Shown here: positions 1-64,000 of the stretch, piece after piece
How the letters are laid out: every line of letters starts with the position of its first letter
How positions within the stretch are numbered: the stretch's first letter is position 1
UHGV virus genome: UHGV-0343432
Reading direction: 5' to 3' (one strand)
DNA: 64,000 nucleotides
Source: a virus
Position numbers and translations under genes: made by a program
The notes under the pieces: generated by a model
The model's input: only the letters and a program-made list of their open reading frames with translations
Database searches by the model: none
Told to the model about the DNA's origin: nothing

Positions 1-2033
1 AATCTTTTACCGGTGTGCATGAGTAGGTTAGCATACTTAGAAGGATTTATTTTCCCCCTGAAATACGCTAACTCTTCCCCATGACGATTCATAACAGAAA
101 ATGCAGAATAGTCGTTGGCACGACCGATAGCAACGTCAGCACCGATGAAACATCTTTCACCGGGTTTAGCGAAACGTTTTATGTAGAGTCTACCATTTTG
201 TTCGATAGAAACGTAATCATCTGGATAAGGTAAGCATTCTTCTATCGCTCGTATGCAGTTCAAATCGAATACTGTAGCCCCTGAAGAAAGGAAGTCACCG
301 TCAATCTCCTGTGCAGTTCTTCTTGGTCCAAGAGATTTACTCATAGAGCTATACCACTCATCATCTCGTTCGGGGTGCATTTGCCAATACAACCTGATAG
401 GATTGAAGTAACTATCCCCATTCTTGGCATCAACCCATTGTTTGTGGAAGAAATTTCCAATTCCCATCGGCGTGTTATGGTTGATATACAGCGAGTTACA
501 TATATAGGATTGATCCTCTTCAACTGAAATATCATAAATGTTTTCATAAGTCACATTTACTAATTTCAGCTTAGATATATTTACCTTAGTTACTCTTTTA
601 TTGTTTATAACCCTACTAACATAAGATTTATTTACCCTCAACCCCAACTCACCCTCAATCTCTTTTATGATTATTTTTGACGAACCATAAGAATTCCCAT
701 ACTTTTGATACTTCTCTTTTATCTTACCTATCAATAAGATATCTGGAAATTTATCACCTACACTTGGACAAACTTTAAATGTGGGGGAAAGGTTTACTGC
801 TCTCTTAGTATTTTCTGATTGAGAAATTATCTGCAAATTAGTTGAGTAGTTGTGACTCTTATCTCCATCTATATGATCTACTACGTAACCCTCTGGTATA
901 TCACCTATAAATAATTGAGCTACCAATCTAGATAACATATAATTTTTACTTTCTCCTCTATCCCAAAGTTTTACTCTATAATATCCAGAATTATTTATTC
1001 TTGCTTCTTTCTCTATCAGAGAATCACCATCCTTTATATATAACTTACCCCAGTTAGATAACATATATTTTGGATAACCAGGTATATTCTTGAATATCTC
1101 AATACTTGGTTTCTCAGTTTTCTCGTTCTCTAATTTCTTAAAGCCAGTATCGAAAGTGATTATATTTAACCCTTCTCTAACTATTCTACCAACTGATCTC
1201 CAACCTTGTGTTGTGTATAACTTGTGAGCTGGTGTACATCTCAACTTATTACCATACTCATCCTCTACTTCCCAGGTCTTAAGCACTCCCTTGTTCACTG
1301 AATGGGTTACCTTTCTCCAATTACCAGTATGTGATAATACCTCTATCCCCAAATAAGATATGTCCTGTATCCCCATTTCTTTTGGGCAAACAGTATCTAT
1401 TCTCAATGGCCCATTCTTTGTAACTATCTCTGTATCACCAGTTACGCAAGAGTTAAGGATAGCACTACCCCCAGTTGATAGAGTTGGGAATGCTGCTGCC
1501 CAAATCCTATCTGCCCATCTAACGATTGCAGCCTCGTCTATCACAAGTAAGGAAACTGCCTCTGAACGACCAGCTTCCTCTGTTGTTGGTACTGAAGTTA
1601 TTGAGGACCCATTCACAAACTCAAGTACTGTAGCAGTACCAAAAGAATCTCCACGTGTTTGAGTTACAGGTGTTTTCAACCATTCAGGAAGGTTTTTGTA
1701 CATGTACTTAATCCTTTTCAGAACTCGTTTAGCAACCATATCCTTGATTGAGATAATCTGGATGTTCTTGTTGTCGTTAAACATAGCCAACCATAAGCAA
1801 AACAGAGCGATAAGCTCAGTTAAACCTGCCTGACGAAATTTAAGGATTATGTTGAACCTGTAGTTTAGAAAATCCCAAAGAACTGCTCTCTGGTATTCGT
1901 AGAGGTTGAATTTCACTTTCCCCCTTACAGGATGGATGATATACACGAAATTTGCAAAGTAAAACGGATTTACTTTGCATTGCCGATACATATCGAATTG
2001 TGCTCTATCTAGGGTTACTATCTTTTTCTCCAT
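1..2033 (-). CDS. terL: terminase large subunit, N-terminal portion (continues beyond window start), interrupted by an intein
   Basis: Manual minus-strand translation from ATG at 2033 (in-frame TAG immediately upstream) is open to position 1; missing from ORF track because no in-window stop. MEKKIVTLDRAQFDMYRQ..., Walker-A-like KFRQAGLTE, Walker B LLVIDEAA, ATPase coupling motif N-S|T-P reconstituted after intein excision. Confidence 0.6.
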   Translation of the reverse strand, partial: MEKKIVTLDRAQFDMYRQCKVNPFYFANFVYIIHPVRGKVKFNLYEYQRAVLWDFLNYRFNIILKFRQAGLTELIALFCLWLAMFNDNKNIQIISIKDMVAKRVLKRIKYMYKNLPEWLKTPVTQTRGDSFGTATVLEFVNGSSITSVPTTEEAGRSEAVSLLVIDEAAIVRWADRIWAAAFPTLSTGGSAILNSCVTGDTEIVTKNGPLRIDTVCPKEMGIQDISYLGIEVLSHTGNWRKVTHSVNKGVLKTWEVEDEYGNKLRCTPAHKLYTTQGWRSVGRIVREGLNIITFDTGFKKLENEKTEKPSIEIFKNIPGYPKYMLSNWGKLYIKDGDSLIEKEARINNSGYYRVKLWDRGESKNYMLSRLVAQLFIGDIPEGYVVDHIDGDKSHNYSTNLQIISQSENTKRAVNLSPTFKVCPSVGDKFPDILLIGKIKEKYQKYGNSYGSSKIIIKEIEGELGLRVNKSYVSRVINNKRVTKVNISKLKLVNVTYENIYDISVEEDQSYICNSLYINHNTPMGIGNFFHKQWVDAKNGDSYFNPIRLYWQMHPERDDEWYSSMSKSLGPRRTAQEIDGDFLSSGATVFDLNCIRAIEECLPYPDDYVSIEQNGRLYIKRFAKPGERCFIGADVAIGRANDYSAFSVMNRHGEELAYFRGKINPSKYANLLMHTGKR
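474..1448 (-). mobile_element. intein (325 aa) with HNH_3 homing endonuclease domain inserted in TerL ATPase coupling motif
   Basis: Starts CVTGDTEIV (Hint block A), block B VLSHTGNWRKVTHS, HNH motif MLSRLVAQLFIGDIPEGYVVDHIDGDKSHNYSTNLQIISQSENTKRA, ends ...YINHN followed by +1 Thr (TPMG). Confidence 0.6.
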
Positions 2034-2704
2034 ATCCTAAACTTTAACCCAACCTCTAATCTGGGTCGTTCATCGAATAATAGAACCTCAGAAGCTCTGA
2101 AGAACGCATACTTGTTGGATGAAAACTGAAAATCAAGCTGGTATTCTCCAAAAGGCTTTTCACGTAAAAAATCAAAACCAACCGAAAAATAGTGAGAAAG
2201 CCTTTGCTCCTGAGGTTTGTATTTTGTTTTCGAATATCCTAACCTTCCTTCTGCCCAATGATAATTGTAATCCTGGTAAAACAGGCTGTAATGTTCCGAG
2301 TAAACTGAACCATCAATCCCAAGTAGTGATAGGTTCAATGAATCTCTGAATAAACTCATCTCAACCAGCTTTGGGTTTTGGGGATAGAGTTTTAGGAAAT
2401 TCTCCGAGATTTGAATCTTTTCCTGAAGTCCCTCAATTACGAAACTGTAATGAAGGCTATCCTGGATAATTCTGAGTTCCAATTCCTTCAACCTGGATGA
2501 ATCTGTTTGGTAAATCATCACTCTTTCTGGTTTCAGTGTATCTCTGATAACCTGAATCTCGGGATAAGGTTTTGAAATGTAAACCGTATCTGTAACCACC
2601 TTGATATGTGGGTTCGGTTTCTCAGGTTTGTTTGACCTGAATCCGAGATAGAAGGTGAGAGATAAAATCCCGATGAGTGATATGACTTTGAGTGTTGTGT
2701 TCAT
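2018..2704 (-). CDS. hypothetical protein with N-terminal hydrophobic signal/anchor
   Basis: ORF track; MNTTLKVISLIGILSLTFYLGF hydrophobic N-terminus; overlaps terL start by 16 nt. Confidence 0.35.
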   Translation of the reverse strand: MNTTLKVISLIGILSLTFYLGFRSNKPEKPNPHIKVVTDTVYISKPYPEIQVIRDTLKPERVMIYQTDSSRLKELELRIIQDSLHYSFVIEGLQEKIQISENFLKLYPQNPKLVEMSLFRDSLNLSLLGIDGSVYSEHYSLFYQDYNYHWAEGRLGYSKTKYKPQEQRLSHYFSVGFDFLREKPFGEYQLDFQFSSNKYAFFRASEVLLFDERPRLEVGLKFRIWRKR

Positions 2705-2960
2705 CCAGTTGAATTTGTTGGTTTGAGTGAAATAGAACCTTAGAAGTTCATGGGTTGTTAAAATCTGTTAAATTCAGCTATTCGGATGGTCATTTCAATG
2801 AACAACGTATCTAACTTATTGGAAATTAAGGAGTTAAGTTCCTTTTTACGGACTTAATCTTTAGATTAAGTTTGTAAAAATTCTCTAATAGGTTATAGGA
2901 TAGAGAATAAGCTCTAAAAATTAAACCCTAAATTAACCCCCTATAATCCCCCTAATAAAG

Positions 2961-2980
2961 GTCCCTTAATAAAAAGGGAT
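2961..2980 (-). terminator. weak hairpin downstream of methyltransferase gene
   Basis: GTCCCTT-AATAAA-AAGGGAT stem-loop just after stop at 2994; modest T-rich tail on minus strand. Confidence 0.3.
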
Positions 2981-2993
2981 TAGGATTCTGTAA

Positions 2994-4037
2994 CTACTTG
3001 ATATTCAATTTCTTATGTTCATAAATCCACTTAAGGGCCCATAACATCCATAACCCTACCTCATAGGGTGGACATTTTGTGGCAGTGGTTCTGCCTTTAT
3101 TGATCCAATACCCAATGTCCTTGTTCATTCTGCCATAGTAGGCTACTATCTTAAAGTTATCTGGAATTCCCTGAATTCTGGCCAGTTCTCGTGGGCTCAT
3201 CTGTATACCATCTGGATTGAATTGTCTGTTTGTTTTTCTAGCCACTTGCGGATATTCATTCGGAAGGTTTCTGTATACACCTGGTGCTGTTGTATACTTC
3301 CTATTTTTGGCTATAAACCTTTTCTGATTTGGGTCAGAGTCCCAGTATTTTTTGATTCTTTCTAAGGTCATTTTCTTACCAGCATAGATTGTTATTTTTG
3401 TGTTTATGTTTTCTGTCACATGACCAAACCTGTAATGGTAGTTTTTGATAGTCAAACCAGAGAGTAATTGTTTGGTAGTTTTTAGCTTATATTTTTTAGG
3501 TTTGGTTATATGTTTCCATATTAGCTTATGGTTGACCTTGAAGTCTTTACGTATCCCCATAACTATTAATCGAACTCTACCTACCTGAGAGTTTCCGAAG
3601 AATGTGACAGATGTCACTAGAAAGTGTAAATGGTAATCTTTCTTTAACCATCCAATTGACTTAATATAAGGCATAGCTTTTGGAAGATTTTCCATGAAAA
3701 AAATCTCTGGTTTTGATTCTCTTACTTGATTAAAAAATAGGTTGAATGAATCATTCTCTAACGGGTCAGAGAATTTCTTGGATCTAGTTAAAGCCATCAT
3801 TGATGATGAACCGCAATCTGGGGCACCTATTATTACATTGGCTGGCACAACTTCTGATGGTTGTAGGTGAGAATATAACTTTTTCCTTTTACCAAAGTTA
3901 GCCCTCCATTGTAAGTTATTAGGTGTATAAAATACTGCTCTTGGTTCTATGTTGGCTGTTAAGTATTCTTTCATAGAGTATAGCCAAGAACCATTACCCC
4001 CACATACAGCTAAAATTTTGAATCTTTCCTGTTTCAT
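2994..4037 (-). CDS. putative DNA (cytosine-5)-methyltransferase-like protein
   Basis: Motif order and spacing resemble C5-MTases: ILAVCGGNGS (motif I-like), IIGAPDCGSSS (PC motif IV-like), FFMENLP (ENV motif VI-like). Confidence 0.45.
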   Translation of the reverse strand: MKQERFKILAVCGGNGSWLYSMKEYLTANIEPRAVFYTPNNLQWRANFGKRKKLYSHLQPSEVVPANVIIGAPDCGSSSMMALTRSKKFSDPLENDSFNLFFNQVRESKPEIFFMENLPKAMPYIKSIGWLKKDYHLHFLVTSVTFFGNSQVGRVRLIVMGIRKDFKVNHKLIWKHITKPKKYKLKTTKQLLSGLTIKNYHYRFGHVTENINTKITIYAGKKMTLERIKKYWDSDPNQKRFIAKNRKYTTAPGVYRNLPNEYPQVARKTNRQFNPDGIQMSPRELARIQGIPDNFKIVAYYGRMNKDIGYWINKGRTTATKCPPYEVGLWMLWALKWIYEHKKLNIK

Positions 4038-4219
4038 GTTGTTAAGTTTTTATTTTGCAATAGTTGGTATTGCCATTCGTGAAATTTGGACACGAAAGTA
4101 TTGAATCTAGAAGCTTTTTAACTCGTTTGAGTAATGAAATTACATTGGCCATAAAAGTATCAAACTAGATATCTCATTCTAACCTGGTTCTATTATCCTT
4201 AAAATTTAATCATTATGAT

Positions 4220-4618
4220 ATGGAAGAAGCAGAATTTAAGTTTTTAAAAACACGACAACAGTTAGTTGATTTCTTCGAGAATCTCCCGAGAATGTTATAC
4301 GTGAAACTGGGTAATGATAAAATGTTAACCCTCCACTCCTACAAGTTTGCCAGATTAATCCTCTTCTCAATGGGTCAAGAGATGCATAGAGATGGGAAAT
4401 TAGATTTGTTATCTATCACAAAGTTAACTCGGATGTACTCCAACGATTTTCTCAGTGAGAGAGAAAAAGGGGGTTATCTAATGAGTGATAACGAAATCGA
4501 TTTCACTGAAGAATTGGTTTCTCTTTTCTCTTTAGAGATTCTGAAAGCCCAAGTATATGCAAGTAGGGTTTATATAATCCTATGTAACGAGTTAACCCTA
4601 GAAGTTTTATTCCAATGA
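4220..4618 (+). CDS. hypothetical protein
   Basis: ORF track; first gene of plus-strand cluster, ATGA-coupled to next ORF. Confidence 0.35.
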   Translation: MEEAEFKFLKTRQQLVDFFENLPRMLYVKLGNDKMLTLHSYKFARLILFSMGQEMHRDGKLDLLSITKLTRMYSNDFLSEREKGGYLMSDNEIDFTEELVSLFSLEILKAQVYASRVYIILCNELTLEVLFQ

Positions 4619-5166
4619 GAAAGAGTAATGATAAAAGGATGTATGAACCTCATGTGAAGGTTTTACAGTACATCATGGAGAGGGATAGAGATATTTACTG
4701 TGATTTCGTTCTCCCATCATGTACAGCTCACAAATTGGAGAATCTGGAAAGAGTTGATTTCAGTATAACTGGGATAAGGGTTATAGATGAAGTTTATAAC
4801 TGGGAAGATTATGTCGGTAGTGATGGAGAGATACATATATCAAGCCCACTCTACGTGGAAACTATTGGAGAATATAACAACTATTTAAGGAAGATAAACA
4901 AATTAAATATGGTTAATTACGAGAAAGGGGATTTAAAACCCATAATTTTTGAAGGAGCTAACAAGATTTTACAAGGGACAGACAAAGACACTGAACCCTT
5001 ACACGTTTACAATAACCAAGATACTTCAGTATCTTGCTGGAAGTTATCATTGAGAGATATACTTAGGATGTTATTCAGACCTAAGCAAAGATTTATTTGG
5101 ATGGGGATTAAATCAGGACCTTCTCAGCCACCAGTCTGGCTTACCACACGCTACCCATTCAAATAA
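4615..5166 (+). CDS. hypothetical protein
   Basis: ORF track; followed by clear terminator. Confidence 0.35.
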   Translation: MRKSNDKRMYEPHVKVLQYIMERDRDIYCDFVLPSCTAHKLENLERVDFSITGIRVIDEVYNWEDYVGSDGEIHISSPLYVETIGEYNNYLRKINKLNMVNYEKGDLKPIIFEGANKILQGTDKDTEPLHVYNNQDTSVSCWKLSLRDILRMLFRPKQRFIWMGIKSGPSQPPVWLTTRYPFK

Positions 5167-5188
5167 TCACTCATAATGTTTAGATTTT

Positions 5189-5223
5189 ACCCTAGCCTGG
5201 TTGTATGGCTAGGGTTTTTCTTT
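5189..5223 (+). terminator. rho-independent terminator
   Basis: ACCCTAGCC-tggttgtat-GGCTAGGGT followed by TTTTCTTT. Confidence 0.65.
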
Positions 5224-5251
5224 GCAAGAACTAATTTAAAATAAATAAGTT

Positions 5252-5692
5252 ATGGAAATTCCAAAGAACCTAAGATGGTATTATGACCAAGTAACAAACA
5301 ACCTTGACCAATTGAAAGCGTTGAAGTTGAAAGAGAAACAGATAAGGAAAGAGAAAGTGGGAGTTGAAGTTAAGTGTTGTAAATGTGGTAAGTCAGTAAA
5401 ACTGGTTTTCACAGTTGCTGAATGGGCAGCTTACCTATCTACTCAGAAAAAGTTGATTGAAGAGAAAGGGTTAGTGATGAGTAATGGAGATGTGGTAAGG
5501 ATGTTCAGATACAAGAACATGAGATTTTTGAAACACCTATTCCTTGAATGTTGTTCAGCCTGTTTACAAGAAGAGGAAAGGATACAGGTAGATGGTTTGA
5601 TGTCAGTTGAGAATAACATCAAACTAATTCTCGGAACCTATGAAAAAGGAAAAGAAGAATACGAGAGATCACCCCTTACAAGTTTATTGTAA
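5252..5692 (+). CDS. zinc-ribbon protein (CxxC...CxxC)
   Basis: VKCCKCGKSVKL ... LECCSACLQ; paralogous to next ORF. Confidence 0.4.
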   Translation: MEIPKNLRWYYDQVTNNLDQLKALKLKEKQIRKEKVGVEVKCCKCGKSVKLVFTVAEWAAYLSTQKKLIEEKGLVMSNGDVVRMFRYKNMRFLKHLFLECCSACLQEEERIQVDGLMSVENNIKLILGTYEKGKEEYERSPLTSLL

Positions 5693-5882
5693 AACTTGCG
5701 GTAAGTTGGTTGTAGAGGTAGAAGCTGATTGGTACCAGTTTAATTGGTATTACGCTCCCAAGGAGATTAGACCTCCATTAAGAGAACTGTTCCCTGGTAT
5801 AACTCATGAACAGTTTCTCGGTTTAAAATATAGGAAGTGCAGTGAATGTAGGAAACTTAAGAAACAAGGGATTTGCATTTAG
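5640..5882 (+). CDS. zinc-ribbon protein paralog
   Basis: YCKTCGKLVVEV ... KCSECRK; overlaps previous ORF by 53 nt in another frame. Confidence 0.35.
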   Translation: MKKEKKNTRDHPLQVYCKTCGKLVVEVEADWYQFNWYYAPKEIRPPLRELFPGITHEQFLGLKYRKCSECRKLKKQGICI

Positions 5883-5925
5883 TAATTTGGGATATTATAT
5901 TTGCATATAATTAAAATATAAAAAT

Positions 5926-6183
5926 ATGGTATTAAGAGCTTTACTAAAATTGTTTATCGTTATCCCAGTTTTATTCACAGTTAAGTGGTGGTACAGGGGG
6001 TTAAATTTATTCGTTTATATTGGTTGTGGTATTACATTCAGTTTTGCAAGGATTTCAAACAGGTTGGATTTGTTGGAGTATGGTTGGTTTAAAACGTTAA
6101 CCGAATGGGTGGGGTTCACGATTTACATGGGAGTTCATGTACTATGGATTTATTCAATCAGGGAATTAATAATTAAAATCTAA
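5926..6183 (+). CDS. small membrane protein
   Basis: two hydrophobic segments. Confidence 0.35.
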   Translation: MVLRALLKLFIVIPVLFTVKWWYRGLNLFVYIGCGITFSFARISNRLDLLEYGWFKTLTEWVGFTIYMGVHVLWIYSIRELIIKI

Positions 6184-6187
6184 AGAT

Positions 6188-6406
6188 ATGAGAAGAGTTA
6201 GTTATTTAGTATTATTGGTTTTGTCCATAGCTTTATGTAGCATACTATCCTCTTGTAATGAATGTCAAGGGAATAGGAGATTTATAGAGATACCAGCTAA
6301 GATAGAATTCATTAGCTGTAGTGGTATAACTTATGCTTATATAGTTCATTATGAAGGTAAAAAGTACATGATGAACACTAATGGTGGGATACTTGAAATT
6401 AAATAG
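6188..6406 (+). CDS. small secreted/lipoprotein-like protein
   Basis: MRRVSYLVLLVLSIALCSILSSC signal with lipobox-like Cys. Confidence 0.35.
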   Translation: MRRVSYLVLLVLSIALCSILSSCNECQGNRRFIEIPAKIEFISCSGITYAYIVHYEGKKYMMNTNGGILEIK

Positions 6407-6415
6407 ATAAGTGAT

Positions 6416-6724
6416 ATGGCAGATTCATTTGAAGAGAGAGTAAAAAGTATAGAGAAAAGGTTGAGAGATGGTGATAGAGTCATCTCTCACCAGAATAGGT
6501 TATACCAAGAGTTAGAAAGTGGTGATAGGTTAATGGCTAAAGATTTAATCATTAACGTTAATCCCTATGTTATCAACACTTTACTGGTTGATAAGGTTAC
6601 ACCCACTAACGCTTATGCAAGGGGGACCAAATACCCCACAACGTATGACCGAAAGAATTTTAGGCCCAGAAAGGAATATAGTGGGTTTAACAAGTATTAC
6701 GTAGTAAGAAAGATAGAAGAATGA
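6416..6724 (+). CDS. hypothetical protein
   Basis: ORF track; ATGA overlap with thyA. Confidence 0.35.
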   Translation: MADSFEERVKSIEKRLRDGDRVISHQNRLYQELESGDRLMAKDLIINVNPYVINTLLVDKVTPTNAYARGTKYPTTYDRKNFRPRKEYSGFNKYYVVRKIEE

Positions 6725-7758
6725 AAGAGTATTTAGATTTATTGAGAAAAGTTCACGACCAAGGTTCATACAGAGGCCCTGCTCGTGATGGTATGCCTAG
6801 TTCTCAGAACCTTTTCGGTGAGATGATTGAGATTGATCTTAGGAAAGGGTTTCCATTACTGACAACCAAGAAGATGGCTTGGAATGCAATAGTTACAGAG
6901 TTGTTATGGTTTTTGAGAGGAGAACCAAACCTTAGGTACCTGTGGAAGTATAACGTACATATCTGGGACCAAGATGCTTACAGGTTCTATAAAAGGAGGT
7001 CTGAACAAGCTGGTGTTAAGGATAGTTTAATATTGAGTTTTCCTGAGTGGTTGAAAAAGCTGGATAGGATGAGAAATGGAGCTTACTGGGAGAGAAATGG
7101 TGATTTTGATAAGATGACCTTCATGGGAGCTGTTTACCCGGTTCAATGGAGGGGTACTTTCATATTCGGTGCTCCAGCACACTCAGACCAAATCAATTAC
7201 ATGATTCAAAATATTAGGAATAATCCCCTAAGTAGATACCATATAGTTAGTGCCTGGAATCCCATGGATATTCAATTGAACCAGGATACTCCTATAATGG
7301 CTTTACCATGTTGTCACATGAGTCACCAAATCTTGGTTGACAATGATACAAAAGAGTTTGATATGCTCATGTACCAAAGGAGTGCAGATATATTCTTGGG
7401 GGTACCGTTTAACATAGCTAGTTATGCTTTGCTATGTAGATTCTATGGTATGATGACTGGATATAAACCTCGCTATCTCAAAATGATTTTTGGAAGCGTT
7501 GATTTATATGAGACTCATTTCTCTCAAGCAAGAATACAACTGAGTAGAGATCATAGGCCATTACCTAAAATAGAAATATATTTAGATGAAGGTAGGTTAT
7601 CTATACACCATGATATGGTAGAAAAGTATAACATAACTGGTAAAAGTGAGGATTTGACCAACATCATTAAGTGCCACAAACCTTCTGATTTCAGGTTAAT
7701 AGATTATGACCCACACCCTGTAATAAAAGGGAAGCTAGATACAGGTTTGGGGATCTAA
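6721..7758 (+). CDS. thyA: thymidylate synthase (ThyA family, with ~60-aa insertion)
   Basis: GFPLLTTKK, ELLWFLRGEPN, HIVSAWNP, MALPCCH (catalytic Cys), YQRSADIFLGVPFNIASYALL with Asn at the uracil-specifying position, DPHPVIKG. Confidence 0.8.
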   Translation: MKEYLDLLRKVHDQGSYRGPARDGMPSSQNLFGEMIEIDLRKGFPLLTTKKMAWNAIVTELLWFLRGEPNLRYLWKYNVHIWDQDAYRFYKRRSEQAGVKDSLILSFPEWLKKLDRMRNGAYWERNGDFDKMTFMGAVYPVQWRGTFIFGAPAHSDQINYMIQNIRNNPLSRYHIVSAWNPMDIQLNQDTPIMALPCCHMSHQILVDNDTKEFDMLMYQRSADIFLGVPFNIASYALLCRFYGMMTGYKPRYLKMIFGSVDLYETHFSQARIQLSRDHRPLPKIEIYLDEGRLSIHHDMVEKYNITGKSEDLTNIIKCHKPSDFRLIDYDPHPVIKGKLDTGLGI

Positions 7759-7843
7759 TTTAGTATGTTATAGAGACAATCGTTATTTTATACTGTATCA
7801 GTTAGAACAACACATTTTAAGTTCAATTCTTTTAAGAACAACA

Positions 7844-7880
7844 AAGGGGACCGTCGAGATGACAGACCCCTTCTTTTTTG
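7844..7880. terminator. bidirectional terminator between convergent genes
   Basis: AAGGGGACCGTC-gagat-GACAGACCCCTT imperfect stem followed by TTCTTTTTTG on plus strand, T-rich on minus strand. Confidence 0.45.
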
Positions 7881-7883
7881 TGA

Positions 7884-8324
7884 TTAAGATAATCTTTTCC
7901 ACCAACCGAAAGTCTCATACTGTCTTTGTAAGCTACATGGTTTATCCCACGTTTCTTGGATCCAGTATGCTTGTCTTTCGAACCCAACTTTCCTATAAGC
8001 TTTATCAACTCCTTCTTTAATAATCCAATACAACCACTCCACTAAGTAAATGATATAGTAAAGAGTGAATGGTACAAGGATTAATAACAACATCCACCAA
8101 CTCTGAATCTCAAAGGCGAATAGAATAAAAGTGACCAAGATTCCTATACCTAACCCAAGACCCACACAATCTTTGTATTGTTGGACATGACACCATTCAT
8201 GTCTTATACACCGCCCATTGAGTGAAGAGTGCTCAGTGATAACGAATCCGAATAACATCATGGTAGCAAATCCATTTAGAAAAGTAAGGACCTTAGCTAA
8301 ACCCGAGTTATAGTAAATCTTCAT
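7884..8324 (-). CDS. polytopic membrane protein with HExxH motif (putative metallopeptidase-like)
   Basis: RHEWCHVQQ followed by multiple TM helices. Confidence 0.4.
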   Translation of the reverse strand: MKIYYNSGLAKVLTFLNGFATMMLFGFVITEHSSLNGRCIRHEWCHVQQYKDCVGLGLGIGILVTFILFAFEIQSWWMLLLILVPFTLYYIIYLVEWLYWIIKEGVDKAYRKVGFERQAYWIQETWDKPCSLQRQYETFGWWKRLS

Positions 8325-8326
8325 AA

Positions 8327-8509
8327 CTATTGTTTTACGGGTTTGATGTACTTGTCATAGAACATCTTTGCCCACCAACCAACCACTACTCCTGCTGAGA
8401 ACGATACCAAAGCATTAATTGATACCCAGAAAGGAGCACACTTTACAAACACTAAAGCTACGATTACGATAGCTGCTACCACAACCCAAAATAAAATTTT
8501 CTTTTTCAT
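8327..8509 (-). CDS. small two-TM membrane protein (holin-like)
   Basis: 60 aa, two hydrophobic helices, charged C-terminus. Confidence 0.35.
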   Translation of the reverse strand: MKKKILFWVVVAAIVIVALVFVKCAPFWVSINALVSFSAGVVVGWWAKMFYDKYIKPVKQ

Positions 8510-8522
8510 GATAAGAATTTAT

Positions 8523-9869
8523 TTAGTTAACGAATGGATCTTCATTTGAGAATACCTGTACATTACCAATTACCCAACCAACTTGCTCACTCGGTTTTAA
8601 TATAGTGGCTACATTCACATAACTTACTACCACCTGATTTTTACCATCAACCTGACTTACTTTGTGAACTGGAAAATATAACTGATACTCAGTGTTACTG
8701 ATTTTAATTACCTGAGAACAATTCAAAGTATAAACTTGGCCACTTGAGTTAGCTGTTTTGGGATAAGTTAGAATGGTATTCCTAAGAACTTCTTCTAAAG
8801 TATACCCAGCTTGTGTTAGTATAGATATCCCACTAATAACTGTACCCCCAGAAGTACCTCTTTGACCAGCTCCAGTTACTGGATTACCATTTACCATAAA
8901 TATGGCTTGTATGGTTAATTTCCTTGAAAGGAGCATAGCACTACTCAATATTCTCCCTTGGTTTGCTGATAGTGGGGCTTGTTTATCAGATGAACCAAGG
9001 TGATCTACTACTATATTACCAGTTAAGACTGAGGTATTGTACCTTATTCCTCTCTCGACATACTCTAAACTCTTCTGATTGAAAGTAATGGATAAGTAAT
9101 ATGAGATACTGTTATAAACAACAGTTAATACTAATTCACCAGTTTCCCATGATTGAGGGTTATCTTTGAGGTTTGTGATAGTTATATTAACTGGTATATA
9201 TCCTCTTACATTATCTGAAGCCTTGATTAGGAATTGTGTTTCCCTTTTATTTAGTTCAGTAATCTCTTGTATAGTCCCAATCCTCTCATTAACAAAGACA
9301 GCCCAAGAAGCTACACTATCTTCCACCTCGTCATTGAACAGGTTATATAATGTATTTGGTAATACATGGACCTCACCACTACCTCCACCTATATCCGATA
9401 AGTAGGCTATTTGGTTTGCCTCTTCTCCAGTTTGACCAGCTTCTTGAACAGTTGGACGAACTCCCTTTGGAGTATTCAGGTTAATGGGTAATTCTGAAGT
9501 ACCCAGGTCAACCACATCCCACTCATTCACCATAGCAATGTTAACACTACCTAAACCCTCTTTCTTAGCCACTCCAGTGATGAGATCACCATTAGCCAAT
9601 TGAATGGCTTTACGATTTGGATGTTGTTCGTCCTTAGCTTCAACATATTTCACAACATCATCAGAGGTAGTGGCTATTTTACCGGTATCTTCGTACTCAC
9701 TAGTTTCGTTGTTATACACCCACCAATTGTCATTCTCTCCTATGATCGGAGATTTACCTGGTTGGCCTTTCACTATATTACCCATAGTGATTTGAGCAAA
9801 CACTCTCTCGTTTGTTACAACTGGGAAGAGATTGAGCTCTCCATTATATATTTCTAGCTTGCAAATCAT
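8523..9869 (-). CDS. hypothetical protein (possibly virion-associated)
   Basis: ORF track; 448 aa, no recognisable motif. Confidence 0.35.
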   Translation of the reverse strand: MICKLEIYNGELNLFPVVTNERVFAQITMGNIVKGQPGKSPIIGENDNWWVYNNETSEYEDTGKIATTSDDVVKYVEAKDEQHPNRKAIQLANGDLITGVAKKEGLGSVNIAMVNEWDVVDLGTSELPINLNTPKGVRPTVQEAGQTGEEANQIAYLSDIGGGSGEVHVLPNTLYNLFNDEVEDSVASWAVFVNERIGTIQEITELNKRETQFLIKASDNVRGYIPVNITITNLKDNPQSWETGELVLTVVYNSISYYLSITFNQKSLEYVERGIRYNTSVLTGNIVVDHLGSSDKQAPLSANQGRILSSAMLLSRKLTIQAIFMVNGNPVTGAGQRGTSGGTVISGISILTQAGYTLEEVLRNTILTYPKTANSSGQVYTLNCSQVIKISNTEYQLYFPVHKVSQVDGKNQVVVSYVNVATILKPSEQVGWVIGNVQVFSNEDPFVN

Positions 9870-9875
9870 ACTCGA

Positions 9876-10280
9876 TTATATTTTTCCAATTATTGCATAT
9901 TTTACTTCTAGAATATTGGTAAAAACCCCGATGATTGAGGTCTCAACATTCTCAGCTTCGGATACAGTCACCTGCATCACTTGGATGTCGTAAACTCCCT
10001 CCAGACCCTTGGTTTGGTCTGGGGTGAAGTTAATCAAGAGCTTGTTCTCTTTCACTTCCATCTGACCATACTGTAAATCTGGGTAATCAGGGATTGGGTC
10101 TAATATTAATGGCATGGGGTTCTGGTAAATGGCAACTACATCAGATCCTTGAGCCACTACGACTCTCATCACTTTATCTTCTAGGGTTACAGGAGTGATA
10201 CCGTCATCCTCGTACATCGCAAGGACTAATCCCACTGTCTCACCCGTGTAAATGGTGTGTTTTTGGTTACAACTGTTCAT
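9876..10280 (-). CDS. hypothetical protein
   Basis: ORF track. Confidence 0.35.
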   Translation of the reverse strand: MNSCNQKHTIYTGETVGLVLAMYEDDGITPVTLEDKVMRVVVAQGSDVVAIYQNPMPLILDPIPDYPDLQYGQMEVKENKLLINFTPDQTKGLEGVYDIQVMQVTVSEAENVETSIIGVFTNILEVKYAIIGKI

Positions 10281-10408
10281 GTTCGTTAATATTTTAGTTT
10301 ATATAATGATACATCAAGGTCTGGTTTGATACTACGGAACAAATTTGAGCTATAACCATGAAACCCGTGCACTTACTTCCCACTAATAGATATAAATAAA
10401 AATCAGAG

Positions 10409-10666
10409 ATGAAGAAACTTTATATTTATAAATTCAAGGATGAATACGGTTACGTATATGTATGGATATCACCAAAAAAGTTACACCTTCTGAAAGACAG
10501 GAAGACTCTGGCACAACCAGATCTTTACGTGTCATTCACCATGAATTTTATGAAATTTATTAACCTTACCAAGTTAAGGGTTCGAGTACCTCTCAATAGA
10601 ATTACTCAAGTAGAGGTCACTAAAGAGATTTGGGAAACATTAAAATCTAAGAAGTATGAATATTAA
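10409..10666 (+). CDS. hypothetical protein
   Basis: ORF track; leader AAAATCAGAGATG shared with gene at 53859. Confidence 0.3.
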   Translation: MKKLYIYKFKDEYGYVYVWISPKKLHLLKDRKTLAQPDLYVSFTMNFMKFINLTKLRVRVPLNRITQVEVTKEIWETLKSKKYEY

Positions 10667-11048
10667 AGTATTAATCCGGTACGTTGAGATTGACAACAAC
10701 GGAAACCTCACATTCAGGAAAAAGCCCAAGTGTGAGTTTAACCAAATGAAGGTTATAGTTTTAACTGCAAGACATCCTCTCTTCGGGAGAACAGTACTGC
10801 AGTTGGAGAACGGGCAACTCATTTTCAAGTATAACGATGAAGCTTGGGCTTTCCTAAGTCAGGTATCTAGTAAATACTTTGCAGTTAAAAGAGTATTTTC
10901 TAATTGTAGATATAACTATTATCTAGTTTCTCGTTACTCGAAGAGTATACCATCGTATAAGAACAGTTTTATTAAAGAGTGCAGGTATATGGATATACCG
11001 AACACACCAGGTTGGAATGATCATTTTGTAGAGTCATGGAAGGAATAA
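10656..11048 (+). CDS. hypothetical protein
   Basis: ORF track. Confidence 0.3.
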   Translation: MNIKVLIRYVEIDNNGNLTFRKKPKCEFNQMKVIVLTARHPLFGRTVLQLENGQLIFKYNDEAWAFLSQVSSKYFAVKRVFSNCRYNYYLVSRYSKSIPSYKNSFIKECRYMDIPNTPGWNDHFVESWKE

Positions 11049-11437
11049 CAAACAACCAAGCCAATCAATTGGCAGAAGAAGCCCTGGCTAAGGCTAGGAT
11101 AGATAACCAAATCAGGTTTAAGAATACCCTGTATTTAATCAATGCAGAAATCAAAACCTCTGCTGAGAAAGGTTACAAGGTATTAGACAAGACATTACCG
11201 GGTTATCAGGTAGATTACGTTGAAATTGACAGGTTAAGGGATAACCTAAAGAAAAGGGGATTCAAGGTAAAGGTAGAATACGAGGTTGATGGAGCACCAC
11301 ACTGGAACCTAACCATATCTTGGGATAAACCTAAGAAAGAGGTACAAACCAAAACCTGGGTGAACCTGATAATTCTCCTAGTAGCGTTAACGTTGATATT
11401 TTACTTCATAAAGATAATGGTATGGTGGATGAGATAA
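11036..11437 (+). CDS. hypothetical protein with C-terminal TM anchor
   Basis: WVNLIILLVALTLIFYFIKIMVWW. Confidence 0.35.
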   Translation: MEGITNNQANQLAEEALAKARIDNQIRFKNTLYLINAEIKTSAEKGYKVLDKTLPGYQVDYVEIDRLRDNLKKRGFKVKVEYEVDGAPHWNLTISWDKPKKEVQTKTWVNLIILLVALTLIFYFIKIMVWWMR

Positions 11438-11621
11438 AGAAAGTGATAGAGGAATACATGAACTGGTTATATCCTCAACCAGTAGAAGTCCTGGACATAA
11501 AAGATTTCAGGGACTATAGTACCAGCTTTGTTCTGGGGAACCATCTTCTACTTTTGTTGGGAAGATATGGGTATCTTTAAGAAGGTTTTGGCTTTTGTTG
11601 TTTTAGTAACCCTCTCCGTGG

Positions 11622-11864
11622 GTGGTTACTACCTTAGTGATCTTTATGATGACGATTATTATGATGGATGTATCTGATAGAACTTTAGGTGGGATTATAG
11701 GGGCAATCATATTCTCAGCCATGATATTCTTTTCTTCTATTGTTTATGGGGATATCAGTAATTATGATTGGATTTCATGGTTGGTATATTCTTTGGTTCA
11801 ACTGGTAGTAGGAGGGATAGGTTATGGGATTGGGTGTATATTTGGGGAGGATTGGAGGGAGTAG
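11622..11864 (+). CDS. small membrane protein
   Basis: hydrophobic throughout, Gly-rich C-terminal helix. Confidence 0.35.
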   Translation: MVTTLVIFMMTIIMMDVSDRTLGGIIGAIIFSAMIFFSSIVYGDISNYDWISWLVYSLVQLVVGGIGYGIGCIFGEDWRE

Positions 11865-12107
11865 CCTGGTTTGTGGGCTGTAATTTTTGGTGGAAATTTT
11901 TTGTGGGGAAGAGGGTTTAGGCCCTCTTTTTCGTATGTAATTTGGGGAGGGGAGGGGATGGTATCCTTGAATCCTAATCCTTGTCAGGCTGTGGCAATCA
12001 TTATTTCAGGGACTTGGGGAAGTGGTAGCTGTAGTGAATCCTCATTTGTAGGATTCGGTGGGGGCGTAGCTGTAAGGGAGGGGGACGGTAGGATATATTT
12101 AAAAAAT

Positions 12108-12150
12108 AAGTGTTAATTTTTTAGGGGACAAATTAACACTTATCGTTTTT
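12108..12150. terminator. strong bidirectional rho-independent terminator
   Basis: perfect 12-bp stem TAAGTGTTAATT/AATTAACACTTA, 11-nt loop, followed by TCGTTTTTGTCTATTTG; A-run upstream serves minus strand. Confidence 0.6.
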
Positions 12151-12152
12151 GT

Positions 12153-12389
12153 CTATTTGTTTGAAATCATATCGAAATAAACACTTTTTGCATTTTTCAC
12201 GCATTCTTCTAAATCAAGTAGATTATTTTCGATGTCATTCAATAATGAAATACGAGTAACGTTTTTATTTTTTATCTTTCTTAAATCGTCTATGATTAAG
12301 TTAGATAACCCTTTTGATAAAAATAATTGAGATGCAATTTCTTTTATTTTATTTGAATCCATTTTTAAAATGCATTTAAGATGAAACAA
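12153..12389 (-). CDS. hypothetical protein (AT-rich island)
   Basis: ORF track; ~25% GC context. Confidence 0.3.
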   Translation of the reverse strand: MFHLKCILKMDSNKIKEIASQLFLSKGLSNLIIDDLRKIKNKNVTRISLLNDIENNLLDLEECVKNAKSVYFDMISNK

Positions 12390-12540
12390 TCTAATTTTCT
12401 TTTGAAAATTTTTTCGTACAAATATTTTTTAACTCTTAAAATCTTTTTCGCCATTCTTGAATTAAATTTAAAATGAAAATTATAAATAAGAGTGCAACAA
12501 ATATACTAGCAATAATATTTATCATTGTAGATTAATTTAA

Positions 12541-13020
12541 AAAACGGGTGATAAAATAAACGTTCTTTACTTATTCACTTGTTTGAAATTCTTAGATTTC
12601 GCAGTCTGCAATTTTGCAAACAATTTTTTTACGCTTTCTTCTTTGTCAAGGGTTTTAGCGTTATACAACTCTTTTGCGCTGTTATACTCTCCTTGTACTG
12701 CAATTATCGTATCATGCAATTCTTTTAACTCTACCATTGTCAATTTGTCTACATTTTCTGCAAATCGAATAATCAACTTTTGGTAGACTTTTCTTACTTC
12801 TTTCTTTTCGTCTGACTTTGACGAAAGTAAGTTTAAATTTTTCGGTGCTTCTTTTTCAAGAAGTTCATACAGTTTTTCGTAGTTCAATTTACCTCTATTA
12901 TTAGAGCGATTTACTACACTTTCAGAAAATGATTTTAATAAACTCATAATTCAAAAATTTTAAATGTTACTAATATGAATTTTATCACCCGTTTTTTGTT
13001 CAGACTTTCAAAGAACGTTT
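12541..13020. repeat. pair of perfect inverted repeats (17-mer AAAACGGGTGATAAAAT at 12541-12557 / 12979-12995; 11-mer AAACGTTCTTT at 12558-12568 / 13010-13020) bracketing ORF 12567..12947
   Basis: read directly from sequence. Confidence 0.7.
12567..12947 (-). CDS. hypothetical coiled-coil protein flanked by inverted repeats
   Basis: ORF track; K/E-rich helical. Confidence 0.35.
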   Translation of the reverse strand: MSLLKSFSESVVNRSNNRGKLNYEKLYELLEKEAPKNLNLLSSKSDEKKEVRKVYQKLIIRFAENVDKLTMVELKELHDTIIAVQGEYNSAKELYNAKTLDKEESVKKLFAKLQTAKSKNFKQVNK

Positions 13021-13158
13021 TTGTTGAATCATTTCAACAATACAAATGTATGAAATATTTTTGAACTACAAAAATAATTGCAAGAAAAAACACGAAAAAA
13101 TTCAACAAAAAATTCTTTTTATTTTCTTTCTAAATTAATATTTTCATGAAAAATTTTT

Positions 13159-13227
13159 GTCAAAAAATTTGCGAATGTCAAAAACATTTCGTACTTTATA
13201 CAGACACCCATAATATTATGTCAAAAA
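13159..13227. repeat. three TGTCAAAAA(n)TTT iteron-like repeats in AT-rich non-coding DNA
   Basis: copies at 13159, 13176, 13219. Confidence 0.55.
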
Positions 13228-13267
13228 TTTAATTTCCCGCCTTCCTTACCCTATCCATAATCCCAAT

Positions 13268-13287
13268 CTGGCTCTGGCTCTGGCTCC
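13268..13287. repeat. (GGCTCT)3 microsatellite in pyrimidine-rich non-coding island
   Basis: CTGGCTCTGGCTCTGGCTCC. Confidence 0.6.
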
Positions 13288-13661
13288 CATCTCACAGCTC
13301 CTGGTCCTGAATCTCCTACCCATATCCATGAAGCCAGCTCGCCTTCGTTGCCCAACCCATTCAATATATCCCAATGGCTCTCACTTTTCAGCTCTCATGT
13401 TAACATCCAATGAGGCCTAAGGATATCAGAGATTTATGGCCCTAATATCCTAGATTTCAGGGTAATCTAGCATTTTCTTTTATGATTTCATGTAAATATT
13501 CTCATAGAATGAGCTTTTTTCTTCTAGAAATTCATTCTGGCTTTCCTAAACGAGCCAAATTATCACTTTCAATTGGTCTATCTTTTAGCTATCTGAAACA
13601 ACAAAATGAGAGTGACCCATACAGCCACTCTCATTATACAGCTCTTACAGCCTATACAGCG

Positions 13662-14021
13662 TTAATCTAAGTTATATACTAACGTAGCCCAGAACCCGTA
13701 ATCTGTATCGTAGATGTTCAGGCTCATACCCGCATCATCGATAGTGTATACAGTACAGCCATTACCCAGCTCATTCTTTATGAGCCCTTGCCCTACTGAT
13801 TTCTCAACTTCCATAACGATGGTATCCTTCACCTGCTGAGTATATTTCTCAGGCTCGAAATCACCACCATCATCTATTGTGTTCTGTCCTACCTGTATAC
13901 AGATGCTTTGTATCTCAGAAGCATCTCCACTTGCCAATGCTTGAAAACTGTTGCTGATGTACAGGTTCTCAGCTCCTTTAATTGCCTTGTTTGCGATCTC
14001 TACTAAATTCGTTCTTTCCAT
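13662..14021 (-). CDS. hypothetical early protein
   Basis: ORF track. Confidence 0.35.
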   Translation of the reverse strand: MERTNLVEIANKAIKGAENLYISNSFQALASGDASEIQSICIQVGQNTIDDGGDFEPEKYTQQVKDTIVMEVEKSVGQGLIKNELGNGCTVYTIDDAGMSLNIYDTDYGFWATLVYNLD

Positions 14022-14059
14022 ATCTTAAATGTTGTGGCCCCGAAGGGCCATGTTTAACT

Positions 14060-14563
14060 TTAGTTCTTGTTCTCCAACATTTTTATTACCTGATATCCGA
14101 CCTTAGCCTGGATGGAATCCCTCTTGTAATCGTCAAAGTTCTCATAATGGCTGTACTCTTCCTGGCCCATATCCTTGATGGCTTTGTTGATCCTATCCAC
14201 GAAGGGCTGGATCTCAATCTCGGGGGATACCTGGTGTAATACCTGGAAATACTGGCTAACGAGGTCTGGGATATAATCCATCACTTCATCATCCCCACTG
14301 GCATTCTCGATCCTTTCTGCAACCCAGTATCCCATATAATCGACCTGGACCTTGACATCATCGGTTGTGGTTGTACCAACCCATATCGAATCAACCATAG
14401 ATCCGAACTCATCCATGATGGGCTCTAATTCTGGGTAGTCGTTGGGGTCATAAACCTTCTGGGCCCCTAACTTGGGAACTACGGTTAATATCTCGTATTC
14501 TCCGGTGTAACTTGCGGTGATTAACTTAATTTCCTTTGCCTGGTTTTCTGTTCTCTTCTCCAT
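14060..14563 (-). CDS. hypothetical early protein (paralog of 17576..18169)
   Basis: shared GDDxxxDY(I/V)PD...Q motif block with 17576..18169. Confidence 0.4.
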   Translation of the reverse strand: MEKRTENQAKEIKLITASYTGEYEILTVVPKLGAQKVYDPNDYPELEPIMDEFGSMVDSIWVGTTTTDDVKVQVDYMGYWVAERIENASGDDEVMDYIPDLVSQYFQVLHQVSPEIEIQPFVDRINKAIKDMGQEEYSHYENFDDYKRDSIQAKVGYQVIKMLENKN

Positions 14564-14594
14564 AATTTTAAATATTAAATTTTATTGCATTATT

Positions 14595-14640
14595 GCATTG
14601 CAAATATAATAATCCTGAATTGCTGATGCAAATCCTTATT
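14595..14640 (-). promoter_or_regulatory. conserved early promoter copy 1 (GGATTTGCA -33 / TATATTTGCA -7 on minus strand)
   Basis: matches Bacteroidota sigma-A consensus TTTG-N19-21-TAnnTTTG; ~30 nt upstream of start 14563. Confidence 0.55.
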
Positions 14641-14676
14641 ATCCCCATTAACCCACTTCAACCAAGGCCGTAAATT

Positions 14677-14702
14677 AGGATAGGGCTGAAGGCCTCTATC
14701 CT
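14677..14702. other. GC-rich stem-loop AGGATAG-ggctgaaggcct-CTATCCT in non-coding island
   Basis: seen in sequence. Confidence 0.35.
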
Positions 14703-14774
14703 CCTTGGCTAAGGTTCTTGAACCCGCTTTCCTTGCCTTGACCTTGAATCCTAATCCTATCACTACCACCCTGG

Positions 14775-14827
14775 CCCAAACACAAAAAGTTCTCCCTTTT
14801 TACTAAGAGTAATTCTAAGGGAGAACG
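14775..14827 (-). terminator. rho-independent terminator after 518-aa gene
   Basis: GTTCTCCCTT-18nt loop-AAGGGAGAAC, minus-strand tail TTTTTGTGTTTGG. Confidence 0.6.
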
Positions 14828-14908
14828 AGTGAGAGGGCTGAGACGGATTCGTGGGCTGTGGTTTGTTTTGGCCTTGGTTTTGGGATATGGCTCTGAGGGC
14901 CCTAGATC

Positions 14909-16465
14909 CTAATCCCTGTTGGGTAGTGAGTCATCCTCTGCCACATTGAGGCTTCTTCTGGCCAGGCTGTTCAGGTGTCTTTGGGCCTTCTTTTCCTTAG
15001 CTTTTAGAGGCTCTACTGTATCACCATAATTGTGTTTCCTTTTCTTCTTTGGTGATAGGGATTTAGGGCCTTTATTCCCTGATACAGGAATAGGATTTGA
15101 GGCTATTTGAGGCTTGGGATCTTGGTCCTTTGGGCCTTCAAGGCTATCCTGGCCTTTACTGTCATAGAGCCTCAGGCTCCCATTTCCCATCCCCAAAAAT
15201 TGCTCGCCGGTCATCCCTGATCCTGGTCCTTGATCTGATACGGAATCAGAACCTGAAAGGTTCGATACACGCCTATTGTGGGCTTGCCCACAATTTACAG
15301 AATCCTGACTATCCTTACAGCCAGATCCTAATCCATCATTACAGCCTTGATCGGATACTGAATCGTAATCCTGTAAAGGAATCCCATTACCTAAACCCAT
15401 ACTAATACTCTCTTTAGTATTACTTATAGAATTACTCTTAGAAAGAGTGGTAGAAGTTCTTGAATTGTTTTGTTTTGTGGGGCTGTCTGATTCAGGGATA
15501 GGGATATCCCCTTCATCGTTGTCCTCGTCTGAGCCTTGATCCTGTTTTATGTTCTCTTTTTTACTTAATGCTTTTTGAAGGGTGAGGATTCTGTCGTTTA
15601 GTCTTTGTCTTATTGTTGGGTCTTCTTCTTGGTTTAGTTGTTCTTGGAGTGTGGGTATATCTTCTTCTATCCAGTCTACATCTTGAATGATTTCTTTTCT
15701 TCTTTTGTTTTTTGAGGTTGCGATTGAGTTGTCGATGTGGTCGTATCGATGAAGGATATCTAGGGATATATCTTCTCCTTGTTCTATTTGGAGGAGCTGG
15801 GCTTTATCTAGGATTTTAGCCTGTTTTATGTTATCTGTTTGTATTTCTTTGGGTTGGGAGGTTTGAACTATCTTGTAGGCTTCCTCTACCGTCAGGGTTT
15901 GGGATTGGTTGTTGTTCTGGATTTGGTTGTTGATGTTGATGGTAGATCCTGACTGATAGAAGGTCCTGAATATCTCAGCCACTTGTTTGTTGGATTGTAG
16001 TAATGTGGATAGTAGCCTTGATATTTCTCCTGATATGAATGGCATATACTTTTCTCCTTGGGATTTCATCAGGATTTCTAGTTGGTGTTGTACAGTTCCT
16101 CTATCCTGAATAGCCCATAGAGTACTCATGTTAGCTAATGCTGCAGCGGTGTCGGATAGCTTTTTGGGGTCTTTGAAGGCTTCTAAAGTATGGCTTGTTC
16201 CTAGCATTGCAGATTGAATTGTTTCTACTTTTGTTTTGAGTAGGGTTGCTAATTGTGGGATTGAAAGTGTCCTATCATTTATCCTGAACCCTGACATTGT
16301 GTAGATGTTTACTATGTGGGAAATTAGCTTTTCCTTTCTCTGTTTTCTTAGTTTTTTACTCTTGGCTTTGTTCATTTGTTGAGCCAGGATTGTTACCCCA
16401 GTGGGTCTGGGCATTCTTTCGATTGTGTTCATTTTGTGTCCTATTTTTACTGTTTTCGTAATCAC
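14909..16465 (-). CDS. hypothetical protein with long low-complexity/repeat-containing C-terminal half
   Basis: ORF track; repeated SVSDQG/GSG segments, Q/N/S-rich. Confidence 0.4.
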   Translation of the reverse strand: MITKTVKIGHKMNTIERMPRPTGVTILAQQMNKAKSKKLRKQRKEKLISHIVNIYTMSGFRINDRTLSIPQLATLLKTKVETIQSAMLGTSHTLEAFKDPKKLSDTAAALANMSTLWAIQDRGTVQHQLEILMKSQGEKYMPFISGEISRLLSTLLQSNKQVAEIFRTFYQSGSTININNQIQNNNQSQTLTVEEAYKIVQTSQPKEIQTDNIKQAKILDKAQLLQIEQGEDISLDILHRYDHIDNSIATSKNKRRKEIIQDVDWIEEDIPTLQEQLNQEEDPTIRQRLNDRILTLQKALSKKENIKQDQGSDEDNDEGDIPIPESDSPTKQNNSRTSTTLSKSNSISNTKESISMGLGNGIPLQDYDSVSDQGCNDGLGSGCKDSQDSVNCGQAHNRRVSNLSGSDSVSDQGPGSGMTGEQFLGMGNGSLRLYDSKGQDSLEGPKDQDPKPQIASNPIPVSGNKGPKSLSPKKKRKHNYGDTVEPLKAKEKKAQRHLNSLARRSLNVAEDDSLPNRD

Positions 16466-16616
16466 TTATATAGATACTGGAAAACCGGGTCTAAGCTTTG
16501 GTTTTGGTGTAAATGCTATAATTCTTGGTAAGAGATTATCTATTAACTAGAAACACAAAAAGAAAGAGCCAAACCTTTCAATTTGACCCTTTCCAGCTTA
16601 ATTTAAATTATGGAGT

Positions 16617-16823
16617 TTACTGATTTTTCTCTTTAATAGCTTTCTTCAACCTTTCTAAGTCGGTTCTTTTTGGGCATTCTGCATTCTTGGTTTTATCTAT
16701 CAAGGTCATATCATTGATAGTGGCTGCCCAGATCTTCCCGGTATTCGGTGACGTGTAGGTTACTCTGTACTGCCCATACCCTACAAATACGAATGTGAAG
16801 TGACATAATCTTATCGGTGCCAT
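16617..16823 (-). CDS. hypothetical small protein
   Basis: ORF track. Confidence 0.3.
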   Translation of the reverse strand: MAPIRLCHFTFVFVGYGQYRVTYTSPNTGKIWAATINDMTLIDKTKNAECPKRTDLERLKKAIKEKNQ

Positions 16824-16824
16824 G

Positions 16825-17040
16825 TTATTTAGCTTTTCTTTGTTTCTTACTCAATTTCTTTTTACCTTTCCAAGGTTTTGGTGGTTTCCCGGCAGATACC
16901 AGTGGTGTACTGTTCCCTGAATAGCCTACGTTCTCATTATTTAGCCTTGGCTCAGATGTGTGGTAAAACCTGTTTTGTCCTGCTTCTAGGCTATTTACTA
17001 ATAGCATTGTCCCAGCTAAGGTTCTCATTAAATTACTCAT
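16825..17040 (-). CDS. hypothetical small basic protein
   Basis: lysine-rich C-terminus KPPKPWKGKKKLSKKQRKAK. Confidence 0.3.
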   Translation of the reverse strand: MSNLMRTLAGTMLLVNSLEAGQNRFYHTSEPRLNNENVGYSGNSTPLVSAGKPPKPWKGKKKLSKKQRKAK

Positions 17041-17043
17041 GGC

Positions 17044-17289
17044 TTAGGCAATTACGATATTCTCGATAGGGGCTATGTCATAGGTAATGTCATCATCCCC
17101 ATCCCGTTCAAATGTGATATTCTCTTGGTCAATATCCACTGATATGGCAGTTACCATTCCGAGAGATCCATAGTTTAGGGATATCTCAGCTTCTTCTCCT
17201 ATTTGGTTGAAGCCCCATTCAACCGTTTCAAGTATCTCAATCTTATCCTCGGTTGATTTTCCTTTTAGATTCAAGTATAATGTTTCCAT
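17044..17289 (-). CDS. hypothetical acidic early protein
   Basis: ORF track. Confidence 0.35.
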   Translation of the reverse strand: METLYLNLKGKSTEDKIEILETVEWGFNQIGEEAEISLNYGSLGMVTAISVDIDQENITFERDGDDDITYDIAPIENIVIA

Positions 17290-17292
17290 AAC

Positions 17293-17586
17293 TTAATGAA
17301 TTATCTCAACTGTTTCTATACAACTTACTAGAAAATGGCTTATTTTGTTATCTGGACAACCTTCTTCATCTTCTTCAAATTGCTCAATTTGGAGTTTCTC
17401 GAGGTCATCTTTGGGATCTTTGATTAAATCAAGGCCAATGACGTTGTCGTATTCCAACCCATTTATTATTAGGGTTACATACTCTACCTCTGTATCTATA
17501 TTATCAAAACCCCAAATAAGGAGAGCTAGGAACTCTAGTTTATATCCTAGAGCCCTATCTTTTAAATCTATTTTCTTACTTCCCAT
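17293..17586 (-). CDS. hypothetical acidic early protein
   Basis: ORF track. Confidence 0.35.
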   Translation of the reverse strand: MGSKKIDLKDRALGYKLEFLALLIWGFDNIDTEVEYVTLIINGLEYDNVIGLDLIKDPKDDLEKLQIEQFEEDEEGCPDNKISHFLVSCIETVEIIH

Positions 17587-18169
17587 ATTCTAAAATCTCG
17601 TTAATGGTTACCTGAACCAAACCCATACTGACCAGGTTATCATGGAATGGGCCAATAGCTGTAGCTTTCATATATTGGGTTTGGTCCCAGATATCTTGGT
17701 CAGTATTCATATATTCTGAGATACCCTCTGGGTCGATGTAGTATTCGGATTCTTTGATATTGTTTACCCAACCATTTACCAATTCCTCTTTACCCAATCC
17801 CTGGTACTGGTAAATCATCTGTGCAACCTGTTCGCAGAAATCCGGAACATAATCAAAGAATGAATCATCCCCATGGGCACTAGGTAATACTTCTTCTCTC
17901 ATATATACCAGAGCCTTTTGAATATCAGCTTTAAATAAAGCCATAACTTCACCCATTGTCTCAGCCTCATATATGGCTTTATAAATACTTCCTATCTCCC
18001 CTAGATGAAAATTGTATTTCTTTTCCAGAATCTCTTCTACCTTATCGGATAATTCTTGTTCTTTGGGATCACTACTGAAGTGGTCAAAGATTTGTTTCCA
18101 ATTATCCCCAATGTATTTATCCGGTGTAAACTCTCCTACTGGAGAACTGATTGTAACTGTTAATTCCAT
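17576..18169 (-). CDS. hypothetical early protein (paralog of 14060..14563)
   Basis: AHGDDSFFDYVPDFCEQVAQ vs ASGDDEVMDYIPDLVSQYFQ. Confidence 0.4.
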   Translation of the reverse strand: MELTVTISSPVGEFTPDKYIGDNWKQIFDHFSSDPKEQELSDKVEEILEKKYNFHLGEIGSIYKAIYEAETMGEVMALFKADIQKALVYMREEVLPSAHGDDSFFDYVPDFCEQVAQMIYQYQGLGKEELVNGWVNNIKESEYYIDPEGISEYMNTDQDIWDQTQYMKATAIGPFHDNLVSMGLVQVTINEILEYGK

Positions 18170-18173
18170 AGTT

Positions 18174-18500
18174 TTATTCGTTTTCTAAAAGTGTGAAATA
18201 ATCATTTGATAACTGATCCCATTCTCGGTGTAACTCCTCGTAAGGAGTACCCATTCTTACTGAACCCTTAATTACTGCATTTAAGAGTTCTCTGTTCTTG
18301 AATAGGAATTCTTCCATTTGGTTCCTTACTTGATTTTTCAGGGGTTGAACAGCCTCTTCCAAATCTTCTATAAATACCCTGATACTAGGGTAATCACGAG
18401 AACTCAATGGGTTCCTATTCATATCAAGGAAATCAGTTAACTCGTTATATAACCCTATTACTTGTTGGGTTCTTAACTTAAATTCTTTCTCTAACTCCAT
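18174..18500 (-). CDS. hypothetical early protein
   Basis: ORF track; preceded by promoter copy 2. Confidence 0.35.
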   Translation of the reverse strand: MELEKEFKLRTQQVIGLYNELTDFLDMNRNPLSSRDYPSIRVFIEDLEEAVQPLKNQVRNQMEEFLFKNRELLNAVIKGSVRMGTPYEELHREWDQLSNDYFTLLENE

Positions 18501-18524
18501 AATTAAATATTTTATTTATTATTA

Positions 18525-18575
18525 ATATTGCAAATATAATATCCTGTTATCTCATTTGCAAATCCTTAATTACCG
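18525..18575 (-). promoter_or_regulatory. conserved early promoter copy 2
   Basis: minus strand GGTAATTAAGGATTTGCAAAT-N-GGATATTATATTTGCAATATT. Confidence 0.55.
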
Positions 18576-18578
18576 GAT

Positions 18579-19055
18579 TTACTTATTCAGTGATACCCCT
18601 TCTGAGTAATCAATGGACCAAACATAAATGGTTTGATCAGTGACATTCTCAAGCTTGGCGTAATTATCTCCATTACCATCAATAATCCAAGGGAAATCAA
18701 TAGGTGAGAATCTCACTTCCACTTCCCAAGATGTTTTCCCGAGTTCCTGACCCAAGAGTTGTATGGTATCCTTTCTTATGGTTACCATGATAAACGGGAA
18801 GCTCTGTTTGAGCTTAGCGTAACTCAATACCCTAGAGAATGCAGCCTTAGCCGATTTAATCTCAGTTTCACCATTTACCATAAGTCCCGGGTTTATCTGG
18901 TAAGTGGAGATGTTCATTTTGATGTGTGGCTCATCTTGTTCACTTATCCGGAAGAATACGGTTTGTACCCCATCCGCTGCCATCATGATTAAAACCTGGT
19001 TAACAATGCTCTTCAAATCTCCATTAAAATCCATTTCAGTAATTCTTGTTTCCAT
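18579..19055 (-). CDS. hypothetical early protein
   Basis: ORF track. Confidence 0.35.
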   Translation of the reverse strand: METRITEMDFNGDLKSIVNQVLIMMAADGVQTVFFRISEQDEPHIKMNISTYQINPGLMVNGETEIKSAKAAFSRVLSYAKLKQSFPFIMVTIRKDTIQLLGQELGKTSWEVEVRFSPIDFPWIIDGNGDNYAKLENVTDQTIYVWSIDYSEGVSLNK

Positions 19056-19089
19056 AACCTAAATTCTCTTTAATTATTAATATTTTATT

Positions 19090-19150
19090 TATGCAAATAT
19101 AAAAAAACCCAAGTTGCTAATGCAAATCTTGGGTTTCCTAATTAACCTTC
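19090..19150 (-). promoter_or_regulatory. conserved early promoter copy 3 with terminator hairpin embedded in spacer
   Basis: minus strand GATTTGCAT...TATATTTGCAT; spacer holds AAACCCAAG/CTTGGGTTT hairpin (19105-19136) followed by T-run. Confidence 0.5.
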
Positions 19151-19156
19151 CAGTAG

Positions 19157-19522
19157 TTACTCCATCTCTATCAAATCTGCCCGCATACCCTCGTAAATCA
19201 GGTAGGCTATAATTAACAGGTAACTGATATTCTTCCTTTTCCCATATCTTTCAAGGTCAAGGGCATACATCGTATTTAACCCAGTAGTGGTAAACATGTC
19301 CTCATTAACATCATAAGAACCCCTTGCACCTACCTCTGAGTTAACCTCATCCCAGTTAACATCTTCAATTGGCTCTGTGATTCCCAATACTTGGTCAATA
19401 TCCTGAATTAATACTTCCCTGAGGTAATAATTACCGGCATCATCTCGGTATAACATACCTGTATCTCGAAGGTACCATTGTACCTTGAGTAATTGTTTTC
19501 CTTTGAATTTCTTAATCGCCAT
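19157..19522 (-). CDS. hypothetical early protein
   Basis: ORF track. Confidence 0.35.
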   Translation of the reverse strand: MAIKKFKGKQLLKVQWYLRDTGMLYRDDAGNYYLREVLIQDIDQVLGITEPIEDVNWDEVNSEVGARGSYDVNEDMFTTTGLNTMYALDLERYGKRKNISYLLIIAYLIYEGMRADLIEME

Positions 19523-19835
19523 ACGTTTCTTTGTCTATGATTTGAAATAACCCTAATTGTGGATGTACTGATATTGTGACATTTCTACCCTGAAGTTTGA
19601 GGCCCTTGTATTGGTTCAAGAACTGTGTGATACCATTTTCCCTTTCAACCTGAATCATGATTTTATCCCTAATAAAACCACTTTCAGTCACAGATTCTCT
19701 TAGCAGATTCCCCATTACCAAAGTTGATAGCTCTTCATTTACACTGATATACCAGGGCTCATCTCCTAATACAGGAACCCTGTTAATCTCCTGAAATTCG
19801 ATAGCCTGGTTAATAATTTCCTCTCTCGTGACCAT
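19512..19835 (-). CDS. hypothetical early protein
   Basis: ORF track. Confidence 0.35.
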   Translation of the reverse strand: MVTREEIINQAIEFQEINRVPVLGDEPWYISVNEELSTLVMGNLLRESVTESGFIRDKIMIQVERENGITQFLNQYKGLKLQGRNVTISVHPQLGLFQIIDKETYGD

Positions 19836-19907
19836 TTTACCTAGTTTTAATTAAAAAGGAGTAGAGAATTAACTCTACTCTTAATGCAATATTCTCACTA
19901 GAAAACT

Positions 19908-20372
19908 CTATTGGGATACTGTTTTTGCATATTCTCCAAGTATATGCAACAGGAGAATCAAATTATCAATCCCCTCTGCATCCTCTACACTTTGTATACC
20001 GAACATGTTTTTCACGATAACCATGGCGTAACTCCTACCCTTGGTTTGGATGTAGGTCATAATCTCTGTTTGCAATTCTTGTAGGAATTCCCTTAAATTC
20101 TGGAGTTGATTGTCATCTACCCAAACTGATATCCTCCTTGATTGATAGTTAACCATACATGACCAAGGTGCCAACATGTTCAAGGATCTGATACATTCTT
20201 CAAAAGACCAATTATCCGGAAAGGCACCTGCCAATAAATCTACCACGTTCATAATCCCTGAAGGTTGGCTCGGATCGGAGATATCAAACTTCTCTCCATT
20301 GGCTATGAACTCTGTAGTTCCCAATTTATTGAGGAAGTGTTGTACTTCCTCAAAATTCAAAACCTTCACCAT
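19908..20372 (-). CDS. hypothetical early protein
   Basis: ORF track. Confidence 0.35.
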   Translation of the reverse strand: MVKVLNFEEVQHFLNKLGTTEFIANGEKFDISDPSQPSGIMNVVDLLAGAFPDNWSFEECIRSLNMLAPWSCMVNYQSRRISVWVDDNQLQNLREFLQELQTEIMTYIQTKGRSYAMVIVKNMFGIQSVEDAEGIDNLILLLHILGEYAKTVSQ

Positions 20373-20374
20373 AT

Positions 20375-21013
20375 TTACTCATTTACCTGGATTAGTTGTT
20401 CAATAATACATCTCAACCGGCAAAGCAGATCTGTCATTTGCTCGGAATTCTTGGCTGTCCAAGAATAATTGTCCATAACCCATCTCCGGTGTTTGTGATA
20501 TACCGTCAAGCAAGTAATCATCTCACCTATGGCAAGAACTGAATACTCTACGGGAGCCAAAAACTCAAAATGCAGGATAGGTCTCGGTGATTGAGAACCT
20601 TCTACCTGACGATATGAGATCGTGAATGGGTCTTGGTCCATGAGAATCAATTCCCAAGGCAAATCAGATATCTGTTTCCAGAAATCTTCTTGGAATTGTC
20701 CCAGTGTTTCACTGGCAATCACTTCGTCCAAACCTGTTCTCTTTGCTTTTTGTTTTGCTTGAAGAGTTCTCATAGCCGATAACGTGATAGCATCAATCGA
20801 CATAACCAGAGTTTTCTTCTCTTCGTGAACCTCTTCCTGTACTGGTTGTTCTGGACCTTTCTCTTGAACTGGAGCACCCACGATTGGGTCTCCAGTTTTC
20901 GGGTCATAAACTACTTCTGTGTGTTCTGCGGGTTTCATGGTGAGTTGTTCCTGGTTTAATCCTTGAACTACTGCCTCTCCTGCATCTGTTTTAATTCTTC
21001 TTGATTTTGCCAT
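20375..21013 (-). CDS. hypothetical early protein
   Basis: ORF track. Confidence 0.35.
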   Translation of the reverse strand: MAKSRRIKTDAGEAVVQGLNQEQLTMKPAEHTEVVYDPKTGDPIVGAPVQEKGPEQPVQEEVHEEKKTLVMSIDAITLSAMRTLQAKQKAKRTGLDEVIASETLGQFQEDFWKQISDLPWELILMDQDPFTISYRQVEGSQSPRPILHFEFLAPVEYSVLAIGEMITCLTVYHKHRRWVMDNYSWTAKNSEQMTDLLCRLRCIIEQLIQVNE

Positions 21014-21056
21014 TTTCTTAACTATTTAATTGTTATATAACATGGGTAATTAGTTC

Positions 21057-21578
21057 CTAAGCATCTCCTTTTAGTTTCATGTTTCCAATGATAGGGAGTT
21101 TAATACTCATTATCCCATCTATCCACTGTTGAGCTATCCCATCTGTGAGCATTTCAGTTAAGTCCTTGATTTCATCCATACCCATCTGTTTAGTCTCATA
21201 GTGAATGTCATGGAATACCGGTAAAGCTCTCAGTATCAGAGACTGGTTCTGGGTCCTTCCTATAACCTCTTTCATAGCAGCGAGAGTTGTCAGGGAAATA
21301 TCCACTTCATCTTTTCTGGATTCTACCATCTCTTTCATGTCCATCCCAATACCCCTGACGGCATTACAGATATCTTTATCTATTTCCTCAGACCTGCAAT
21401 TTGTTCTGAAATACTGCCTGAATATATTTATCACGGCAGTATTAATAATTGATTGTATTAAACCCGGTTCTAATACTCCGGCTTCTATCAGGGTTTGGAG
21501 TTTATTCAATTCCTTTACATCTTCCAATGTCATGGATTCTCCTAGCATTTTCCCTACCAATTGTTTTTTATCGCTCAT
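21057..21578 (-). CDS. hypothetical early protein
   Basis: ORF track. Confidence 0.35.
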   Translation of the reverse strand: MSDKKQLVGKMLGESMTLEDVKELNKLQTLIEAGVLEPGLIQSIINTAVINIFRQYFRTNCRSEEIDKDICNAVRGIGMDMKEMVESRKDEVDISLTTLAAMKEVIGRTQNQSLILRALPVFHDIHYETKQMGMDEIKDLTEMLTDGIAQQWIDGIMSIKLPIIGNMKLKGDA

Positions 21579-21813
21579 CTCTTTTGGCTTTTAATTTAAT
21601 GTAATCTTCTTCGGTTACCTCTGAGCAACCTGTAATCTCAACTCTATTACTCACCGGAGCAAACTTGGTTGTGGTTTCCAACATAATCTCGTTCTCCACA
21701 TCCTTAACGTTTACCATTGGATGTTCTCCATCCGTCTCAGTGTAAAACACGTGCATTGATTTAACTCCCTTGTAGGTGATAACCCTAGCGAAAATCATAA
21801 AATACCGTTTCAT
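21568..21813 (-). CDS. hypothetical early protein
   Basis: ORF track. Confidence 0.3.
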   Translation of the reverse strand: MKRYFMIFARVITYKGVKSMHVFYTETDGEHPMVNVKDVENEIMLETTTKFAPVSNRVEITGCSEVTEEDYIKLKAKRDER

Positions 21814-22217
21814 AATCCTTTCTCTTGTTCTTCTTCTATTGTGGTGAATACTTTAGTCTGTGTTCTCAATACTGTCCATTCAATGGGCATACCCTTAGTA
21901 TCTAGCATGAACCTAGCCCAATACTGGTTTATCAGTAATATATCCATGGGCTCAATCTTCGAGAACTTCTCCATAAATTCTTCGAAGTTGTTCATGATAT
22001 TCTGGGATAGCTCCTCGTTCTTTCCAAAGTGCTTATGTAACTCTTGTTTAAGGAGTTTCATAGCCTGAATCTGGAACTGTTTCCCAGTTGCCTTCAATTG
22101 ACCATTCCAGATGTTCGTGTTTTTCAGGTCATCCAACTTATCCATTAATAAACTGGATACCAGAACAAGCACCATGTAAGACGATGCTTGTTCCATTGAT
22201 ATTTTCTCAGTTGCCAT
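21810..22217 (-). CDS. hypothetical early protein
   Basis: ORF track. Confidence 0.35.
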   Translation of the reverse strand: MATEKISMEQASSYMVLVLVSSLLMDKLDDLKNTNIWNGQLKATGKQFQIQAMKLLKQELHKHFGKNEELSQNIMNNFEEFMEKFSKIEPMDILLINQYWARFMLDTKGMPIEWTVLRTQTKVFTTIEEEQEKGL

Positions 22218-22563
22218 AAGATTTGCCTTTCTTTTGCATATTCTTCTTTTGGCCCTCTACCATTTCCGGGTCATAATTCTTAACCTTCTCTCTCAAAACC
22301 ACTATATGAGTTTTGTACAGTGACTTCCATAAGCACTCTGGTAATGGCCTGAAAGAGTTCTCGGAGATTTTCTCCCATTTAGCCCTCAATGAGTTAATGC
22401 AAAACCTATATGTACTCATATCCTGCATAGCATCAAAGTTTCTCACCAGGTCATCAAAATCCTTCTTTAAATCATCCACGAAATTGTTATACGGGAAATG
22501 TTCTGTGTTCTCTAAATTGTACTTCCCTAAATACTCTCTAACTTCCATGTACCTTACCTCCAT
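22207..22563 (-). CDS. hypothetical early protein
   Basis: ORF track. Confidence 0.35.
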   Translation of the reverse strand: MEVRYMEVREYLGKYNLENTEHFPYNNFVDDLKKDFDDLVRNFDAMQDMSTYRFCINSLRAKWEKISENSFRPLPECLWKSLYKTHIVVLREKVKNYDPEMVEGQKKNMQKKGKSYGN

Positions 22564-22859
22564 TAAGCTAAATATTTCTCTTGCAATTCTTTTAACTCCT
22601 TTTTCGCCAAACGTAACTCTTTTGCATCCTCTCCTCCTGAAGCCCGGAATACCCTGAGTTCAGCCTTCTCAATTTTATTCCGAACCTTTTGCCGGTAAGA
22701 CTTCCTTTGAACCGTGTCAATCATACCCTTTGGGTACTTGTACCGGAGTTCTTTTCTCACCATAACTTCCTTAACCACTTCGAGTTCCATCTTCTCTTTT
22801 GCATTCTCAGGTTGTTTAACCTCTTTAACTTCCTTTTGTTCTTTAACCTTTGTCTTCAT
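22563..22859 (-). CDS. hypothetical charged coiled-coil protein
   Basis: K/E-rich. Confidence 0.35.
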   Translation of the reverse strand: MKTKVKEQKEVKEVKQPENAKEKMELEVVKEVMVRKELRYKYPKGMIDTVQRKSYRQKVRNKIEKAELRVFRASGGEDAKELRLAKKELKELQEKYLA

Positions 22860-22898
22860 AACTAACTCATTTTTAATTATTAATATTTATTATTAAAA

Positions 22899-22958
22899 TG
22901 CAATGCAAATATATATTCCCATTTGAACAAATGCAAATCTTTAATTTCCCGATTAACC
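22899..22958 (-). promoter_or_regulatory. conserved early promoter copy 4
   Basis: minus strand AGATTTGCATTTG...ATATATATTTGCATTGCATTT. Confidence 0.5.
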
Positions 22959-23162
22959 CTCCTTGAAGAAGGATGCAATTATATAAAATATAGTCCCCAA
23001 TACAAAAACGATTATTGTCAGGATACATCCAAGTTTGTCATCTGCCTTTTGCTTTTCTCTTTTGGCTCTCTGTTCTGGAGTATCGAAGAACCCATCTCTT
23101 TTTCCCTTAAGTATTTGGATAAGAATCCAAGCTACTACTATCGCTATTATTAATATAAACAT
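22953..23162 (-). CDS. small two-TM membrane protein
   Basis: MFILIIAIVVAWILIQIL...CILTIIVFVLGTIFYIIASFF. Confidence 0.35.
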   Translation of the reverse strand: MFILIIAIVVAWILIQILKGKRDGFFDTPEQRAKREKQKADDKLGCILTIIVFVLGTIFYIIASFFKEG

Positions 23163-23173
23163 GGTCTTTGTTT

Positions 23174-23464
23174 TTAACGTTCTGCAAATTCTACCTGTGT
23201 TATGGCCAGGGTTCTATTCTCTTTATCCCAAGCCCAAGCTAATTCCCTGAATAACCCATTGTCCCTCAATTTGATTCTTAAAACATTTTCTTGAACCCCA
23301 TTTAGTTTCTTGAATTTAATCAGGTTGGTCACTACCTCTACATCAACTATTTCCCCATCCAAACAGGTAATCATACCATGTTTAAATTCTGATGTATCAA
23401 TTATCTCATCGAGTAAACTACTCAATATTTCATCCAATACTGCGTTTCCAGTTGTCCCTTTCAT
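23174..23464 (-). CDS. hypothetical early protein
   Basis: ORF track. Confidence 0.35.
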   Translation of the reverse strand: MKGTTGNAVLDEILSSLLDEIIDTSEFKHGMITCLDGEIVDVEVVTNLIKFKKLNGVQENVLRIKLRDNGLFRELAWAWDKENRTLAITQVEFAER

Positions 23465-23820
23465 AAGCCTAGGTATTTTTCTAGTTCTTCTTGTTCTTTT
23501 AACTCACGTAATTGCTTTCGAGTTGTAACTCGTTTACTTTGAAGCTCTTTAATTTGCCGTTGCAAATCCTCAATTCCAGCCTCAATATCGTAGGGGTCAT
23601 TACCATCAACTGAAACTCCGGTGTAAGTTTGACCCTTCGGAACCTTGATACCATAATCTGATAAACTCTTATCTCGGTAATCATAGGGGAGTGTGATTCT
23701 CCCGTACTTTGGAGGATTATCCCTTCTCTCTGCTTTCTTGTTCTCATGCACTCCATTTATTACGGTTATACCTGTGGCTATAGTTAATACTATAGCCCAT
23801 TTCAAAACTAATTTTCCCAT
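23461..23820 (-). CDS. hypothetical protein with N-terminal TM anchor and coiled coil
   Basis: MGKLVLKWAIVLTIATGITVING... Confidence 0.35.
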   Translation of the reverse strand: MGKLVLKWAIVLTIATGITVINGVHENKKAERRDNPPKYGRITLPYDYRDKSLSDYGIKVPKGQTYTGVSVDGNDPYDIEAGIEDLQRQIKELQSKRVTTRKQLRELKEQEELEKYLGL

Positions 23821-24245
23821 CTCTCAACTACCAAGATTAAATCTCCGGCAAATACTACGTCAACCCCGAGTTCAAAGAAATCTGATATCCCCCTTTGACA
23901 ATAACTCTCATCAAAACCCAATAACTCATCTCCGGCAAATTTATCATCTGTTGCCATAAAAGCCCAGACGTGGCAACCCGTGTAATTGTCAACCGTTACA
24001 AAGGAGTTGAAGTTACAGAGTTCCCAATCTTTTTCTTTGAACCACTTATAAAACTGCCTCCATTTGGGGTTTACCTGTTGCAACCTCCCTTCAATGAGAG
24101 CCCAACCTGTAATGTATTCCCATAACCCAGTTCGATTCTGAGAATCATTCATGATAAAACTCCTAATAGCCTGTACAGGAGCTTTTTGTGCCTGTTTTAA
24201 CCTTAACTCGTGTAAATTCTCTAGTTCCTTACTCATTGTACTCAT
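23808..24245 (-). CDS. hypothetical early protein
   Basis: ORF track; preceded by promoter copy 5. Confidence 0.35.
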   Translation of the reverse strand: MSTMSKELENLHELRLKQAQKAPVQAIRSFIMNDSQNRTGLWEYITGWALIEGRLQQVNPKWRQFYKWFKEKDWELCNFNSFVTVDNYTGCHVWAFMATDDKFAGDELLGFDESYCQRGISDFFELGVDVVFAGDLILVVERWEN

Positions 24246-24261
24246 TTTTAATTATTATTAA

Positions 24262-24318
24262 ATGCAATGCAAATATAATATTCTCTGATTTCCCAAGCAA
24301 ATCCTTAATTACCAGATT
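24262..24318 (-). promoter_or_regulatory. conserved early promoter copy 5
   Basis: minus strand GGTAATTAAGGATTTGCTTGG...ATATTATATTTGCATTGCATTT. Confidence 0.5.
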
Positions 24319-24328
24319 AACATGAAAA

Positions 24329-24350
24329 GAGGCCCATTTTACTGGGCCTC
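24329..24350 (-). terminator. hairpin terminator overlapping stop of 24339..24749
   Basis: GAGGCCCA-tttta(c)-TGGGCCTC, minus-strand tail TTTTCATG. Confidence 0.45.
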
Positions 24351-24749
24351 CGGTTTTAAACCAAGTTTAAAGTCAAAAGTCAAAAGCTTATCCCTGGCCC
24401 TCTCTGGTAAGAAGATTTTCTCCCACCATTTCAGTTTCGTGTGGAAGTAATCTAGTATTGGTTTTTGGTTTTTCAATATAACTTTATGTAATAGTGAAAA
24501 TTCTTTACTAGATAAGTCATGCATTATATTTGCCATAGCCCCAGTATTGATTCCCAATTTAGTGTATAAACTGATAGAGTCAAGGTTGAGGTCTGTCCAA
24601 TCATCTATCGTTATTCCCGGGATCATTATCGTTACTGATTTACCCAAAACTTTCTTGTTGGCTGCAGCTATGGCCTGAGCGAGTGTCTTTATTATAGTGA
24701 GTTCATCTTTATCAAATGGAGCTCTACTCTTCATCTTCGTCATTGGCAT
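24339..24749 (-). CDS. hypothetical early protein
   Basis: ORF track. Confidence 0.35.
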   Translation of the reverse strand: MPMTKMKSRAPFDKDELTIIKTLAQAIAAANKKVLGKSVTIMIPGITIDDWTDLNLDSISLYTKLGINTGAMANIMHDLSSKEFSLLHKVILKNQKPILDYFHTKLKWWEKIFLPERARDKLLTFDFKLGLKPEAQ

Positions 24750-25530
24750 AATTCTCGAGTTGTTTTAGTGGTTGTGATGTCTGTACCCATTTGTACCATC
24801 TCAGGTAGAACGGAGTGGGTTCTTTCTCGGGATCTCTCTCCATATCCCTGTATTCCCTACGGAATCTCTCTTTCTCTTTCTCACTCATGAATTCCGGGAA
24901 TATATGGAGTTTCTGAGTGGTGAATGATTCTTTGGCTTTTCCTGGTACTGGTATATCTAGGTTGTTGGTTAGCTCTCCGAACTTGTAGAATTTCACTTCA
25001 TCCGACCTTTTCTTATAGATTTTAATACCCACTATGAGAGTCGGGTCAAATTTATCCAGCATGGGATTCTTAGACTCTTTGATTAACCGAACCATGTATT
25101 GGTATTTATCGGTTCTCCAATCCTCTTCTTCCCAGTTCACTTTCTCAAACCTTTCCATGTTATGGAGAAGGTCTCTGGTTACGAATACAAATCCCTGATT
25201 CCTTAGGTTTGAGATTAACTCATCCTGGTCTTTGCATTCAGTGATCATGTCCATCATTGACTCAACGTAGTCGTCTGAGTCAGATTCAATTTTCCCCACT
25301 TTTTTCTTTTCCTTCTTTGCTTCTAGTGGGAGCATACCGGATAACTTCTTGATATATGTTATCGCCCTTTCTACATCCTCTTGATTATCCATCGTAACCT
25401 CGATTCTCATGGGGCCATTGTGAGTAAACTTGGGTCCAGAGATTAATTCTGAACCCTGTTTGTATAGCTTATCTGAGATAAGCCTTGACTCTTCATCGAA
25501 AAGTTGAACTCTTATCTTTTTCTCTTCCAT
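24724..25530 (-). CDS. hypothetical early protein
   Basis: ORF track. Confidence 0.35.
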   Translation of the reverse strand: MEEKKIRVQLFDEESRLISDKLYKQGSELISGPKFTHNGPMRIEVTMDNQEDVERAITYIKKLSGMLPLEAKKEKKKVGKIESDSDDYVESMMDMITECKDQDELISNLRNQGFVFVTRDLLHNMERFEKVNWEEEDWRTDKYQYMVRLIKESKNPMLDKFDPTLIVGIKIYKKRSDEVKFYKFGELTNNLDIPVPGKAKESFTTQKLHIFPEFMSEKEKERFRREYRDMERDPEKEPTPFYLRWYKWVQTSQPLKQLENYANDEDEE

Positions 25531-25533
25531 ATC

Positions 25534-25908
25534 TTAATACTTTTTCTTGTTAATCACTTTGAAATCTTTAGAACATCCCTCTCTCCATATGATAAATATG
25601 GCCTGGTCCTGGATCTCTGTCTCTATTATCCTAAACCATTTAGGATCATCCAAAGCTCCTCCCTTTTTCACACTGTAGGGAATTACCCATTCTCTTATAG
25701 GGTTTTTCTGAAATAATGGGTGGTTGGGTTTTATGGTATCAACTACCACTTCTTCCTTAACCTCATTATCTGACATAGAAGGGGACCATATCACATATCC
25801 CATTGTTAGTCCAATAATTAGGGATATTATCATCCCAATCGTTAATCCTGTTTTGTAACTCATGACTTTTGAAATTTGGTTTTGTAGACTGGTGAGAATC
25901 GAACTCAT
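25534..25908 (-). CDS. hypothetical protein with N-terminal TM anchor
   Basis: GLTIGMIISLIIGLTMGYVIW. Confidence 0.35.
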   Translation of the reverse strand: MSSILTSLQNQISKVMSYKTGLTIGMIISLIIGLTMGYVIWSPSMSDNEVKEEVVVDTIKPNHPLFQKNPIREWVIPYSVKKGGALDDPKWFRIIETEIQDQAIFIIWREGCSKDFKVINKKKY

Positions 25909-25995
25909 CTTTTAATCCAATCAGCCTTAGTATCATGAATGGCCAGTTCATTAATAAAATCCCTGGCCATTCTTTTGAATTATGAAGTTACCTAA

Positions 25996-26511
25996 TTAAT
26001 CTTCTTCTCCCTCTTCCTCTTCAACCTCTTTGTTTTCCTTTTTGGCTTTTTTCTTAGCCTTCTTATCGGCTTTGGTCTCTTTCGGTTGTTCTACCGGTTT
26101 CTCCTCTTTTTTAGCCTTTTTGGTTTTCTTCTCCTCTTTTTCCCCTTCTCCCTCTCCGGCTTCTGCCTTTGCAGCTTGAGCAGCTTCTCTTCTCATTTTA
26201 GCCCGGTATTTTTTACGTTCTGCTTTGTCATCCATCCCTTCCGGATAAGTGTATTTCTGAGCGAATGCAGATGAAGCCGGTTTCAATTCCTTGCAAGCTT
26301 CGTTGATTGCATCCAGGTTTTCTGAAGCGGCATCTACTGCCTTTTGCAATTTGTCGTGCTCTTTACGGATTTTCTTGTCTTCGATTTCTTCCGGGTCTTT
26401 GATACCGTTCTCTTTCTTAAACGTTCTCAACTCTGCTTTTGCAGTTTTCAGGGTTTCTTTTGCTTCTTCTTTAGCGGCTTTAGCCTCGTCGTAACTTTCA
26501 AACTTTTTCAT
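25996..26511 (-). CDS. highly charged Lys/Glu-rich low-complexity protein
   Basis: KKAKKEEKPVEQPKETKADKKAKKKAKKENKEVEEEEGEED. Confidence 0.35.
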   Translation of the reverse strand: MKKFESYDEAKAAKEEAKETLKTAKAELRTFKKENGIKDPEEIEDKKIRKEHDKLQKAVDAASENLDAINEACKELKPASSAFAQKYTYPEGMDDKAERKKYRAKMRREAAQAAKAEAGEGEGEKEEKKTKKAKKEEKPVEQPKETKADKKAKKKAKKENKEVEEEEGEED

Positions 26512-26606
26512 GGTATTAAAATTTAAATTAATTAATATTTCCTATCCTTTGTATTAACCATTAGTCCTTGACCTGGTTTTCGGTGTTCTAGATTCAATAA
26601 ATTATT

Positions 26607-26849
26607 TTAGTTTACCCATTTTAATGTTTTGGAATCAATATTACCCTTCTCTATTTGGAGATTTACCCATTCTGATGCTAAGTCAAATACTATATCCTCG
26701 TCATCTTCATCAAGTTTACCCTCATGCTCATTGATAAAGTTCTCTGATAGAGCTGTTATATTAACATCAGCTGTTTTTGATAAATATAACTCGGGAAATT
26801 CTCTAATCTCCCTGTCAAAATATTTAAAAGCCTGGGTTCTAAGTTCCAT
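26607..26849 (-). CDS. hypothetical acidic early protein
   Basis: ORF track; preceded by promoter copy 6. Confidence 0.35.
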   Translation of the reverse strand: MELRTQAFKYFDREIREFPELYLSKTADVNITALSENFINEHEGKLDEDDEDIVFDLASEWVNLQIEKGNIDSKTLKWVN

Positions 26850-26873
26850 AATCTCATTATTTTATTATTTTTA

Positions 26874-26925
26874 TTGCAATGCAAATATATAATCCTATTT
26901 GACTAAATGCAAATCTAATGTTTCT
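26874..26925 (-). promoter_or_regulatory. conserved early promoter copy 6 (overlaps 3' end of upstream gene)
   Basis: minus strand AGATTTGCATTTAG...GGATTATATATTTGCATTGCAATA. Confidence 0.5.
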
Positions 26926-27275
26926 GAGGTTTCTATTTTAACTATCTTATAGCTAAGTATTCCCAACCTATTCAAGAGATACCTAATCTCTGATTCTTTA
27001 AGGTGGTAAATATACATAACTCTCGGTTCTGCAGTAGTTCGAGGGATAATAACTTTATACAGGTCGCGTAGTGAGATTAATTTAACAAACTCATCTGTAT
27101 ATTGTTTCATCATTCTCAAGTACTGGTTACGCCGTTTCTGATAAGCCTCTCCACGAGTTCTTTGTCTCGGGTACTCCTCTTCAAGAGCTTTTATATTAGC
27201 TCTGATTTGTTGGATTTTACCAGCGATAATATCGGCTCGGTTAAATTCATTTAGCTCTAGTTCTTTTATTCCCAT
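26895..27275 (-). CDS. hypothetical early protein
   Basis: ORF track. Confidence 0.35.
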   Translation of the reverse strand: MGIKELELNEFNRADIIAGKIQQIRANIKALEEEYPRQRTRGEAYQKRRNQYLRMMKQYTDEFVKLISLRDLYKVIIPRTTAEPRVMYIYHLKESEIRYLLNRLGILSYKIVKIETSETLDLHLVK

Positions 27276-27865
27276 TTTAAAATCCTCCTATGTTTATATT
27301 CGTTAGTCAGGGAACACTTGATGAGTTTTTTAGGTGTGTGGTCCTTCAAAACGTATTTCTTGAAATCCAGTTTCTCCAGAACAATCACGTTCTCACACAT
27401 CTGGTAGAGATAAGACCCTTTCATCTTTGGTGTCCTACCTATTAGATTAGAAGGTCTAGAATCCCTTAGCTCTTTGATTTTCTCCGAGATGAGATTATAT
27501 ACACGTTTCTCAGCTAAAGCAATGGGATTACCCTTGACGAGTTTGTAGTTCTCCACCCTGTTTTTAATCTGAGTAACTACCTTGTATATACCTCTGAAAT
27601 ATTTGAGAAAATAGCCCACATAATCGGGTTTACCGTAAACCCTGAAAGTATGGGTTATCTCCTTATTCCCCTTGTATGATATCCTATCAATACAAACTAT
27701 CACCACTCCCAACTGAGAAGAGAGAAAGCTGGCTAACTCCACTTCTTTCAGGGTTAACCCATGCTTTAGCTCTATCTCTTTATAGAGTATATTTTGAGGG
27801 ACTATCAACTCATCCCACTTAATGGATGATACATCCTTCATGAACTGTTCATCTAATTTTTTCAT
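27266..27865 (-). CDS. hypothetical early protein
   Basis: ORF track. Confidence 0.35.
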   Translation of the reverse strand: MKKLDEQFMKDVSSIKWDELIVPQNILYKEIELKHGLTLKEVELASFLSSQLGVVIVCIDRISYKGNKEITHTFRVYGKPDYVGYFLKYFRGIYKVVTQIKNRVENYKLVKGNPIALAEKRVYNLISEKIKELRDSRPSNLIGRTPKMKGSYLYQMCENVIVLEKLDFKKYVLKDHTPKKLIKCSLTNEYKHRRILKWE

Positions 27866-28271
27866 AATCTGGTTCCATTAATTCCCGTTGCCAGGCTTTT
27901 ATAGTTTTCTTATAGCCCCAGTCAGTTGCCATTAAAATTACATCTTCTCTATGAGCTTCATAATCTTTGTGATCTTCTGTAAAATCAGGGTCATCTTCTT
28001 CTACGCCCTCATCATCACAATATTTCACATCGCAGATAGTAATGGGTTTCTCAGCTCCAACCTTAGTCATGTTGTAGAATAACTTATACAATAACCTTAA
28101 TCCTGGATCATTACCGCAGGTATCATCTATTACCTCTTCATTACCATCAAATATAGTGCCCAAGAAATCTAGGAATAATACTCTATATCTGAAGAACTTG
28201 GGTAATCTTGGTACCAAGTAATCATAGGCCTCGTAAAATTCTTTTCTACCGTAAAATGATTTCGTATCCAT
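27849..28271 (-). CDS. hypothetical acidic early protein
   Basis: ORF track; preceded by promoter copy 7. Confidence 0.35.
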   Translation of the reverse strand: MDTKSFYGRKEFYEAYDYLVPRLPKFFRYRVLFLDFLGTIFDGNEEVIDDTCGNDPGLRLLYKLFYNMTKVGAEKPITICDVKYCDDEGVEEDDPDFTEDHKDYEAHREDVILMATDWGYKKTIKAWQRELMEPDYEKIR

Positions 28272-28287
28272 AATATTGCATTTTTAA

Positions 28288-28340
28288 TTTATGCAAATAT
28301 AATATCCTATTATCCTATTTGCAAATCCTTAATTACCAAA
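28288..28340 (-). promoter_or_regulatory. conserved early promoter copy 7
   Basis: minus strand GGTAATTAAGGATTTGCAAATAGG...GGATATTATATTTGCAT. Confidence 0.55.
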
Positions 28341-28406
28341 ATAGGGAGGATTTTACCCTCCCTACCAAACATAAAATTCTAAGGCTGAATTAGTATGAAA
28401 CCGGCA

Positions 28407-28859
28407 TTACTTTTTACCTTTCTTACCTTTTTTCGGGACTTCGATATCGAGCTCTTTTGCAATGGCAACCCGGAGTTTCTCAACTTCGTCGTCATCGTCC
28501 TCGTCGTAGTCTTCGACATCAATATCTTCGAGTTCCTCGTCGTCAACCAATTCGGAGAGCTCATCGTAATCCATGTCTTTCAGGTCATCCCAATTGTATT
28601 CTTCACCTTCTTCTTCCTCCTCTTCTTCGTCGTCATCTTCTGGTTCTTCCTTTTTAGCCGGCTTTTTGGTTTCTTTTTTCTCTTCTTTTTTGGCTTCCTT
28701 CTTTGCAGGTTTTTTATCCTCCTCTTCTTCATCGTCATCCTCGTCTGCAATAGCCTCAGCCAATTTTTCCAGGTCCAAATCTTTCTTTACCAAAAGAACC
28801 TTTTCACCATCTTCTTCACCCAAGAAGTGTTTCTCATCGATTTGTTTTACAATTTTCAT
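28407..28859 (-). CDS. extremely acidic/charged low-complexity protein (D/E tracts, KKE repeats)
   Basis: EDDDDEEEEDKKPAKKEAKKEEKKETKKPAKKEEPEDDDEEEEEEEGEEY. Confidence 0.4.
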   Translation of the reverse strand: MKIVKQIDEKHFLGEEDGEKVLLVKKDLDLEKLAEAIADEDDDEEEEDKKPAKKEAKKEEKKETKKPAKKEEPEDDDEEEEEEEGEEYNWDDLKDMDYDELSELVDDEELEDIDVEDYDEDDDDEVEKLRVAIAKELDIEVPKKGKKGKK

Positions 28860-28932
28860 CTTTCTCTGTTTTTAGTTATTAATTAAATTAACCTTATTTC
28901 ATAAATTCAAGGTATATTAGTTCATCCAGTAT

Positions 28933-29598
28933 TTAAAACCGCTTAGAAGTAAGTTCCCTAGTTACATCCACTGCCCCAATAAATTCGGTTGAGAACCGGG
29001 TCCAAAGGGACAGAGCCATGTGATATCTGTAAAAAGGTCCATTGTCATACTTCCAATCTATTAATGTTTTTAGGATATTAGTTCCATAAACAAAGTCTTT
29101 GACAGGGACCTTAGTGTAATCTCTCTTCCCTGGCCTTCCCCCACCTAGAAATTCAATGATATGTTGAGCCCCTTTCACCTGATTCAGGATTATCTTGTCA
29201 GTAGTAAAGCTCTGTTTAAACCTATCCAAGAACTTGGGTAGGTCATCCTCTACACATCTAAGTAACCATACATCCTTTTGTAATTTCTCGGTATTGGCTC
29301 TCTTTATCCTGTTTCCCATCCTTTTCCTAGTCCTGTGGGCATGTCTCTTATCGATGATATTAGCTGGTTTGATATCATTTATAGCTTCACTAATAAGGGG
29401 TAATTTCCTTGGCTCAAACAAAGCTTGGTCTAGGGTAGATATCTTACAACCCATCTTTACCTTAAACTCATGTGGCTGAAAATAAACCTTTGCTATCTCT
29501 TCAGCCTCTACCTTAAACTGAAAAGGTTTATTGATAATCCCAGGCTTCAGAACATCTCTGAAGTCTAGGATATAATAATGCAAGTAAAGTATTTTCAT
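28933..29598 (-). CDS. hypothetical protein
   Basis: ORF track. Confidence 0.35.
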   Translation of the reverse strand: MKILYLHYYILDFRDVLKPGIINKPFQFKVEAEEIAKVYFQPHEFKVKMGCKISTLDQALFEPRKLPLISEAINDIKPANIIDKRHAHRTRKRMGNRIKRANTEKLQKDVWLLRCVEDDLPKFLDRFKQSFTTDKIILNQVKGAQHIIEFLGGGRPGKRDYTKVPVKDFVYGTNILKTLIDWKYDNGPFYRYHMALSLWTRFSTEFIGAVDVTRELTSKRF

Positions 29599-29801
29599 TT
29601 CTTTTTGAATTTCTCTTTGAATTTCTCTTCCATTTCCTTGTTAAATCTCTCTCCCTGTCTTTTTAGATTTTCTCCATAAAGATCCCAAATATCACCAGCT
29701 CGGTGTAGGTCTATTCTAGATGGACTTGACCTATACTTATCAAGGTCAACCTCTATGTATTTCCTTATCCCTTCGATTTCCTTTTTGCCTTGTTGTACCA
29801 T
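29595..29801 (-). CDS. hypothetical small protein
   Basis: ORF track. Confidence 0.3.
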   Translation of the reverse strand: MVQQGKKEIEGIRKYIEVDLDKYRSSPSRIDLHRAGDIWDLYGENLKRQGERFNKEMEEKFKEKFKKK

Positions 29802-30301
29802 ATTCCAATAGATTTAGGTGAAGCATCTGGGAAACTCTCCAATACAGTTTTCTCAGCTTCTTGTTTTGATAATCCCATTCTGAAACACTCAAAGGTTTTG
29901 GCTTTTGCAGTTCCAGCCATAACCCCATCAGTTGTTTTCTCCTTTTTCTTTCTCGGTGGTTTTTTACTCATCCCGGCAATCCTCTTCATCTTTACCACCA
30001 TACCATCATCATCTCTCTCACCAATAAAACCCAACCGGAGTGAAGGATGTATGAGCTCTTCTGCATCATCTCCCATTGTCATTCGAAGTTTCTTCTCCAC
30101 GTAATCATCAAACTCATCCAGTAATTGTGGGTTCTTGGGTTTATGCAAGTTCTCTATCCAAAAGGAGTACATCGTGGGGACATCTGCCTCAATTACATCA
30201 TCGAAAGGCATACCCCTTACAACACATTCTCTTTTAAAATCCCTTATGCTCATCTTATCCGCCTTGGAATAAGCATGAGCTCTTCCCTTATCCTTTGCCA
30301 T
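29765..30301 (-). CDS. hypothetical protein
   Basis: ORF track. Confidence 0.35.
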   Translation of the reverse strand: MAKDKGRAHAYSKADKMSIRDFKRECVVRGMPFDDVIEADVPTMYSFWIENLHKPKNPQLLDEFDDYVEKKLRMTMGDDAEELIHPSLRLGFIGERDDDGMVVKMKRIAGMSKKPPRKKKEKTTDGVMAGTAKAKTFECFRMGLSKQEAEKTVLESFPDASPKSIGIWYNKAKRKSKG

Positions 30302-30642
30302 TATTCAAAATCTTCTATGTCAATATCCTCAACCTCTATTTTATCATCTGGGAATTTATAATTCCAAAAATCCCGGTAAACTCTTTTAAAATCCTCGTTC
30401 TCTGGTCCCGCTTGGCCCATGTAAACGTATAACACCCAACTAATCTTGGGACAAGGTATCTTATGTACTATCTTATCCACTAACCATTCCCAAAACTCTT
30501 TCTGTGTGTTAGGGAATCTGGGAAAACTTGGAGTTGTGTTCTCCAATACATCTTTAAACAGGTGAGAGAACATAAACACCAGGTCATCCCTGTTTAATTC
30601 TCTAATCCCATTGTAATGCTCTAATAATACTTTACTTGCCAT
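30301..30642 (-). CDS. hypothetical early protein
   Basis: ORF track; preceded by promoter copy 8. Confidence 0.35.
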   Translation of the reverse strand: MASKVLLEHYNGIRELNRDDLVFMFSHLFKDVLENTTPSFPRFPNTQKEFWEWLVDKIVHKIPCPKISWVLYVYMGQAGPENEDFKRVYRDFWNYKFPDDKIEVEDIDIEDFE

Positions 30643-30667
30643 GTTTTTATTTATTATTAATTATTAA

Positions 30668-30720
30668 ATGCAATGCAAATATAAGTTCTTTTTTAATCCC
30701 ATGCAAATCCTATGTTACCT
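30668..30720 (-). promoter_or_regulatory. conserved early promoter copy 8
   Basis: minus strand GGTAACATAGGATTTGCATGGG...CTTATATTTGCATTGCATT. Confidence 0.5.
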
Positions 30721-31620
30721 TTTTTGCCCCTGTATTCGGGATATAACGTGTTTTCTGAAAACGTTAACGTTCTCTATTTCCTGGAAGTTGATAGCGTACT
30801 GTCTCGTGTCCCTAAACTTGGGCCAGAACTTTTGCCCCGACTTGGCTGACTTATCTTCACTCGTCAGATACTCAACTACCAGGTCAGCAAAGCTGTTTGC
30901 TAGTGTCTCGTTATCAAATACATATAAGTATAGATGTGTGAGTGCTTTTATATTCTTCTGAGAATACCTAACAGTGATAATTTTGTATCCCTTTTCAAAC
31001 TCTAAATGAATGAGTGGTAGATACATTTTCTGGTACTTCCCATTATACTCGTATAGCTCTCGAATAAACTCTATGGATTCCATTGGTATCCGAGATATAT
31101 TTCTTAGATGTTTTGCTTCTCTCGCTTTATTCCTTCTCTTGTACGCTGAGGGTTCTTGTAGGTTATCAGGTAAAACCCGGAAATTGTTCCAAGCATCAAA
31201 TTCCTTGATAAGGTTAAATATATCCCTATCACATTCATTCCTAGAATCTAGAAGCTTATCCATCCCTTCAGTGATTAACCTAACTCGGGATTCCTTTATA
31301 CTCCACACGGTAGAGTTATACATCCTACTGATAGCCTCTTTCGGTGTTAACCTTTGTTCTATCACTCCCTGAAAATATTCCCTGAAGTCCTTACCCACTA
31401 CAGACTCATCAGGGAATAATACACCATAAGTCTCATAATGTGTTGTGAACATCTCAAAGAACTTAACACATCTCTTCTGAATCTCCAGTAATTTGAAATG
31501 GGCTTTTTGTACTATCTCCCCGATTTCCCATGAGGATTTCCCATGAACAGCTGAAAGGTTGAGTACCAGCCTTTCTTCATCTGTAAGAATGTTCCAAGCT
31601 TTGTCGTTTTTACTCTTCAT
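30715..31620 (-). CDS. putative transcription regulator with sigma-70 region-4/LuxR-like HTH near N-terminus
   Basis: LTDEERLVLNLSAVHGKSSWEIGEIVQKAHFKLLEIQKR. Confidence 0.35.
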   Translation of the reverse strand: MKSKNDKAWNILTDEERLVLNLSAVHGKSSWEIGEIVQKAHFKLLEIQKRCVKFFEMFTTHYETYGVLFPDESVVGKDFREYFQGVIEQRLTPKEAISRMYNSTVWSIKESRVRLITEGMDKLLDSRNECDRDIFNLIKEFDAWNNFRVLPDNLQEPSAYKRRNKAREAKHLRNISRIPMESIEFIRELYEYNGKYQKMYLPLIHLEFEKGYKIITVRYSQKNIKALTHLYLYVFDNETLANSFADLVVEYLTSEDKSAKSGQKFWPKFRDTRQYAINFQEIENVNVFRKHVISRIQGQKR

Positions 31621-32284
31621 AATCTTCCATTTCTAATGATATGGTGGCATAAGCCTTATTCAATTTACTCTCTCCCACCTCTTCATAACCTTCTTCAAGG
31701 TAATCTGTACTGTTCATGTCGAAGTGGTACATGGTATAGTATATATTAAAGAAAGGTACTGTGATTTTTAGTGGAGTACCGTTTGACACTTCCACTGAAA
31801 TAACCATGTTCTCCTTTTCCTTGTTTATCTTCTCAACCTTTCCGTATAAACCTTCAAATGGATAACCACTTAGTTTTATACTATCCCCTATCTTTATATT
31901 CTCTTCTTGGTTATCACTGTATATGGATGACTGGCCAGCATCCTTGATTATACGGTTGACCTCTTTAGATGATACCATGGCGAAGTTAAATCCCTGGCTT
32001 GGTTTTGTACTATCTCTCAGATACCCAATAAGTAGGGGAATCTCTCTTTTCAGTTTTGTCAGGTAATCAATATCATATCTCCTAAACTTGGGTACTCTCA
32101 TAAACCCAAAATTAAATAGGTAGGGAACATCCTCGTAGTTATTTCTCCCCCTGTGTTTCCCTTTTAAAACTCGAGTTACTGGTACCACTATCTCTATCCC
32201 ATACTCCCTTTCTATCCTAGTAATATCAGTCTCAAGGAATTTATTCCTATCTATGTATATTATCATCCATGGCCAGTTTTTCAT
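31610..32284 (-). CDS. NusG-like transcription antitermination factor (NGN + KOW)
   Basis: N-terminal KNWPWMIIY (NusG-like KNWY motif); C-terminal KOW IGDSIKLSGYPFEGLYGKVEKINKEKENMVISVEV. Confidence 0.5.
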   Translation of the reverse strand: MKNWPWMIIYIDRNKFLETDITRIEREYGIEIVVPVTRVLKGKHRGRNNYEDVPYLFNFGFMRVPKFRRYDIDYLTKLKREIPLLIGYLRDSTKPSQGFNFAMVSSKEVNRIIKDAGQSSIYSDNQEENIKIGDSIKLSGYPFEGLYGKVEKINKEKENMVISVEVSNGTPLKITVPFFNIYYTMYHFDMNSTDYLEEGYEEVGESKLNKAYATISLEMEDYEE

Positions 32285-32285
32285 A

Positions 32286-32858
32286 CTATTCGGTTTTGTA
32301 GATTATTTTACAGTAAGGTTTAAATACCTTCTTATGTAGGTCTTTGTAGTTAATTTGTTTCAGGTCCTCTGAGTTAAGGATTACTATCCCACGATATTGA
32401 GATAGGTAAGAGATACACCCATATAAAACCGGGTAGAAGTTGAGTTCTCTTGCGATTTCGTTATAAACCTCGTTGTTCATCACCACGAAGAAGGTACCCT
32501 TTGCCATCCCGTTCCTATGGATAAAAAGCATGGGTACCTTCTTAACAGCCTTGGCATCTGAAGTACATTGGTCCCAGTAATGGTTTAACTTATCTGTATT
32601 CTTACCTTTAGTAGGGAGTAGGAGGTGTTCAAAAGCTATCTCTTTGGGGGCTTTCACCTCTATACTTATCCTACAATTTCTCTCGTGTTTTTTATCTGTA
32701 CAGATAACATCACCAGCTATAGATGTCCTATTTTGCCATCTAAGTCCTCCAGATTGAGGAACTCTTGAGAACTCATACCCAGTCCACTCTTTCATGAACT
32801 GAGTAACGGCTAATTCTAACCTGTTTCCTTTCTTTTTACTATTAATCCTGTCAGCCAT
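32286..32858 (-). CDS. PD-(D/E)xK nuclease, putative Holliday-junction resolvase-like
   Basis: GNRLELAV...AGDVIC...ISIEVKAP motif series; adjacent to sbcCD-like genes. Confidence 0.4.
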   Translation of the reverse strand: MADRINSKKKGNRLELAVTQFMKEWTGYEFSRVPQSGGLRWQNRTSIAGDVICTDKKHERNCRISIEVKAPKEIAFEHLLLPTKGKNTDKLNHYWDQCTSDAKAVKKVPMLFIHRNGMAKGTFFVVMNNEVYNEIARELNFYPVLYGCISYLSQYRGIVILNSEDLKQINYKDLHKKVFKPYCKIIYKTE

Positions 32859-32897
32859 ATTGTCTTGTCTTTGTTTACTATACCAGGTAGCATCATG

Positions 32898-34775
32898 CTA
32901 GCTGAGTAAGGTTGTAAAACCATTAACATTTTCCAACCTCACTATGGCTGAATTCTGAATATTAAAGTCTAAAAGGTGGGTTACTAGGAATATATTTTTC
33001 TCTTGAGCCTTGTCTTGCAAGATGTTAGCAACAACTTCCACGTTGGTAGTGTCTAGGGATTCAAATAACTCATCTCCTATAAATAACGCACATGGTTTAG
33101 TTTCTTGAACCACTTCATTTATGGCGAAGATAGTTGTCAGGTTTATGAGTTGTTGTTGACCCCCAGATAAGTCTTCATAGGGGACTTCAGTACCATACCT
33201 GTTCACCAATACTCTGATATCTCCATTGGCTGATTCCATGTCTACCCAGAAGACTACCTTAAATCCAGATAGATTCTCGTAATCCCCCAATCTCGAATTA
33301 ACCTGTTCCAGTAACATATTGAATAACCAGGGTTTTATTCCCTTGTTAGAGAATGTTTCCTTAGCGAAATTAACCCGATTTATTTCTACCTGCAATTTCA
33401 CCAATTTTTTCCTGATAACCTTGATTTTCTTGGTAAAGCTATCAAGCTTACTCTGGAGGTCCTCGATTTTGGTACCTGGCTCTGGTTTGTATTTCTCGAG
33501 TTTTACCTTGGCCAACTTCTCTTTCTCTCGCTCTATCTTACTCTTCAGGGATTCAGCTAATTTGGTGTCCTTTTTAGCTTCCAGGATTTTGTTTTCTAGT
33601 GCACTAATTTTGGAGAGTAAGTCTAAATACTCTTTCTTCATTTGATTTAAGCTAGAAAGATTTTCTATCTTAGCCAAAAGCTGTTTTTCATGTTGCTCCA
33701 TTGCAAGGGTGTAAGCTTTAATATCCCTGTTGAACCCGTCAATACGAGCCCTGAATGTCTCAGTAGCCTTTTCCTTATCTTTTTTAGAGTAAGGTCTACC
33801 ACACTCTTCACATACATCCGGGAAAGTCTCAATGTTTTTCGTGTATACAGCTATAGGTTTCTTACAGCCCTTAATGGCAGCTTCATCCAAACTGATATCA
33901 GTCCTTAACCTGGATATATCACTTTGACATTCATTATACTCTTTCTCCACGTTCTTGTAACACCCCCTCTCTTCTACCAGTTTTTTGAGTTGGTCCTCAT
34001 ATTCCCATATACTGTCATTTTTGGAATCTTCACTATCCTCTAACTCTTGCTCTAAATCTTGGATATTCTCCAACATGGATTTTATCTTTTCCTTATGAGC
34101 CTTGTGCCATGACCTCTCTAGGTTTTTAGATATCTCAATCCTTTCCTTGTAATTAGCGATATCACGTTTAAGCGCCTTTTCCTCTGATTGTAGAGAATTG
34201 AATTCTCCACTGATTTTACTCAATAGGTTATTAGCCCGAGTATAAGCATCCTGAAATATAGTGACTTCAAAGGCCTCCTCAAAGAATTTCTTCTTGTTAG
34301 AGGATTTATCATCCATTAGTCGTTGTTGCTTCTGACCAAAAATGACCGTGTTGAGAAATAACTCCTTAGAGTATGAGATAAGTCTATTAATCCTTGACTG
34401 TACCCCTTTCTTATCTCTTCCCGGGTCAAGTTTACCCCCCGAGTAGAAGAACAATCCATTTTTTCCAGCTCTTCCCTCGACCTTGCCTTTGTATTCGAAA
34501 CATCGTATGATTTTGTACTCTTCTCCATCTTTTTCAAAGTTAATTTCAACTAAGGTACCATTATACTCTTTGGGTCTGATATGCTCCCACATACCTACAG
34601 CTCCAGATATAGAATCACCGAATAAAGCCCAATACAGGGCATTTATCAGCTTACTCTTACCACTACCATTTCTGGCAGATATGATAGTTATCCCCATTTC
34701 TCTGGCTCCCCAATCAAATTCTAAGTATTTAATTGAGGCAAACCCCTCTATTCTCATTTTATGAAAGCTCAGCAT
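32898..34775 (-). CDS. SbcC/Rad50-like recombination ATPase (T4 gp46-like)
   Basis: N-terminal Walker A SARNGSGKSKLINAL, long coiled coil with CxxC hook (CEECG), C-terminal LSGGQQQL signature and DELFESLD Walker B. Confidence 0.75.
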   Translation of the reverse strand: MLSFHKMRIEGFASIKYLEFDWGAREMGITIISARNGSGKSKLINALYWALFGDSISGAVGMWEHIRPKEYNGTLVEINFEKDGEEYKIIRCFEYKGKVEGRAGKNGLFFYSGGKLDPGRDKKGVQSRINRLISYSKELFLNTVIFGQKQQRLMDDKSSNKKKFFEEAFEVTIFQDAYTRANNLLSKISGEFNSLQSEEKALKRDIANYKERIEISKNLERSWHKAHKEKIKSMLENIQDLEQELEDSEDSKNDSIWEYEDQLKKLVEERGCYKNVEKEYNECQSDISRLRTDISLDEAAIKGCKKPIAVYTKNIETFPDVCEECGRPYSKKDKEKATETFRARIDGFNRDIKAYTLAMEQHEKQLLAKIENLSSLNQMKKEYLDLLSKISALENKILEAKKDTKLAESLKSKIEREKEKLAKVKLEKYKPEPGTKIEDLQSKLDSFTKKIKVIRKKLVKLQVEINRVNFAKETFSNKGIKPWLFNMLLEQVNSRLGDYENLSGFKVVFWVDMESANGDIRVLVNRYGTEVPYEDLSGGQQQLINLTTIFAINEVVQETKPCALFIGDELFESLDTTNVEVVANILQDKAQEKNIFLVTHLLDFNIQNSAIVRLENVNGFTTLLS

Positions 34776-35730
34776 CGTTCAGTAAGTCTTTAAGTAATTT
34801 CCTTCTTTTCTTTCTCTTTTCCCCGATGTAGTCAGAGTAATCGTCTATCATACCTGACCAATCGTTCATTTTAATCTCATTAGTTGCTTTCCCATCCCTA
34901 GACTTAGTCTTGACGACTTTTCTTTTAATGTAACAGTCAAAATTTTTTCCGGGATCACCTTCGTATCGAAATTCCGGGAGTTCTGCCTTATGAAACTCAA
35001 ACCCATGTTTACCCAGTACCCAATACCCCATATCTGTACCCATATCACATACTCTCATTTGCATGGGTGACCCACACATTAAAATATTTTTACGGAGGAG
35101 TTGTGGTTTATGGATATGTCCACATACTACGTAATCGAAATTCTGGAAGAAGGTGCTCAGTTTACTCTGGTCTCCTTTCCTTTCACATCTCATACCATTT
35201 GTGTCTTCAGCTCCAGCCAATTCTTTGTGAATCAGTAAAACTCTCGGTGCATCATGTTTACTTTGGGAGCATACTCTCATTGCATTCTCTAATCCTACAT
35301 CATCTCTGAGATAAGGTATACCGAATACTCTGCAACCATTTACTTCTACCACTGAAAAATCAATACACTTCATAAAATGGTATATCTCTGAAAAGGTTTT
35401 CACCCAACTTGGAGATTTTATTGGGTCATCACCATCCCTATCGTGATTACCTGAAATACAGTATACCATTTCTCCACAGATATGGTCTATCTCTGAAAAA
35501 GTTTGGTTCACTAACCTAAATAGCTCGTTAGATATGTGGCTTGGGTTATGAAAAAGGTCCCCAGCGATGAGGACCTTGTTACCATTTGAATGGGCTTTAA
35601 AAACCAACTCTTTAAACCATGTTAGGAGCATCTTTGTCCTGTACAAGTCTTGGTTGAAAGTATTCCAATCATGGATATGTAAATCACCAAGACAATAAAA
35701 CTTACCGGTAATCTTCATGGTTAAAATCAT
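34759..35730 (-). CDS. SbcD/Mre11-like nuclease (T4 gp47-like)
   Basis: calcineurin-like phosphoesterase motifs GDLHI, GDLFH, GNHD, GHIH. Confidence 0.75.
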   Translation of the reverse strand: MILTMKITGKFYCLGDLHIHDWNTFNQDLYRTKMLLTWFKELVFKAHSNGNKVLIAGDLFHNPSHISNELFRLVNQTFSEIDHICGEMVYCISGNHDRDGDDPIKSPSWVKTFSEIYHFMKCIDFSVVEVNGCRVFGIPYLRDDVGLENAMRVCSQSKHDAPRVLLIHKELAGAEDTNGMRCERKGDQSKLSTFFQNFDYVVCGHIHKPQLLRKNILMCGSPMQMRVCDMGTDMGYWVLGKHGFEFHKAELPEFRYEGDPGKNFDCYIKRKVVKTKSRDGKATNEIKMNDWSGMIDDYSDYIGEKRKKRRKLLKDLLNDAELS

Positions 35731-36439
35731 TGTAGGTTATATACTCGTATAATTCTGAGAACTCATCTCCCTCGAACCCTCCTATATTCTCAATAATTTG
35801 AGCCACTGCCTTAAATCTCTTCTTAAACTCGGAGATATGGATGGTAGCTTCTTTGATAATGTTCTTCCTACCCAGGAATCTTAAATTACCCCACTCGAAA
35901 GGGATATTTTGTTCATGGTAGTAATGTTTCACGTTCTCCATGAAATACCGGAAGTCAAACCCTTTGAATAACAGGTTGGATTTTATCTGATACCCTTCAT
36001 CTGCTATACGTTTACCATCATTCTCGGTTTCCCATGAGAATGGTCGTATTAACCTGATAAATACTACGTTGTAATTCTCCAAATCATGTTGTAGCATTTC
36101 TATGCAGGTTTTGTTATATTCTCTTTGTAGTTGGTAGGGTTTATTACCATCCATGTAATATATCAGGTTATCAATGATTGACCTATCTGTTACGAAATTA
36201 TCATTATCCCCTAATACTTTTCTCCTGTTCTCAAGTATAGCTAACTGATATTTATGGGCCCAATTATAATCCCCTAATAACTGGAGTGCGTGTTCATGGG
36301 ATTTTACTCCAAACTCATCCCACACATTACTCGCTGATGTATTTATATAGGGTAAACCCAATTCTTTGGATATCAGTTTAGCTAAGGTTGTTTTTCCTAG
36401 ACCTGATGCTCCGCTGAGATAAACTCTTAAATGTTTCAT
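35702..36439 (-). CDS. P-loop deoxynucleotide/nucleoside kinase (T4 gp1-like dNMP kinase candidate)
   Basis: LSGASGLGKTTLAKL Walker A; FVTDRS...DN motif typical of dNK/AAA_28 kinases; 245 aa. Confidence 0.5.
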   Translation of the reverse strand: MKHLRVYLSGASGLGKTTLAKLISKELGLPYINTSASNVWDEFGVKSHEHALQLLGDYNWAHKYQLAILENRRKVLGDNDNFVTDRSIIDNLIYYMDGNKPYQLQREYNKTCIEMLQHDLENYNVVFIRLIRPFSWETENDGKRIADEGYQIKSNLLFKGFDFRYFMENVKHYYHEQNIPFEWGNLRFLGRKNIIKEATIHISEFKKRFKAVAQIIENIGGFEGDEFSELYEYITYNDFNHEDYR

Positions 36440-37313
36440 AGAATCCTTTATCTTTTAAGAATGATTTTAATGTAAAAGCTCCACAATAATTCTCGAACAA
36501 TGACTTGTTCGGAGTTGGGAATGGTTGATTCTTATACCAATTGATTTTCACATCCCGCATATACTTTAAGTGATATGCTCTCAATGATATCAAAAAGTGG
36601 TTCTTCTTATATATCTTCTGTAATGCGTTCTTGCTCACTACTGAGCTTATCTCTGACCCTCTTAAGAAGGCTTTGATTGACCCATACTTTTCAAGGAATT
36701 GTTGTGCTCTCTTCTCACCCACTAAAGGATATCCCTTAATATTATCCGAGTCATCACCGACCAAAGTAAGGTAATCCACAGTTTGCTTAGCTTCATACCC
36801 CTTAAAATGTTTGCAAGTGTTCACGGTTATTTTCTCTTGGCTATGTGGGTTATAAATAACTACATCCTTTGTCGTAGCCAACTGGTTGAAGTCTTTATCT
36901 GATGAGATGATTATGATTGTTCCCACTCTCTGTTTTTGCAGGAGTTTAACCACCGAGTAAATCATATCATCAGCTTCCTGGTCTGGGTTATGTACTACTG
37001 ATACACCCAAATTGTAGAGTCCTTCCATTACCTCTTCCTTTTGCCTTAGGAAATCTTCCTTATCAAAATCCAATTTCTGTACCCTAGAACCCTTATAATC
37101 TGGGCATATCTTTAACCGGTGTTTACTCCTGGCTCCATCGAATACCGCTATTACCAAATCGGGTTGAAATTTCCTTACCTGAGCCTCTACCACGAAAGGT
37201 ACTCCATATATAGCAGACGTGGGCCTACCACTCACGTCTGTAAATGAATTGAACCTGTGGTAAGCCCTGTGCATAAGGTTGTTTGCGTCAAATATTAATG
37301 CTGTTTCTACCAT
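36378..37313 (-). CDS. 5'-3' exonuclease / flap endonuclease (RNase H, FEN family)
   Basis: LIFDANNLMHRAYH...GRPTSAIYG, acidic clusters VFDG, GDDSDNIKG. Confidence 0.75.
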   Translation of the reverse strand: MVETALIFDANNLMHRAYHRFNSFTDVSGRPTSAIYGVPFVVEAQVRKFQPDLVIAVFDGARSKHRLKICPDYKGSRVQKLDFDKEDFLRQKEEVMEGLYNLGVSVVHNPDQEADDMIYSVVKLLQKQRVGTIIIISSDKDFNQLATTKDVVIYNPHSQEKITVNTCKHFKGYEAKQTVDYLTLVGDDSDNIKGYPLVGEKRAQQFLEKYGSIKAFLRGSEISSVVSKNALQKIYKKNHFLISLRAYHLKYMRDVKINWYKNQPFPTPNKSLFENYCGAFTLKSFLKDKGFYETFKSLSQRSIRSRKNNLS

Positions 37314-37314
37314 T

Positions 37315-38433
37315 TTATTCCTCCTCTTCTCCCACTGGGAATAGGTTTATCTCTTTCTCATTGAGATCTTCTAGTACCTTTTTAGTATTACTAAAAGTGT
37401 TTATTCCAGCAAGTTTAATAAGTTTACTTCTAATGTCTTTGTTCTCCTCCAAAAGTGATTGGAATGCGTCTTCTCCCCGTGCAATTTTATTCCCCTCCTT
37501 ATCGTAATAAATCGATGACCCCTTCTCCCTCTTAACTGCACCAGAGGATTCAAGTACCTCGGCTAACCCGGCATACCTTGAGAATCCAGGTTGGCAGTAA
37601 TCAGCCAGGAAATATACTTCAGTCTCCATTGTTGGCCTTGGTGGGGCTACCTTGTTTTTCTTCATCCTCAAGGAAACATAGTTACCAACCCAAGTCTCTT
37701 TCCCATGTACCTTTTCCTTGATTTGTTTTTTACGATAAAAACCCATACGAATATGGGCAAAGAATTTCATTGCTTCTCCACCTGGTGTTGTCTCGGGATC
37801 CTCGAACATGGTACCCAGTTTCTTCCTGAGTTGGTTAATGAATATGCAGGTGACTCCCAAATCTGCAAGCTCCTTGCTTCTCTTCCGGAGAAAGTTACCC
37901 ATTGCTTTAGCTCTGATACCCATCTCTGCCTTCTCATCTGTTTGTTCCATCTCCAACCTCTCTATTGTATCCAATGCTGCAATGGAATCCAACACATATA
38001 GAATAGGTTCATTGTGAGTTAACTTCTTTCTCAAAGCCCTGGCAGTTTCTATTGTCCAATCTGATATAACCTCTATGGCGTTCTCATGGAATACCAGAAC
38101 CTTATCCAAATCAATCCCATTTGTTGTCCACCAATCCTTCGAGTAAGAACTCTCAGCATCTACCCACATTCCCCAACCTCCAAGCTTTTGGCATATAGCT
38201 AAGAAGTCCAACGCTACCAGAGATTTACCCGAGCTCTCCTGACCAAATAACTCGAGTACTTTACCAAATGGTATACCCCCTCCAGTTACCCAGTTCATCA
38301 CTAAACTCCTTGACGGTAGCCATGGCATATTCTCCACTTCTCCATACATCTCAGAAGCCAGTGATACTTGAGAGTATTTATTCATGATACTCTGCAAGCT
38401 CTTTGTCTTTTTACTTTTCGCTTTCTTTGCCAT
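37315..38433 (-). CDS. RecA/UvsX-family recombinase
   Basis: ELFGQESSGKSLVAL matches RecA Walker A (EIYGPESSGKTTLAL); RecA-like core. Confidence 0.75.
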   Translation of the reverse strand: MAKKAKSKKTKSLQSIMNKYSQVSLASEMYGEVENMPWLPSRSLVMNWVTGGGIPFGKVLELFGQESSGKSLVALDFLAICQKLGGWGMWVDAESSYSKDWWTTNGIDLDKVLVFHENAIEVISDWTIETARALRKKLTHNEPILYVLDSIAALDTIERLEMEQTDEKAEMGIRAKAMGNFLRKRSKELADLGVTCIFINQLRKKLGTMFEDPETTPGGEAMKFFAHIRMGFYRKKQIKEKVHGKETWVGNYVSLRMKKNKVAPPRPTMETEVYFLADYCQPGFSRYAGLAEVLESSGAVKREKGSSIYYDKEGNKIARGEDAFQSLLEENKDIRSKLIKLAGINTFSNTKKVLEDLNEKEINLFPVGEEEE

Positions 38434-38687
38434 CAGTCATTTCTTTCAAATACAACCACTATACCGGTATTGGTATGTACCATTGTTTTTACAAACCAAC
38501 CTCTCTTTAGCCATACCTCTATCCCCTCTCCATAATCATAGGTAATATCTACTGCCATTTGCCTGTATTTTGGTATATTCACTTTAGATGCTTCCCAAAT
38601 ACCACCCTTGGCTATAATGTTGTCCTTATCTATGAAGAGAGGTCCATCCATTGGACCCCCTTCTACGTTCTCTTTCTCTTTACTCAT
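38433..38687 (-). CDS. hypothetical protein
   Basis: ORF track. Confidence 0.3.
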   Translation of the reverse strand: MSKEKENVEGGPMDGPLFIDKDNIIAKGGIWEASKVNIPKYRQMAVDITYDYGEGIEVWLKRGWFVKTMVHTNTGIVVVFERND

Positions 38688-39471
38688 CGTCTTCGTGTTT
38701 ATGTTTTTTGAGTTTCTTAGCCTTCTTCAAGGTTGATTTCTCTTTCTTATCCTTTTTGGATTTCTTTGATGAACCCATATCGTCATCCTCTTCCTCTGGT
38801 TCATCACTGCTGGAAGAAGCATTACCCATGTACTGTTCAATGTATTCCTGAGTTTTCTCATAAGAAGGAATAACCTCTCTTACTAAGGCCTCGATATCAA
38901 CTCCCTCTTTAGGTCTGCAATTCTTGGGTATGGAGTTGTTCTTGCAAGGCTTAACCGTGTACTCAGTATCGTTTTTACCTGTCCCCGTTCTCTTGAGTTT
39001 AAGGTCATAACCTTCATCTAGGTCAGTCATATCCCCCCACTCTTCTTCGTCAAGGTATAGGTCAATAATCTCTGAGTATTGAGACTGAGCCAACTGCAAC
39101 AGTTTGGGTTCAGGGTCATAGTCTTTTCCTTTCTCATCCTTGCAAAGGAGAACAGCAACCATGTATTTTTTCTTCGGAGAAAGATCTTTAGCCAACTCCT
39201 TATCATCTGGGTCTTTGGATTTCTTTAGCTCCTCGTACTTCTCGTAGATAGCACAAGGCTCATCATAAGTCATGGGAGAATAAACTCCCTTGATATCTCC
39301 ACCCAAGTAGAATTGAACTACCTCTTTTATAAACTCTTCTTCATCTCCAGCAGAGAGTAAACGAACCCTCAGCTCTTCATCTGCTTTCTGGAAAAGTACT
39401 TTACCATTTCCTTTTGTTTTGAGAGCCTTTTGTTTATCTCTCAACCTGTCTTTTAAACTTTTCTTTGCCAT
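38680..39471 (-). CDS. hypothetical protein with Lys-rich C-terminus (possible DNA-binding/recombination accessory)
   Basis: position between recombinase and ligase; KKSKKDKKEKSTLKKAKKLKKHK tail. Confidence 0.3.
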   Translation of the reverse strand: MAKKSLKDRLRDKQKALKTKGNGKVLFQKADEELRVRLLSAGDEEEFIKEVVQFYLGGDIKGVYSPMTYDEPCAIYEKYEELKKSKDPDDKELAKDLSPKKKYMVAVLLCKDEKGKDYDPEPKLLQLAQSQYSEIIDLYLDEEEWGDMTDLDEGYDLKLKRTGTGKNDTEYTVKPCKNNSIPKNCRPKEGVDIEALVREVIPSYEKTQEYIEQYMGNASSSSDEPEEEDDDMGSSKKSKKDKKEKSTLKKAKKLKKHKHEDDE

Positions 39472-39485
39472 AACATAAAATTAAA

Positions 39486-39950
39486 TTATACTTTATCCCG
39501 CCTAATATTAGCGGATACTGTTTGCATTAACATAGATCTTTGCTCGAAAGCTCGTACACATACTTCAAGTATGTCAACATCTGCACTCACTGCTAAGAAT
39601 TTCTTGTAATCATCCTGATACTCCTTGCTTTTATATACCATGGCTTCAGCTAAATCATTGGCCATTTTCTCTTGGCTTTTGTATTGGGAGAAGAGTCGGG
39701 ACCTTGTCTTCTCAAGAATCCTTTCTCTCTCCCTCTTTAATACTAAAGCTTTTTTATGTAACATGGCAATAAAGGCATAGTGATTAGGCTGATCCTTCAA
39801 CTCCGAGTTAACTGAGTCATTATCGAATGAGAGTTCATCTTTGAGATTAAAAACTATCCTCTCATCTCCCAAGTTAATATCCACTACAGTTATACTCGTG
39901 TTTGTTTCCCAATATTTTAACTTCTTTATCTTCCTTAGGTTAACAGCCAT
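39486..39950 (-). CDS. hypothetical protein
   Basis: ORF track. Confidence 0.3.
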   Translation of the reverse strand: MAVNLRKIKKLKYWETNTSITVVDINLGDERIVFNLKDELSFDNDSVNSELKDQPNHYAFIAMLHKKALVLKRERERILEKTRSRLFSQYKSQEKMANDLAEAMVYKSKEYQDDYKKFLAVSADVDILEVCVRAFEQRSMLMQTVSANIRRDKV

Positions 39951-39982
39951 ACCATTTTTATTTTAATTAGTACCAGACCAAG

Positions 39983-41335
39983 TTATAAATCCCTCTTTTC
40001 CTTGTAGATAGTTTTTATGGTTGGGAATCTCAAACTTATGTTACCCAACTTATTGGTCGTCTCCTCGAAATACTTAACAGTAGCCCATTTCCCAATAATC
40101 AATTTAGGATTCTTAAACCACTTCTTCCTATCTTCAATGGTATACCCAGAACCAACTGATACCCTGAAACCCTTATGCTCAATGATAAGGTTAGTTACCA
40201 TGTCTTCCACTCTCCTTTTCTTAATGGGTCTACCCTGGTTATCTAAGGAATCATAGTAATAAGTGAATGGTCCTGTCTCCACATCAAGTATTTGGTACTC
40301 AGCGTCATCAAATTTCTTCATCTTTAGAACTACATCGGTTTTTATTCCCTTGTACCCGGCATTTTTATGGATTACTAATCCCTCCCATCCCTTACTGTTG
40401 GCATCTTCAAACTCTTTCAAAAGAGAATCCATATCCTCTACTTTATGTTGTTCAAGCATAAAGATATGTGGGTATTCCATCATCTTCAAATCCTCTTCTA
40501 ATTGAGCTAACCTCTCAGTAAATGGCCTGGTTCCCTTAGCTGAGTTGTGTTCTTCCCAAGTAACATAATCGTATACTGCATAATGGGGTTCAGGGATAGT
40601 GTAATCCTTTTTCTTTACATCTCCAACTACCTTTTGAAAATCCTCGTTACCATCTGAACCAATTAAGAATACCTCTCCCACTAATACCATGTTACGGATA
40701 CCAGATTCTTTAATGGCATCCTTCAATACTTGTAGAGTTGTAAACTCATTACCCTCTCTTGAGTATGTCCTTGCAACTCCTTTCCCATCCACGAAAGTTT
40801 CACATCTAACTCCATCCAATTTTCTTGACCAAAGCCAAAGATCTTTCTTGAAGTCCAATTTATTCTGGTAGTCAAAGAAATTCTTGGCTCTGGTTATAGA
40901 GAATTGTGGAATGAGGTTTCTCTTCATCGTGGTGAAGTATGCAGCATTTATATTGGCTACGTTAATTCCCTGTTTCAACCCCTTGTCAAGGATACATAAT
41001 AGAGTATCTGCATAAGCTGGATACTTATCCAACATATTAATGCACCTGTAAAGTGCATTGTGACCAGTTAATCTCCTACTACATAAATCTCTAAACAAGT
41101 CGTATATAGAGTAATCTTCTGGTAAATCTCCATTCGGGTCATGAGTATATTTAAACTTCTCTATCCCTTTCTTGGTAACTCCAAATTTTTTGAAAGGGTT
41201 GTAGGTCCACCAGAGTAGTTTCCTACATTCTGGATACCTTAACAGGACATTGGTTTTGACCGAGGCAGTATTTGTCTGCCTTAGGTCATCCACCAATCCT
41301 TCCAAACTATCTAATAATTTCTCATTGTAATCCAT
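39983..41335 (-). CDS. ATP-dependent DNA ligase
   Basis: adenylation motif I KLDGVR (WSRKLDGVRCE), nucleotidyltransferase-fold spacing. Confidence 0.7.
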   Translation of the reverse strand: MDYNEKLLDSLEGLVDDLRQTNTASVKTNVLLRYPECRKLLWWTYNPFKKFGVTKKGIEKFKYTHDPNGDLPEDYSIYDLFRDLCSRRLTGHNALYRCINMLDKYPAYADTLLCILDKGLKQGINVANINAAYFTTMKRNLIPQFSITRAKNFFDYQNKLDFKKDLWLWSRKLDGVRCETFVDGKGVARTYSREGNEFTTLQVLKDAIKESGIRNMVLVGEVFLIGSDGNEDFQKVVGDVKKKDYTIPEPHYAVYDYVTWEEHNSAKGTRPFTERLAQLEEDLKMMEYPHIFMLEQHKVEDMDSLLKEFEDANSKGWEGLVIHKNAGYKGIKTDVVLKMKKFDDAEYQILDVETGPFTYYYDSLDNQGRPIKKRRVEDMVTNLIIEHKGFRVSVGSGYTIEDRKKWFKNPKLIIGKWATVKYFEETTNKLGNISLRFPTIKTIYKEKRDL

Positions 41336-41349
41336 GATAAATATTTTAT

Positions 41350-41395
41350 TTATTGCAAATATAATATCCCATTATCTCCCATGCAATTCTCGAGT
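41350..41395 (-). promoter_or_regulatory. conserved early promoter copy 9 (upstream of ligase)
   Basis: minus strand GAATTGCATGGG...GGATATTATATTTGCAATAAAT. Confidence 0.5.
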
Positions 41396-44300
41396 TTCCT
41401 TATTTTCCCACCAGTATGGAGTGTAACATTCCTTGTATACTTCTGAGTAATCAGTACCCCTCTCATATCCCCTCAACTTTGACCATCTTAAACCCAACTC
41501 GAAATCAACTGCCATAGTAATACCTTTCAACTTAAACCCAAAGTATTTTTGAGTATCTGGGTCCCTACATATATCGAATAACTGGTCTACCACTTTGTCA
41601 TTCATATCTTTCGGGTCAAGATAGAACATAAGAGAGTCATGTATTGTCCCAATTTGCTCGATAGAAGATGGAAGTTCTCCCCTCATGATTTTCTCCCTAA
41701 TAAGTATACTAGAAAACAATGCGAAATCCGAAGCAGTTCCTTGGATAGGAGCATTTATGGCATCTCGTAACGCTTTTGCGTGTTTACCTCTATCTCTCTT
41801 ATTTTTAGCATCTGGTAACCTTCTTTTCCTACCAAACGGAGATAATACATATCCATGTTTCTCAGCAAACTTCATTTGTTTATTGACAAACCTTTTAACG
41901 CCCGGGAAAATCTCAAACCATTCTTCCAAGAACTCAAGAGCTTCTTCCTTCGTAGCTTTATGTTTATCGGTTGATAGGGATTCTTTCAAATGATTTGGTC
42001 CCTGTTGATACAAGATACCAAATCCAATTGTCTTGGCTTGTTTTCTCTTCACTTTCCACTCCTTGTAATTTGGGTCATCCTCGTTAGAGTAAATCTTATT
42101 TATCTCATCGTAATCCTCTCCATATTTCTTACAAGCAGTAGCCAAGTGTATGTCATGACCAACTCTAAACCATTCCAACATCTGCTTATCCTGAGACCAA
42201 CCTGCAACTACCCGGAACTCTGCTGCTGAATAGTCAAGCTGCATCATAACCTTTCCTGGAGGGCATACAAACATTTGCTTAATGTCACTTGCCGTAGTAT
42301 CTCGTGGCATATTCTGCAAGTTCGGATTCCGACTGCTAAGTCTCCCCGTGACCGTATTGCAACTCACATAATTAGAGCGAGTTACATAACTATGCTTATC
42401 ATTTACTGATAAATCCATGATGGTCTTCTTACCTATATACTCTACCCTAATCTTAGTTAAGTATATGTATTTCCATGATTCACCATTTATAACCCTTCTT
42501 ACTTGAGCTTGTGATATCCCATACTTTTCAACTATTTGCCCTTGTGTCAATCCCTCTCTATGGTCTAACAATATTTGTCCAACAGTTTGAGTATCCAATA
42601 CTGTCTTCCCATTGATAGCTCCGTTAGTAAATGCAGTTCTGGTATTCTTATAGGCACGTTTTGTATTCTCTGAGTAAGTGATACATTGTAAGTTCTCTGG
42701 GATATTATTTAGCGGGTTACAATCTATGTGGTCTATCACATACCCATCTGGTATACTGGCATTATTAAATGCTGACCATACTAACCTTGATACTGGTAAC
42801 ATCTTTTTTATCCCAGTGCCATTCCTTAACCCCACTCTACTATGTAACCTATTACCAGATTTCTGTACCCTAGGTACCATCTCATGTGGGTTGTTATAGT
42901 CTAACATACCTTGAGCACCTGGTATTTTTACTGAGAATATTTTACCTTCAGACGATGCTAAATAACCAGGCCAATTTGGGATTTCTTTAAATACCACTTC
43001 TCCATATTTCTTACCCACTTCTACAGGCTGTATATCTAACCTGGATACATCATGCATGATAACATCCAAGTCATATTTAGCTATCTTCCAAATGGGTTTA
43101 AAACCACGTGGAGTAAGTAATTTATGGTATTTCGTACACTCAAGAACATCTCCCCTATCTGTAGTTACCCTGTAAGTATCCAGTACTCCCTTGTTTATAG
43201 TATGAGTTACCTGTTCCCAAGTTCCAGCATGAGTTAATACATAGATATTATCTTTTACCACATCTTTTACCCCCACCTCTTTTGGAGCTATATCACCTAT
43301 AACTATATCCCTTTCTTTTCCTACCAAAACCGTATCCTCAGTTACGCAACCATGGATAAGGAATGAACCATGAAGAGTGTTATCTGGGTTAAGTACATCC
43401 CTTATACCTACAATATAAGTGGAGTATAACTTGGTCATCTCTCGATACTTTAACAGAGTATCTATAAACCCAGTCTCATCCTTCTCCCTTAACTCGAGTA
43501 ATACATCTTCACTCGTTGCTGGGTTATTGGTTGGTTTCTTGGTTTTCTTATCCTCTGTATACTTTATTATTGGTAGCTTCAACCCATACCTGTTATAATA
43601 TAAAAAGTCAATGAGTTGTTTCACTGACTTTAGATTTAGTGGTTCAAGGGTTTTCTGGTCACTCTTGGTTATACCAACTCCGGCTGAGTAATTATCATAC
43701 TTCTTTTGTAGGTTAGCGATACTCCTTTGCAAGCTGCTAGCTTTACGTTTATCTTCAGTCTCATCTAACTCGTTGGTCTTTATTTCAATTTGTTCTAGAA
43801 GGTTACCCAATAGAGCTTTTTTAGCAGCCTTTAGTCTCTTCTTATTATACTTAACGAGAGATGGTACTGAGTACATCTTCTTCTCAGCTTCCTCAATCTT
43901 TATTTTATAACTCTCCACTAACCCATCAAGGTATGGTCTATCAACCCAGTATCCCCTACTCTCAACTTCTGATAAGTTATATGAAGCCATCTCCAACAGG
44001 TTTCTATACAACTGGTAGAATCCCAGTTCTCTTACCCTACTCTCAAGGTATATAGCTAACCTAAGACAAAGGTCAGAGTCCAAAGCATTATAGGGTGCAA
44101 GTGTTTCAAGAGGTACGTTTGTCCAAAACTTAACCGTATCTTCTGGGGTCCTCTCTGTCTCCTCTCCCTTGATTGAGTAGTTTGCATACTCGGGAAAAAA
44201 CGAATAAGCCAGAGATTTCAAATCGTGTGGTCTCTGCTCATTCAATAGGTATTTTAATAACATGGTATCCAAGATAACTCCTCTCGGTTTTATACCATAT

Positions 44301-44641
44301 TTAAGCCACCAACCATGCTCGAATTTAAAGTTGTGTGCTACCTTAGTTATCCTATCATTCTGGATTAATTCCCTACCTATATACTTAAGGATCTTCAACC
44401 ACTTATTCCCCTTTTTATTTGGTGAATCTTTGTGGGCTAAAGGTATAACATAGGCATACCCAGGTTGAAAAGCTATAGATATACAAGTAGGGAACCCATT
44501 AGGATTTGAACTATGGTGACCAGATGTCTCATAGTCATGAGCACAATACCCAGTCACCTTGCAGTACTCGACAACTTTCTTCACATCAGCCATGGTAATG
44601 GCATAACTGAAGTGATAATTATCTAGTACCGACTTGTTCAT
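41372..44641 (-). CDS. family A DNA polymerase with 3'-5' exonuclease domain, interrupted by intein
   Basis: Exo I AHDYETSG; after intein TVTGRLSSRNPNLQNMP, motif A LDYSAAEFRVVA, DIHLATA, motif B KTIGFGILYQ, motif C TIHDSL. Confidence 0.8.
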   Translation of the reverse strand: MNKSVLDNYHFSYAITMADVKKVVEYCKVTGYCAHDYETSGHHSSNPNGFPTCISIAFQPGYAYVIPLAHKDSPNKKGNKWLKILKYIGRELIQNDRITKVAHNFKFEHGWWLKYGIKPRGVILDTMLLKYLLNEQRPHDLKSLAYSFFPEYANYSIKGEETERTPEDTVKFWTNVPLETLAPYNALDSDLCLRLAIYLESRVRELGFYQLYRNLLEMASYNLSEVESRGYWVDRPYLDGLVESYKIKIEEAEKKMYSVPSLVKYNKKRLKAAKKALLGNLLEQIEIKTNELDETEDKRKASSLQRSIANLQKKYDNYSAGVGITKSDQKTLEPLNLKSVKQLIDFLYYNRYGLKLPIIKYTEDKKTKKPTNNPATSEDVLLELREKDETGFIDTLLKYREMTKLYSTYIVGIRDVLNPDNTLHGSFLIHGCVTEDTVLVGKERDIVIGDIAPKEVGVKDVVKDNIYVLTHAGTWEQVTHTINKGVLDTYRVTTDRGDVLECTKYHKLLTPRGFKPIWKIAKYDLDVIMHDVSRLDIQPVEVGKKYGEVVFKEIPNWPGYLASSEGKIFSVKIPGAQGMLDYNNPHEMVPRVQKSGNRLHSRVGLRNGTGIKKMLPVSRLVWSAFNNASIPDGYVIDHIDCNPLNNIPENLQCITYSENTKRAYKNTRTAFTNGAINGKTVLDTQTVGQILLDHREGLTQGQIVEKYGISQAQVRRVINGESWKYIYLTKIRVEYIGKKTIMDLSVNDKHSYVTRSNYVSCNTVTGRLSSRNPNLQNMPRDTTASDIKQMFVCPPGKVMMQLDYSAAEFRVVAGWSQDKQMLEWFRVGHDIHLATACKKYGEDYDEINKIYSNEDDPNYKEWKVKRKQAKTIGFGILYQQGPNHLKESLSTDKHKATKEEALEFLEEWFEIFPGVKRFVNKQMKFAEKHGYVLSPFGRKRRLPDAKNKRDRGKHAKALRDAINAPIQGTASDFALFSSILIREKIMRGELPSSIEQIGTIHDSLMFYLDPKDMNDKVVDQLFDICRDPDTQKYFGFKLKGITMAVDFELGLRWSKLRGYERGTDYSEVYKECYTPYWWENKETRELHGR
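42356..43348 (-). mobile_element. intein (331 aa) with HNH_3 endonuclease and C-terminal HTH in DNA polymerase
   Basis: starts CVTEDTVLV after LHGSFLIHG; block B VLTHAGTWEQVTHTINKGV nearly identical to TerL intein; HNH RLVWSAFNNASIPDGYVIDHIDCNPLNNIPENLQCITYSENTKRA; ends ...YVSCN followed by +1 Thr of TVTGRLSS. Confidence 0.55.
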
Positions 44642-45404
44642 CTCTTATACAATTTTTAAGTATGTTCCAATCTTTCCTGTACGAGTGGAGAGATGCAATG
44701 TTATGGTATAAGTAACCCTGTTTGAGTTCTCTTAAACCTTTTGACCTGAGTACTTCTCGTATGTACTCTTTCAGTTGCCAAGCTAACCATACATCATTCC
44801 CGAAATGAGTTACTACATCGGCTGAACGTTGGTTGTATATCAGGTGTACCTGTTGGTTACGGATAATTACCTGATAATACATGGAGCAAGGTACTCTCTT
44901 CCTTCCACCTATATATGCTCCATCCTTCTCCAAATCCCATACAGGAATAATTCCCTGACGAGTATCAGGGTTTCTGAGTAACTCATTGATGACTCTCTGT
45001 AAATTACCAATGGCATCTTCTGACTCATCACCTGGACAGAAGTTCAATCTCTCCCCATAGGCGTAATCAAACTTACCATTTACCAAGAACTCTTCCCAAA
45101 TCTCTTTTCGGATTTTCCAAGCTTCACCAGGATTTAAACCTTTCGGGTCAACTCTCTCGTTAAACTCTGCAATAGCCCATTTCTTTGTTGACTCGATAGC
45201 AGTCTGGGTACCATTGAATAGATACTCTTCCTGGCCCAATGTCAATAGGCAATACGAGTAATTTAATATCTCCTTTGTCTCATAGTTAATGTCCCCCTCG
45301 ATATTCTTGTTTTGCATGGATTTGGGAGTAACTATAGCACTCATCTCGTAGACATCCCTCCTTACCTCTGACATCAATTCATAACAGTCGTCAAATACTC
45401 TCAT
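44619..45404 (-). CDS. divergent thymidylate-synthase-fold protein (candidate deoxypyrimidine hydroxymethylase)
   Basis: RKRVPCSMYYQ (Cys nucleophile region) ... YNQRSADVVTHFGND; acidic residue at the position aligning to ThyA Asn177. Confidence 0.5.
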   Translation of the reverse strand: MRVFDDCYELMSEVRRDVYEMSAIVTPKSMQNKNIEGDINYETKEILNYSYCLLTLGQEEYLFNGTQTAIESTKKWAIAEFNERVDPKGLNPGEAWKIRKEIWEEFLVNGKFDYAYGERLNFCPGDESEDAIGNLQRVINELLRNPDTRQGIIPVWDLEKDGAYIGGRKRVPCSMYYQVIIRNQQVHLIYNQRSADVVTHFGNDVWLAWQLKEYIREVLRSKGLRELKQGYLYHNIASLHSYRKDWNILKNCIRDEQVGTR

Positions 45405-45936
45405 TTACATTTTGTTTTAGTGTTCTTAAATATCTTTCATTTTCCCTAATTTTCTTATAGGTTTTCTTTACACACCCACTTGATACTCCCCAATCCCTAG
45501 CTATCTGAGCCATACTTATACCTTGTTTTACTAATTCTGGTATCATCAGCCTCTGTTTATCTGATAACCTTGATACCTTACTCTTCTCCCCAAACTTATT
45601 ATATCCCGGGTGTTCTTCTCCAAATACTTTCTTCTCAAGTCCTAATTTATAAGCATGAGTAGTATTCTGAGAATACGTTACCCATTCAAGGTTAGTGGAT
45701 ACATTATTTTTCTTATTACCATCCTTGTGATTTACACAAGGATAATTATTGGGATTAGGTATAAATGCTAAGGCAACTAACCTATGAACAAATACCCTTA
45801 CTTTACCCTTAAAACTAACACGTAGATATCCACATGAATTTTCTTTAGGTACCATCAACTCCCCCTTATCCTTATTAAATACTTTACCAGTATCTGATAT
45901 CTCTAAGTTAGGATATTTGTCCAAGGTTCTCCACAT
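45391..45936 (-). CDS. HNH homing endonuclease (NUMOD4 + HNH_3 + C-terminal HTH)
   Basis: YPNLEISDTGKV; HRLVALAFIPNPNNYPCVNHKDGNKKNNVSTNLEWVTYSQN; C-terminal ISMAQIARDWGVS HTH. Confidence 0.7.
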   Translation of the reverse strand: MWRTLDKYPNLEISDTGKVFNKDKGELMVPKENSCGYLRVSFKGKVRVFVHRLVALAFIPNPNNYPCVNHKDGNKKNNVSTNLEWVTYSQNTTHAYKLGLEKKVFGEEHPGYNKFGEKSKVSRLSDKQRLMIPELVKQGISMAQIARDWGVSSGCVKKTYKKIRENERYLRTLKQNVNESI

Positions 45937-45939
45937 GGC

Positions 45940-46284
45940 TTACTCCTCCACTTTTTCGATTGTCCCCCAAACATCAATGTCAGAGATAAGTTTAAAAGCT
46001 TTAGCTTCCTTTACCTCTTCATTAACCCTTGTCTTCATTTTCAGGTTCATCTCGCAACCTGAGAAGTGAGAGAAGATAACTGTATCACCGATGTTGTAAT
46101 CAGTTACAGCATCTCCTTTTCTCACTACCTCTCCAATAACTGGTTTACCATCTTGAGTATTACCCGGGATAATGATACCAGATTTTAATTTCTCATCTCC
46201 CCCGATAACCTCTACAAGGAGCTTACTCGCTCCCACCTTTGTAATGTTTACATTGTCTCTGATTAATGAAATTTTCTTTTCCAT
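45940..46284 (-). CDS. GroES-like co-chaperonin (Cpn10/T4 gp31-like)
   Basis: 114 aa; KSGIIIPGNTQDGKPVIGEVVRKG...IGDTVIFSHFSGCE resembles GroES mobile loop and beta-barrel pattern. Confidence 0.45.
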   Translation of the reverse strand: MEKKISLIRDNVNITKVGASKLLVEVIGGDEKLKSGIIIPGNTQDGKPVIGEVVRKGDAVTDYNIGDTVIFSHFSGCEMNLKMKTRVNEEVKEAKAFKLISDIDVWGTIEKVEE

Positions 46285-46332
46285 ATCTTTAGTATTAATT
46301 TTAATTGAATAGTACTCAACATGTTAGTGGGT

Positions 46333-47145
46333 TTATTGACCTGGTAGTTTGCAATCCTTAGCAAGTGTTTTCAATTTTGCTTTAAAACCAATGAACCCAT
46401 CCTTAGCTATTAACTGCCTACATATCCTTATATGGACCTTATATTTCAGGCTCTCTGCATAATCGGGGTCAGAGAATTTTTCTAATAGCTCCAACATTTT
46501 TTTGGTTACGTCATTCTCTTTCCCTTTCAATAGCTTATGGAGATCTTTGTGGATATGATATCCAGTTAATAACTCGATAGATGACCACATATTCCCACAG
46601 AATAAAGTAACTGCCAGGTCTACTCCCTCTCCATAGATATACTCACCCATTCTCTGGATAAGTAAGAAGTCAAATATCAACCTCTTGGTTACTTCTGATG
46701 ACCTGATGTTAACGACCATCCTTCTAGTATCATCCTTGTGTCTCCTTTGGAATACCACTGAAAGTAAGCAACCTTTTCCCGAGTCATGTTGGTTAGTGAA
46801 CTTATAGGCTATATTATATGAACCAGCATTAGCCCTTTCTTTTGCCTGTATTTGAGATTTTACAAGGTCAAGTTGATTAAGGCTAAGGTAGTTCGCTATA
46901 AGACGGGTCCATTTTTGCAAGTGGTACCCGAAGAGTTTTGCAAAATCAAATTCAGGGTCTATCCAAGCCTTGTTAATATCTATCACCACATTGTATGCAA
47001 TGAGTTGGGATGATACCCTTATCCCACTTTCCGGTAGTTTATCTGCGTTTAGGAAAAGATACTCATTGATCTTTTCCCAAGCGTGTTGTGTTGTAGGTGC
47101 TGTTAAATAAATCATATTAATATTTTGAGCGGATCCTAAACTCAT
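46333..47145 (-). CDS. second divergent ThyA-fold candidate (possible dCMP-hydroxymethylase-like)
   Basis: GKGCLLSVVFQRR...NIRSSEV...LIFDFLLIQ aligns with ThyA CHxxFQFYV...YQRSxD...PFNIASYAL with Asp replacing Asn177. Confidence 0.35.
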   Translation of the reverse strand: MSLGSAQNINMIYLTAPTTQHAWEKINEYLFLNADKLPESGIRVSSQLIAYNVVIDINKAWIDPEFDFAKLFGYHLQKWTRLIANYLSLNQLDLVKSQIQAKERANAGSYNIAYKFTNQHDSGKGCLLSVVFQRRHKDDTRRMVVNIRSSEVTKRLIFDFLLIQRMGEYIYGEGVDLAVTLFCGNMWSSIELLTGYHIHKDLHKLLKGKENDVTKKMLELLEKFSDPDYAESLKYKVHIRICRQLIAKDGFIGFKAKLKTLAKDCKLPGQ

Positions 47146-47902
47146 TTATCTTGTTCTTCTTATAGTAGATATGGTAAATGCTTCTTGCTGTCATACCCAC
47201 GAATGCAAAGAACCCAAACATGAACAAGGTACCCTCCATAAGTTTTACCCTGTAAGTTACCTCGTCTGTCATCATCTGAGTTTGTTTCCAGGGTTTATTC
47301 TTCAAGCAATTCCTTGCTATCTGGAATTTGTAGGTTGATCTCCACAATAGTTGGCACATCTTTTGGTCTCTCTCGATACCCAGTTGATTACCACCTCTCA
47401 TGAACTCATCAGTGATTGGTCCATTAATTACCTTGTACCCAGGACAATATACCTTTCCTAGTACTGCCTTCGCCATCTGAGCACCCCTTCTCAATAACAG
47501 GTCAAGAGTATCATCTTCTGGTTCTGCCTCACAATATTTCCGGATATCTTCTTCCTCTATACCCGAGTAAATCAATAACTCAAGCCAGAAGTGAAGAGCA
47601 TCTGCACATTCTTCATTGAAGTTCTGAAGGAATGGCATCATGTTTGAACGGCTATCCCCTTTTGAGAACATCTCCATCAGCTCATCGTAGGACTCATACC
47701 CCTCTCCCAGTTCCTCAATCACTCTTCCCACAAAATCCTTGATTAGGGATTGAGATACTTTTAAATTCACATTTACCGGGTACTGTGGTAGACCCTCTAT
47801 CTTGATATAAGAATCAAGCAACACTTTCTGTAACCGATACATCTCAGTTAACCCTTTTCCCAGTGGGTAAACCACTTCTTCTTTTATGTCCCTTATGTCC
47901 AT
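47117..47902 (-). CDS. all-alpha NTP pyrophosphohydrolase (MazG/dimeric dUTPase-like; dCTPase candidate)
   Basis: EExxE-type motifs RVIEELGEGYESYDE and EECADALHFWLEL. Confidence 0.4.
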   Translation of the reverse strand: MDIRDIKEEVVYPLGKGLTEMYRLQKVLLDSYIKIEGLPQYPVNVNLKVSQSLIKDFVGRVIEELGEGYESYDELMEMFSKGDSRSNMMPFLQNFNEECADALHFWLELLIYSGIEEEDIRKYCEAEPEDDTLDLLLRRGAQMAKAVLGKVYCPGYKVINGPITDEFMRGGNQLGIERDQKMCQLLWRSTYKFQIARNCLKNKPWKQTQMMTDEVTYRVKLMEGTLFMFGFFAFVGMTARSIYHIYYKKNKINEFRIRSKY

Positions 47903-47905
47903 AAC

Positions 47906-48304
47906 CTATTTGTTAGATTTATAATACTTTTTAATTAACTCTTTTAACCTATCTGAATCCAGGTTTAAATCCTGTCTCAATTTAGCTTTAATCTTTAATT
48001 TCGAATAGCCCTTTGATTTGTACTTCTCAATCAACCTCTTTGCTTCCTTAGCATCTTTCTCATTTAAATACTTGGCTTCATCCAAATCTTTAAAATCTTT
48101 CTCCTTTGCTAAGAGCTCTCGTTGAATTTTGTTATTTTGCATCTGAGCTATGGCACATATTTCAATATCCCCACATATCTTACAATCCTTATCCCGTGGG
48201 TCATATTGTGTCCCGAAACATGGGTCATCTGGAGTACCTATCTTGCTCAAATCTATAGGTTTAGATAAATCAATGGTTTCCTCTGGTTTTTTCTTCTTTG
48301 CCAT
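47906..48304 (-). CDS. hypothetical Cys-cluster protein (possible Zn-binding)
   Basis: DPCFGTQYDPRDKDCKICGDIEICAIAQ. Confidence 0.3.
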   Translation of the reverse strand: MAKKKKPEETIDLSKPIDLSKIGTPDDPCFGTQYDPRDKDCKICGDIEICAIAQMQNNKIQRELLAKEKDFKDLDEAKYLNEKDAKEAKRLIEKYKSKGYSKLKIKAKLRQDLNLDSDRLKELIKKYYKSNK

Positions 48305-48320
48305 GTCTTGTTAATTTTTA

Positions 48321-49739
48321 CTATAATAGTTTTCCCTTGTAATCTTCAATTACATTGAGCCCCTCATCCTTGTAATATTTAAGCCTGTGTTTTGAATGTC
48401 TTTTCAGGTAAGTTCCTTCATCAAAGAAGTCATCAAAGTAGGTTACTTTCTTAGATTCATGAGAACGAAGAGCCCTACCCAGTAACTGGAGTGCCTGTAT
48501 AGCTGAGTCTCCAGATGCTAGGTTTTGCATATATTGGATTAAGGGCATATTCTGGCCAACCTTAATGATGAGTGACGCTATGAGAATATTGGTCTCACCT
48601 CTCTTGAACCTATCAAGCTTCTCTTTCCTGTCAGATACGTTGTGATGTATATACTCTATCTTTAGATAAGGGAATTCTTTCTTATACCTTTCGTATGTTT
48701 CCTCTACCTGAGCTATATACTTACATACTACCAAGATAGGTATATGTCCTTCTCTCACGTGATATTTAGCAGCATCTATAGCCCTGTCTAACCTTTCCAC
48801 TCCATAGGTGATAGCAGCATCAAATTCTGATTTATAGTCAGAAGCTCCAACTGGTTTGGTATTCCCCTTTCTCATCGTAATAATGATGTTAGAAGATACT
48901 CCCATCTCCACTAATTCCTTGTTCTTTATCACGAACGTTTCCTGCCCAAAGAAAGATTCGACAGTGATGTTCTTTACCTTATCCTTGTGTCTTAATGCAG
49001 TACCACTCAAACCAACTCTAATGGGGATTAGGTATAGCTTATTTAATACCTTTCTAGCGGTTTTACTCGTAGCAAGATGACATTCATCATATATGAGTAC
49101 ATTGTATTGACTTAGATACTTCCAATAATTCTCTATATTTCTCACCAGAGTGGGCAACATACATACCATGATGTCACCCCATTGAACTTCTTTCCCCTGC
49201 ATATAACCCCAACTATCAAACATATCTGGTAAGTCATCCTTGAATTGGTTATATAGCTCGGTACCATTCACGATAACTAAGGATTTAGCCTTATACACTG
49301 AAGCATGGATTAGCCCAGCTATTAAAGTTTTCCCAGCATTCGTTGCTGCTCCCACTATACCTCTCGGGAATGGTACTCCCCCACATGAGTTTTTAAGTAT
49401 ACTCCATGCTGCCTTTCTCTGGTAAGGTCTTCTCTTCAAATCTCCAATATGAACTGGCATAGCTTGGATTTGTGGTAGATTCCTGTTATCCTCTATATCA
49501 TAGGGTACTCCATGATTCTCAATCCACTCTATCACTCTGGGTAATAGGCCAGTCTCACAATAACCCCTATCACTTACCATGTGTACTAAACCATCCCAAC
49601 CATGTGGCATACTCGCTCTCATGTAAAAAGCTTGTGGGTGCCGGAAGGATAACTCCTTATAAAGTTTTTGGAGGACTTTTATATCCCCCTCCACTTTAAA
49701 CTTATTGTTATTCAGTTTGATTGTTACCATTTGTCCCAC
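48321..49739 (-). CDS. SF2 DNA helicase (UvsW/DEAH-like)
   Basis: Walker A GAATNAGKT, DEAH box IYDECH, helicase C-terminal domain. Confidence 0.65.
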   Translation of the reverse strand: MGQMVTIKLNNNKFKVEGDIKVLQKLYKELSFRHPQAFYMRASMPHGWDGLVHMVSDRGYCETGLLPRVIEWIENHGVPYDIEDNRNLPQIQAMPVHIGDLKRRPYQRKAAWSILKNSCGGVPFPRGIVGAATNAGKTLIAGLIHASVYKAKSLVIVNGTELYNQFKDDLPDMFDSWGYMQGKEVQWGDIMVCMLPTLVRNIENYWKYLSQYNVLIYDECHLATSKTARKVLNKLYLIPIRVGLSGTALRHKDKVKNITVESFFGQETFVIKNKELVEMGVSSNIIITMRKGNTKPVGASDYKSEFDAAITYGVERLDRAIDAAKYHVREGHIPILVVCKYIAQVEETYERYKKEFPYLKIEYIHHNVSDRKEKLDRFKRGETNILIASLIIKVGQNMPLIQYMQNLASGDSAIQALQLLGRALRSHESKKVTYFDDFFDEGTYLKRHSKHRLKYYKDEGLNVIEDYKGKLL

Positions 49740-49963
49740 TCTTTAATAGCAATGATTACCAAGAAAAAACCAATACAGGTTATGGTCAAGGCAGGTGGTA
49801 CCCATATAGGTGATAAACAGGTACCATAAGAAATGTCTTCATAACCTAACCCGAAATACTTTACCAAGGTTAAAAATAACCCCATTACTATACAGGTAGA
49901 ATACGTTACTACCATAAATTTTAGGAACCAGTTCCTACTCTTTCTGTCTTCATTCTTCTCCAT
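49724..49963 (-). CDS. small membrane protein
   Basis: two TM helices. Confidence 0.3.
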   Translation of the reverse strand: MEKNEDRKSRNWFLKFMVVTYSTCIVMGLFLTLVKYFGLGYEDISYGTCLSPIWVPPALTITCIGFFLVIIAIKEWDKW

Positions 49964-50828
49964 TATCTAGTGATTTTAATCTATCCAAGTTTAACCATGA
50001 CATTGATTTAGGTTTCTTAGCACTCACCCCATTCTTCTTCATATACCTGTATAACCTTTCCACTGCCTTATCTCCAACAAACTGGGATGGAAAAGGTATA
50101 CCTCCTGTAAACGCTAACCCATCAAACTGAGCGTTCATATATAGCTCTGGTTTTACTTTCACCTCTGCAATATATTCAGCTGCTTTCACGAACCATATCT
50201 TTGATTCTGGTTTCTTTGAGACATCATCCACAATCCCTGTACTATCTAATACAGCCTTGTTATATATCTTGCAAAGAGTGTCAGTTATATCTTTATTCTT
50301 ATCTTGTTTCTCAGCCTGTAAAGCTTCATACTCAGTACATATCCTGGAATGTAATGGTAAGAATTTATTTAACCCGTACACTCTCATCATCTTCAATCCC
50401 AGTGTACAGTACTGTATAAATGCTTCTCTGTTATCTAATTCAAAATCCTCAGCGAAGTCAACCGCATTAGAGGCTACATCTTTTAGTGTTGCCCATTCCT
50501 TACTTGTAGAAGTAATCAGGTTTATACCTCTATGCTTCATCTGTTTCCTTACCTTAAAAAGTATGGATGCAAATAGAACTGCACTATCCTTGGATGTTAA
50601 GGTTACCTTCTCCACCTTCTCTTGTATCTTCTTATTGCTAACTACTACTGCTCTATTTGATATCGAGTAGGGGCTGGCAAATTTTAATAATTGGTCAACT
50701 AGATTTTCTTTATTTGTGTTAATTGTAATTACTCCTTGCTTTTGTAATTTTTCTACTACTAAGAGCAAATTACTCTTCCTAATGTGGATGCTCGGTTCAT
50801 TTCTTGAGGATACTGTATTTTCTTCCAT
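49950..50828 (-). CDS. hypothetical protein (replication-module accessory?)
   Basis: ORF track; position between helicase and primase. Confidence 0.3.
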   Translation of the reverse strand: MEENTVSSRNEPSIHIRKSNLLLVVEKLQKQGVITINTNKENLVDQLLKFASPYSISNRAVVVSNKKIQEKVEKVTLTSKDSAVLFASILFKVRKQMKHRGINLITSTSKEWATLKDVASNAVDFAEDFELDNREAFIQYCTLGLKMMRVYGLNKFLPLHSRICTEYEALQAEKQDKNKDITDTLCKIYNKAVLDSTGIVDDVSKKPESKIWFVKAAEYIAEVKVKPELYMNAQFDGLAFTGGIPFPSQFVGDKAVERLYRYMKKNGVSAKKPKSMSWLNLDRLKSLDNGEE

Positions 50829-51810
50829 GATTAATTGCCATTTTATAATTAATGAGTTCTCCGTAAGTTAAGAATTTATGCTTCCTTATCCTCCGTATGG
50901 TTTCTTTTTTACCAAGGTCATTTACATCTAAATAAGTCCCATTCGATTTCTTATCTTCCCAATACACTACCCTCACTTTCTTAAAGTTCACCAACTTTAA
51001 TGCAAGGTTAACACTCTCCACTAAAGCATCTGGGTCAAGTAGTAAATCTATAGCCTCGACTGGAGAAGAAAGTATAGTGTTAATCTGCCACTCAGTTAGT
51101 AATTTCCCAGCTGTAGCTATGGCAGAATCTCCTATTGTCTCAGCGTTGAAAGCCCCCTCACATAATTGAACCCTCTTATATAGGTATAGAGCTTCCATAT
51201 TATATATCACGTATGCTTTCCCTAACCCTGTCTCATTCGCTACTGGGTTTTTGTATTTGGTTGTTCCAGCTCCCATCACTTTCCTAGCATTAAAATATAC
51301 CAACTGGTCATGCATGATATAGGGGATTATTACATAGCCCTTGTATGGTCCTGTATCACAATAACCAAATCCCTTTTGAGATAGAGCTGCAATGGAGAAT
51401 CCCCTATTCTTAAGGTATTGTCTACATACCTTGGCTATATGATTGGTACCGAATATAATGTTATGGTACCCCTCTGGGAGTTCTAAGCCCTTTACTTTAT
51501 TATTTATCTTTAGCTCTGACTCTGGTACCTTAACATCAAGGAAGTCCCAATCACCAGAAAAAACCTGTTCCCAGGCTTTTTTCTCAGTTTCAGAATTGGT
51601 TAACTCCATGATGGCTTGTATTGGTGGTTTATCATACCCACACCTAAAGCAATGTGTGTTGCCTGTTAAGGGTTTTACTCCAAACTTCCCCACTGCTCCA
51701 CAAAATGGACAGTTACAATTTATCCAACCCCTAGACTTAGGTACTGCATGAAGGTTATGTATAAACCACCCATATAAATATTTTACTGTTCTCTTACTAT
51801 ACCTCGCCAT
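50797..51810 (-). CDS. DNA primase (zinc-binding domain + TOPRIM)
   Basis: CNCPFCG...HCFRCGY zinc ribbon; TOPRIM Glu in LCEGAFNAETIGD and LLLDPDAL DxD. Confidence 0.65.
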   Translation of the reverse strand: MARYSKRTVKYLYGWFIHNLHAVPKSRGWINCNCPFCGAVGKFGVKPLTGNTHCFRCGYDKPPIQAIMELTNSETEKKAWEQVFSGDWDFLDVKVPESELKINNKVKGLELPEGYHNIIFGTNHIAKVCRQYLKNRGFSIAALSQKGFGYCDTGPYKGYVIIPYIMHDQLVYFNARKVMGAGTTKYKNPVANETGLGKAYVIYNMEALYLYKRVQLCEGAFNAETIGDSAIATAGKLLTEWQINTILSSPVEAIDLLLDPDALVESVNLALKLVNFKKVRVVYWEDKKSNGTYLDVNDLGKKETIRRIRKHKFLTYGELINYKMAINHGRKYSILKK

Positions 51811-52345
51811 AATGTGTATAACTTAATACTCGATATATAGTTCTTTTAGACACCCCGAATCTTTTGGCTAACTCTTTTCTTTGTAACCCAGATTCCCTTA
51901 TGAACTTTACTTCTTCTCTTGTCAATTTACTATTAGGATGTTTTACTCCCTTCTTTGGGAATATACCATCTTCTATAGCCTGGTGTATGTTCTCTTTTTG
52001 AGTTCCCCAGTATAAGTTATCTAAGCTTAAATTCATGGGGTTATTATCTCTGTGACAAACATACTCTTTCCCATCTGGGTTAGGTATATATGTTATGGCT
52101 AATAACCTATAAAGAGATTTTAACCTGTTATATACATTTACATAAGGCCTATAAATTTTTACACCGGCTGAAGTCACATTACTCAACTTCTTTACCAATG
52201 CTACTCTAACCCAATTACCCGATCTGTTAGAATATACTTTAGCATCCCTAGTTATCCTGTAATTAGGATAACCTGGAATAACCTCACCATATTTCTTACA
52301 AATCTCCTGCATTATTTTTTCCTTCTGATTCTCCAGTTTCTTCAT
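51797..52345 (-). CDS. HNH homing endonuclease (HNH_3 + HTH)
   Basis: YRLLAITYIPNPDGKEYVCHRDNNPMNLSLDNLYWGTQKEN; C-terminal LQRKELAKRFGVSKRTIYRVL. Confidence 0.7.
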   Translation of the reverse strand: MKKLENQKEKIMQEICKKYGEVIPGYPNYRITRDAKVYSNRSGNWVRVALVKKLSNVTSAGVKIYRPYVNVYNRLKSLYRLLAITYIPNPDGKEYVCHRDNNPMNLSLDNLYWGTQKENIHQAIEDGIFPKKGVKHPNSKLTREEVKFIRESGLQRKELAKRFGVSKRTIYRVLSYTHYGEV

Positions 52346-53696
52346 CCATCAAATAACTTTCGAATTGTTTATTAAATTCCATTGCCTGTTCTTTATTCAG
52401 TTCTCTAAACTTTTGCCTGTCCATATCCACATTAAATATAGCTCTCCCTCTAGGTACCCCATCACGATGTTCTATAATCTCTAGCCTTTGTAGCCCAGAT
52501 TCCTCCTCCTCTTGGGTACGATTTAAACCAAAAGCCGCGTTCACGTGTCTTATCACGTCGATTGCACCCGCTATATCTTCTCCAACATACCTTGACCTCT
52601 CATGTTTAGCTCCGGTACGAGTAACATGGTTAGCTGACCAGTGTATCTCTATATTATGTTTGAGCATAACATTAGATATGTCTGTGTATGCTTCTGATAT
52701 ACGTTCTGATAGAGCTTCTTTCCCAGTGTTAGAACCCATCTTACCCATGTAATCAGTGATTAATACATTGGGATAGAATCCAAAGTTCTCCTCAAGTTCA
52801 CAGATTAATTTATCTACAGAGTTACCATTTGTTATTAACGCGGGCATACGCCTAACAACAACCTCTCCACCTAACCTTTTATACTTTCTAAAGGTTTTCT
52901 TCACATCTCTATCGTAATCTCCAGAAAGGATTTCCATTTTGGTTTTGTTACTCATACACTGTTCCAGACGAGCCATGTATTCTTCTTCACCATTCTCAAG
53001 ATCAACCACCAAAACCTTCTTCCCCATTTTAAGATATCCCACTATCACGTTAACAAGGAAAGCCGTTTTCTTTTTCTTTGGCCTATCCACTATTACTATG
53101 GTGGCTCCCTTTGGATACCCACCTGCATTGGTTAACTTGTTAATTTGCCTGAATGGTGTTGGGAATATAGTTTGTACATCCCTTCTCATTAATTGTCTAT
53201 CAGACAAACCCCCAATAAGAAAGGACCTTGTTAGGTCCTCTACTATTACTCTTGGTGATATTGCTTTACTTACTTTCTCTGAGAAGTTATGGTATTTATT
53301 GAAATCAAGGATATCCATATTCTCAATGGTATCCTTCAAATCTAAATACTGGGCGAATTTCTCTGTTTGATTTACTATATACTCGGGATCTTTAATCGCT
53401 CCCTTGAATAAATCTCTGGCTAAATCCCTCACGTTATTTAACTCAGATTCCAATAAAGAAGAAGTTACAGATGTATCCTGTAAAGTCTTTCTCAACTCCT
53501 CCATGTAAACTGCTTTCCCGGGAACTTTCCTGAATGACTTGTAGTAATCTTTTATGACCTTTGCCAGGATAGCGTGCTCAATCAAAGTGAAATACTCCTC
53601 TGAGTACAAGTTAACTATCTTGTATCCCTCTGGATGCTGCAAAGTGTATTTTAATATCTCGAACTGAAAGTCTGTATCAAACTCAAACTTAGCCAT
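52296..53696 (-). CDS. DnaB-like replicative helicase
   Basis: DnaB-like N-terminal domain; RecA-fold ATIVIVDRPKKKKTAF (Walker A-like), VLITDYMGKM (DnaB-like Walker B). Confidence 0.6.
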   Translation of the reverse strand: MAKFEFDTDFQFEILKYTLQHPEGYKIVNLYSEEYFTLIEHAILAKVIKDYYKSFRKVPGKAVYMEELRKTLQDTSVTSSLLESELNNVRDLARDLFKGAIKDPEYIVNQTEKFAQYLDLKDTIENMDILDFNKYHNFSEKVSKAISPRVIVEDLTRSFLIGGLSDRQLMRRDVQTIFPTPFRQINKLTNAGGYPKGATIVIVDRPKKKKTAFLVNVIVGYLKMGKKVLVVDLENGEEEYMARLEQCMSNKTKMEILSGDYDRDVKKTFRKYKRLGGEVVVRRMPALITNGNSVDKLICELEENFGFYPNVLITDYMGKMGSNTGKEALSERISEAYTDISNVMLKHNIEIHWSANHVTRTGAKHERSRYVGEDIAGAIDVIRHVNAAFGLNRTQEEEESGLQRLEIIEHRDGVPRGRAIFNVDMDRQKFRELNKEQAMEFNKQFESYLMDEETGESEGKNNAGDL

Positions 53697-53793
53697 ACAT
53701 ATTTTATGTTTGTTATATTAACCATTAGTTCCCCTTGTTAATTAAGCACTTAGGGCATAATTTATAATCTAATAGCATATTTTGTGCCTTAGA

Positions 53794-53836
53794 TTGTCAA
53801 CTTATTAAATATTTATATTTATATTTGCACTACCAA
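53794..53836 (+). promoter_or_regulatory. plus-strand promoter with TATATTTGCA -7 element for gene 53859
   Basis: TATATTTGCA at 53820-53829 matches TAnnTTTG; leader AAAATCAGAGATATG. Confidence 0.4.
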
Positions 53837-53858
53837 ACTATATAATAAAATCAGAGAT

Positions 53859-54497
53859 ATGGAAATTCACAGGCTAAAGGAAATGCAAGATGACTACGAT
53901 GAAGAGTTATTCAACAAAATCTACAAGGATTGCAGTAAACTTATGGACAAACTCACTTTTGGTATTAACCCCCTCTACTATGGAGTTACAACAGATATTA
54001 TCCGGAGCTGGTTTGATGATAAGTTTATTTATGTTTATAATAAGTATTATGGTGAGATGTCGGATAAATCGCTCAAGTCACATATCATCAAGGCATTGCA
54101 ACAATTCAGATGCAGGATTCTCAGAGGAGCATACACCCAACATTCTGAAAAGAATATTGAGATGGTTCGGTTAGATGATGAAGAGTATCAGAGATATAAC
54201 ATGGATGTTATAGATGAGATAGAACCAGAAGTTGATGAAGAGCTCCTCTCTAAAATCAAGGACTTCATGAAACAAACATTAAGTGAGGATGCTTACTTCT
54301 TATTTAATTTACAACTCAACCCTCCCCCAATGGTTCTATCACATGACAAAGAATCCCAAGATGCTAAATGGGCAGCATTCTTAAATCTCCCACAAGAAGA
54401 ATCCACCTACATTTATTTTGATAAACTCCGAGAAGAGATACAAAGAGGGACCAAACGATGTAGGAACAAATTCAAGGACCAAGTAACTACAAAATAA
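53859..54497 (+). CDS. hypothetical protein (lone plus-strand gene between replication and tail modules)
   Basis: ORF track; own promoter. Confidence 0.35.
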   Translation: MEIHRLKEMQDDYDEELFNKIYKDCSKLMDKLTFGINPLYYGVTTDIIRSWFDDKFIYVYNKYYGEMSDKSLKSHIIKALQQFRCRILRGAYTQHSEKNIEMVRLDDEEYQRYNMDVIDEIEPEVDEELLSKIKDFMKQTLSEDAYFLFNLQLNPPPMVLSHDKESQDAKWAAFLNLPQEESTYIYFDKLREEIQRGTKRCRNKFKDQVTTK

Positions 54498-54565
54498 AAG
54501 GGAGAGGAATTAACCTCTCCCTTTCTTCTCACCATTAATTACCAAATATAATAAGAGAAAACACG

Positions 54566-57190
54566 TTAATAATTCTTTGGAGCATCTTGGTAAATTGTCC
54601 ATGAATAACACCCAGCTCCCATCATTAATGGCATAGTTCCTTCCCAATTAAATACCCCATTATCTATATCATTAATTATTACCTCATTCCTGTACCCATA
54701 CCTTGACTCATTAAATCTACCATGGATATACCATTGTAACCCAGAACCTCCTCTTGAATCACAGAATTGAAGGTATTTATCTCCTGCTACTGGAGGTATA
54801 CATGGGTTAAACCAGTAACTTCCTGATGATGATGGACCACCCCAACATTGTACTGATAGCTGCATGTGGAGAACATCATCTTTTACGAAGAGTCCCATAC
54901 CATTACCCCAGGCATTTTTGTAAGCGTTATATGTATTACCCACTATATATTGTAACCTACCAACAGTTCCTCCAGATTGTGGTGTTAGGATATTATAAGT
55001 ATCTAGGCCAAACCCACCTTTACCAGTATTCATACCCAACGAGCTAAAAAGTAATTGGATTGGGCTTGCAAAACCATTATCTACTAATACCCATTTCATA
55101 GACCCATTCCAATTCATAGCTTTAACTCTAACCCAGTCACCCACATATTTTAGGTATGGCCTATGTGGACCATTATTAGCGCTACTCAAATCAAATGATG
55201 GGTCAACTATGGAATTAGGTAAAGCTATATGAAATAATAACCTTGTCCAGCCTTCTAGATATTGTTCTCTCGCCCATAATGAGTTTGATATATTACCTAT
55301 CAACTTGATTACCTTCTCATACCCCTCCATCTCTTCTGTAGGAGGGTCAAGCAACAAACAACTCCTATGGTTACCATACCTTTGATTACCATTAGTTATA
55401 TTACCTGACCACCCAAAATTATTTCTTGCTGCATCATATAACGGTTGGTAATCCAAGTAACTTATACCCACTGTGTTGCTAATTCTAATCCATTGGGTGT
55501 TACTACTATAGTCATGGATATTATTACCGTTTATTATCTCAGTTCCAGCCATTAACCCAGGTGTAACGTTAGCAGCAGGTACAGAACCCTTATTCCATGA
55601 ATGTACTCTCCAGAACCCTTCTCCCTTTTGTTTAGAGGCTAGGATATACCCATTCACATATATGGGAAGTGATACTGTCTGGTCACCAGAACGTAATGCA
55701 CCCACTCTAATATTTCTCCCATCCACTTTAGCTCCACCCTCTGTAGCCCCAAACGTGATAATGATAACCTGGTTGTGGTCATTCCGAGTATCTGTGGGTA
55801 ATGTGACATTCCCTGATTTGGCAGTAGTGGCTCCAGAAGACCAAACCATGTTACTCAAATCTACTACCATGGCTTTGTATATATCAGCTGCAGGTAAAGC
55901 TGCTGAACTGGGAGAAGCTGGTAGGTTCAGAGTGGGCATGTATACCTTGAAGTCATTACTCTGATTTAGGTCATCATACTTGGTTTGAAGTTCATTCTGA
56001 AGAGCTACAAGGTTTGTCCATATAGATTTCGTCTTTGCCACTGATGTCATGGCTGGCTCAGTTTGACTCCCGTTGAGTTTGTATCCCATTGTTGAGTAGA
56101 TAGTACTCAAATCTTGAGCAAGTGGCCCATCTATGTAGTCATGTATGCCCTTCAAATCAGCATCTGTTTGTACTTCATATCTCTTTAGCTCAGTGTCAAG
56201 GCTCAAGAGATTTTGCCAGATAGTTTTGGATATAGATATCCAGTTGATATTACTCGGGTTTTTGTCTGGGTAACCTATCCTATTCCAAATCTTAGTATCT
56301 CCATCGTTCAGGTACTTCTTCAAAGCTACGAAGTTCTCCCATACCGTTTTCAGGGTATTCAGAACTGTTTCCCCCTCAGGTTGTTTTTCCGGGAACCCAA
56401 GTTTATCCCACAACTTCTTTAACTGGTCATCAATGATGTACAGGTTATACCACATCGTGTACACTGCATTAATGAAGTTGTAGGTGTTTGGTAACTCACC
56501 TGGATTAGCTGGATCCTCTGCACCTGTGTAGTTAGGTATACCCAGCTTAGCCAGCATGTTAAGGTCTACTCTGTCTTTCTCTTTTAACCAGTTATCCAAG
56601 TATTTGAGGATACTACCAAGCTCAGCGAATTTACCAAGTCCCCCTCTTACTCCAGCTGACTCCACATCATCTAATGACAATTTATCTGATGACTTCATAT
56701 CTGCGGAACCAGGAACTGCCCCCATTTGGTAGGTTCTTGCAGCTCCTGTTCCAGAGATACGGATTGTCATTAGAGGTGTGTCGTATTGATTTAATCTAGA
56801 GAGGTCAGATGAACTCTCAGCTGCTCTCAACGTGTATGTTATCTCAAACCTTACTGGTAGTGTTGTTCCCACGTATGGTCTTTGATAGTAAGCTACCAAG
56901 ATATATAACCCCTCTTTAGTCTCACCTGGAACATTCACGTTAATGGGTTGTTCCTCATGTACCAAAGTACCATACTTGTTCATATACACTCCAGTGGGTG
57001 CTGATACTTCCCAGTTCTCTAGGGTTTTCAAAATCCCCGTTTTATCATGAGATACTGTAAACCCAGTTGAGGTTTTAGCCAATGTATCAAAACCACAATA
57101 GATGCCTGGGTTTATTATCCCAAGCATCGCTTCCCTTAATTCATAAGATAGAACTAGGGCCCTATGATCTGTAAATGTCTTTGCTGCCAT
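54566..57190 (-). CDS. tail fibre protein with internal helical repeats
   Basis: last gene of baseplate operon; repeats LNTLKTVWENFVALKKYL / WISISKTIWQNLLSLDTELKRY / KTKSIWTNLVALQNELQTKY. Confidence 0.45.
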   Translation of the reverse strand: MAAKTFTDHRALVLSYELREAMLGIINPGIYCGFDTLAKTSTGFTVSHDKTGILKTLENWEVSAPTGVYMNKYGTLVHEEQPINVNVPGETKEGLYILVAYYQRPYVGTTLPVRFEITYTLRAAESSSDLSRLNQYDTPLMTIRISGTGAARTYQMGAVPGSADMKSSDKLSLDDVESAGVRGGLGKFAELGSILKYLDNWLKEKDRVDLNMLAKLGIPNYTGAEDPANPGELPNTYNFINAVYTMWYNLYIIDDQLKKLWDKLGFPEKQPEGETVLNTLKTVWENFVALKKYLNDGDTKIWNRIGYPDKNPSNINWISISKTIWQNLLSLDTELKRYEVQTDADLKGIHDYIDGPLAQDLSTIYSTMGYKLNGSQTEPAMTSVAKTKSIWTNLVALQNELQTKYDDLNQSNDFKVYMPTLNLPASPSSAALPAADIYKAMVVDLSNMVWSSGATTAKSGNVTLPTDTRNDHNQVIIITFGATEGGAKVDGRNIRVGALRSGDQTVSLPIYVNGYILASKQKGEGFWRVHSWNKGSVPAANVTPGLMAGTEIINGNNIHDYSSNTQWIRISNTVGISYLDYQPLYDAARNNFGWSGNITNGNQRYGNHRSCLLLDPPTEEMEGYEKVIKLIGNISNSLWAREQYLEGWTRLLFHIALPNSIVDPSFDLSSANNGPHRPYLKYVGDWVRVKAMNWNGSMKWVLVDNGFASPIQLLFSSLGMNTGKGGFGLDTYNILTPQSGGTVGRLQYIVGNTYNAYKNAWGNGMGLFVKDDVLHMQLSVQCWGGPSSSGSYWFNPCIPPVAGDKYLQFCDSRGGSGLQWYIHGRFNESRYGYRNEVIINDIDNGVFNWEGTMPLMMGAGCYSWTIYQDAPKNY

Positions 57191-57191
57191 A

Positions 57192-58013
57192 TTATTGATT
57201 TCTTGTGTCTGTGAATTGGTGTAGTACAGTGATGTAATTTGTTTCTCTTGTTTTGATGTAACGGAGTAACCTAGTCACTAATCCTCTAGGCAGTGTAAAC
57301 GTAATATCTAGCTTCACATTTACGGGCGTGAGATAATCTTCAATGACACTCGCTAGATTCTCCCTAAAATCTTCTGGGTATTCAGTATAGTCATTTCCAG
57401 GTACTACCGTAATATTTATTTGCTCGATAGCACAATCTGTACACCCATTACGATATTCCGAGTTATAATCATACCTGATACCATCCTTCCTATCCTGAGT
57501 GTAGAGAGTGTCATACCTTAACCCTACATCATACCTTGTTGTACTCTTCCTATAAGATTTGTGGTCCTCTGGTTTAACTCTCAACCCAAACAATCCCAAG
57601 AACATGTTCAACCCATTAATGGTTCCCCTGTTCCTATGTATGTGTACTGCATAAGCAAGGTAGTCCTTGTATTGCTCATAAGTTTGGAAGGTCTCATATC
57701 TCACGTCTCCCCATAGCCAAGCTATGTAACGAAGTAATCCCAGATGGTCTACTTCTGGGATTTTATCTATATTCTGCGGGTCATTAAGATACTTTAACCC
57801 CTCAATCTTGGGAATTAACTTCTCATCCCAATCATTCATGAAAGCTTCTGTAAACCTCTCCAATGGTCCCGCATCTCCCATTTTCTCTTTTACCTCTTCA
57901 GATAATTGAGGTGAGAAGTTAGGGTCATTTTGGTCATTTTGTTTGAACCCACTTGGTAGGCTCTCCATAAACCAGTTAAGTTTATGGAGAATATTATCCC
58001 TAGATAGTTTCAT
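57192..58013 (-). CDS. baseplate/tail-fibre-attachment protein (P2 gpI / T4 gp7-like position)
   Basis: synteny between J-like and fibre genes. Confidence 0.3.
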   Translation of the reverse strand: MKLSRDNILHKLNWFMESLPSGFKQNDQNDPNFSPQLSEEVKEKMGDAGPLERFTEAFMNDWDEKLIPKIEGLKYLNDPQNIDKIPEVDHLGLLRYIAWLWGDVRYETFQTYEQYKDYLAYAVHIHRNRGTINGLNMFLGLFGLRVKPEDHKSYRKSTTRYDVGLRYDTLYTQDRKDGIRYDYNSEYRNGCTDCAIEQINITVVPGNDYTEYPEDFRENLASVIEDYLTPVNVKLDITFTLPRGLVTRLLRYIKTRETNYITVLHQFTDTRNQ

Positions 58014-59805
58014 TTGCGTACTCGTGAATAGTTAATTGAATGTTCTCCACTTTTAAAACAGGAACTGAGTTGTCAGATACTGGAATATCTACGTTGTTCT
58101 TGTAGGTTTGGAACTCCCAAGAATCACCCTCCTGTATACCTGGGTTGTTGAGTTGTAACTTGAATATGAATACATCATACTCGAGTGTAGTATACCCATC
58201 TGAACCAGGTGTAGTAGATACTCCCTCGAATGTTTTCACTTGGGCTCCATTCTTAGTTATGATTATCGTCATGGTAGAACCAGAGATTCTTGAGATAATC
58301 AAAGCCCAATAAGCATTCTCCGTGGGTACATACCTACTCTCACCCCCCACTACTTCTTTCTTAAAGTCAATGTATCCAGGGAATGTGATTTGAGCTGCGT
58401 TGGGATTTTCTGTTGTGATTGCCTTTCTCCCGTAAGGTAATAAGTAAAGTTCATCCAACGTAAGATGGTCAACAGCATCCAGGTTATCTACCAACGCAAT
58501 GATATCTGAAGTGTATATGGGTCTGTTGATATCTGAGTTGTTGTAGCTGTACTCGTTTACAAGGGCTGTCTCAACCAAAAGCTGGATATCTTGGGCTCTC
58601 TTCCCATACTTACCCCAGACAGTCAAACCTATATAGATTTGAGTTTCTCCAGCAGGGAAAGCCTGAACAGGTACTCCCAATACCTTTCTCATGTCAACAT
58701 AATCCTCTAGTTTCTTTAACAGTAACTCGTTGGCTTCTCCACCATTGTCAGGAGTGATATAGTAAGAGATACCTGTCTCGCATGAGAAATCAGCTCCTAC
58801 TTTATCAACACCTGGACAAAGTTTGGCTATATCAATGAAATCCTTGAAAGTTACCGCTCTATCTAAAGTTCTGAGAGAACAGCCAAGATGCTCCCTCATA
58901 TCTTCTATGTTCTCCCTATCTGAACCACCAGTTGCAGCATTTGGGTTAGTTATTAATAATGTATAACCCTCTAATGCGTTTGAAGGTTCAATAGTTGGGT
59001 TACCCTGAAAAGCCGTGATAGTACCTGAATCCAAGTTACCGTTAACTCCTTGAGTTATGTTGTAGGATAACTTAGCTTCAGCTCCTGCCCTCGGTATGGC
59101 TCCCCTGATTCCATCTCCAAACTTAGCTACGAATAATCCCTCATTCACGTACTCAACCACAAATACCTGATCATAGGGACTTGAGAACCCAAGTGTCTCA
59201 ACCAAATCCCATTGTTCACTGTCAATGTATATTGTACCTGAACCATCTGCGTAATTTGTGGGTAATGGTAATACTGGATTCTTACCTTCTGGTACAAGGC
59301 CAAGGTCTGTGTACTCATCTGGAGTAGTGGCACTCTTCACTGATTGTTCAAGGTCTAAAACTATTAAGTTAGAACCCTTTCTCATTACCACATCTCCCAT
59401 TTGCCTGAATGGTACTCCATTAGAACCCAATAGAATGTTCTCTCCCTTGAATATAATATCTTGTTGGGCTTCTGCTGGGTTACCTTCTGAATCCATGAGT
59501 TGTACTGTTACCCTTGCAGTCGATGGGATACGGGCTTTAATCCTGTAATCAATCAACCTTGATAACTGAATCATGGAAGAGATGTGTTTGGCTGTGTAAA
59601 CATATAACTCCCTTGCAGAAGTATCTACATAATAATTCAACAACTCAGTCAGAGCAGCCATGTAATCAAGAATGATCATAAAGATATTGCTCTGACTATA
59701 ATCTGTCATCTCTGGCAGTAGTGTCTTCACCCTATTAACTAGGGTTGTTTTAATGGCTCTGTATCCCCTGTCGAGATACCCTACCCATGGATTCTCTAAT
59801 TTCAT
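58000..59805 (-). CDS. baseplate wedge protein (P2 gpJ / T4 gp6-like)
   Basis: size and synteny immediately downstream of gp25-like gene. Confidence 0.45.
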   Translation of the reverse strand: MKLENPWVGYLDRGYRAIKTTLVNRVKTLLPEMTDYSQSNIFMIILDYMAALTELLNYYVDTSARELYVYTAKHISSMIQLSRLIDYRIKARIPSTARVTVQLMDSEGNPAEAQQDIIFKGENILLGSNGVPFRQMGDVVMRKGSNLIVLDLEQSVKSATTPDEYTDLGLVPEGKNPVLPLPTNYADGSGTIYIDSEQWDLVETLGFSSPYDQVFVVEYVNEGLFVAKFGDGIRGAIPRAGAEAKLSYNITQGVNGNLDSGTITAFQGNPTIEPSNALEGYTLLITNPNAATGGSDRENIEDMREHLGCSLRTLDRAVTFKDFIDIAKLCPGVDKVGADFSCETGISYYITPDNGGEANELLLKKLEDYVDMRKVLGVPVQAFPAGETQIYIGLTVWGKYGKRAQDIQLLVETALVNEYSYNNSDINRPIYTSDIIALVDNLDAVDHLTLDELYLLPYGRKAITTENPNAAQITFPGYIDFKKEVVGGESRYVPTENAYWALIISRISGSTMTIIITKNGAQVKTFEGVSTTPGSDGYTTLEYDVFIFKLQLNNPGIQEGDSWEFQTYKNNVDIPVSDNSVPVLKVENIQLTIHEYANETI

Positions 59806-60164
59806 AATGTATTGTTATTTAATGGTGTTATAAAGTTGATGTTGATGGCTATAGAACCATCTTGTTTTCTCTTGTATTCCACCACATCAACCTCACATCT
59901 GGTCTCTAACTGAACTACCTTGTCTATCACTGTTTTCTTTATTAGAGCCTCTAACACTAAGTCATTTGGCTCCTTGATAGTTTGGTATAACCCAGTACCA
60001 AACTGTGGGTTGTATGGTCTCTTGTTCAAAGGGAAAAGGAGTATGTTATTTATTGAACTCCTTAACACTTTGCTTGTTCCCTTTAGTTGGGGTCTTACCT
60101 CTCCTGAACTGTTTTGTTCAAAAGTGATTGGGAAACATAACCCCGTAATATTTCTTGTTGCCAT
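59802..60164 (-). CDS. baseplate wedge protein gp25/GPW family
   Basis: 120 aa; SSINNILLFPLNKRPYNPQFGTGLYQTIKEPND matches GPW_gp25 core (I..SI..IL.T..GER...P.FG). Confidence 0.6.
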   Translation of the reverse strand: MATRNITGLCFPITFEQNSSGEVRPQLKGTSKVLRSSINNILLFPLNKRPYNPQFGTGLYQTIKEPNDLVLEALIKKTVIDKVVQLETRCEVDVVEYKRKQDGSIAININFITPLNNNTL

Positions 60165-60165
60165 G

Positions 60166-61068
60166 TTATTTATGTGCTGGGTGTGTTAACGTCTTATCAT
60201 CATATTCACTAGATGCAAATTCTGAGATTGTACCTGCATAAGGTACTGTTGGTGCTGAGGGAGAACCCATTCCCGCAGTAGGATGCGTATGAACTTTATA
60301 ATCATTTATCAAAGACATTAATTCTTTTTGTAATTTGTTCAACCTATCTGTTAGAGCTCCAATAGCTACTGAATTCTCCCCTCCACCATTTATAATGGTT
60401 TTACCTTGTCCATCTAACTCAACTGAATCACCTCCACTACCAATTAGCTTGATTTGTCCTTGGCCATTCATCTCAACCTTAGATATGGTACCATCTTCCT
60501 CTATCTCCATAGTCAAGGAGGGTACTCCCAAATCTATGTTTATAGAACTTATGGTCTTCATGTCTTCATTTTGGAAGAGAAATTCAAGGTTTGAGTTGAA
60601 CTCATCTAGTTTAAATGAATTTCCTTTTGGAGTAGTTATTTCTATATAACTATTTTCTTTACTAGTATTTGATTCAGGCTGCTCAGAAATTAATAATTGG
60701 TACCCCTTTGGAGTTCTAAATCTATAAACCCCCTTTTTAAAGTTTATGACATCCTCTCCTTGAGAACCCTTCGAAGGGATATAAGGTCCAAAACTCCATA
60801 TTGGCAAGTGGTAATCCCCATTCACAAACTCTATTAAAACGTTGTCACCAACGTTAGGTATAATAAATGAACCATAGGTTGCTCCCATCCATTGACCTTT
60901 GGGTACAGCTTGTACTGGTAATATACCTTTACACACTGACGGTACTGATACAGAAATACGACCCCTACCTGTTGGGTCGTCATTCCTAAACACTACTCCA
61001 GAATAGGTACCATAAAATTTACCTCTCCTCTCGAGTCCCTCTTCTATAATATCTCTTAATCGTCCCAT
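60166..61068 (-). CDS. baseplate central spike protein (gpV/gp5-like OB-fold)
   Basis: YSGVVFRNDDPTGRGRISVSVPSV resembles gpV N-terminal motif. Confidence 0.5.
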   Translation of the reverse strand: MGRLRDIIEEGLERRGKFYGTYSGVVFRNDDPTGRGRISVSVPSVCKGILPVQAVPKGQWMGATYGSFIIPNVGDNVLIEFVNGDYHLPIWSFGPYIPSKGSQGEDVINFKKGVYRFRTPKGYQLLISEQPESNTSKENSYIEITTPKGNSFKLDEFNSNLEFLFQNEDMKTISSINIDLGVPSLTMEIEEDGTISKVEMNGQGQIKLIGSGGDSVELDGQGKTIINGGGENSVAIGALTDRLNKLQKELMSLINDYKVHTHPTAGMGSPSAPTVPYAGTISEFASSEYDDKTLTHPAHK

Positions 61069-63206
61069 TACTTTAATTGGCTTTGATCAATTCCCCTAGC
61101 TCTCGCAGCATCTATATAAGCCTGTTGGAATTTAGGGTCATTTGGTTTAACGTAATTAACTCCAGCTTCTCCAACAGCTATACTACCATCTGTTGGTACA
61201 TTGTATTTGTCCACTCCCTCTTGTCCCATATCTGTAGGCCAAGCTTGAGGGTTAGAAGGACCATTCCAGATAAACCTGGTGTTTACTCCAAATATAACTG
61301 AATCAATGAACCTTCTTCTTATATCCTCTGGGTCATAGTTCGTGAACTCCCTTACCTCATTCAACATGACAGTAGAAGTATCACCTACTTGCCTACACAT
61401 CTCCATAGTAGTTTTATATCCCCCAGAACCAGAGATTGAATGTCTCACAGATTTAATGTAATAATTCCCAGTATCAGCCCCCAAACCTGTTAGTTTTACT
61501 ACCATACCATCCATGATAGTTGGGTCTCCCTCTATGGTAACAGTAGCAGTTACTCCATTCATAGATGCTGCCATCAATTTATTGGCTACATTCCAAACTG
61601 CGTCACTCGAGATTTGTGGTTGTATATAAAACAAATGACCTGAGAACTCATTGGGTTTCTTGGTTTTCTTGTTTATAGAATCTATCGTGTAAAACGTATT
61701 GTGTTTCACTTTTGTGATAGGCTCATATTGTGGTAGTTTAGCATTTGCTCCTGCATTACCATGAGCTGTACCTGAACCAAGTTGGTCTATGATTTTTGCA
61801 AACCCAGACCTATATACTGGGTTACCTTCTTTGTCTTCTTCAGCCTCATACTCGTAAAGATATACTTTCTCAATACCCACATCTTTCTGTAAAGATTGGG
61901 CTGTGGCATAAGCTGCTCTGAAAGCATCATAATCCTCTAAGCTTACCTTCATACCATCTAACGTGTAAACAGTATTCTGATTAAGCATTAACCCTTGCCT
62001 ATTAGCTTCTACTACTCCTTGACCTACATATGGTCCCTCAGTGTATTTACTATCATACTCATAATAAGGTTTAGCCTCTATGTATAGTGATGATGGAGTG
62101 TTAAACGCTTTTGGATTATTGTTCAAAACCCTGTTGTATATATCCTCCATAGTTTTCAGAGCTGTATTGTATTGTACAACCTTACTCACTGTACGGAGGG
62201 TTGGGTCCTGTCCACTTGATTCAGCCTTATCCTTGTCTAAATCATCTGCATTGTATTTGATAGTACAATTAAGGATAGTGTTATCATCTGAATAGAAGTT
62301 GAACTGTCTTTGGTGGTTCCCAGTTATACCCCTACCATGAATCAAGAAAAGGTTACCTCTTCTCGTAACATACCAAGGTCCTTCTGGCATGAAAGATAGT
62401 ATTTGGTTTATTACAGCCATGATTTTATTGGCCGTGGTATTTATAATCCTTGGTGTTAACAAGAACTCTTTCACTGAATCAGGTAAATCACCCAAATCTT
62501 TGGCAGTTACTTTCTTATCTTCTTCTGGTCTTTCAAGGATAGAGTTATCCCTATATGGTCCAAGGTATACCTGCTCATCTGGATCCATACCAGGTGCATA
62601 AGGAGCCTTCGAACCACCACCCAGAAACCTTACTATAACGTTGTATGAATCCCATACAAATTGAGGTGGTATATAACCATTCCCTTTCTTCACTTTATTA
62701 CTCTTAAACCCAACTTTACCCTTATGAGTGATAACAAGTTCAAGGTTTTCTCCACATACCCCCATAATGTATTCAAGTGGAGACTGCATGATAGTTGTGG
62801 TTTGGTTATCTTCTTGAGGTCCATACTCATCTGTTTCATTCTCATCCATTATGGCATCACTATCTGGTGACATTATATCTAGTGGAGAGGATAAAGATGA
62901 TAGGGTTATATTTGTAGATAATCCCTTCTCAGTATATTTTCTTGTAACATCTCTGATAATGTAAGGGATTGTATCAGACATATTACCGTCTGTATACCCG
63001 AATGACATATACACTAAACCCTCATAAACAAAACCACAGGAATGTAATAAAGCTACATTCCTGGATTCAAAACCTAATTCTATGTCATCCTTACCGTCAT
63101 CTTTCCACTTACAATCAAACATCGTTAACCGTATGTTTGACCCATCAGGACATATCTCTAGCCCTGTTGGAGTGGTTAAACGTACTGTAGGTATCCTAGT
63201 TCCCAT
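61068..63206 (-). CDS. baseplate hub / late-control-gene-D-like protein
   Basis: synteny between LysM X-like and spike genes; 712 aa. Confidence 0.35.
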   Translation of the reverse strand: MGTRIPTVRLTTPTGLEICPDGSNIRLTMFDCKWKDDGKDDIELGFESRNVALLHSCGFVYEGLVYMSFGYTDGNMSDTIPYIIRDVTRKYTEKGLSTNITLSSLSSPLDIMSPDSDAIMDENETDEYGPQEDNQTTTIMQSPLEYIMGVCGENLELVITHKGKVGFKSNKVKKGNGYIPPQFVWDSYNVIVRFLGGGSKAPYAPGMDPDEQVYLGPYRDNSILERPEEDKKVTAKDLGDLPDSVKEFLLTPRIINTTANKIMAVINQILSFMPEGPWYVTRRGNLFLIHGRGITGNHQRQFNFYSDDNTILNCTIKYNADDLDKDKAESSGQDPTLRTVSKVVQYNTALKTMEDIYNRVLNNNPKAFNTPSSLYIEAKPYYEYDSKYTEGPYVGQGVVEANRQGLMLNQNTVYTLDGMKVSLEDYDAFRAAYATAQSLQKDVGIEKVYLYEYEAEEDKEGNPVYRSGFAKIIDQLGSGTAHGNAGANAKLPQYEPITKVKHNTFYTIDSINKKTKKPNEFSGHLFYIQPQISSDAVWNVANKLMAASMNGVTATVTIEGDPTIMDGMVVKLTGLGADTGNYYIKSVRHSISGSGGYKTTMEMCRQVGDTSTVMLNEVREFTNYDPEDIRRRFIDSVIFGVNTRFIWNGPSNPQAWPTDMGQEGVDKYNVPTDGSIAVGEAGVNYVKPNDPKFQQAYIDAARARGIDQSQLK

Positions 63207-63498
63207 AGTTCATTGTTTCAAGGTTATCCCTATTAGGGAAAATAAACTCTTTACCAACTGGTAATTCTAAGGGGTCTGTGAATTTGTCTTGGTTGTATGC
63301 GGCTATGATAAACCATAAGTTATGATTACCATAGTATTTCAAAGATATATCCATCAGAGTTTCTCCAGAAATAACAGTATGGTATATTGGATTACTCATC
63401 GTAAAGATAGGTACGTAGGATAAAAGAGCATCTGGTTGATTAGTATCTTCATTCCTATATAACCTACCTAAATCGTATAGGTTAGTGTTTATGTTCAT
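63196..63498 (-). CDS. LysM-domain tail protein (P2 gpX-like)
   Basis: YHTVISGETLMDISLKYYGNHNLWFIIAAYN...LPVGKEFIFP LysM signature. Confidence 0.55.
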   Translation of the reverse strand: MNINTNLYDLGRLYRNEDTNQPDALLSYVPIFTMSNPIYHTVISGETLMDISLKYYGNHNLWFIIAAYNQDKFTDPLELPVGKEFIFPNRDNLETMNYGN

Positions 63499-63911
63499 CT
63501 CTGTGTGGTATTAATCACCTTGTATTGGATATCTCCCCAAGTGGGATTAAATTTAGATACCCTTTGCAAGGTTATGGTTTGAATGATATGTAAAGGAACT
63601 ATCTTACTCTCACCCGCTACTCCCGTGAATTGTTTAATCACGTATGGTGCTGATATGATAGTGTAATCTACATCCTCTACTCCAAGAACTCCTATGAGGT
63701 TTATCACTGGGGGTTGTCTCTTATACCCATCGGCTTTCGAGTAAGATTCAATCTTCTTACATAAAGCGAATACTCCAGTATAATCTCCTTTTGTAGAGTA
63801 CCAATCAATATCAAAGGATACTGTATCCTTACCACCCAAGTACTGTAATGGTGGTGAGTTTCTTCCGAATGCACTTATGTTAACCCAAGTTGATTCTGGT
63901 TTAAAGTCCAT
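63495..63911 (-). CDS. tail assembly protein (gpU-like position)
   Basis: synteny only. Confidence 0.3.
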   Translation of the reverse strand: MDFKPESTWVNISAFGRNSPPLQYLGGKDTVSFDIDWYSTKGDYTGVFALCKKIESYSKADGYKRQPPVINLIGVLGVEDVDYTIISAPYVIKQFTGVAGESKIVPLHIIQTITLQRVSKFNPTWGDIQYKVINTTQR

Positions 63912-63943
63912 ATCACTGGGTATGAATGGTAACTCTATCTTGT

Positions 63944-64000
63944 CAAAAGAATCTCCCTTGTCAAGGTCATAGAATGCAAGGATGTATAATTTCCTACCGG
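63944..64000 (-). CDS. 3' end of upstream tail gene (partial, frame uncertain)
   Basis: open minus-strand frame from window end terminating with TAG at 63944-63946. Confidence 0.2.

Follow-up and report, generated by a model that had tools for sequence, protein, structure and literature searches.

A conserved phage cassette with two distinct ThyA-fold enzymes, predicted to change cytosine nucleotides ahead of DNA replication

What are two divergent genes of the thymidylate synthase (ThyA) fold doing beside the DNA polymerase of a phage that also encodes a canonical ThyA? We examined this question in a 64,000-nucleotide stretch of the virus genome UHGV-0343432 (hereafter the window), for which a sequence-only reading had noted three ThyA-fold genes, a T4 gp56-like pyrophosphatase, a T4 gp1-like kinase and a putative cytosine-5 methyltransferase, and had proposed DNA with non-canonical bases. 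We recovered each of the six genes on its stated strand (Table 1).

Table 1. Coordinates of the cassette, its neighbours and other nucleotide or DNA genes of the window
Feature	Position	Strand	Basis
DNA cytosine-C5 methyltransferase-like protein	2994..4037	-	PF00145, E 2.7e-14
Canonical thymidylate synthase (dUMP to dTMP)	6721..7758	+	PF00303, 241.6 bits
P-loop nucleotide-kinase-like protein, candidate (modified) dNMP kinase	35702..36439	-	AAA_28, PHROG 2107
Family A DNA polymerase (PolA), directly downstream of the cassette	41372..44641	-	Pfam DNA_pol_A in two stretches
ORF1, ThyA-family enzyme predicted to be directed at dCMP	44619..45404	-	PF00303, E 2.4e-13, above gathering score
Free-standing HNH homing endonuclease	45391..45936	-	Pfam HNH_3 and NUMOD4; PHROG 59, E 2e-44
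GroES/Cpn10-like small protein	45940..46284	-	Pfam Cpn10, E 3e-7
ORF2, founding example here of a ThyA-fold family outside Pfam	46333..47115	-	Key residues Tyr76, Cys116, Arg138, Glu141, Arg145, Asp149
ORF3, all-alpha (dimeric-dUTPase/MazG-like) NTP pyrophosphatase, T4 gp56-like candidate dCTPase/dUTPase	47117..47902	-	PF08761

The canonical ThyA carries the uracil-specifying Asn ascribed to it: it aligns with L. casei TS as M-A-L-P-C-C-H and QRSADIFLGVPFN, so that Leu143, Cys146, Asp169 and Asn177 are all kept, and its C-terminus is full length. Both divergent paralogues, ORF1 and ORF2, have Asp at the Asn177 position together with the catalytic Cys, as had been read from the sequence. In ORF1, for which T4 dCMP hydroxymethylase (dCH; E 3.3e-10) is the top sequence match among solved structures, Cys173 is equivalent to Cys146, Asp196 to Asp169 and Asp204 to Asn177, and the Arg126 equivalent is kept with Gln at 127. 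Furthermore, Arg170 occupies the L143 position, His200 occupies the G173 position, and the whole ThyA C-terminal tail is missing: ORF1-type proteins have 9-20 residues after Tyr209, whereas E. coli ThyA has 56, the PaMx74 enzyme 62 and T4 dCH 29. By these features the ORF1-type enzymes form a distinct clade that matches no characterised dCMP-modifying type of the three known. A statistical association links ThyA homologues that carry Asp177 with contigs bearing modified cytosine (PMC8670742), and Asp or Glu at the L143 position has been proposed as the mark of a hydroxymethylase (PMC13326640). By the latter rule ORF1, with Arg at this position, does not bear the hydroxymethylase signature, and the call of a hydroxymethyl product is therefore weak. 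The diagnostic substitution of 5-hydroxy-dCMP synthases, D169N (PMC13326640), is absent from both ORF1 and ORF2.

ORF2 belongs to a widespread family with neither a Pfam or NCBIfam model nor a reported function. Its homologues begin at Met11 of the listed reading frame (46333..47145), so the gene is the shorter one of Table 1, and its ATG lies one base past the ORF3 stop codon. Cys116 (codon 46768-46770), Arg138 and Asp149 (codon 46669-46671) are invariant in 102 of 103 aligned sequences, and a joint alignment of nine very divergent ORF2-like proteins shows the Tyr, Cys, Arg and Asp to be invariant. The 169 position holds Glu in 97 of the 103, and Tyr in actinophage members. The Arg126/Arg127 pair that binds phosphate in ThyA has no equivalent in ORF2, so that a mononucleotide substrate is not assured. 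Human-gut phages and C. perfringens phages, which infect anaerobes, carry many members of the family, and we found ORF2-like genes in 85 actinophage and 18 proteobacterial phage records; none was present in the fetched regions of T4, RB69 and PaMx74, D177 phages with other ThyA types.

The gene neighbourhood is the new observation: ORF3, ORF2 and ORF1 form a fixed cassette next to DNA polymerase A. Among 84 related loci, an ORF3 homologue lies directly upstream of ORF2 in 81 and an ORF1 homologue directly downstream in 82. The gene set does exceed what the T4 hmC pathway requires, as had been remarked, and the excess is genuine and conserved, the ORF2 family nearly always adjoining an ORF1-type gene. 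Unrelated phages show the order kinase, pyrophosphatase, ORF2-like gene, ORF1-type ThyA, sometimes a dC deaminase, then PolA. This order is recognisable in cultured phages of Clostridium (C. perfringens phage P21), Mycobacterium (JacoRen57 and Muddy), Gordonia (Yakult), Streptomyces (KimJongPhill), Serratia (Serbin) and Yersinia (P744), as well as in metagenomic loci L085 and L087; the intervening gene in these phages was confirmed as ORF2-like with a profile built without their sequences. PolA lies downstream of the cassette in every lineage examined, and a dC/dCMP deaminase gene stands between the ORF1-type gene and PolA in L002, L031, L085, Yakult, KimJongPhill, Serbin and P744.

ORF3 scores 28.4 bits against PF08761 (dUTPase_2; cut-off 22.9) and falls into PHROG 12184/173, 'nucleotide pyrophosphohydrolase', and its family profile matches T4 gp56 at residues 123-171, the C-terminal motif, with 27.6 bits, which bears out the proposed likeness to gp56. 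The kinase (AAA_28 E 3e-9, a weak dNK match, and PHROG 2107 'thymidylate kinase' E 8e-15) is kept within 10 kb in 58 of the 84 loci. The P-loop kinase part of the earlier claim stands and the gp1 part is not borne out, as tblastn returned no T4 gp1-type relatives; by sequence it is a generic P-loop kinase in which homology to gp1 was not detected. The DNA_pol_A match of the polymerase, presumably the consumer of a modified dNTP, is broken by an intein-like HNH insertion, with HNH_3 and HTH matches between the halves. A GroES-like homologue is found in 26 of the 84 loci, this window included, mostly but not always between ORF2 and ORF1, which are directly adjacent in the loci without it; its product is probably outside the pathway. 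The HNH homing endonuclease is a mobile insertion, likewise outside the pathway: in locus L005, with 99% identical proteins, ORF1 directly follows the GroES-like gene, leaving no room for it.

Elsewhere in the window, the cytosine methyltransferase-like gene matches PF00145, with recognisable motifs I, VI, VIII and IX and a motif IV that reads P-D-C rather than P-C-Q; gut phage MT121964 has a 36%-identical homologue whose annotation is cytosine MTase. Any connection of the gene with the cassette is putative, and a C5-MTase would be pointless if every cytosine were already substituted at C5. GATC sites are strongly under-represented, at 70 for an expected 258, which suggests that the DNA is still open to some restriction. 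Both the conserved methyltransferase-like gene and this strong avoidance fit badly with a bulky, complete hypermodification. A Pfam scan of 33 other ORFs of the window matched no family, be it a glycosyl, aminoacyl or carbamoyl transferase for further decoration, a TET-like enzyme or a DHFR; for ten of these ORFs a PHROGs scan was added, and its matches were confined to a primase, proteins of the tail and baseplate, and a transcription antiterminator.

Accordingly, we consider it rather likely that positions 44619-47902, with the P-loop kinase, constitute a pre-replicative cytosine-nucleotide modification cassette of T4-like logic with an extra, uncharacterised ThyA-fold enzyme. The phage would thus have a conserved means, with two distinct ThyA-fold enzymes, of changing cytosine nucleotides ahead of DNA replication. 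In this scheme ORF3 would break dCTP (and dUTP) down to the monophosphate by hydrolysis, taking canonical dCTP out of the pool and supplying dCMP. ORF1, which combines the catalytic Cys with the folate-contacting Asp169 and carries Asp where ThyA has Asn177, would then attack C6 of dCMP and move a one-carbon unit from methylene-tetrahydrofolate to C5. Because ORF1 has no tail to close the ternary complex for hydride transfer, its likeliest product would be 5-hydroxymethyl-dCMP, not 5-methyl-dCMP. For ORF2 we predict a second ThyA-fold enzyme, catalytically competent and acting on a cytosine nucleotide, and its near-constant place beside an ORF1-type gene suggests either a further C5 change of the ORF1 product or a partner subunit of ORF1. 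Conversion of the product to the triphosphate would fall to the P-loop kinase and host NDP kinase, for incorporation by the adjacent polymerase and so into virion DNA, and the canonical ThyA would supply dTMP independently. Candidates for the cassette product are 5hmC, 5mC or something new, which the sequence does not separate. The fold and family assignments, the conserved residues and the synteny are observed; the substrates, the products, the step order and a modification of virion DNA are inferred.

Four other explanations were weighed against this scheme. One, possible though doubtful, makes ORF1 and ORF2 the subunits of a single heterodimeric ThyA-fold enzyme that replaces the usual homodimer and yields one kind of product. 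The near-obligate adjacency over very distant phage lineages agrees with it, and in six of seven annotated cultured-phage cassettes (P744, JacoRen57, Yakult, KimJongPhill, Serbin and Muddy; the gap in P21 is 43 bases) the ORF2-like stop either overlaps the start of ThyA or precedes it by no more than 2 bases, an arrangement that suggests translational coupling and recurs as an overlap in metagenomic locus L002. ThyA active sites also span the dimer interface, and the two proteins differ at Arg126/Arg127. However, both keep the full catalytic set (Cys, Arg166, Asp177, Tyr), needless for a purely structural partner, the GroES-like gene mostly separates the pair where it occurs (the window and 25 other loci), and L085 has two ORF2-like paralogues with one ThyA. 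Rather unlikely, in our view, is a 5-methylcytosine and thymidylate supply of the Xp12/PaMx74 type, in which ORF1, with or without ORF2, would make 5-methyl-dCMP, genomic 5mC would replace C, and relatives with an adjacent deaminase would deaminate part of the 5-methyl-dC nucleotide pool towards dTTP. The seven deaminase-bearing cassettes listed above have the ThyA(Asp177), dC deaminase and PolA neighbourhood reported for 5mC phages, in which five of seven tested ThyA homologues made 5-methyl-dCMP (bioRxiv 10.1101/2024.12.05.627091); those enzymes may or may not be ORF1-type. In favour of this reading, too, MboI/DpnII-type GATC enzymes are not blocked by 5mC, so GATC avoidance would still be of use to a 5mC phage. 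However, ORF1-type enzymes lack the C-terminal tail, and C-terminal deletion in thymidylate synthase abolishes reductive methylation. The PaMx74 enzyme has this tail, a DHFR neighbour and no ORF2-like neighbour. The window, for its part, encodes a canonical ThyA, its cassette is without a deaminase, no DHFR was found among the ORFs scanned, and a C5-MTase would be redundant.

Quite improbable is pure nucleotide-pool metabolism with no DNA modification, in which the divergent ThyA-fold proteins would be thymidylate or deoxyuridylate enzymes of an unusual kind and the pyrophosphatase an ordinary dUTPase. Database annotations do read thymidylate synthase, dUTPase and thymidylate kinase, and the literature searches found no report of modified DNA in cassette carriers such as Muddy, which are routinely used in the laboratory; yet in both families the Asp at the N177 position is specific for cytosine rather than uracil, a canonical ThyA is already encoded in the window, and there is the tie of Asp177 homologues to modified-cytosine contigs noted above. 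Most improbable of all is that ORF2 is a flavin-dependent dCMP 5-hydroxylase of the HY126 AfhB/RB69 gp48 type, making 5-hydroxy-dCMP to serve as a glycosylation handle. Of six ThyA-family sequences compared, RB69 gp48 does give the ORF2 family profile its best score, though a weak one (13 bits), but the family has mostly Glu, and Tyr in actinophage members, in place of the diagnostic Asn, the reaction needs O2 while the family abounds in phages of anaerobes, and neither sugar-activation nor glycosyltransferase genes were found in the window ORFs scanned.

Several known systems are close to the cassette. With the T4 hmC pathway (gp56 dCTPase/dUTPase, gp42 dCMP hydroxymethylase, gp1 dNMP kinase and td thymidylate synthase) it shares the gp56-like all-alpha pyrophosphatase, a ThyA-family enzyme that keeps the catalytic Cys, has Asp at N177 and a shortened C-terminus and finds its top solved-structure match in the T4 enzyme, a separate canonical ThyA, a nucleotide kinase and a location inside the replication module. 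It differs in the ORF1 residues at L143 (Asp in T4), G173 (Gly in T4) and R127, in the kinase, in having no glucosyltransferase found, and in ORF2, which has no T4 counterpart in the region examined. The dCMP-acting 5-hydroxy-dCMP synthases (HY126 AfhB, PDB 9IQU/9IQC; RB69 gp48; DLP3 gp80) have the compact ThyA fold, the Cys and the Asp at N177, and structurally they come closest to the ORF2 model; sequence identity is about 14%, however, the helical C-terminal extension of ORF2 is distinct, its 169 position holds Glu (Asp in ORF1), and no arabinose or glycosyl genes lie nearby. The 5-methyl-dCMP synthases of Xanthomonas phage Xp12 and Pseudomonas phage PaMx74, which come with 5mC-selective deaminases, resemble ORF1 in being Asp177 homologues that adjoin an NTP pyrophosphohydrolase gene, and many relatives of this window likewise have a dC deaminase and PolA next; in the PaMx74 enzyme, which retains its full length, Asn replaces L143 and G173 is kept as Gly. 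Finally, the CMP hydroxymethylase MilA of mildiomycin biosynthesis has the ThyA fold and the cytosine-specific Asp, but it belongs to bacterial secondary metabolism, acts on a ribonucleotide, has Asp at L143 and is not paired with a second ThyA-fold protein.

We found that ORF1, one of two divergent ThyA-fold genes in the window, belongs to the ThyA superfamily on the basis of a significant profile match (PF00303 above the gathering score, E 2.4e-13) and the ThyA fold. Searched against solved structures, its sequence matches T4 dCMP hydroxymethylase best (E 3.3e-10), ahead of bacterial thymidylate synthases at 1e-5 to 1e-3. In E. coli ThyA numbering, used here for all reference positions, Cys173 aligns with Cys146, Asp196 with Asp169 and Asp204 with Asn177, and Cys173, Arg193-Ser194, Asp196 and Tyr116 (equivalent to Cys146, Arg166-Ser167, Asp169 and Tyr94) are invariant in 45 homologues. 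ORF1 also retains the equivalents of Trp80, Tyr94 and Asp169, residues that make folate and substrate contacts in ThyA.

For a clade alignment we used E. coli ThyA, T4 gp42, PaMx74 thyA, the canonical ThyA of the window and seven ThyA homologues from the cassette (the all-alpha NTP pyrophosphatase ORF3, the second divergent ThyA-fold gene ORF2 and ORF1, beside DNA polymerase A, PolA), and found a common pattern in all the cassette enzymes.

Residues at aligned positions of cassette ThyA homologues and reference enzymes (L-numbers denote related loci)
Position	Cassette enzymes	T4 gp42	PaMx74 thyA	E. coli ThyA
127	Gln (Lys in L002, Arg in L087)	Arg	Arg	Arg
143	Arg	Asp	Asn	Leu
169	Asp	Asp	Asp	Asp
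173	His	Gly	Gly	Gly
177	Asp	Asp	Asp	Asn
Residues after Tyr209	9-20	29	62	56

The Arg170 of ORF1, at the Leu143 position, is invariant in the ORF1 clade. As judged from this alignment, ORF1-type enzymes are a distinct, tail-less ThyA clade with the pattern Arg143/His173/Asp177. In a small sample of lineages (ten versus three), the clade and ORF2-like genes go together. According to published residue rules, N177D points to a dCMP substrate, L143D/E to a hydroxymethyl product and D169N to a 5-hydroxy product (PMC13326640). By these rules ORF1 is predicted to be cytosine-directed; it matches neither the hydroxymethylase nor the hydroxylase signature.

The sequence-only reading had placed ORF2, as a ThyA-fold gene, at 46333..47145. 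While the fold held in a structural model, the start did not: homologues begin at Met11 of that ORF, and the gene is therefore 46333-47115, its ATG one base after the ORF3 stop. We found no Pfam, NCBIfam or PDB sequence match for ORF2, and its match to the PF00303 profile is not significant; 17 further family members have no Pfam match above curated cut-offs, and phmmer and a 47-sequence ORF2 profile gave only chance matches against the PDB. The model built from the 47-sequence alignment (pLDDT 91.8, pTM 0.90) adopts the ThyA three-dimensional fold, and its sole strong structural neighbours are ThyA-superfamily proteins, namely the flavin-dependent dCMP monooxygenase 9IQC (16.9), the CMP hydroxymethylase MilA (12.6), three bacterial ThyAs (about 11) and T4 dCH (10.5), with the next unrelated fold at 5.8.

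Aligned globally with hhalign, the ORF2 and ORF1 families could not be matched; their local alignment is weak (E 0.02), yet in register. A 103-member profile (ORF2 and 102 full-length representatives) aligns, weakly (at most 14 bits) and in constant register, with ThyA homologues of Gordonia, Streptomyces and Serratia phages, RB69 gp48 and ORF1. In this register Cys116 corresponds to Cys146, Arg138 to Arg166, Glu141 to Asp169, Arg145 to the Gly173 position and Asp149 to Asn177, and the Leu143 position is occupied by Gly113. Against the ThyA homologues of Yakult, KimJongPhill and Serbin, Cys116 and Arg138 fall on the Cys and on Arg166, and the strand-hairpin-helix order of the model is that of ThyA. 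Conservation among the 103 sequences is near complete for Tyr76 (103), Cys116, Arg138, Asp149 and Lys68 (102 each) and Tyr64 (101), followed by Glu141 (97; Tyr in actinophage members) and Arg145 (92); across nine very divergent ORF2-like proteins, Tyr76, Cys116, Arg138 and Asp149 are the sole invariant residues. ORF2 has no conserved Arg for the cross-dimer pair Arg126/Arg127, the strand equivalent to ThyA 126-132 starting S-Y-N, and the region that links the first sheet strands to strand ii is reduced to ~50 residues, versus ~90 in ThyA. Both divergent paralogs have Asp where ThyA has Asn177, as had been proposed from the sequence, and both keep the catalytic Cys. Collectively, these alignments show two predicted ThyA-fold proteins with an intact nucleophile, a phosphate-binding Arg and a cytosine-specifying Asp.

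Through ORF2 we recovered 84 loci; 81 of them have an ORF3 homologue directly upstream of ORF2 and 82 have an ORF1 homologue directly downstream, one of the two exceptions being cut off by a contig end. The sole full-length exception to ORF2-ORF1 adjacency is L031 (a 9.7-kb IMG/VR contig), where a 191-aa ORF (3331-3906) at the ORF1 position is followed by dCMP deaminase and PolA; as a degenerate ThyA keeping the Arg-Gln motif this ORF was rejected, with a profile alignment of 0.1 bits. The order helicase, kinase, all-alpha pyrophosphatase, ORF2-like protein, ThyA homologue, with or without dC deaminase, and DNA polymerase I recurs in unrelated phages: C. perfringens phage P21 and nine other C. 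perfringens phage records matching both ORF1 and ORF3, Mycobacterium phages JacoRen57 and Muddy, Gordonia phage Yakult, Streptomyces phage KimJongPhill, Serratia phage Serbin, Yersinia phage P744 and the metagenomic loci L085 and L087. Their intervening 'hypothetical protein' is ORF2-like (E 5e-50 to 6e-7 with a profile built without those sequences), and in six of seven annotated cultured-phage cassettes its stop either overlaps the start of the ThyA gene or is no more than two bases away. The Muddy cassette (NC_022054, gp44-gp50) comprises helicase gp50, 'thymidylate kinase' gp49, 'dUTPase' gp48, hypothetical gp47, 'thymidylate synthase' gp46 and then PolA gp44, and gp47 shows 62% identity over its full length to the ORF2-like JacoRen57 gp44 (tblastn). 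L085, a metagenomic phage whose genes include a RepB-type primase and a UDG-PolA fusion, has two ORF2-like paralogues (5596-6390 and 8001-8801; 264 and 266 aa) flanking a single 217-aa ORF1-type ThyA and a dCMP deaminase.

Searching with two of the ORF2-like proteins (tblastn) matched 85 actinophage records, 68 of them Gordonia, and 18 further records from Serratia, Pseudomonas, Stutzerimonas, Yersinia, Brevundimonas and other phages; ORF1 as query matched 70 Gordonia records. The ORF2 family comprises 202 clusters in an exhaustive profile search that covered 1.84 billion representative proteins. No ORF2-like gene was found in the fetched regions of T4, RB69 and PaMx74, and no ORF2-ThyA fusion among longer family members (P0293, P0267 and others). 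The sole label other than 'hypothetical' on ORF2-like genes is 'pyrimidine hmase synthase', in two records, and our literature search found neither an experimental study of these genes nor a statement on the base composition of cassette-carrying cultured phages (C. perfringens phages, P744, Serbin, Muddy).

The window derives from an uncultured tailed phage with a GC content of ~38%, nearly all genes on the minus strand and no tRNA found in its 64 kb. The sequences nearest to it are IMG/VR contigs 82-86 kb long, together with three uncultured records obtained from human faecal samples; a search of phage genomes for DNA nearly identical to the region gave no match.

Features of the window, with the replication module at 30-54 kb
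Feature	Position	Strand	Length
C5-MTase-like protein	2994-4037	-
Canonical ThyA	6721-7758	+	345 aa
DnaB-like helicase and primase	within 30-54 kb
Ligase, gp32-like protein, RecA/UvsX-like protein	within 30-54 kb
5'-3' exonuclease	within 30-54 kb
Mre11/Rad50-like proteins and PD-(D/E)XK nuclease	within 30-54 kb
P-loop kinase (replication module)	35702-36439	-
Family A DNA polymerase, PolA (replication module)	41372-44641	-	1089 aa
ORF1, divergent ThyA fold	44619-45404	-
HNH/NUMOD4 homing endonuclease	45391-45936	-
GroES/Cpn10-like gene	45940-46284	-
ORF2, divergent ThyA fold	46333-47115	-
ORF3, all-alpha NTP pyrophosphatase	47117-47902	-
Lys-rich protein	47906-48304	-	132 aa
Superfamily-2 helicase (replication module)	48321-49739

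The polymerase is interrupted by a ~300-aa insertion with HNH_3 and HTH domains, starting with Cys after ...SFLIHG and ending ...VSCN before TVTGRLSS, which resembles an intein carrying an HNH homing endonuclease; the polymerases of relatives (726-747 aa) lack it. The intein site differs in the distant relative L002 (ENA contig k141_946662), where the invaded protein is the SF2/UvsW-like helicase upstream of the cassette (6097-8826) and the endonuclease of the intein is of the LAGLIDADG type. In the window, the GroES-like gene separates the two ThyA-fold genes, and a free-standing homing endonuclease gene lies between it and ORF1. This endonuclease gene is probably a recent mobile insertion, because L005 and L007 (proteins 96-99% identical) leave no room for it, ORF1 starting a few to ~40 bases past the GroES-like gene. 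A GroES-like homologue was detected in 26 of the 84 loci, mostly between ORF2 and ORF1, which elsewhere abut. The Lys-rich protein between the superfamily-2 helicase and ORF3, with a Cys cluster C-x12-C-x2-C-x5-C, has no Pfam family and matches PHROG 13400 (unknown function); its position is kept in 78 of 84 loci.

As expected from the sequence-only reading, ORF3 is gp56-like. Its PF08761 match is above cut-off and makes it an all-alpha pyrophosphatase of the dimeric-dUTPase type; no solved structure matches its sequence. Its family profile aligns to the C-terminal 49 residues of T4 gp56 (123-171, 27.6 bits), both proteins ending in the motif ...Y-x-x-K-N-x-x-N-x-x-R-x-x-x-Y. On these matches we assign ORF3 to the dimeric-dUTPase/MazG-like superfamily, with dCTP/dCDP hydrolysis as a putative activity. 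The likeness of the kinase to T4 gp1, also proposed, found no support: it matches generic P-loop families with weak deoxynucleoside-kinase and thymidylate-kinase similarity, and tblastn against 50,697 phage records gave 13 weak matches, none in T4-like phages. The putative C5-MTase matches PF00145 (53.8 bits, above cut-off) and has recognisable motifs I, VI (ENL; reference E-N-V), VIII and IX, but its motif IV reads P-D-C-G instead of P-C-Q; the gene is conserved in one related gut phage. The canonical ThyA is indeed of the Asn type, scoring 241.6 bits against PF00303 with Leu143, Cys146, Asp169 and Asn177 kept and a full-length C-terminus, a few residues longer than that of E. coli ThyA. It is a long protein with inserted segments and departs from usually conserved sites (Arg127 to Tyr, Asp205 to Ser, His207 to Asp), reading G-S-V-D-L-Y where G-D-x-H-L-Y is usual. 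The sequence-only description thus stands with two corrections, to the start of ORF2 and to the likeness of the kinase to gp1. Taken together, these results show that a gp56-like pyrophosphatase and a P-loop kinase are present and that the cassette genes are tightly and anciently linked beside the replicative polymerase.

We propose that ORF3 would convert dCTP (and dUTP) to the monophosphates and that ORF1 would put a one-carbon unit on C5 of dCMP. The ThyA C-terminal tail is required for hydride transfer, as known from TS deletion mutants; since ORF1 is tail-less, hydration to 5-hydroxymethyl-dCMP would be likelier than reduction to 5-methyl-dCMP. The product would be raised to the triphosphate by the kinase and host NDK and incorporated by PolA. 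A 5mC outcome is a serious rival to this, because several findings temper the idea of a hypermodified genome. We found no transferases, glycosyl or aminoacyl, no TET-like enzymes and no DHFR, a Pfam scan of 33 further window ORFs matching no family and a PHROGs scan of ten of these giving only primase, tail and baseplate proteins and a transcription antiterminator. From the conserved C5-MTase-like gene it follows that either some C5 positions are unsubstituted or its protein does something else. GATC occurs 70 times where 258 sites would be expected from a Markov model (O/E 0.27, z about -12), while CCGG and TGCA are over-represented and the remaining 4-mer palindromes near expectation, which suggests a GATC-specific host system exerting selection; this avoidance tempers hypermodification because phage DNA resistant to all restriction would not need it. 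Furthermore, many relatives have a dC deaminase in the cassette, and ThyA(Asp177)-deaminase-PolA neighbourhoods of this kind were shown by NEB workers often to make 5-methyl-dCMP, the deaminase supplying dTTP (bioRxiv 10.1101/2024.12.05.627091); the window has no such deaminase and has the canonical ThyA instead.

For ORF2, too, the site of action would have to be C5/C6 of a cytosine nucleotide. Its Arg145 is close to C5, and this Arg together with the short ~50-residue region suggests a different or anionic co-substrate. ORF2 is unlikely to be an O2-dependent hydroxylase, since it lacks the D169N signature and its family abounds in phages of anaerobes. ORF2 may either further process the ORF1 product or be a partner subunit of ORF1; the latter would fit the near-contiguous stop and start in six of seven cassettes and the fact that ThyA active sites cross the dimer interface. 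A possible, if doubtful, reading is that ORF2-like proteins and the tail-less clade form an unrecognised two-component ThyA-fold system, heterodimeric or sequential, giving an undescribed cytosine derivative or a DHFR-independent route to 5-methyl-dC/dT nucleotides. ORF1 would then yield 5-hydroxymethyl-dCMP, which ORF2 would re-activate via Cys addition at C6, the hydroxyl being replaced or reduced. If true, hundreds of phages would use such a two-component system, among them phages of C. perfringens, abundant phages of the human gut and Muddy, a mycobacteriophage used in therapy.

The general scheme, in which a ThyA homologue, a dCTPase and a kinase replace cytosine at the nucleotide level, is known. 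In the libraries searched we found no description of the Pfam-less second ThyA-fold family, of the near-obligate pairing between this family and the tail-less Arg143/His173/Asp177 clade, or of the breadth of the cassette, which includes phages in culture and therapeutic use. Surveys of modification pathways relied on Pfam domains (MetaGPA, PMC8670742; bioRxiv 10.1101/2024.12.05.627091), and the ThyA-fold partner is invisible to them because it has no Pfam model. The ORF2 family, nearly always with an Asp177 ThyA and a gp56-like pyrophosphatase, has members in over 100 genomes of cultured phages and in several hundred contigs from metagenomes. Whether a phage escapes a given restriction, CRISPR or other defence system is decided by the modifications of its DNA, which have also been a source of enzymes for epigenome sequencing. 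Should the pair turn out to make a new base or to use a new cofactor, it would represent a fourth ThyA-superfamily chemistry after methylation, hydroxymethylation and hydroxylation, directly testable in phages already cultured, including the therapy phage Muddy.

Compared with characterised dCMP-modifying enzymes, ORF1 is set apart from the 5-methyl-dCMP synthase type of PaMx74, described as a 5mC phage (bioRxiv 10.1101/2024.12.05.627091), and Xp12, because the C-terminal tail is missing (20 residues after Tyr209 versus 62 in PaMx74 thyA) and DHFR, found near PaMx74 thyA, is absent among the window ORFs scanned. Both divergent proteins differ from AfhB and RB69 gp48 in lacking the D169N signature (PMC13326640), with Asp196 in ORF1 and Glu141 in ORF2. 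They also differ from T4 gp42 at the Leu143 position, where an acidic residue is the proposed marker of hydroxymethyl products (PMC13326640) and where neither Arg170 nor Gly113 is acidic, but resemble it in having Asp at the Asn177 position, ORF1 Asp204 aligning with T4 Asp179 and ORF2 Asp149 lying in the same register.
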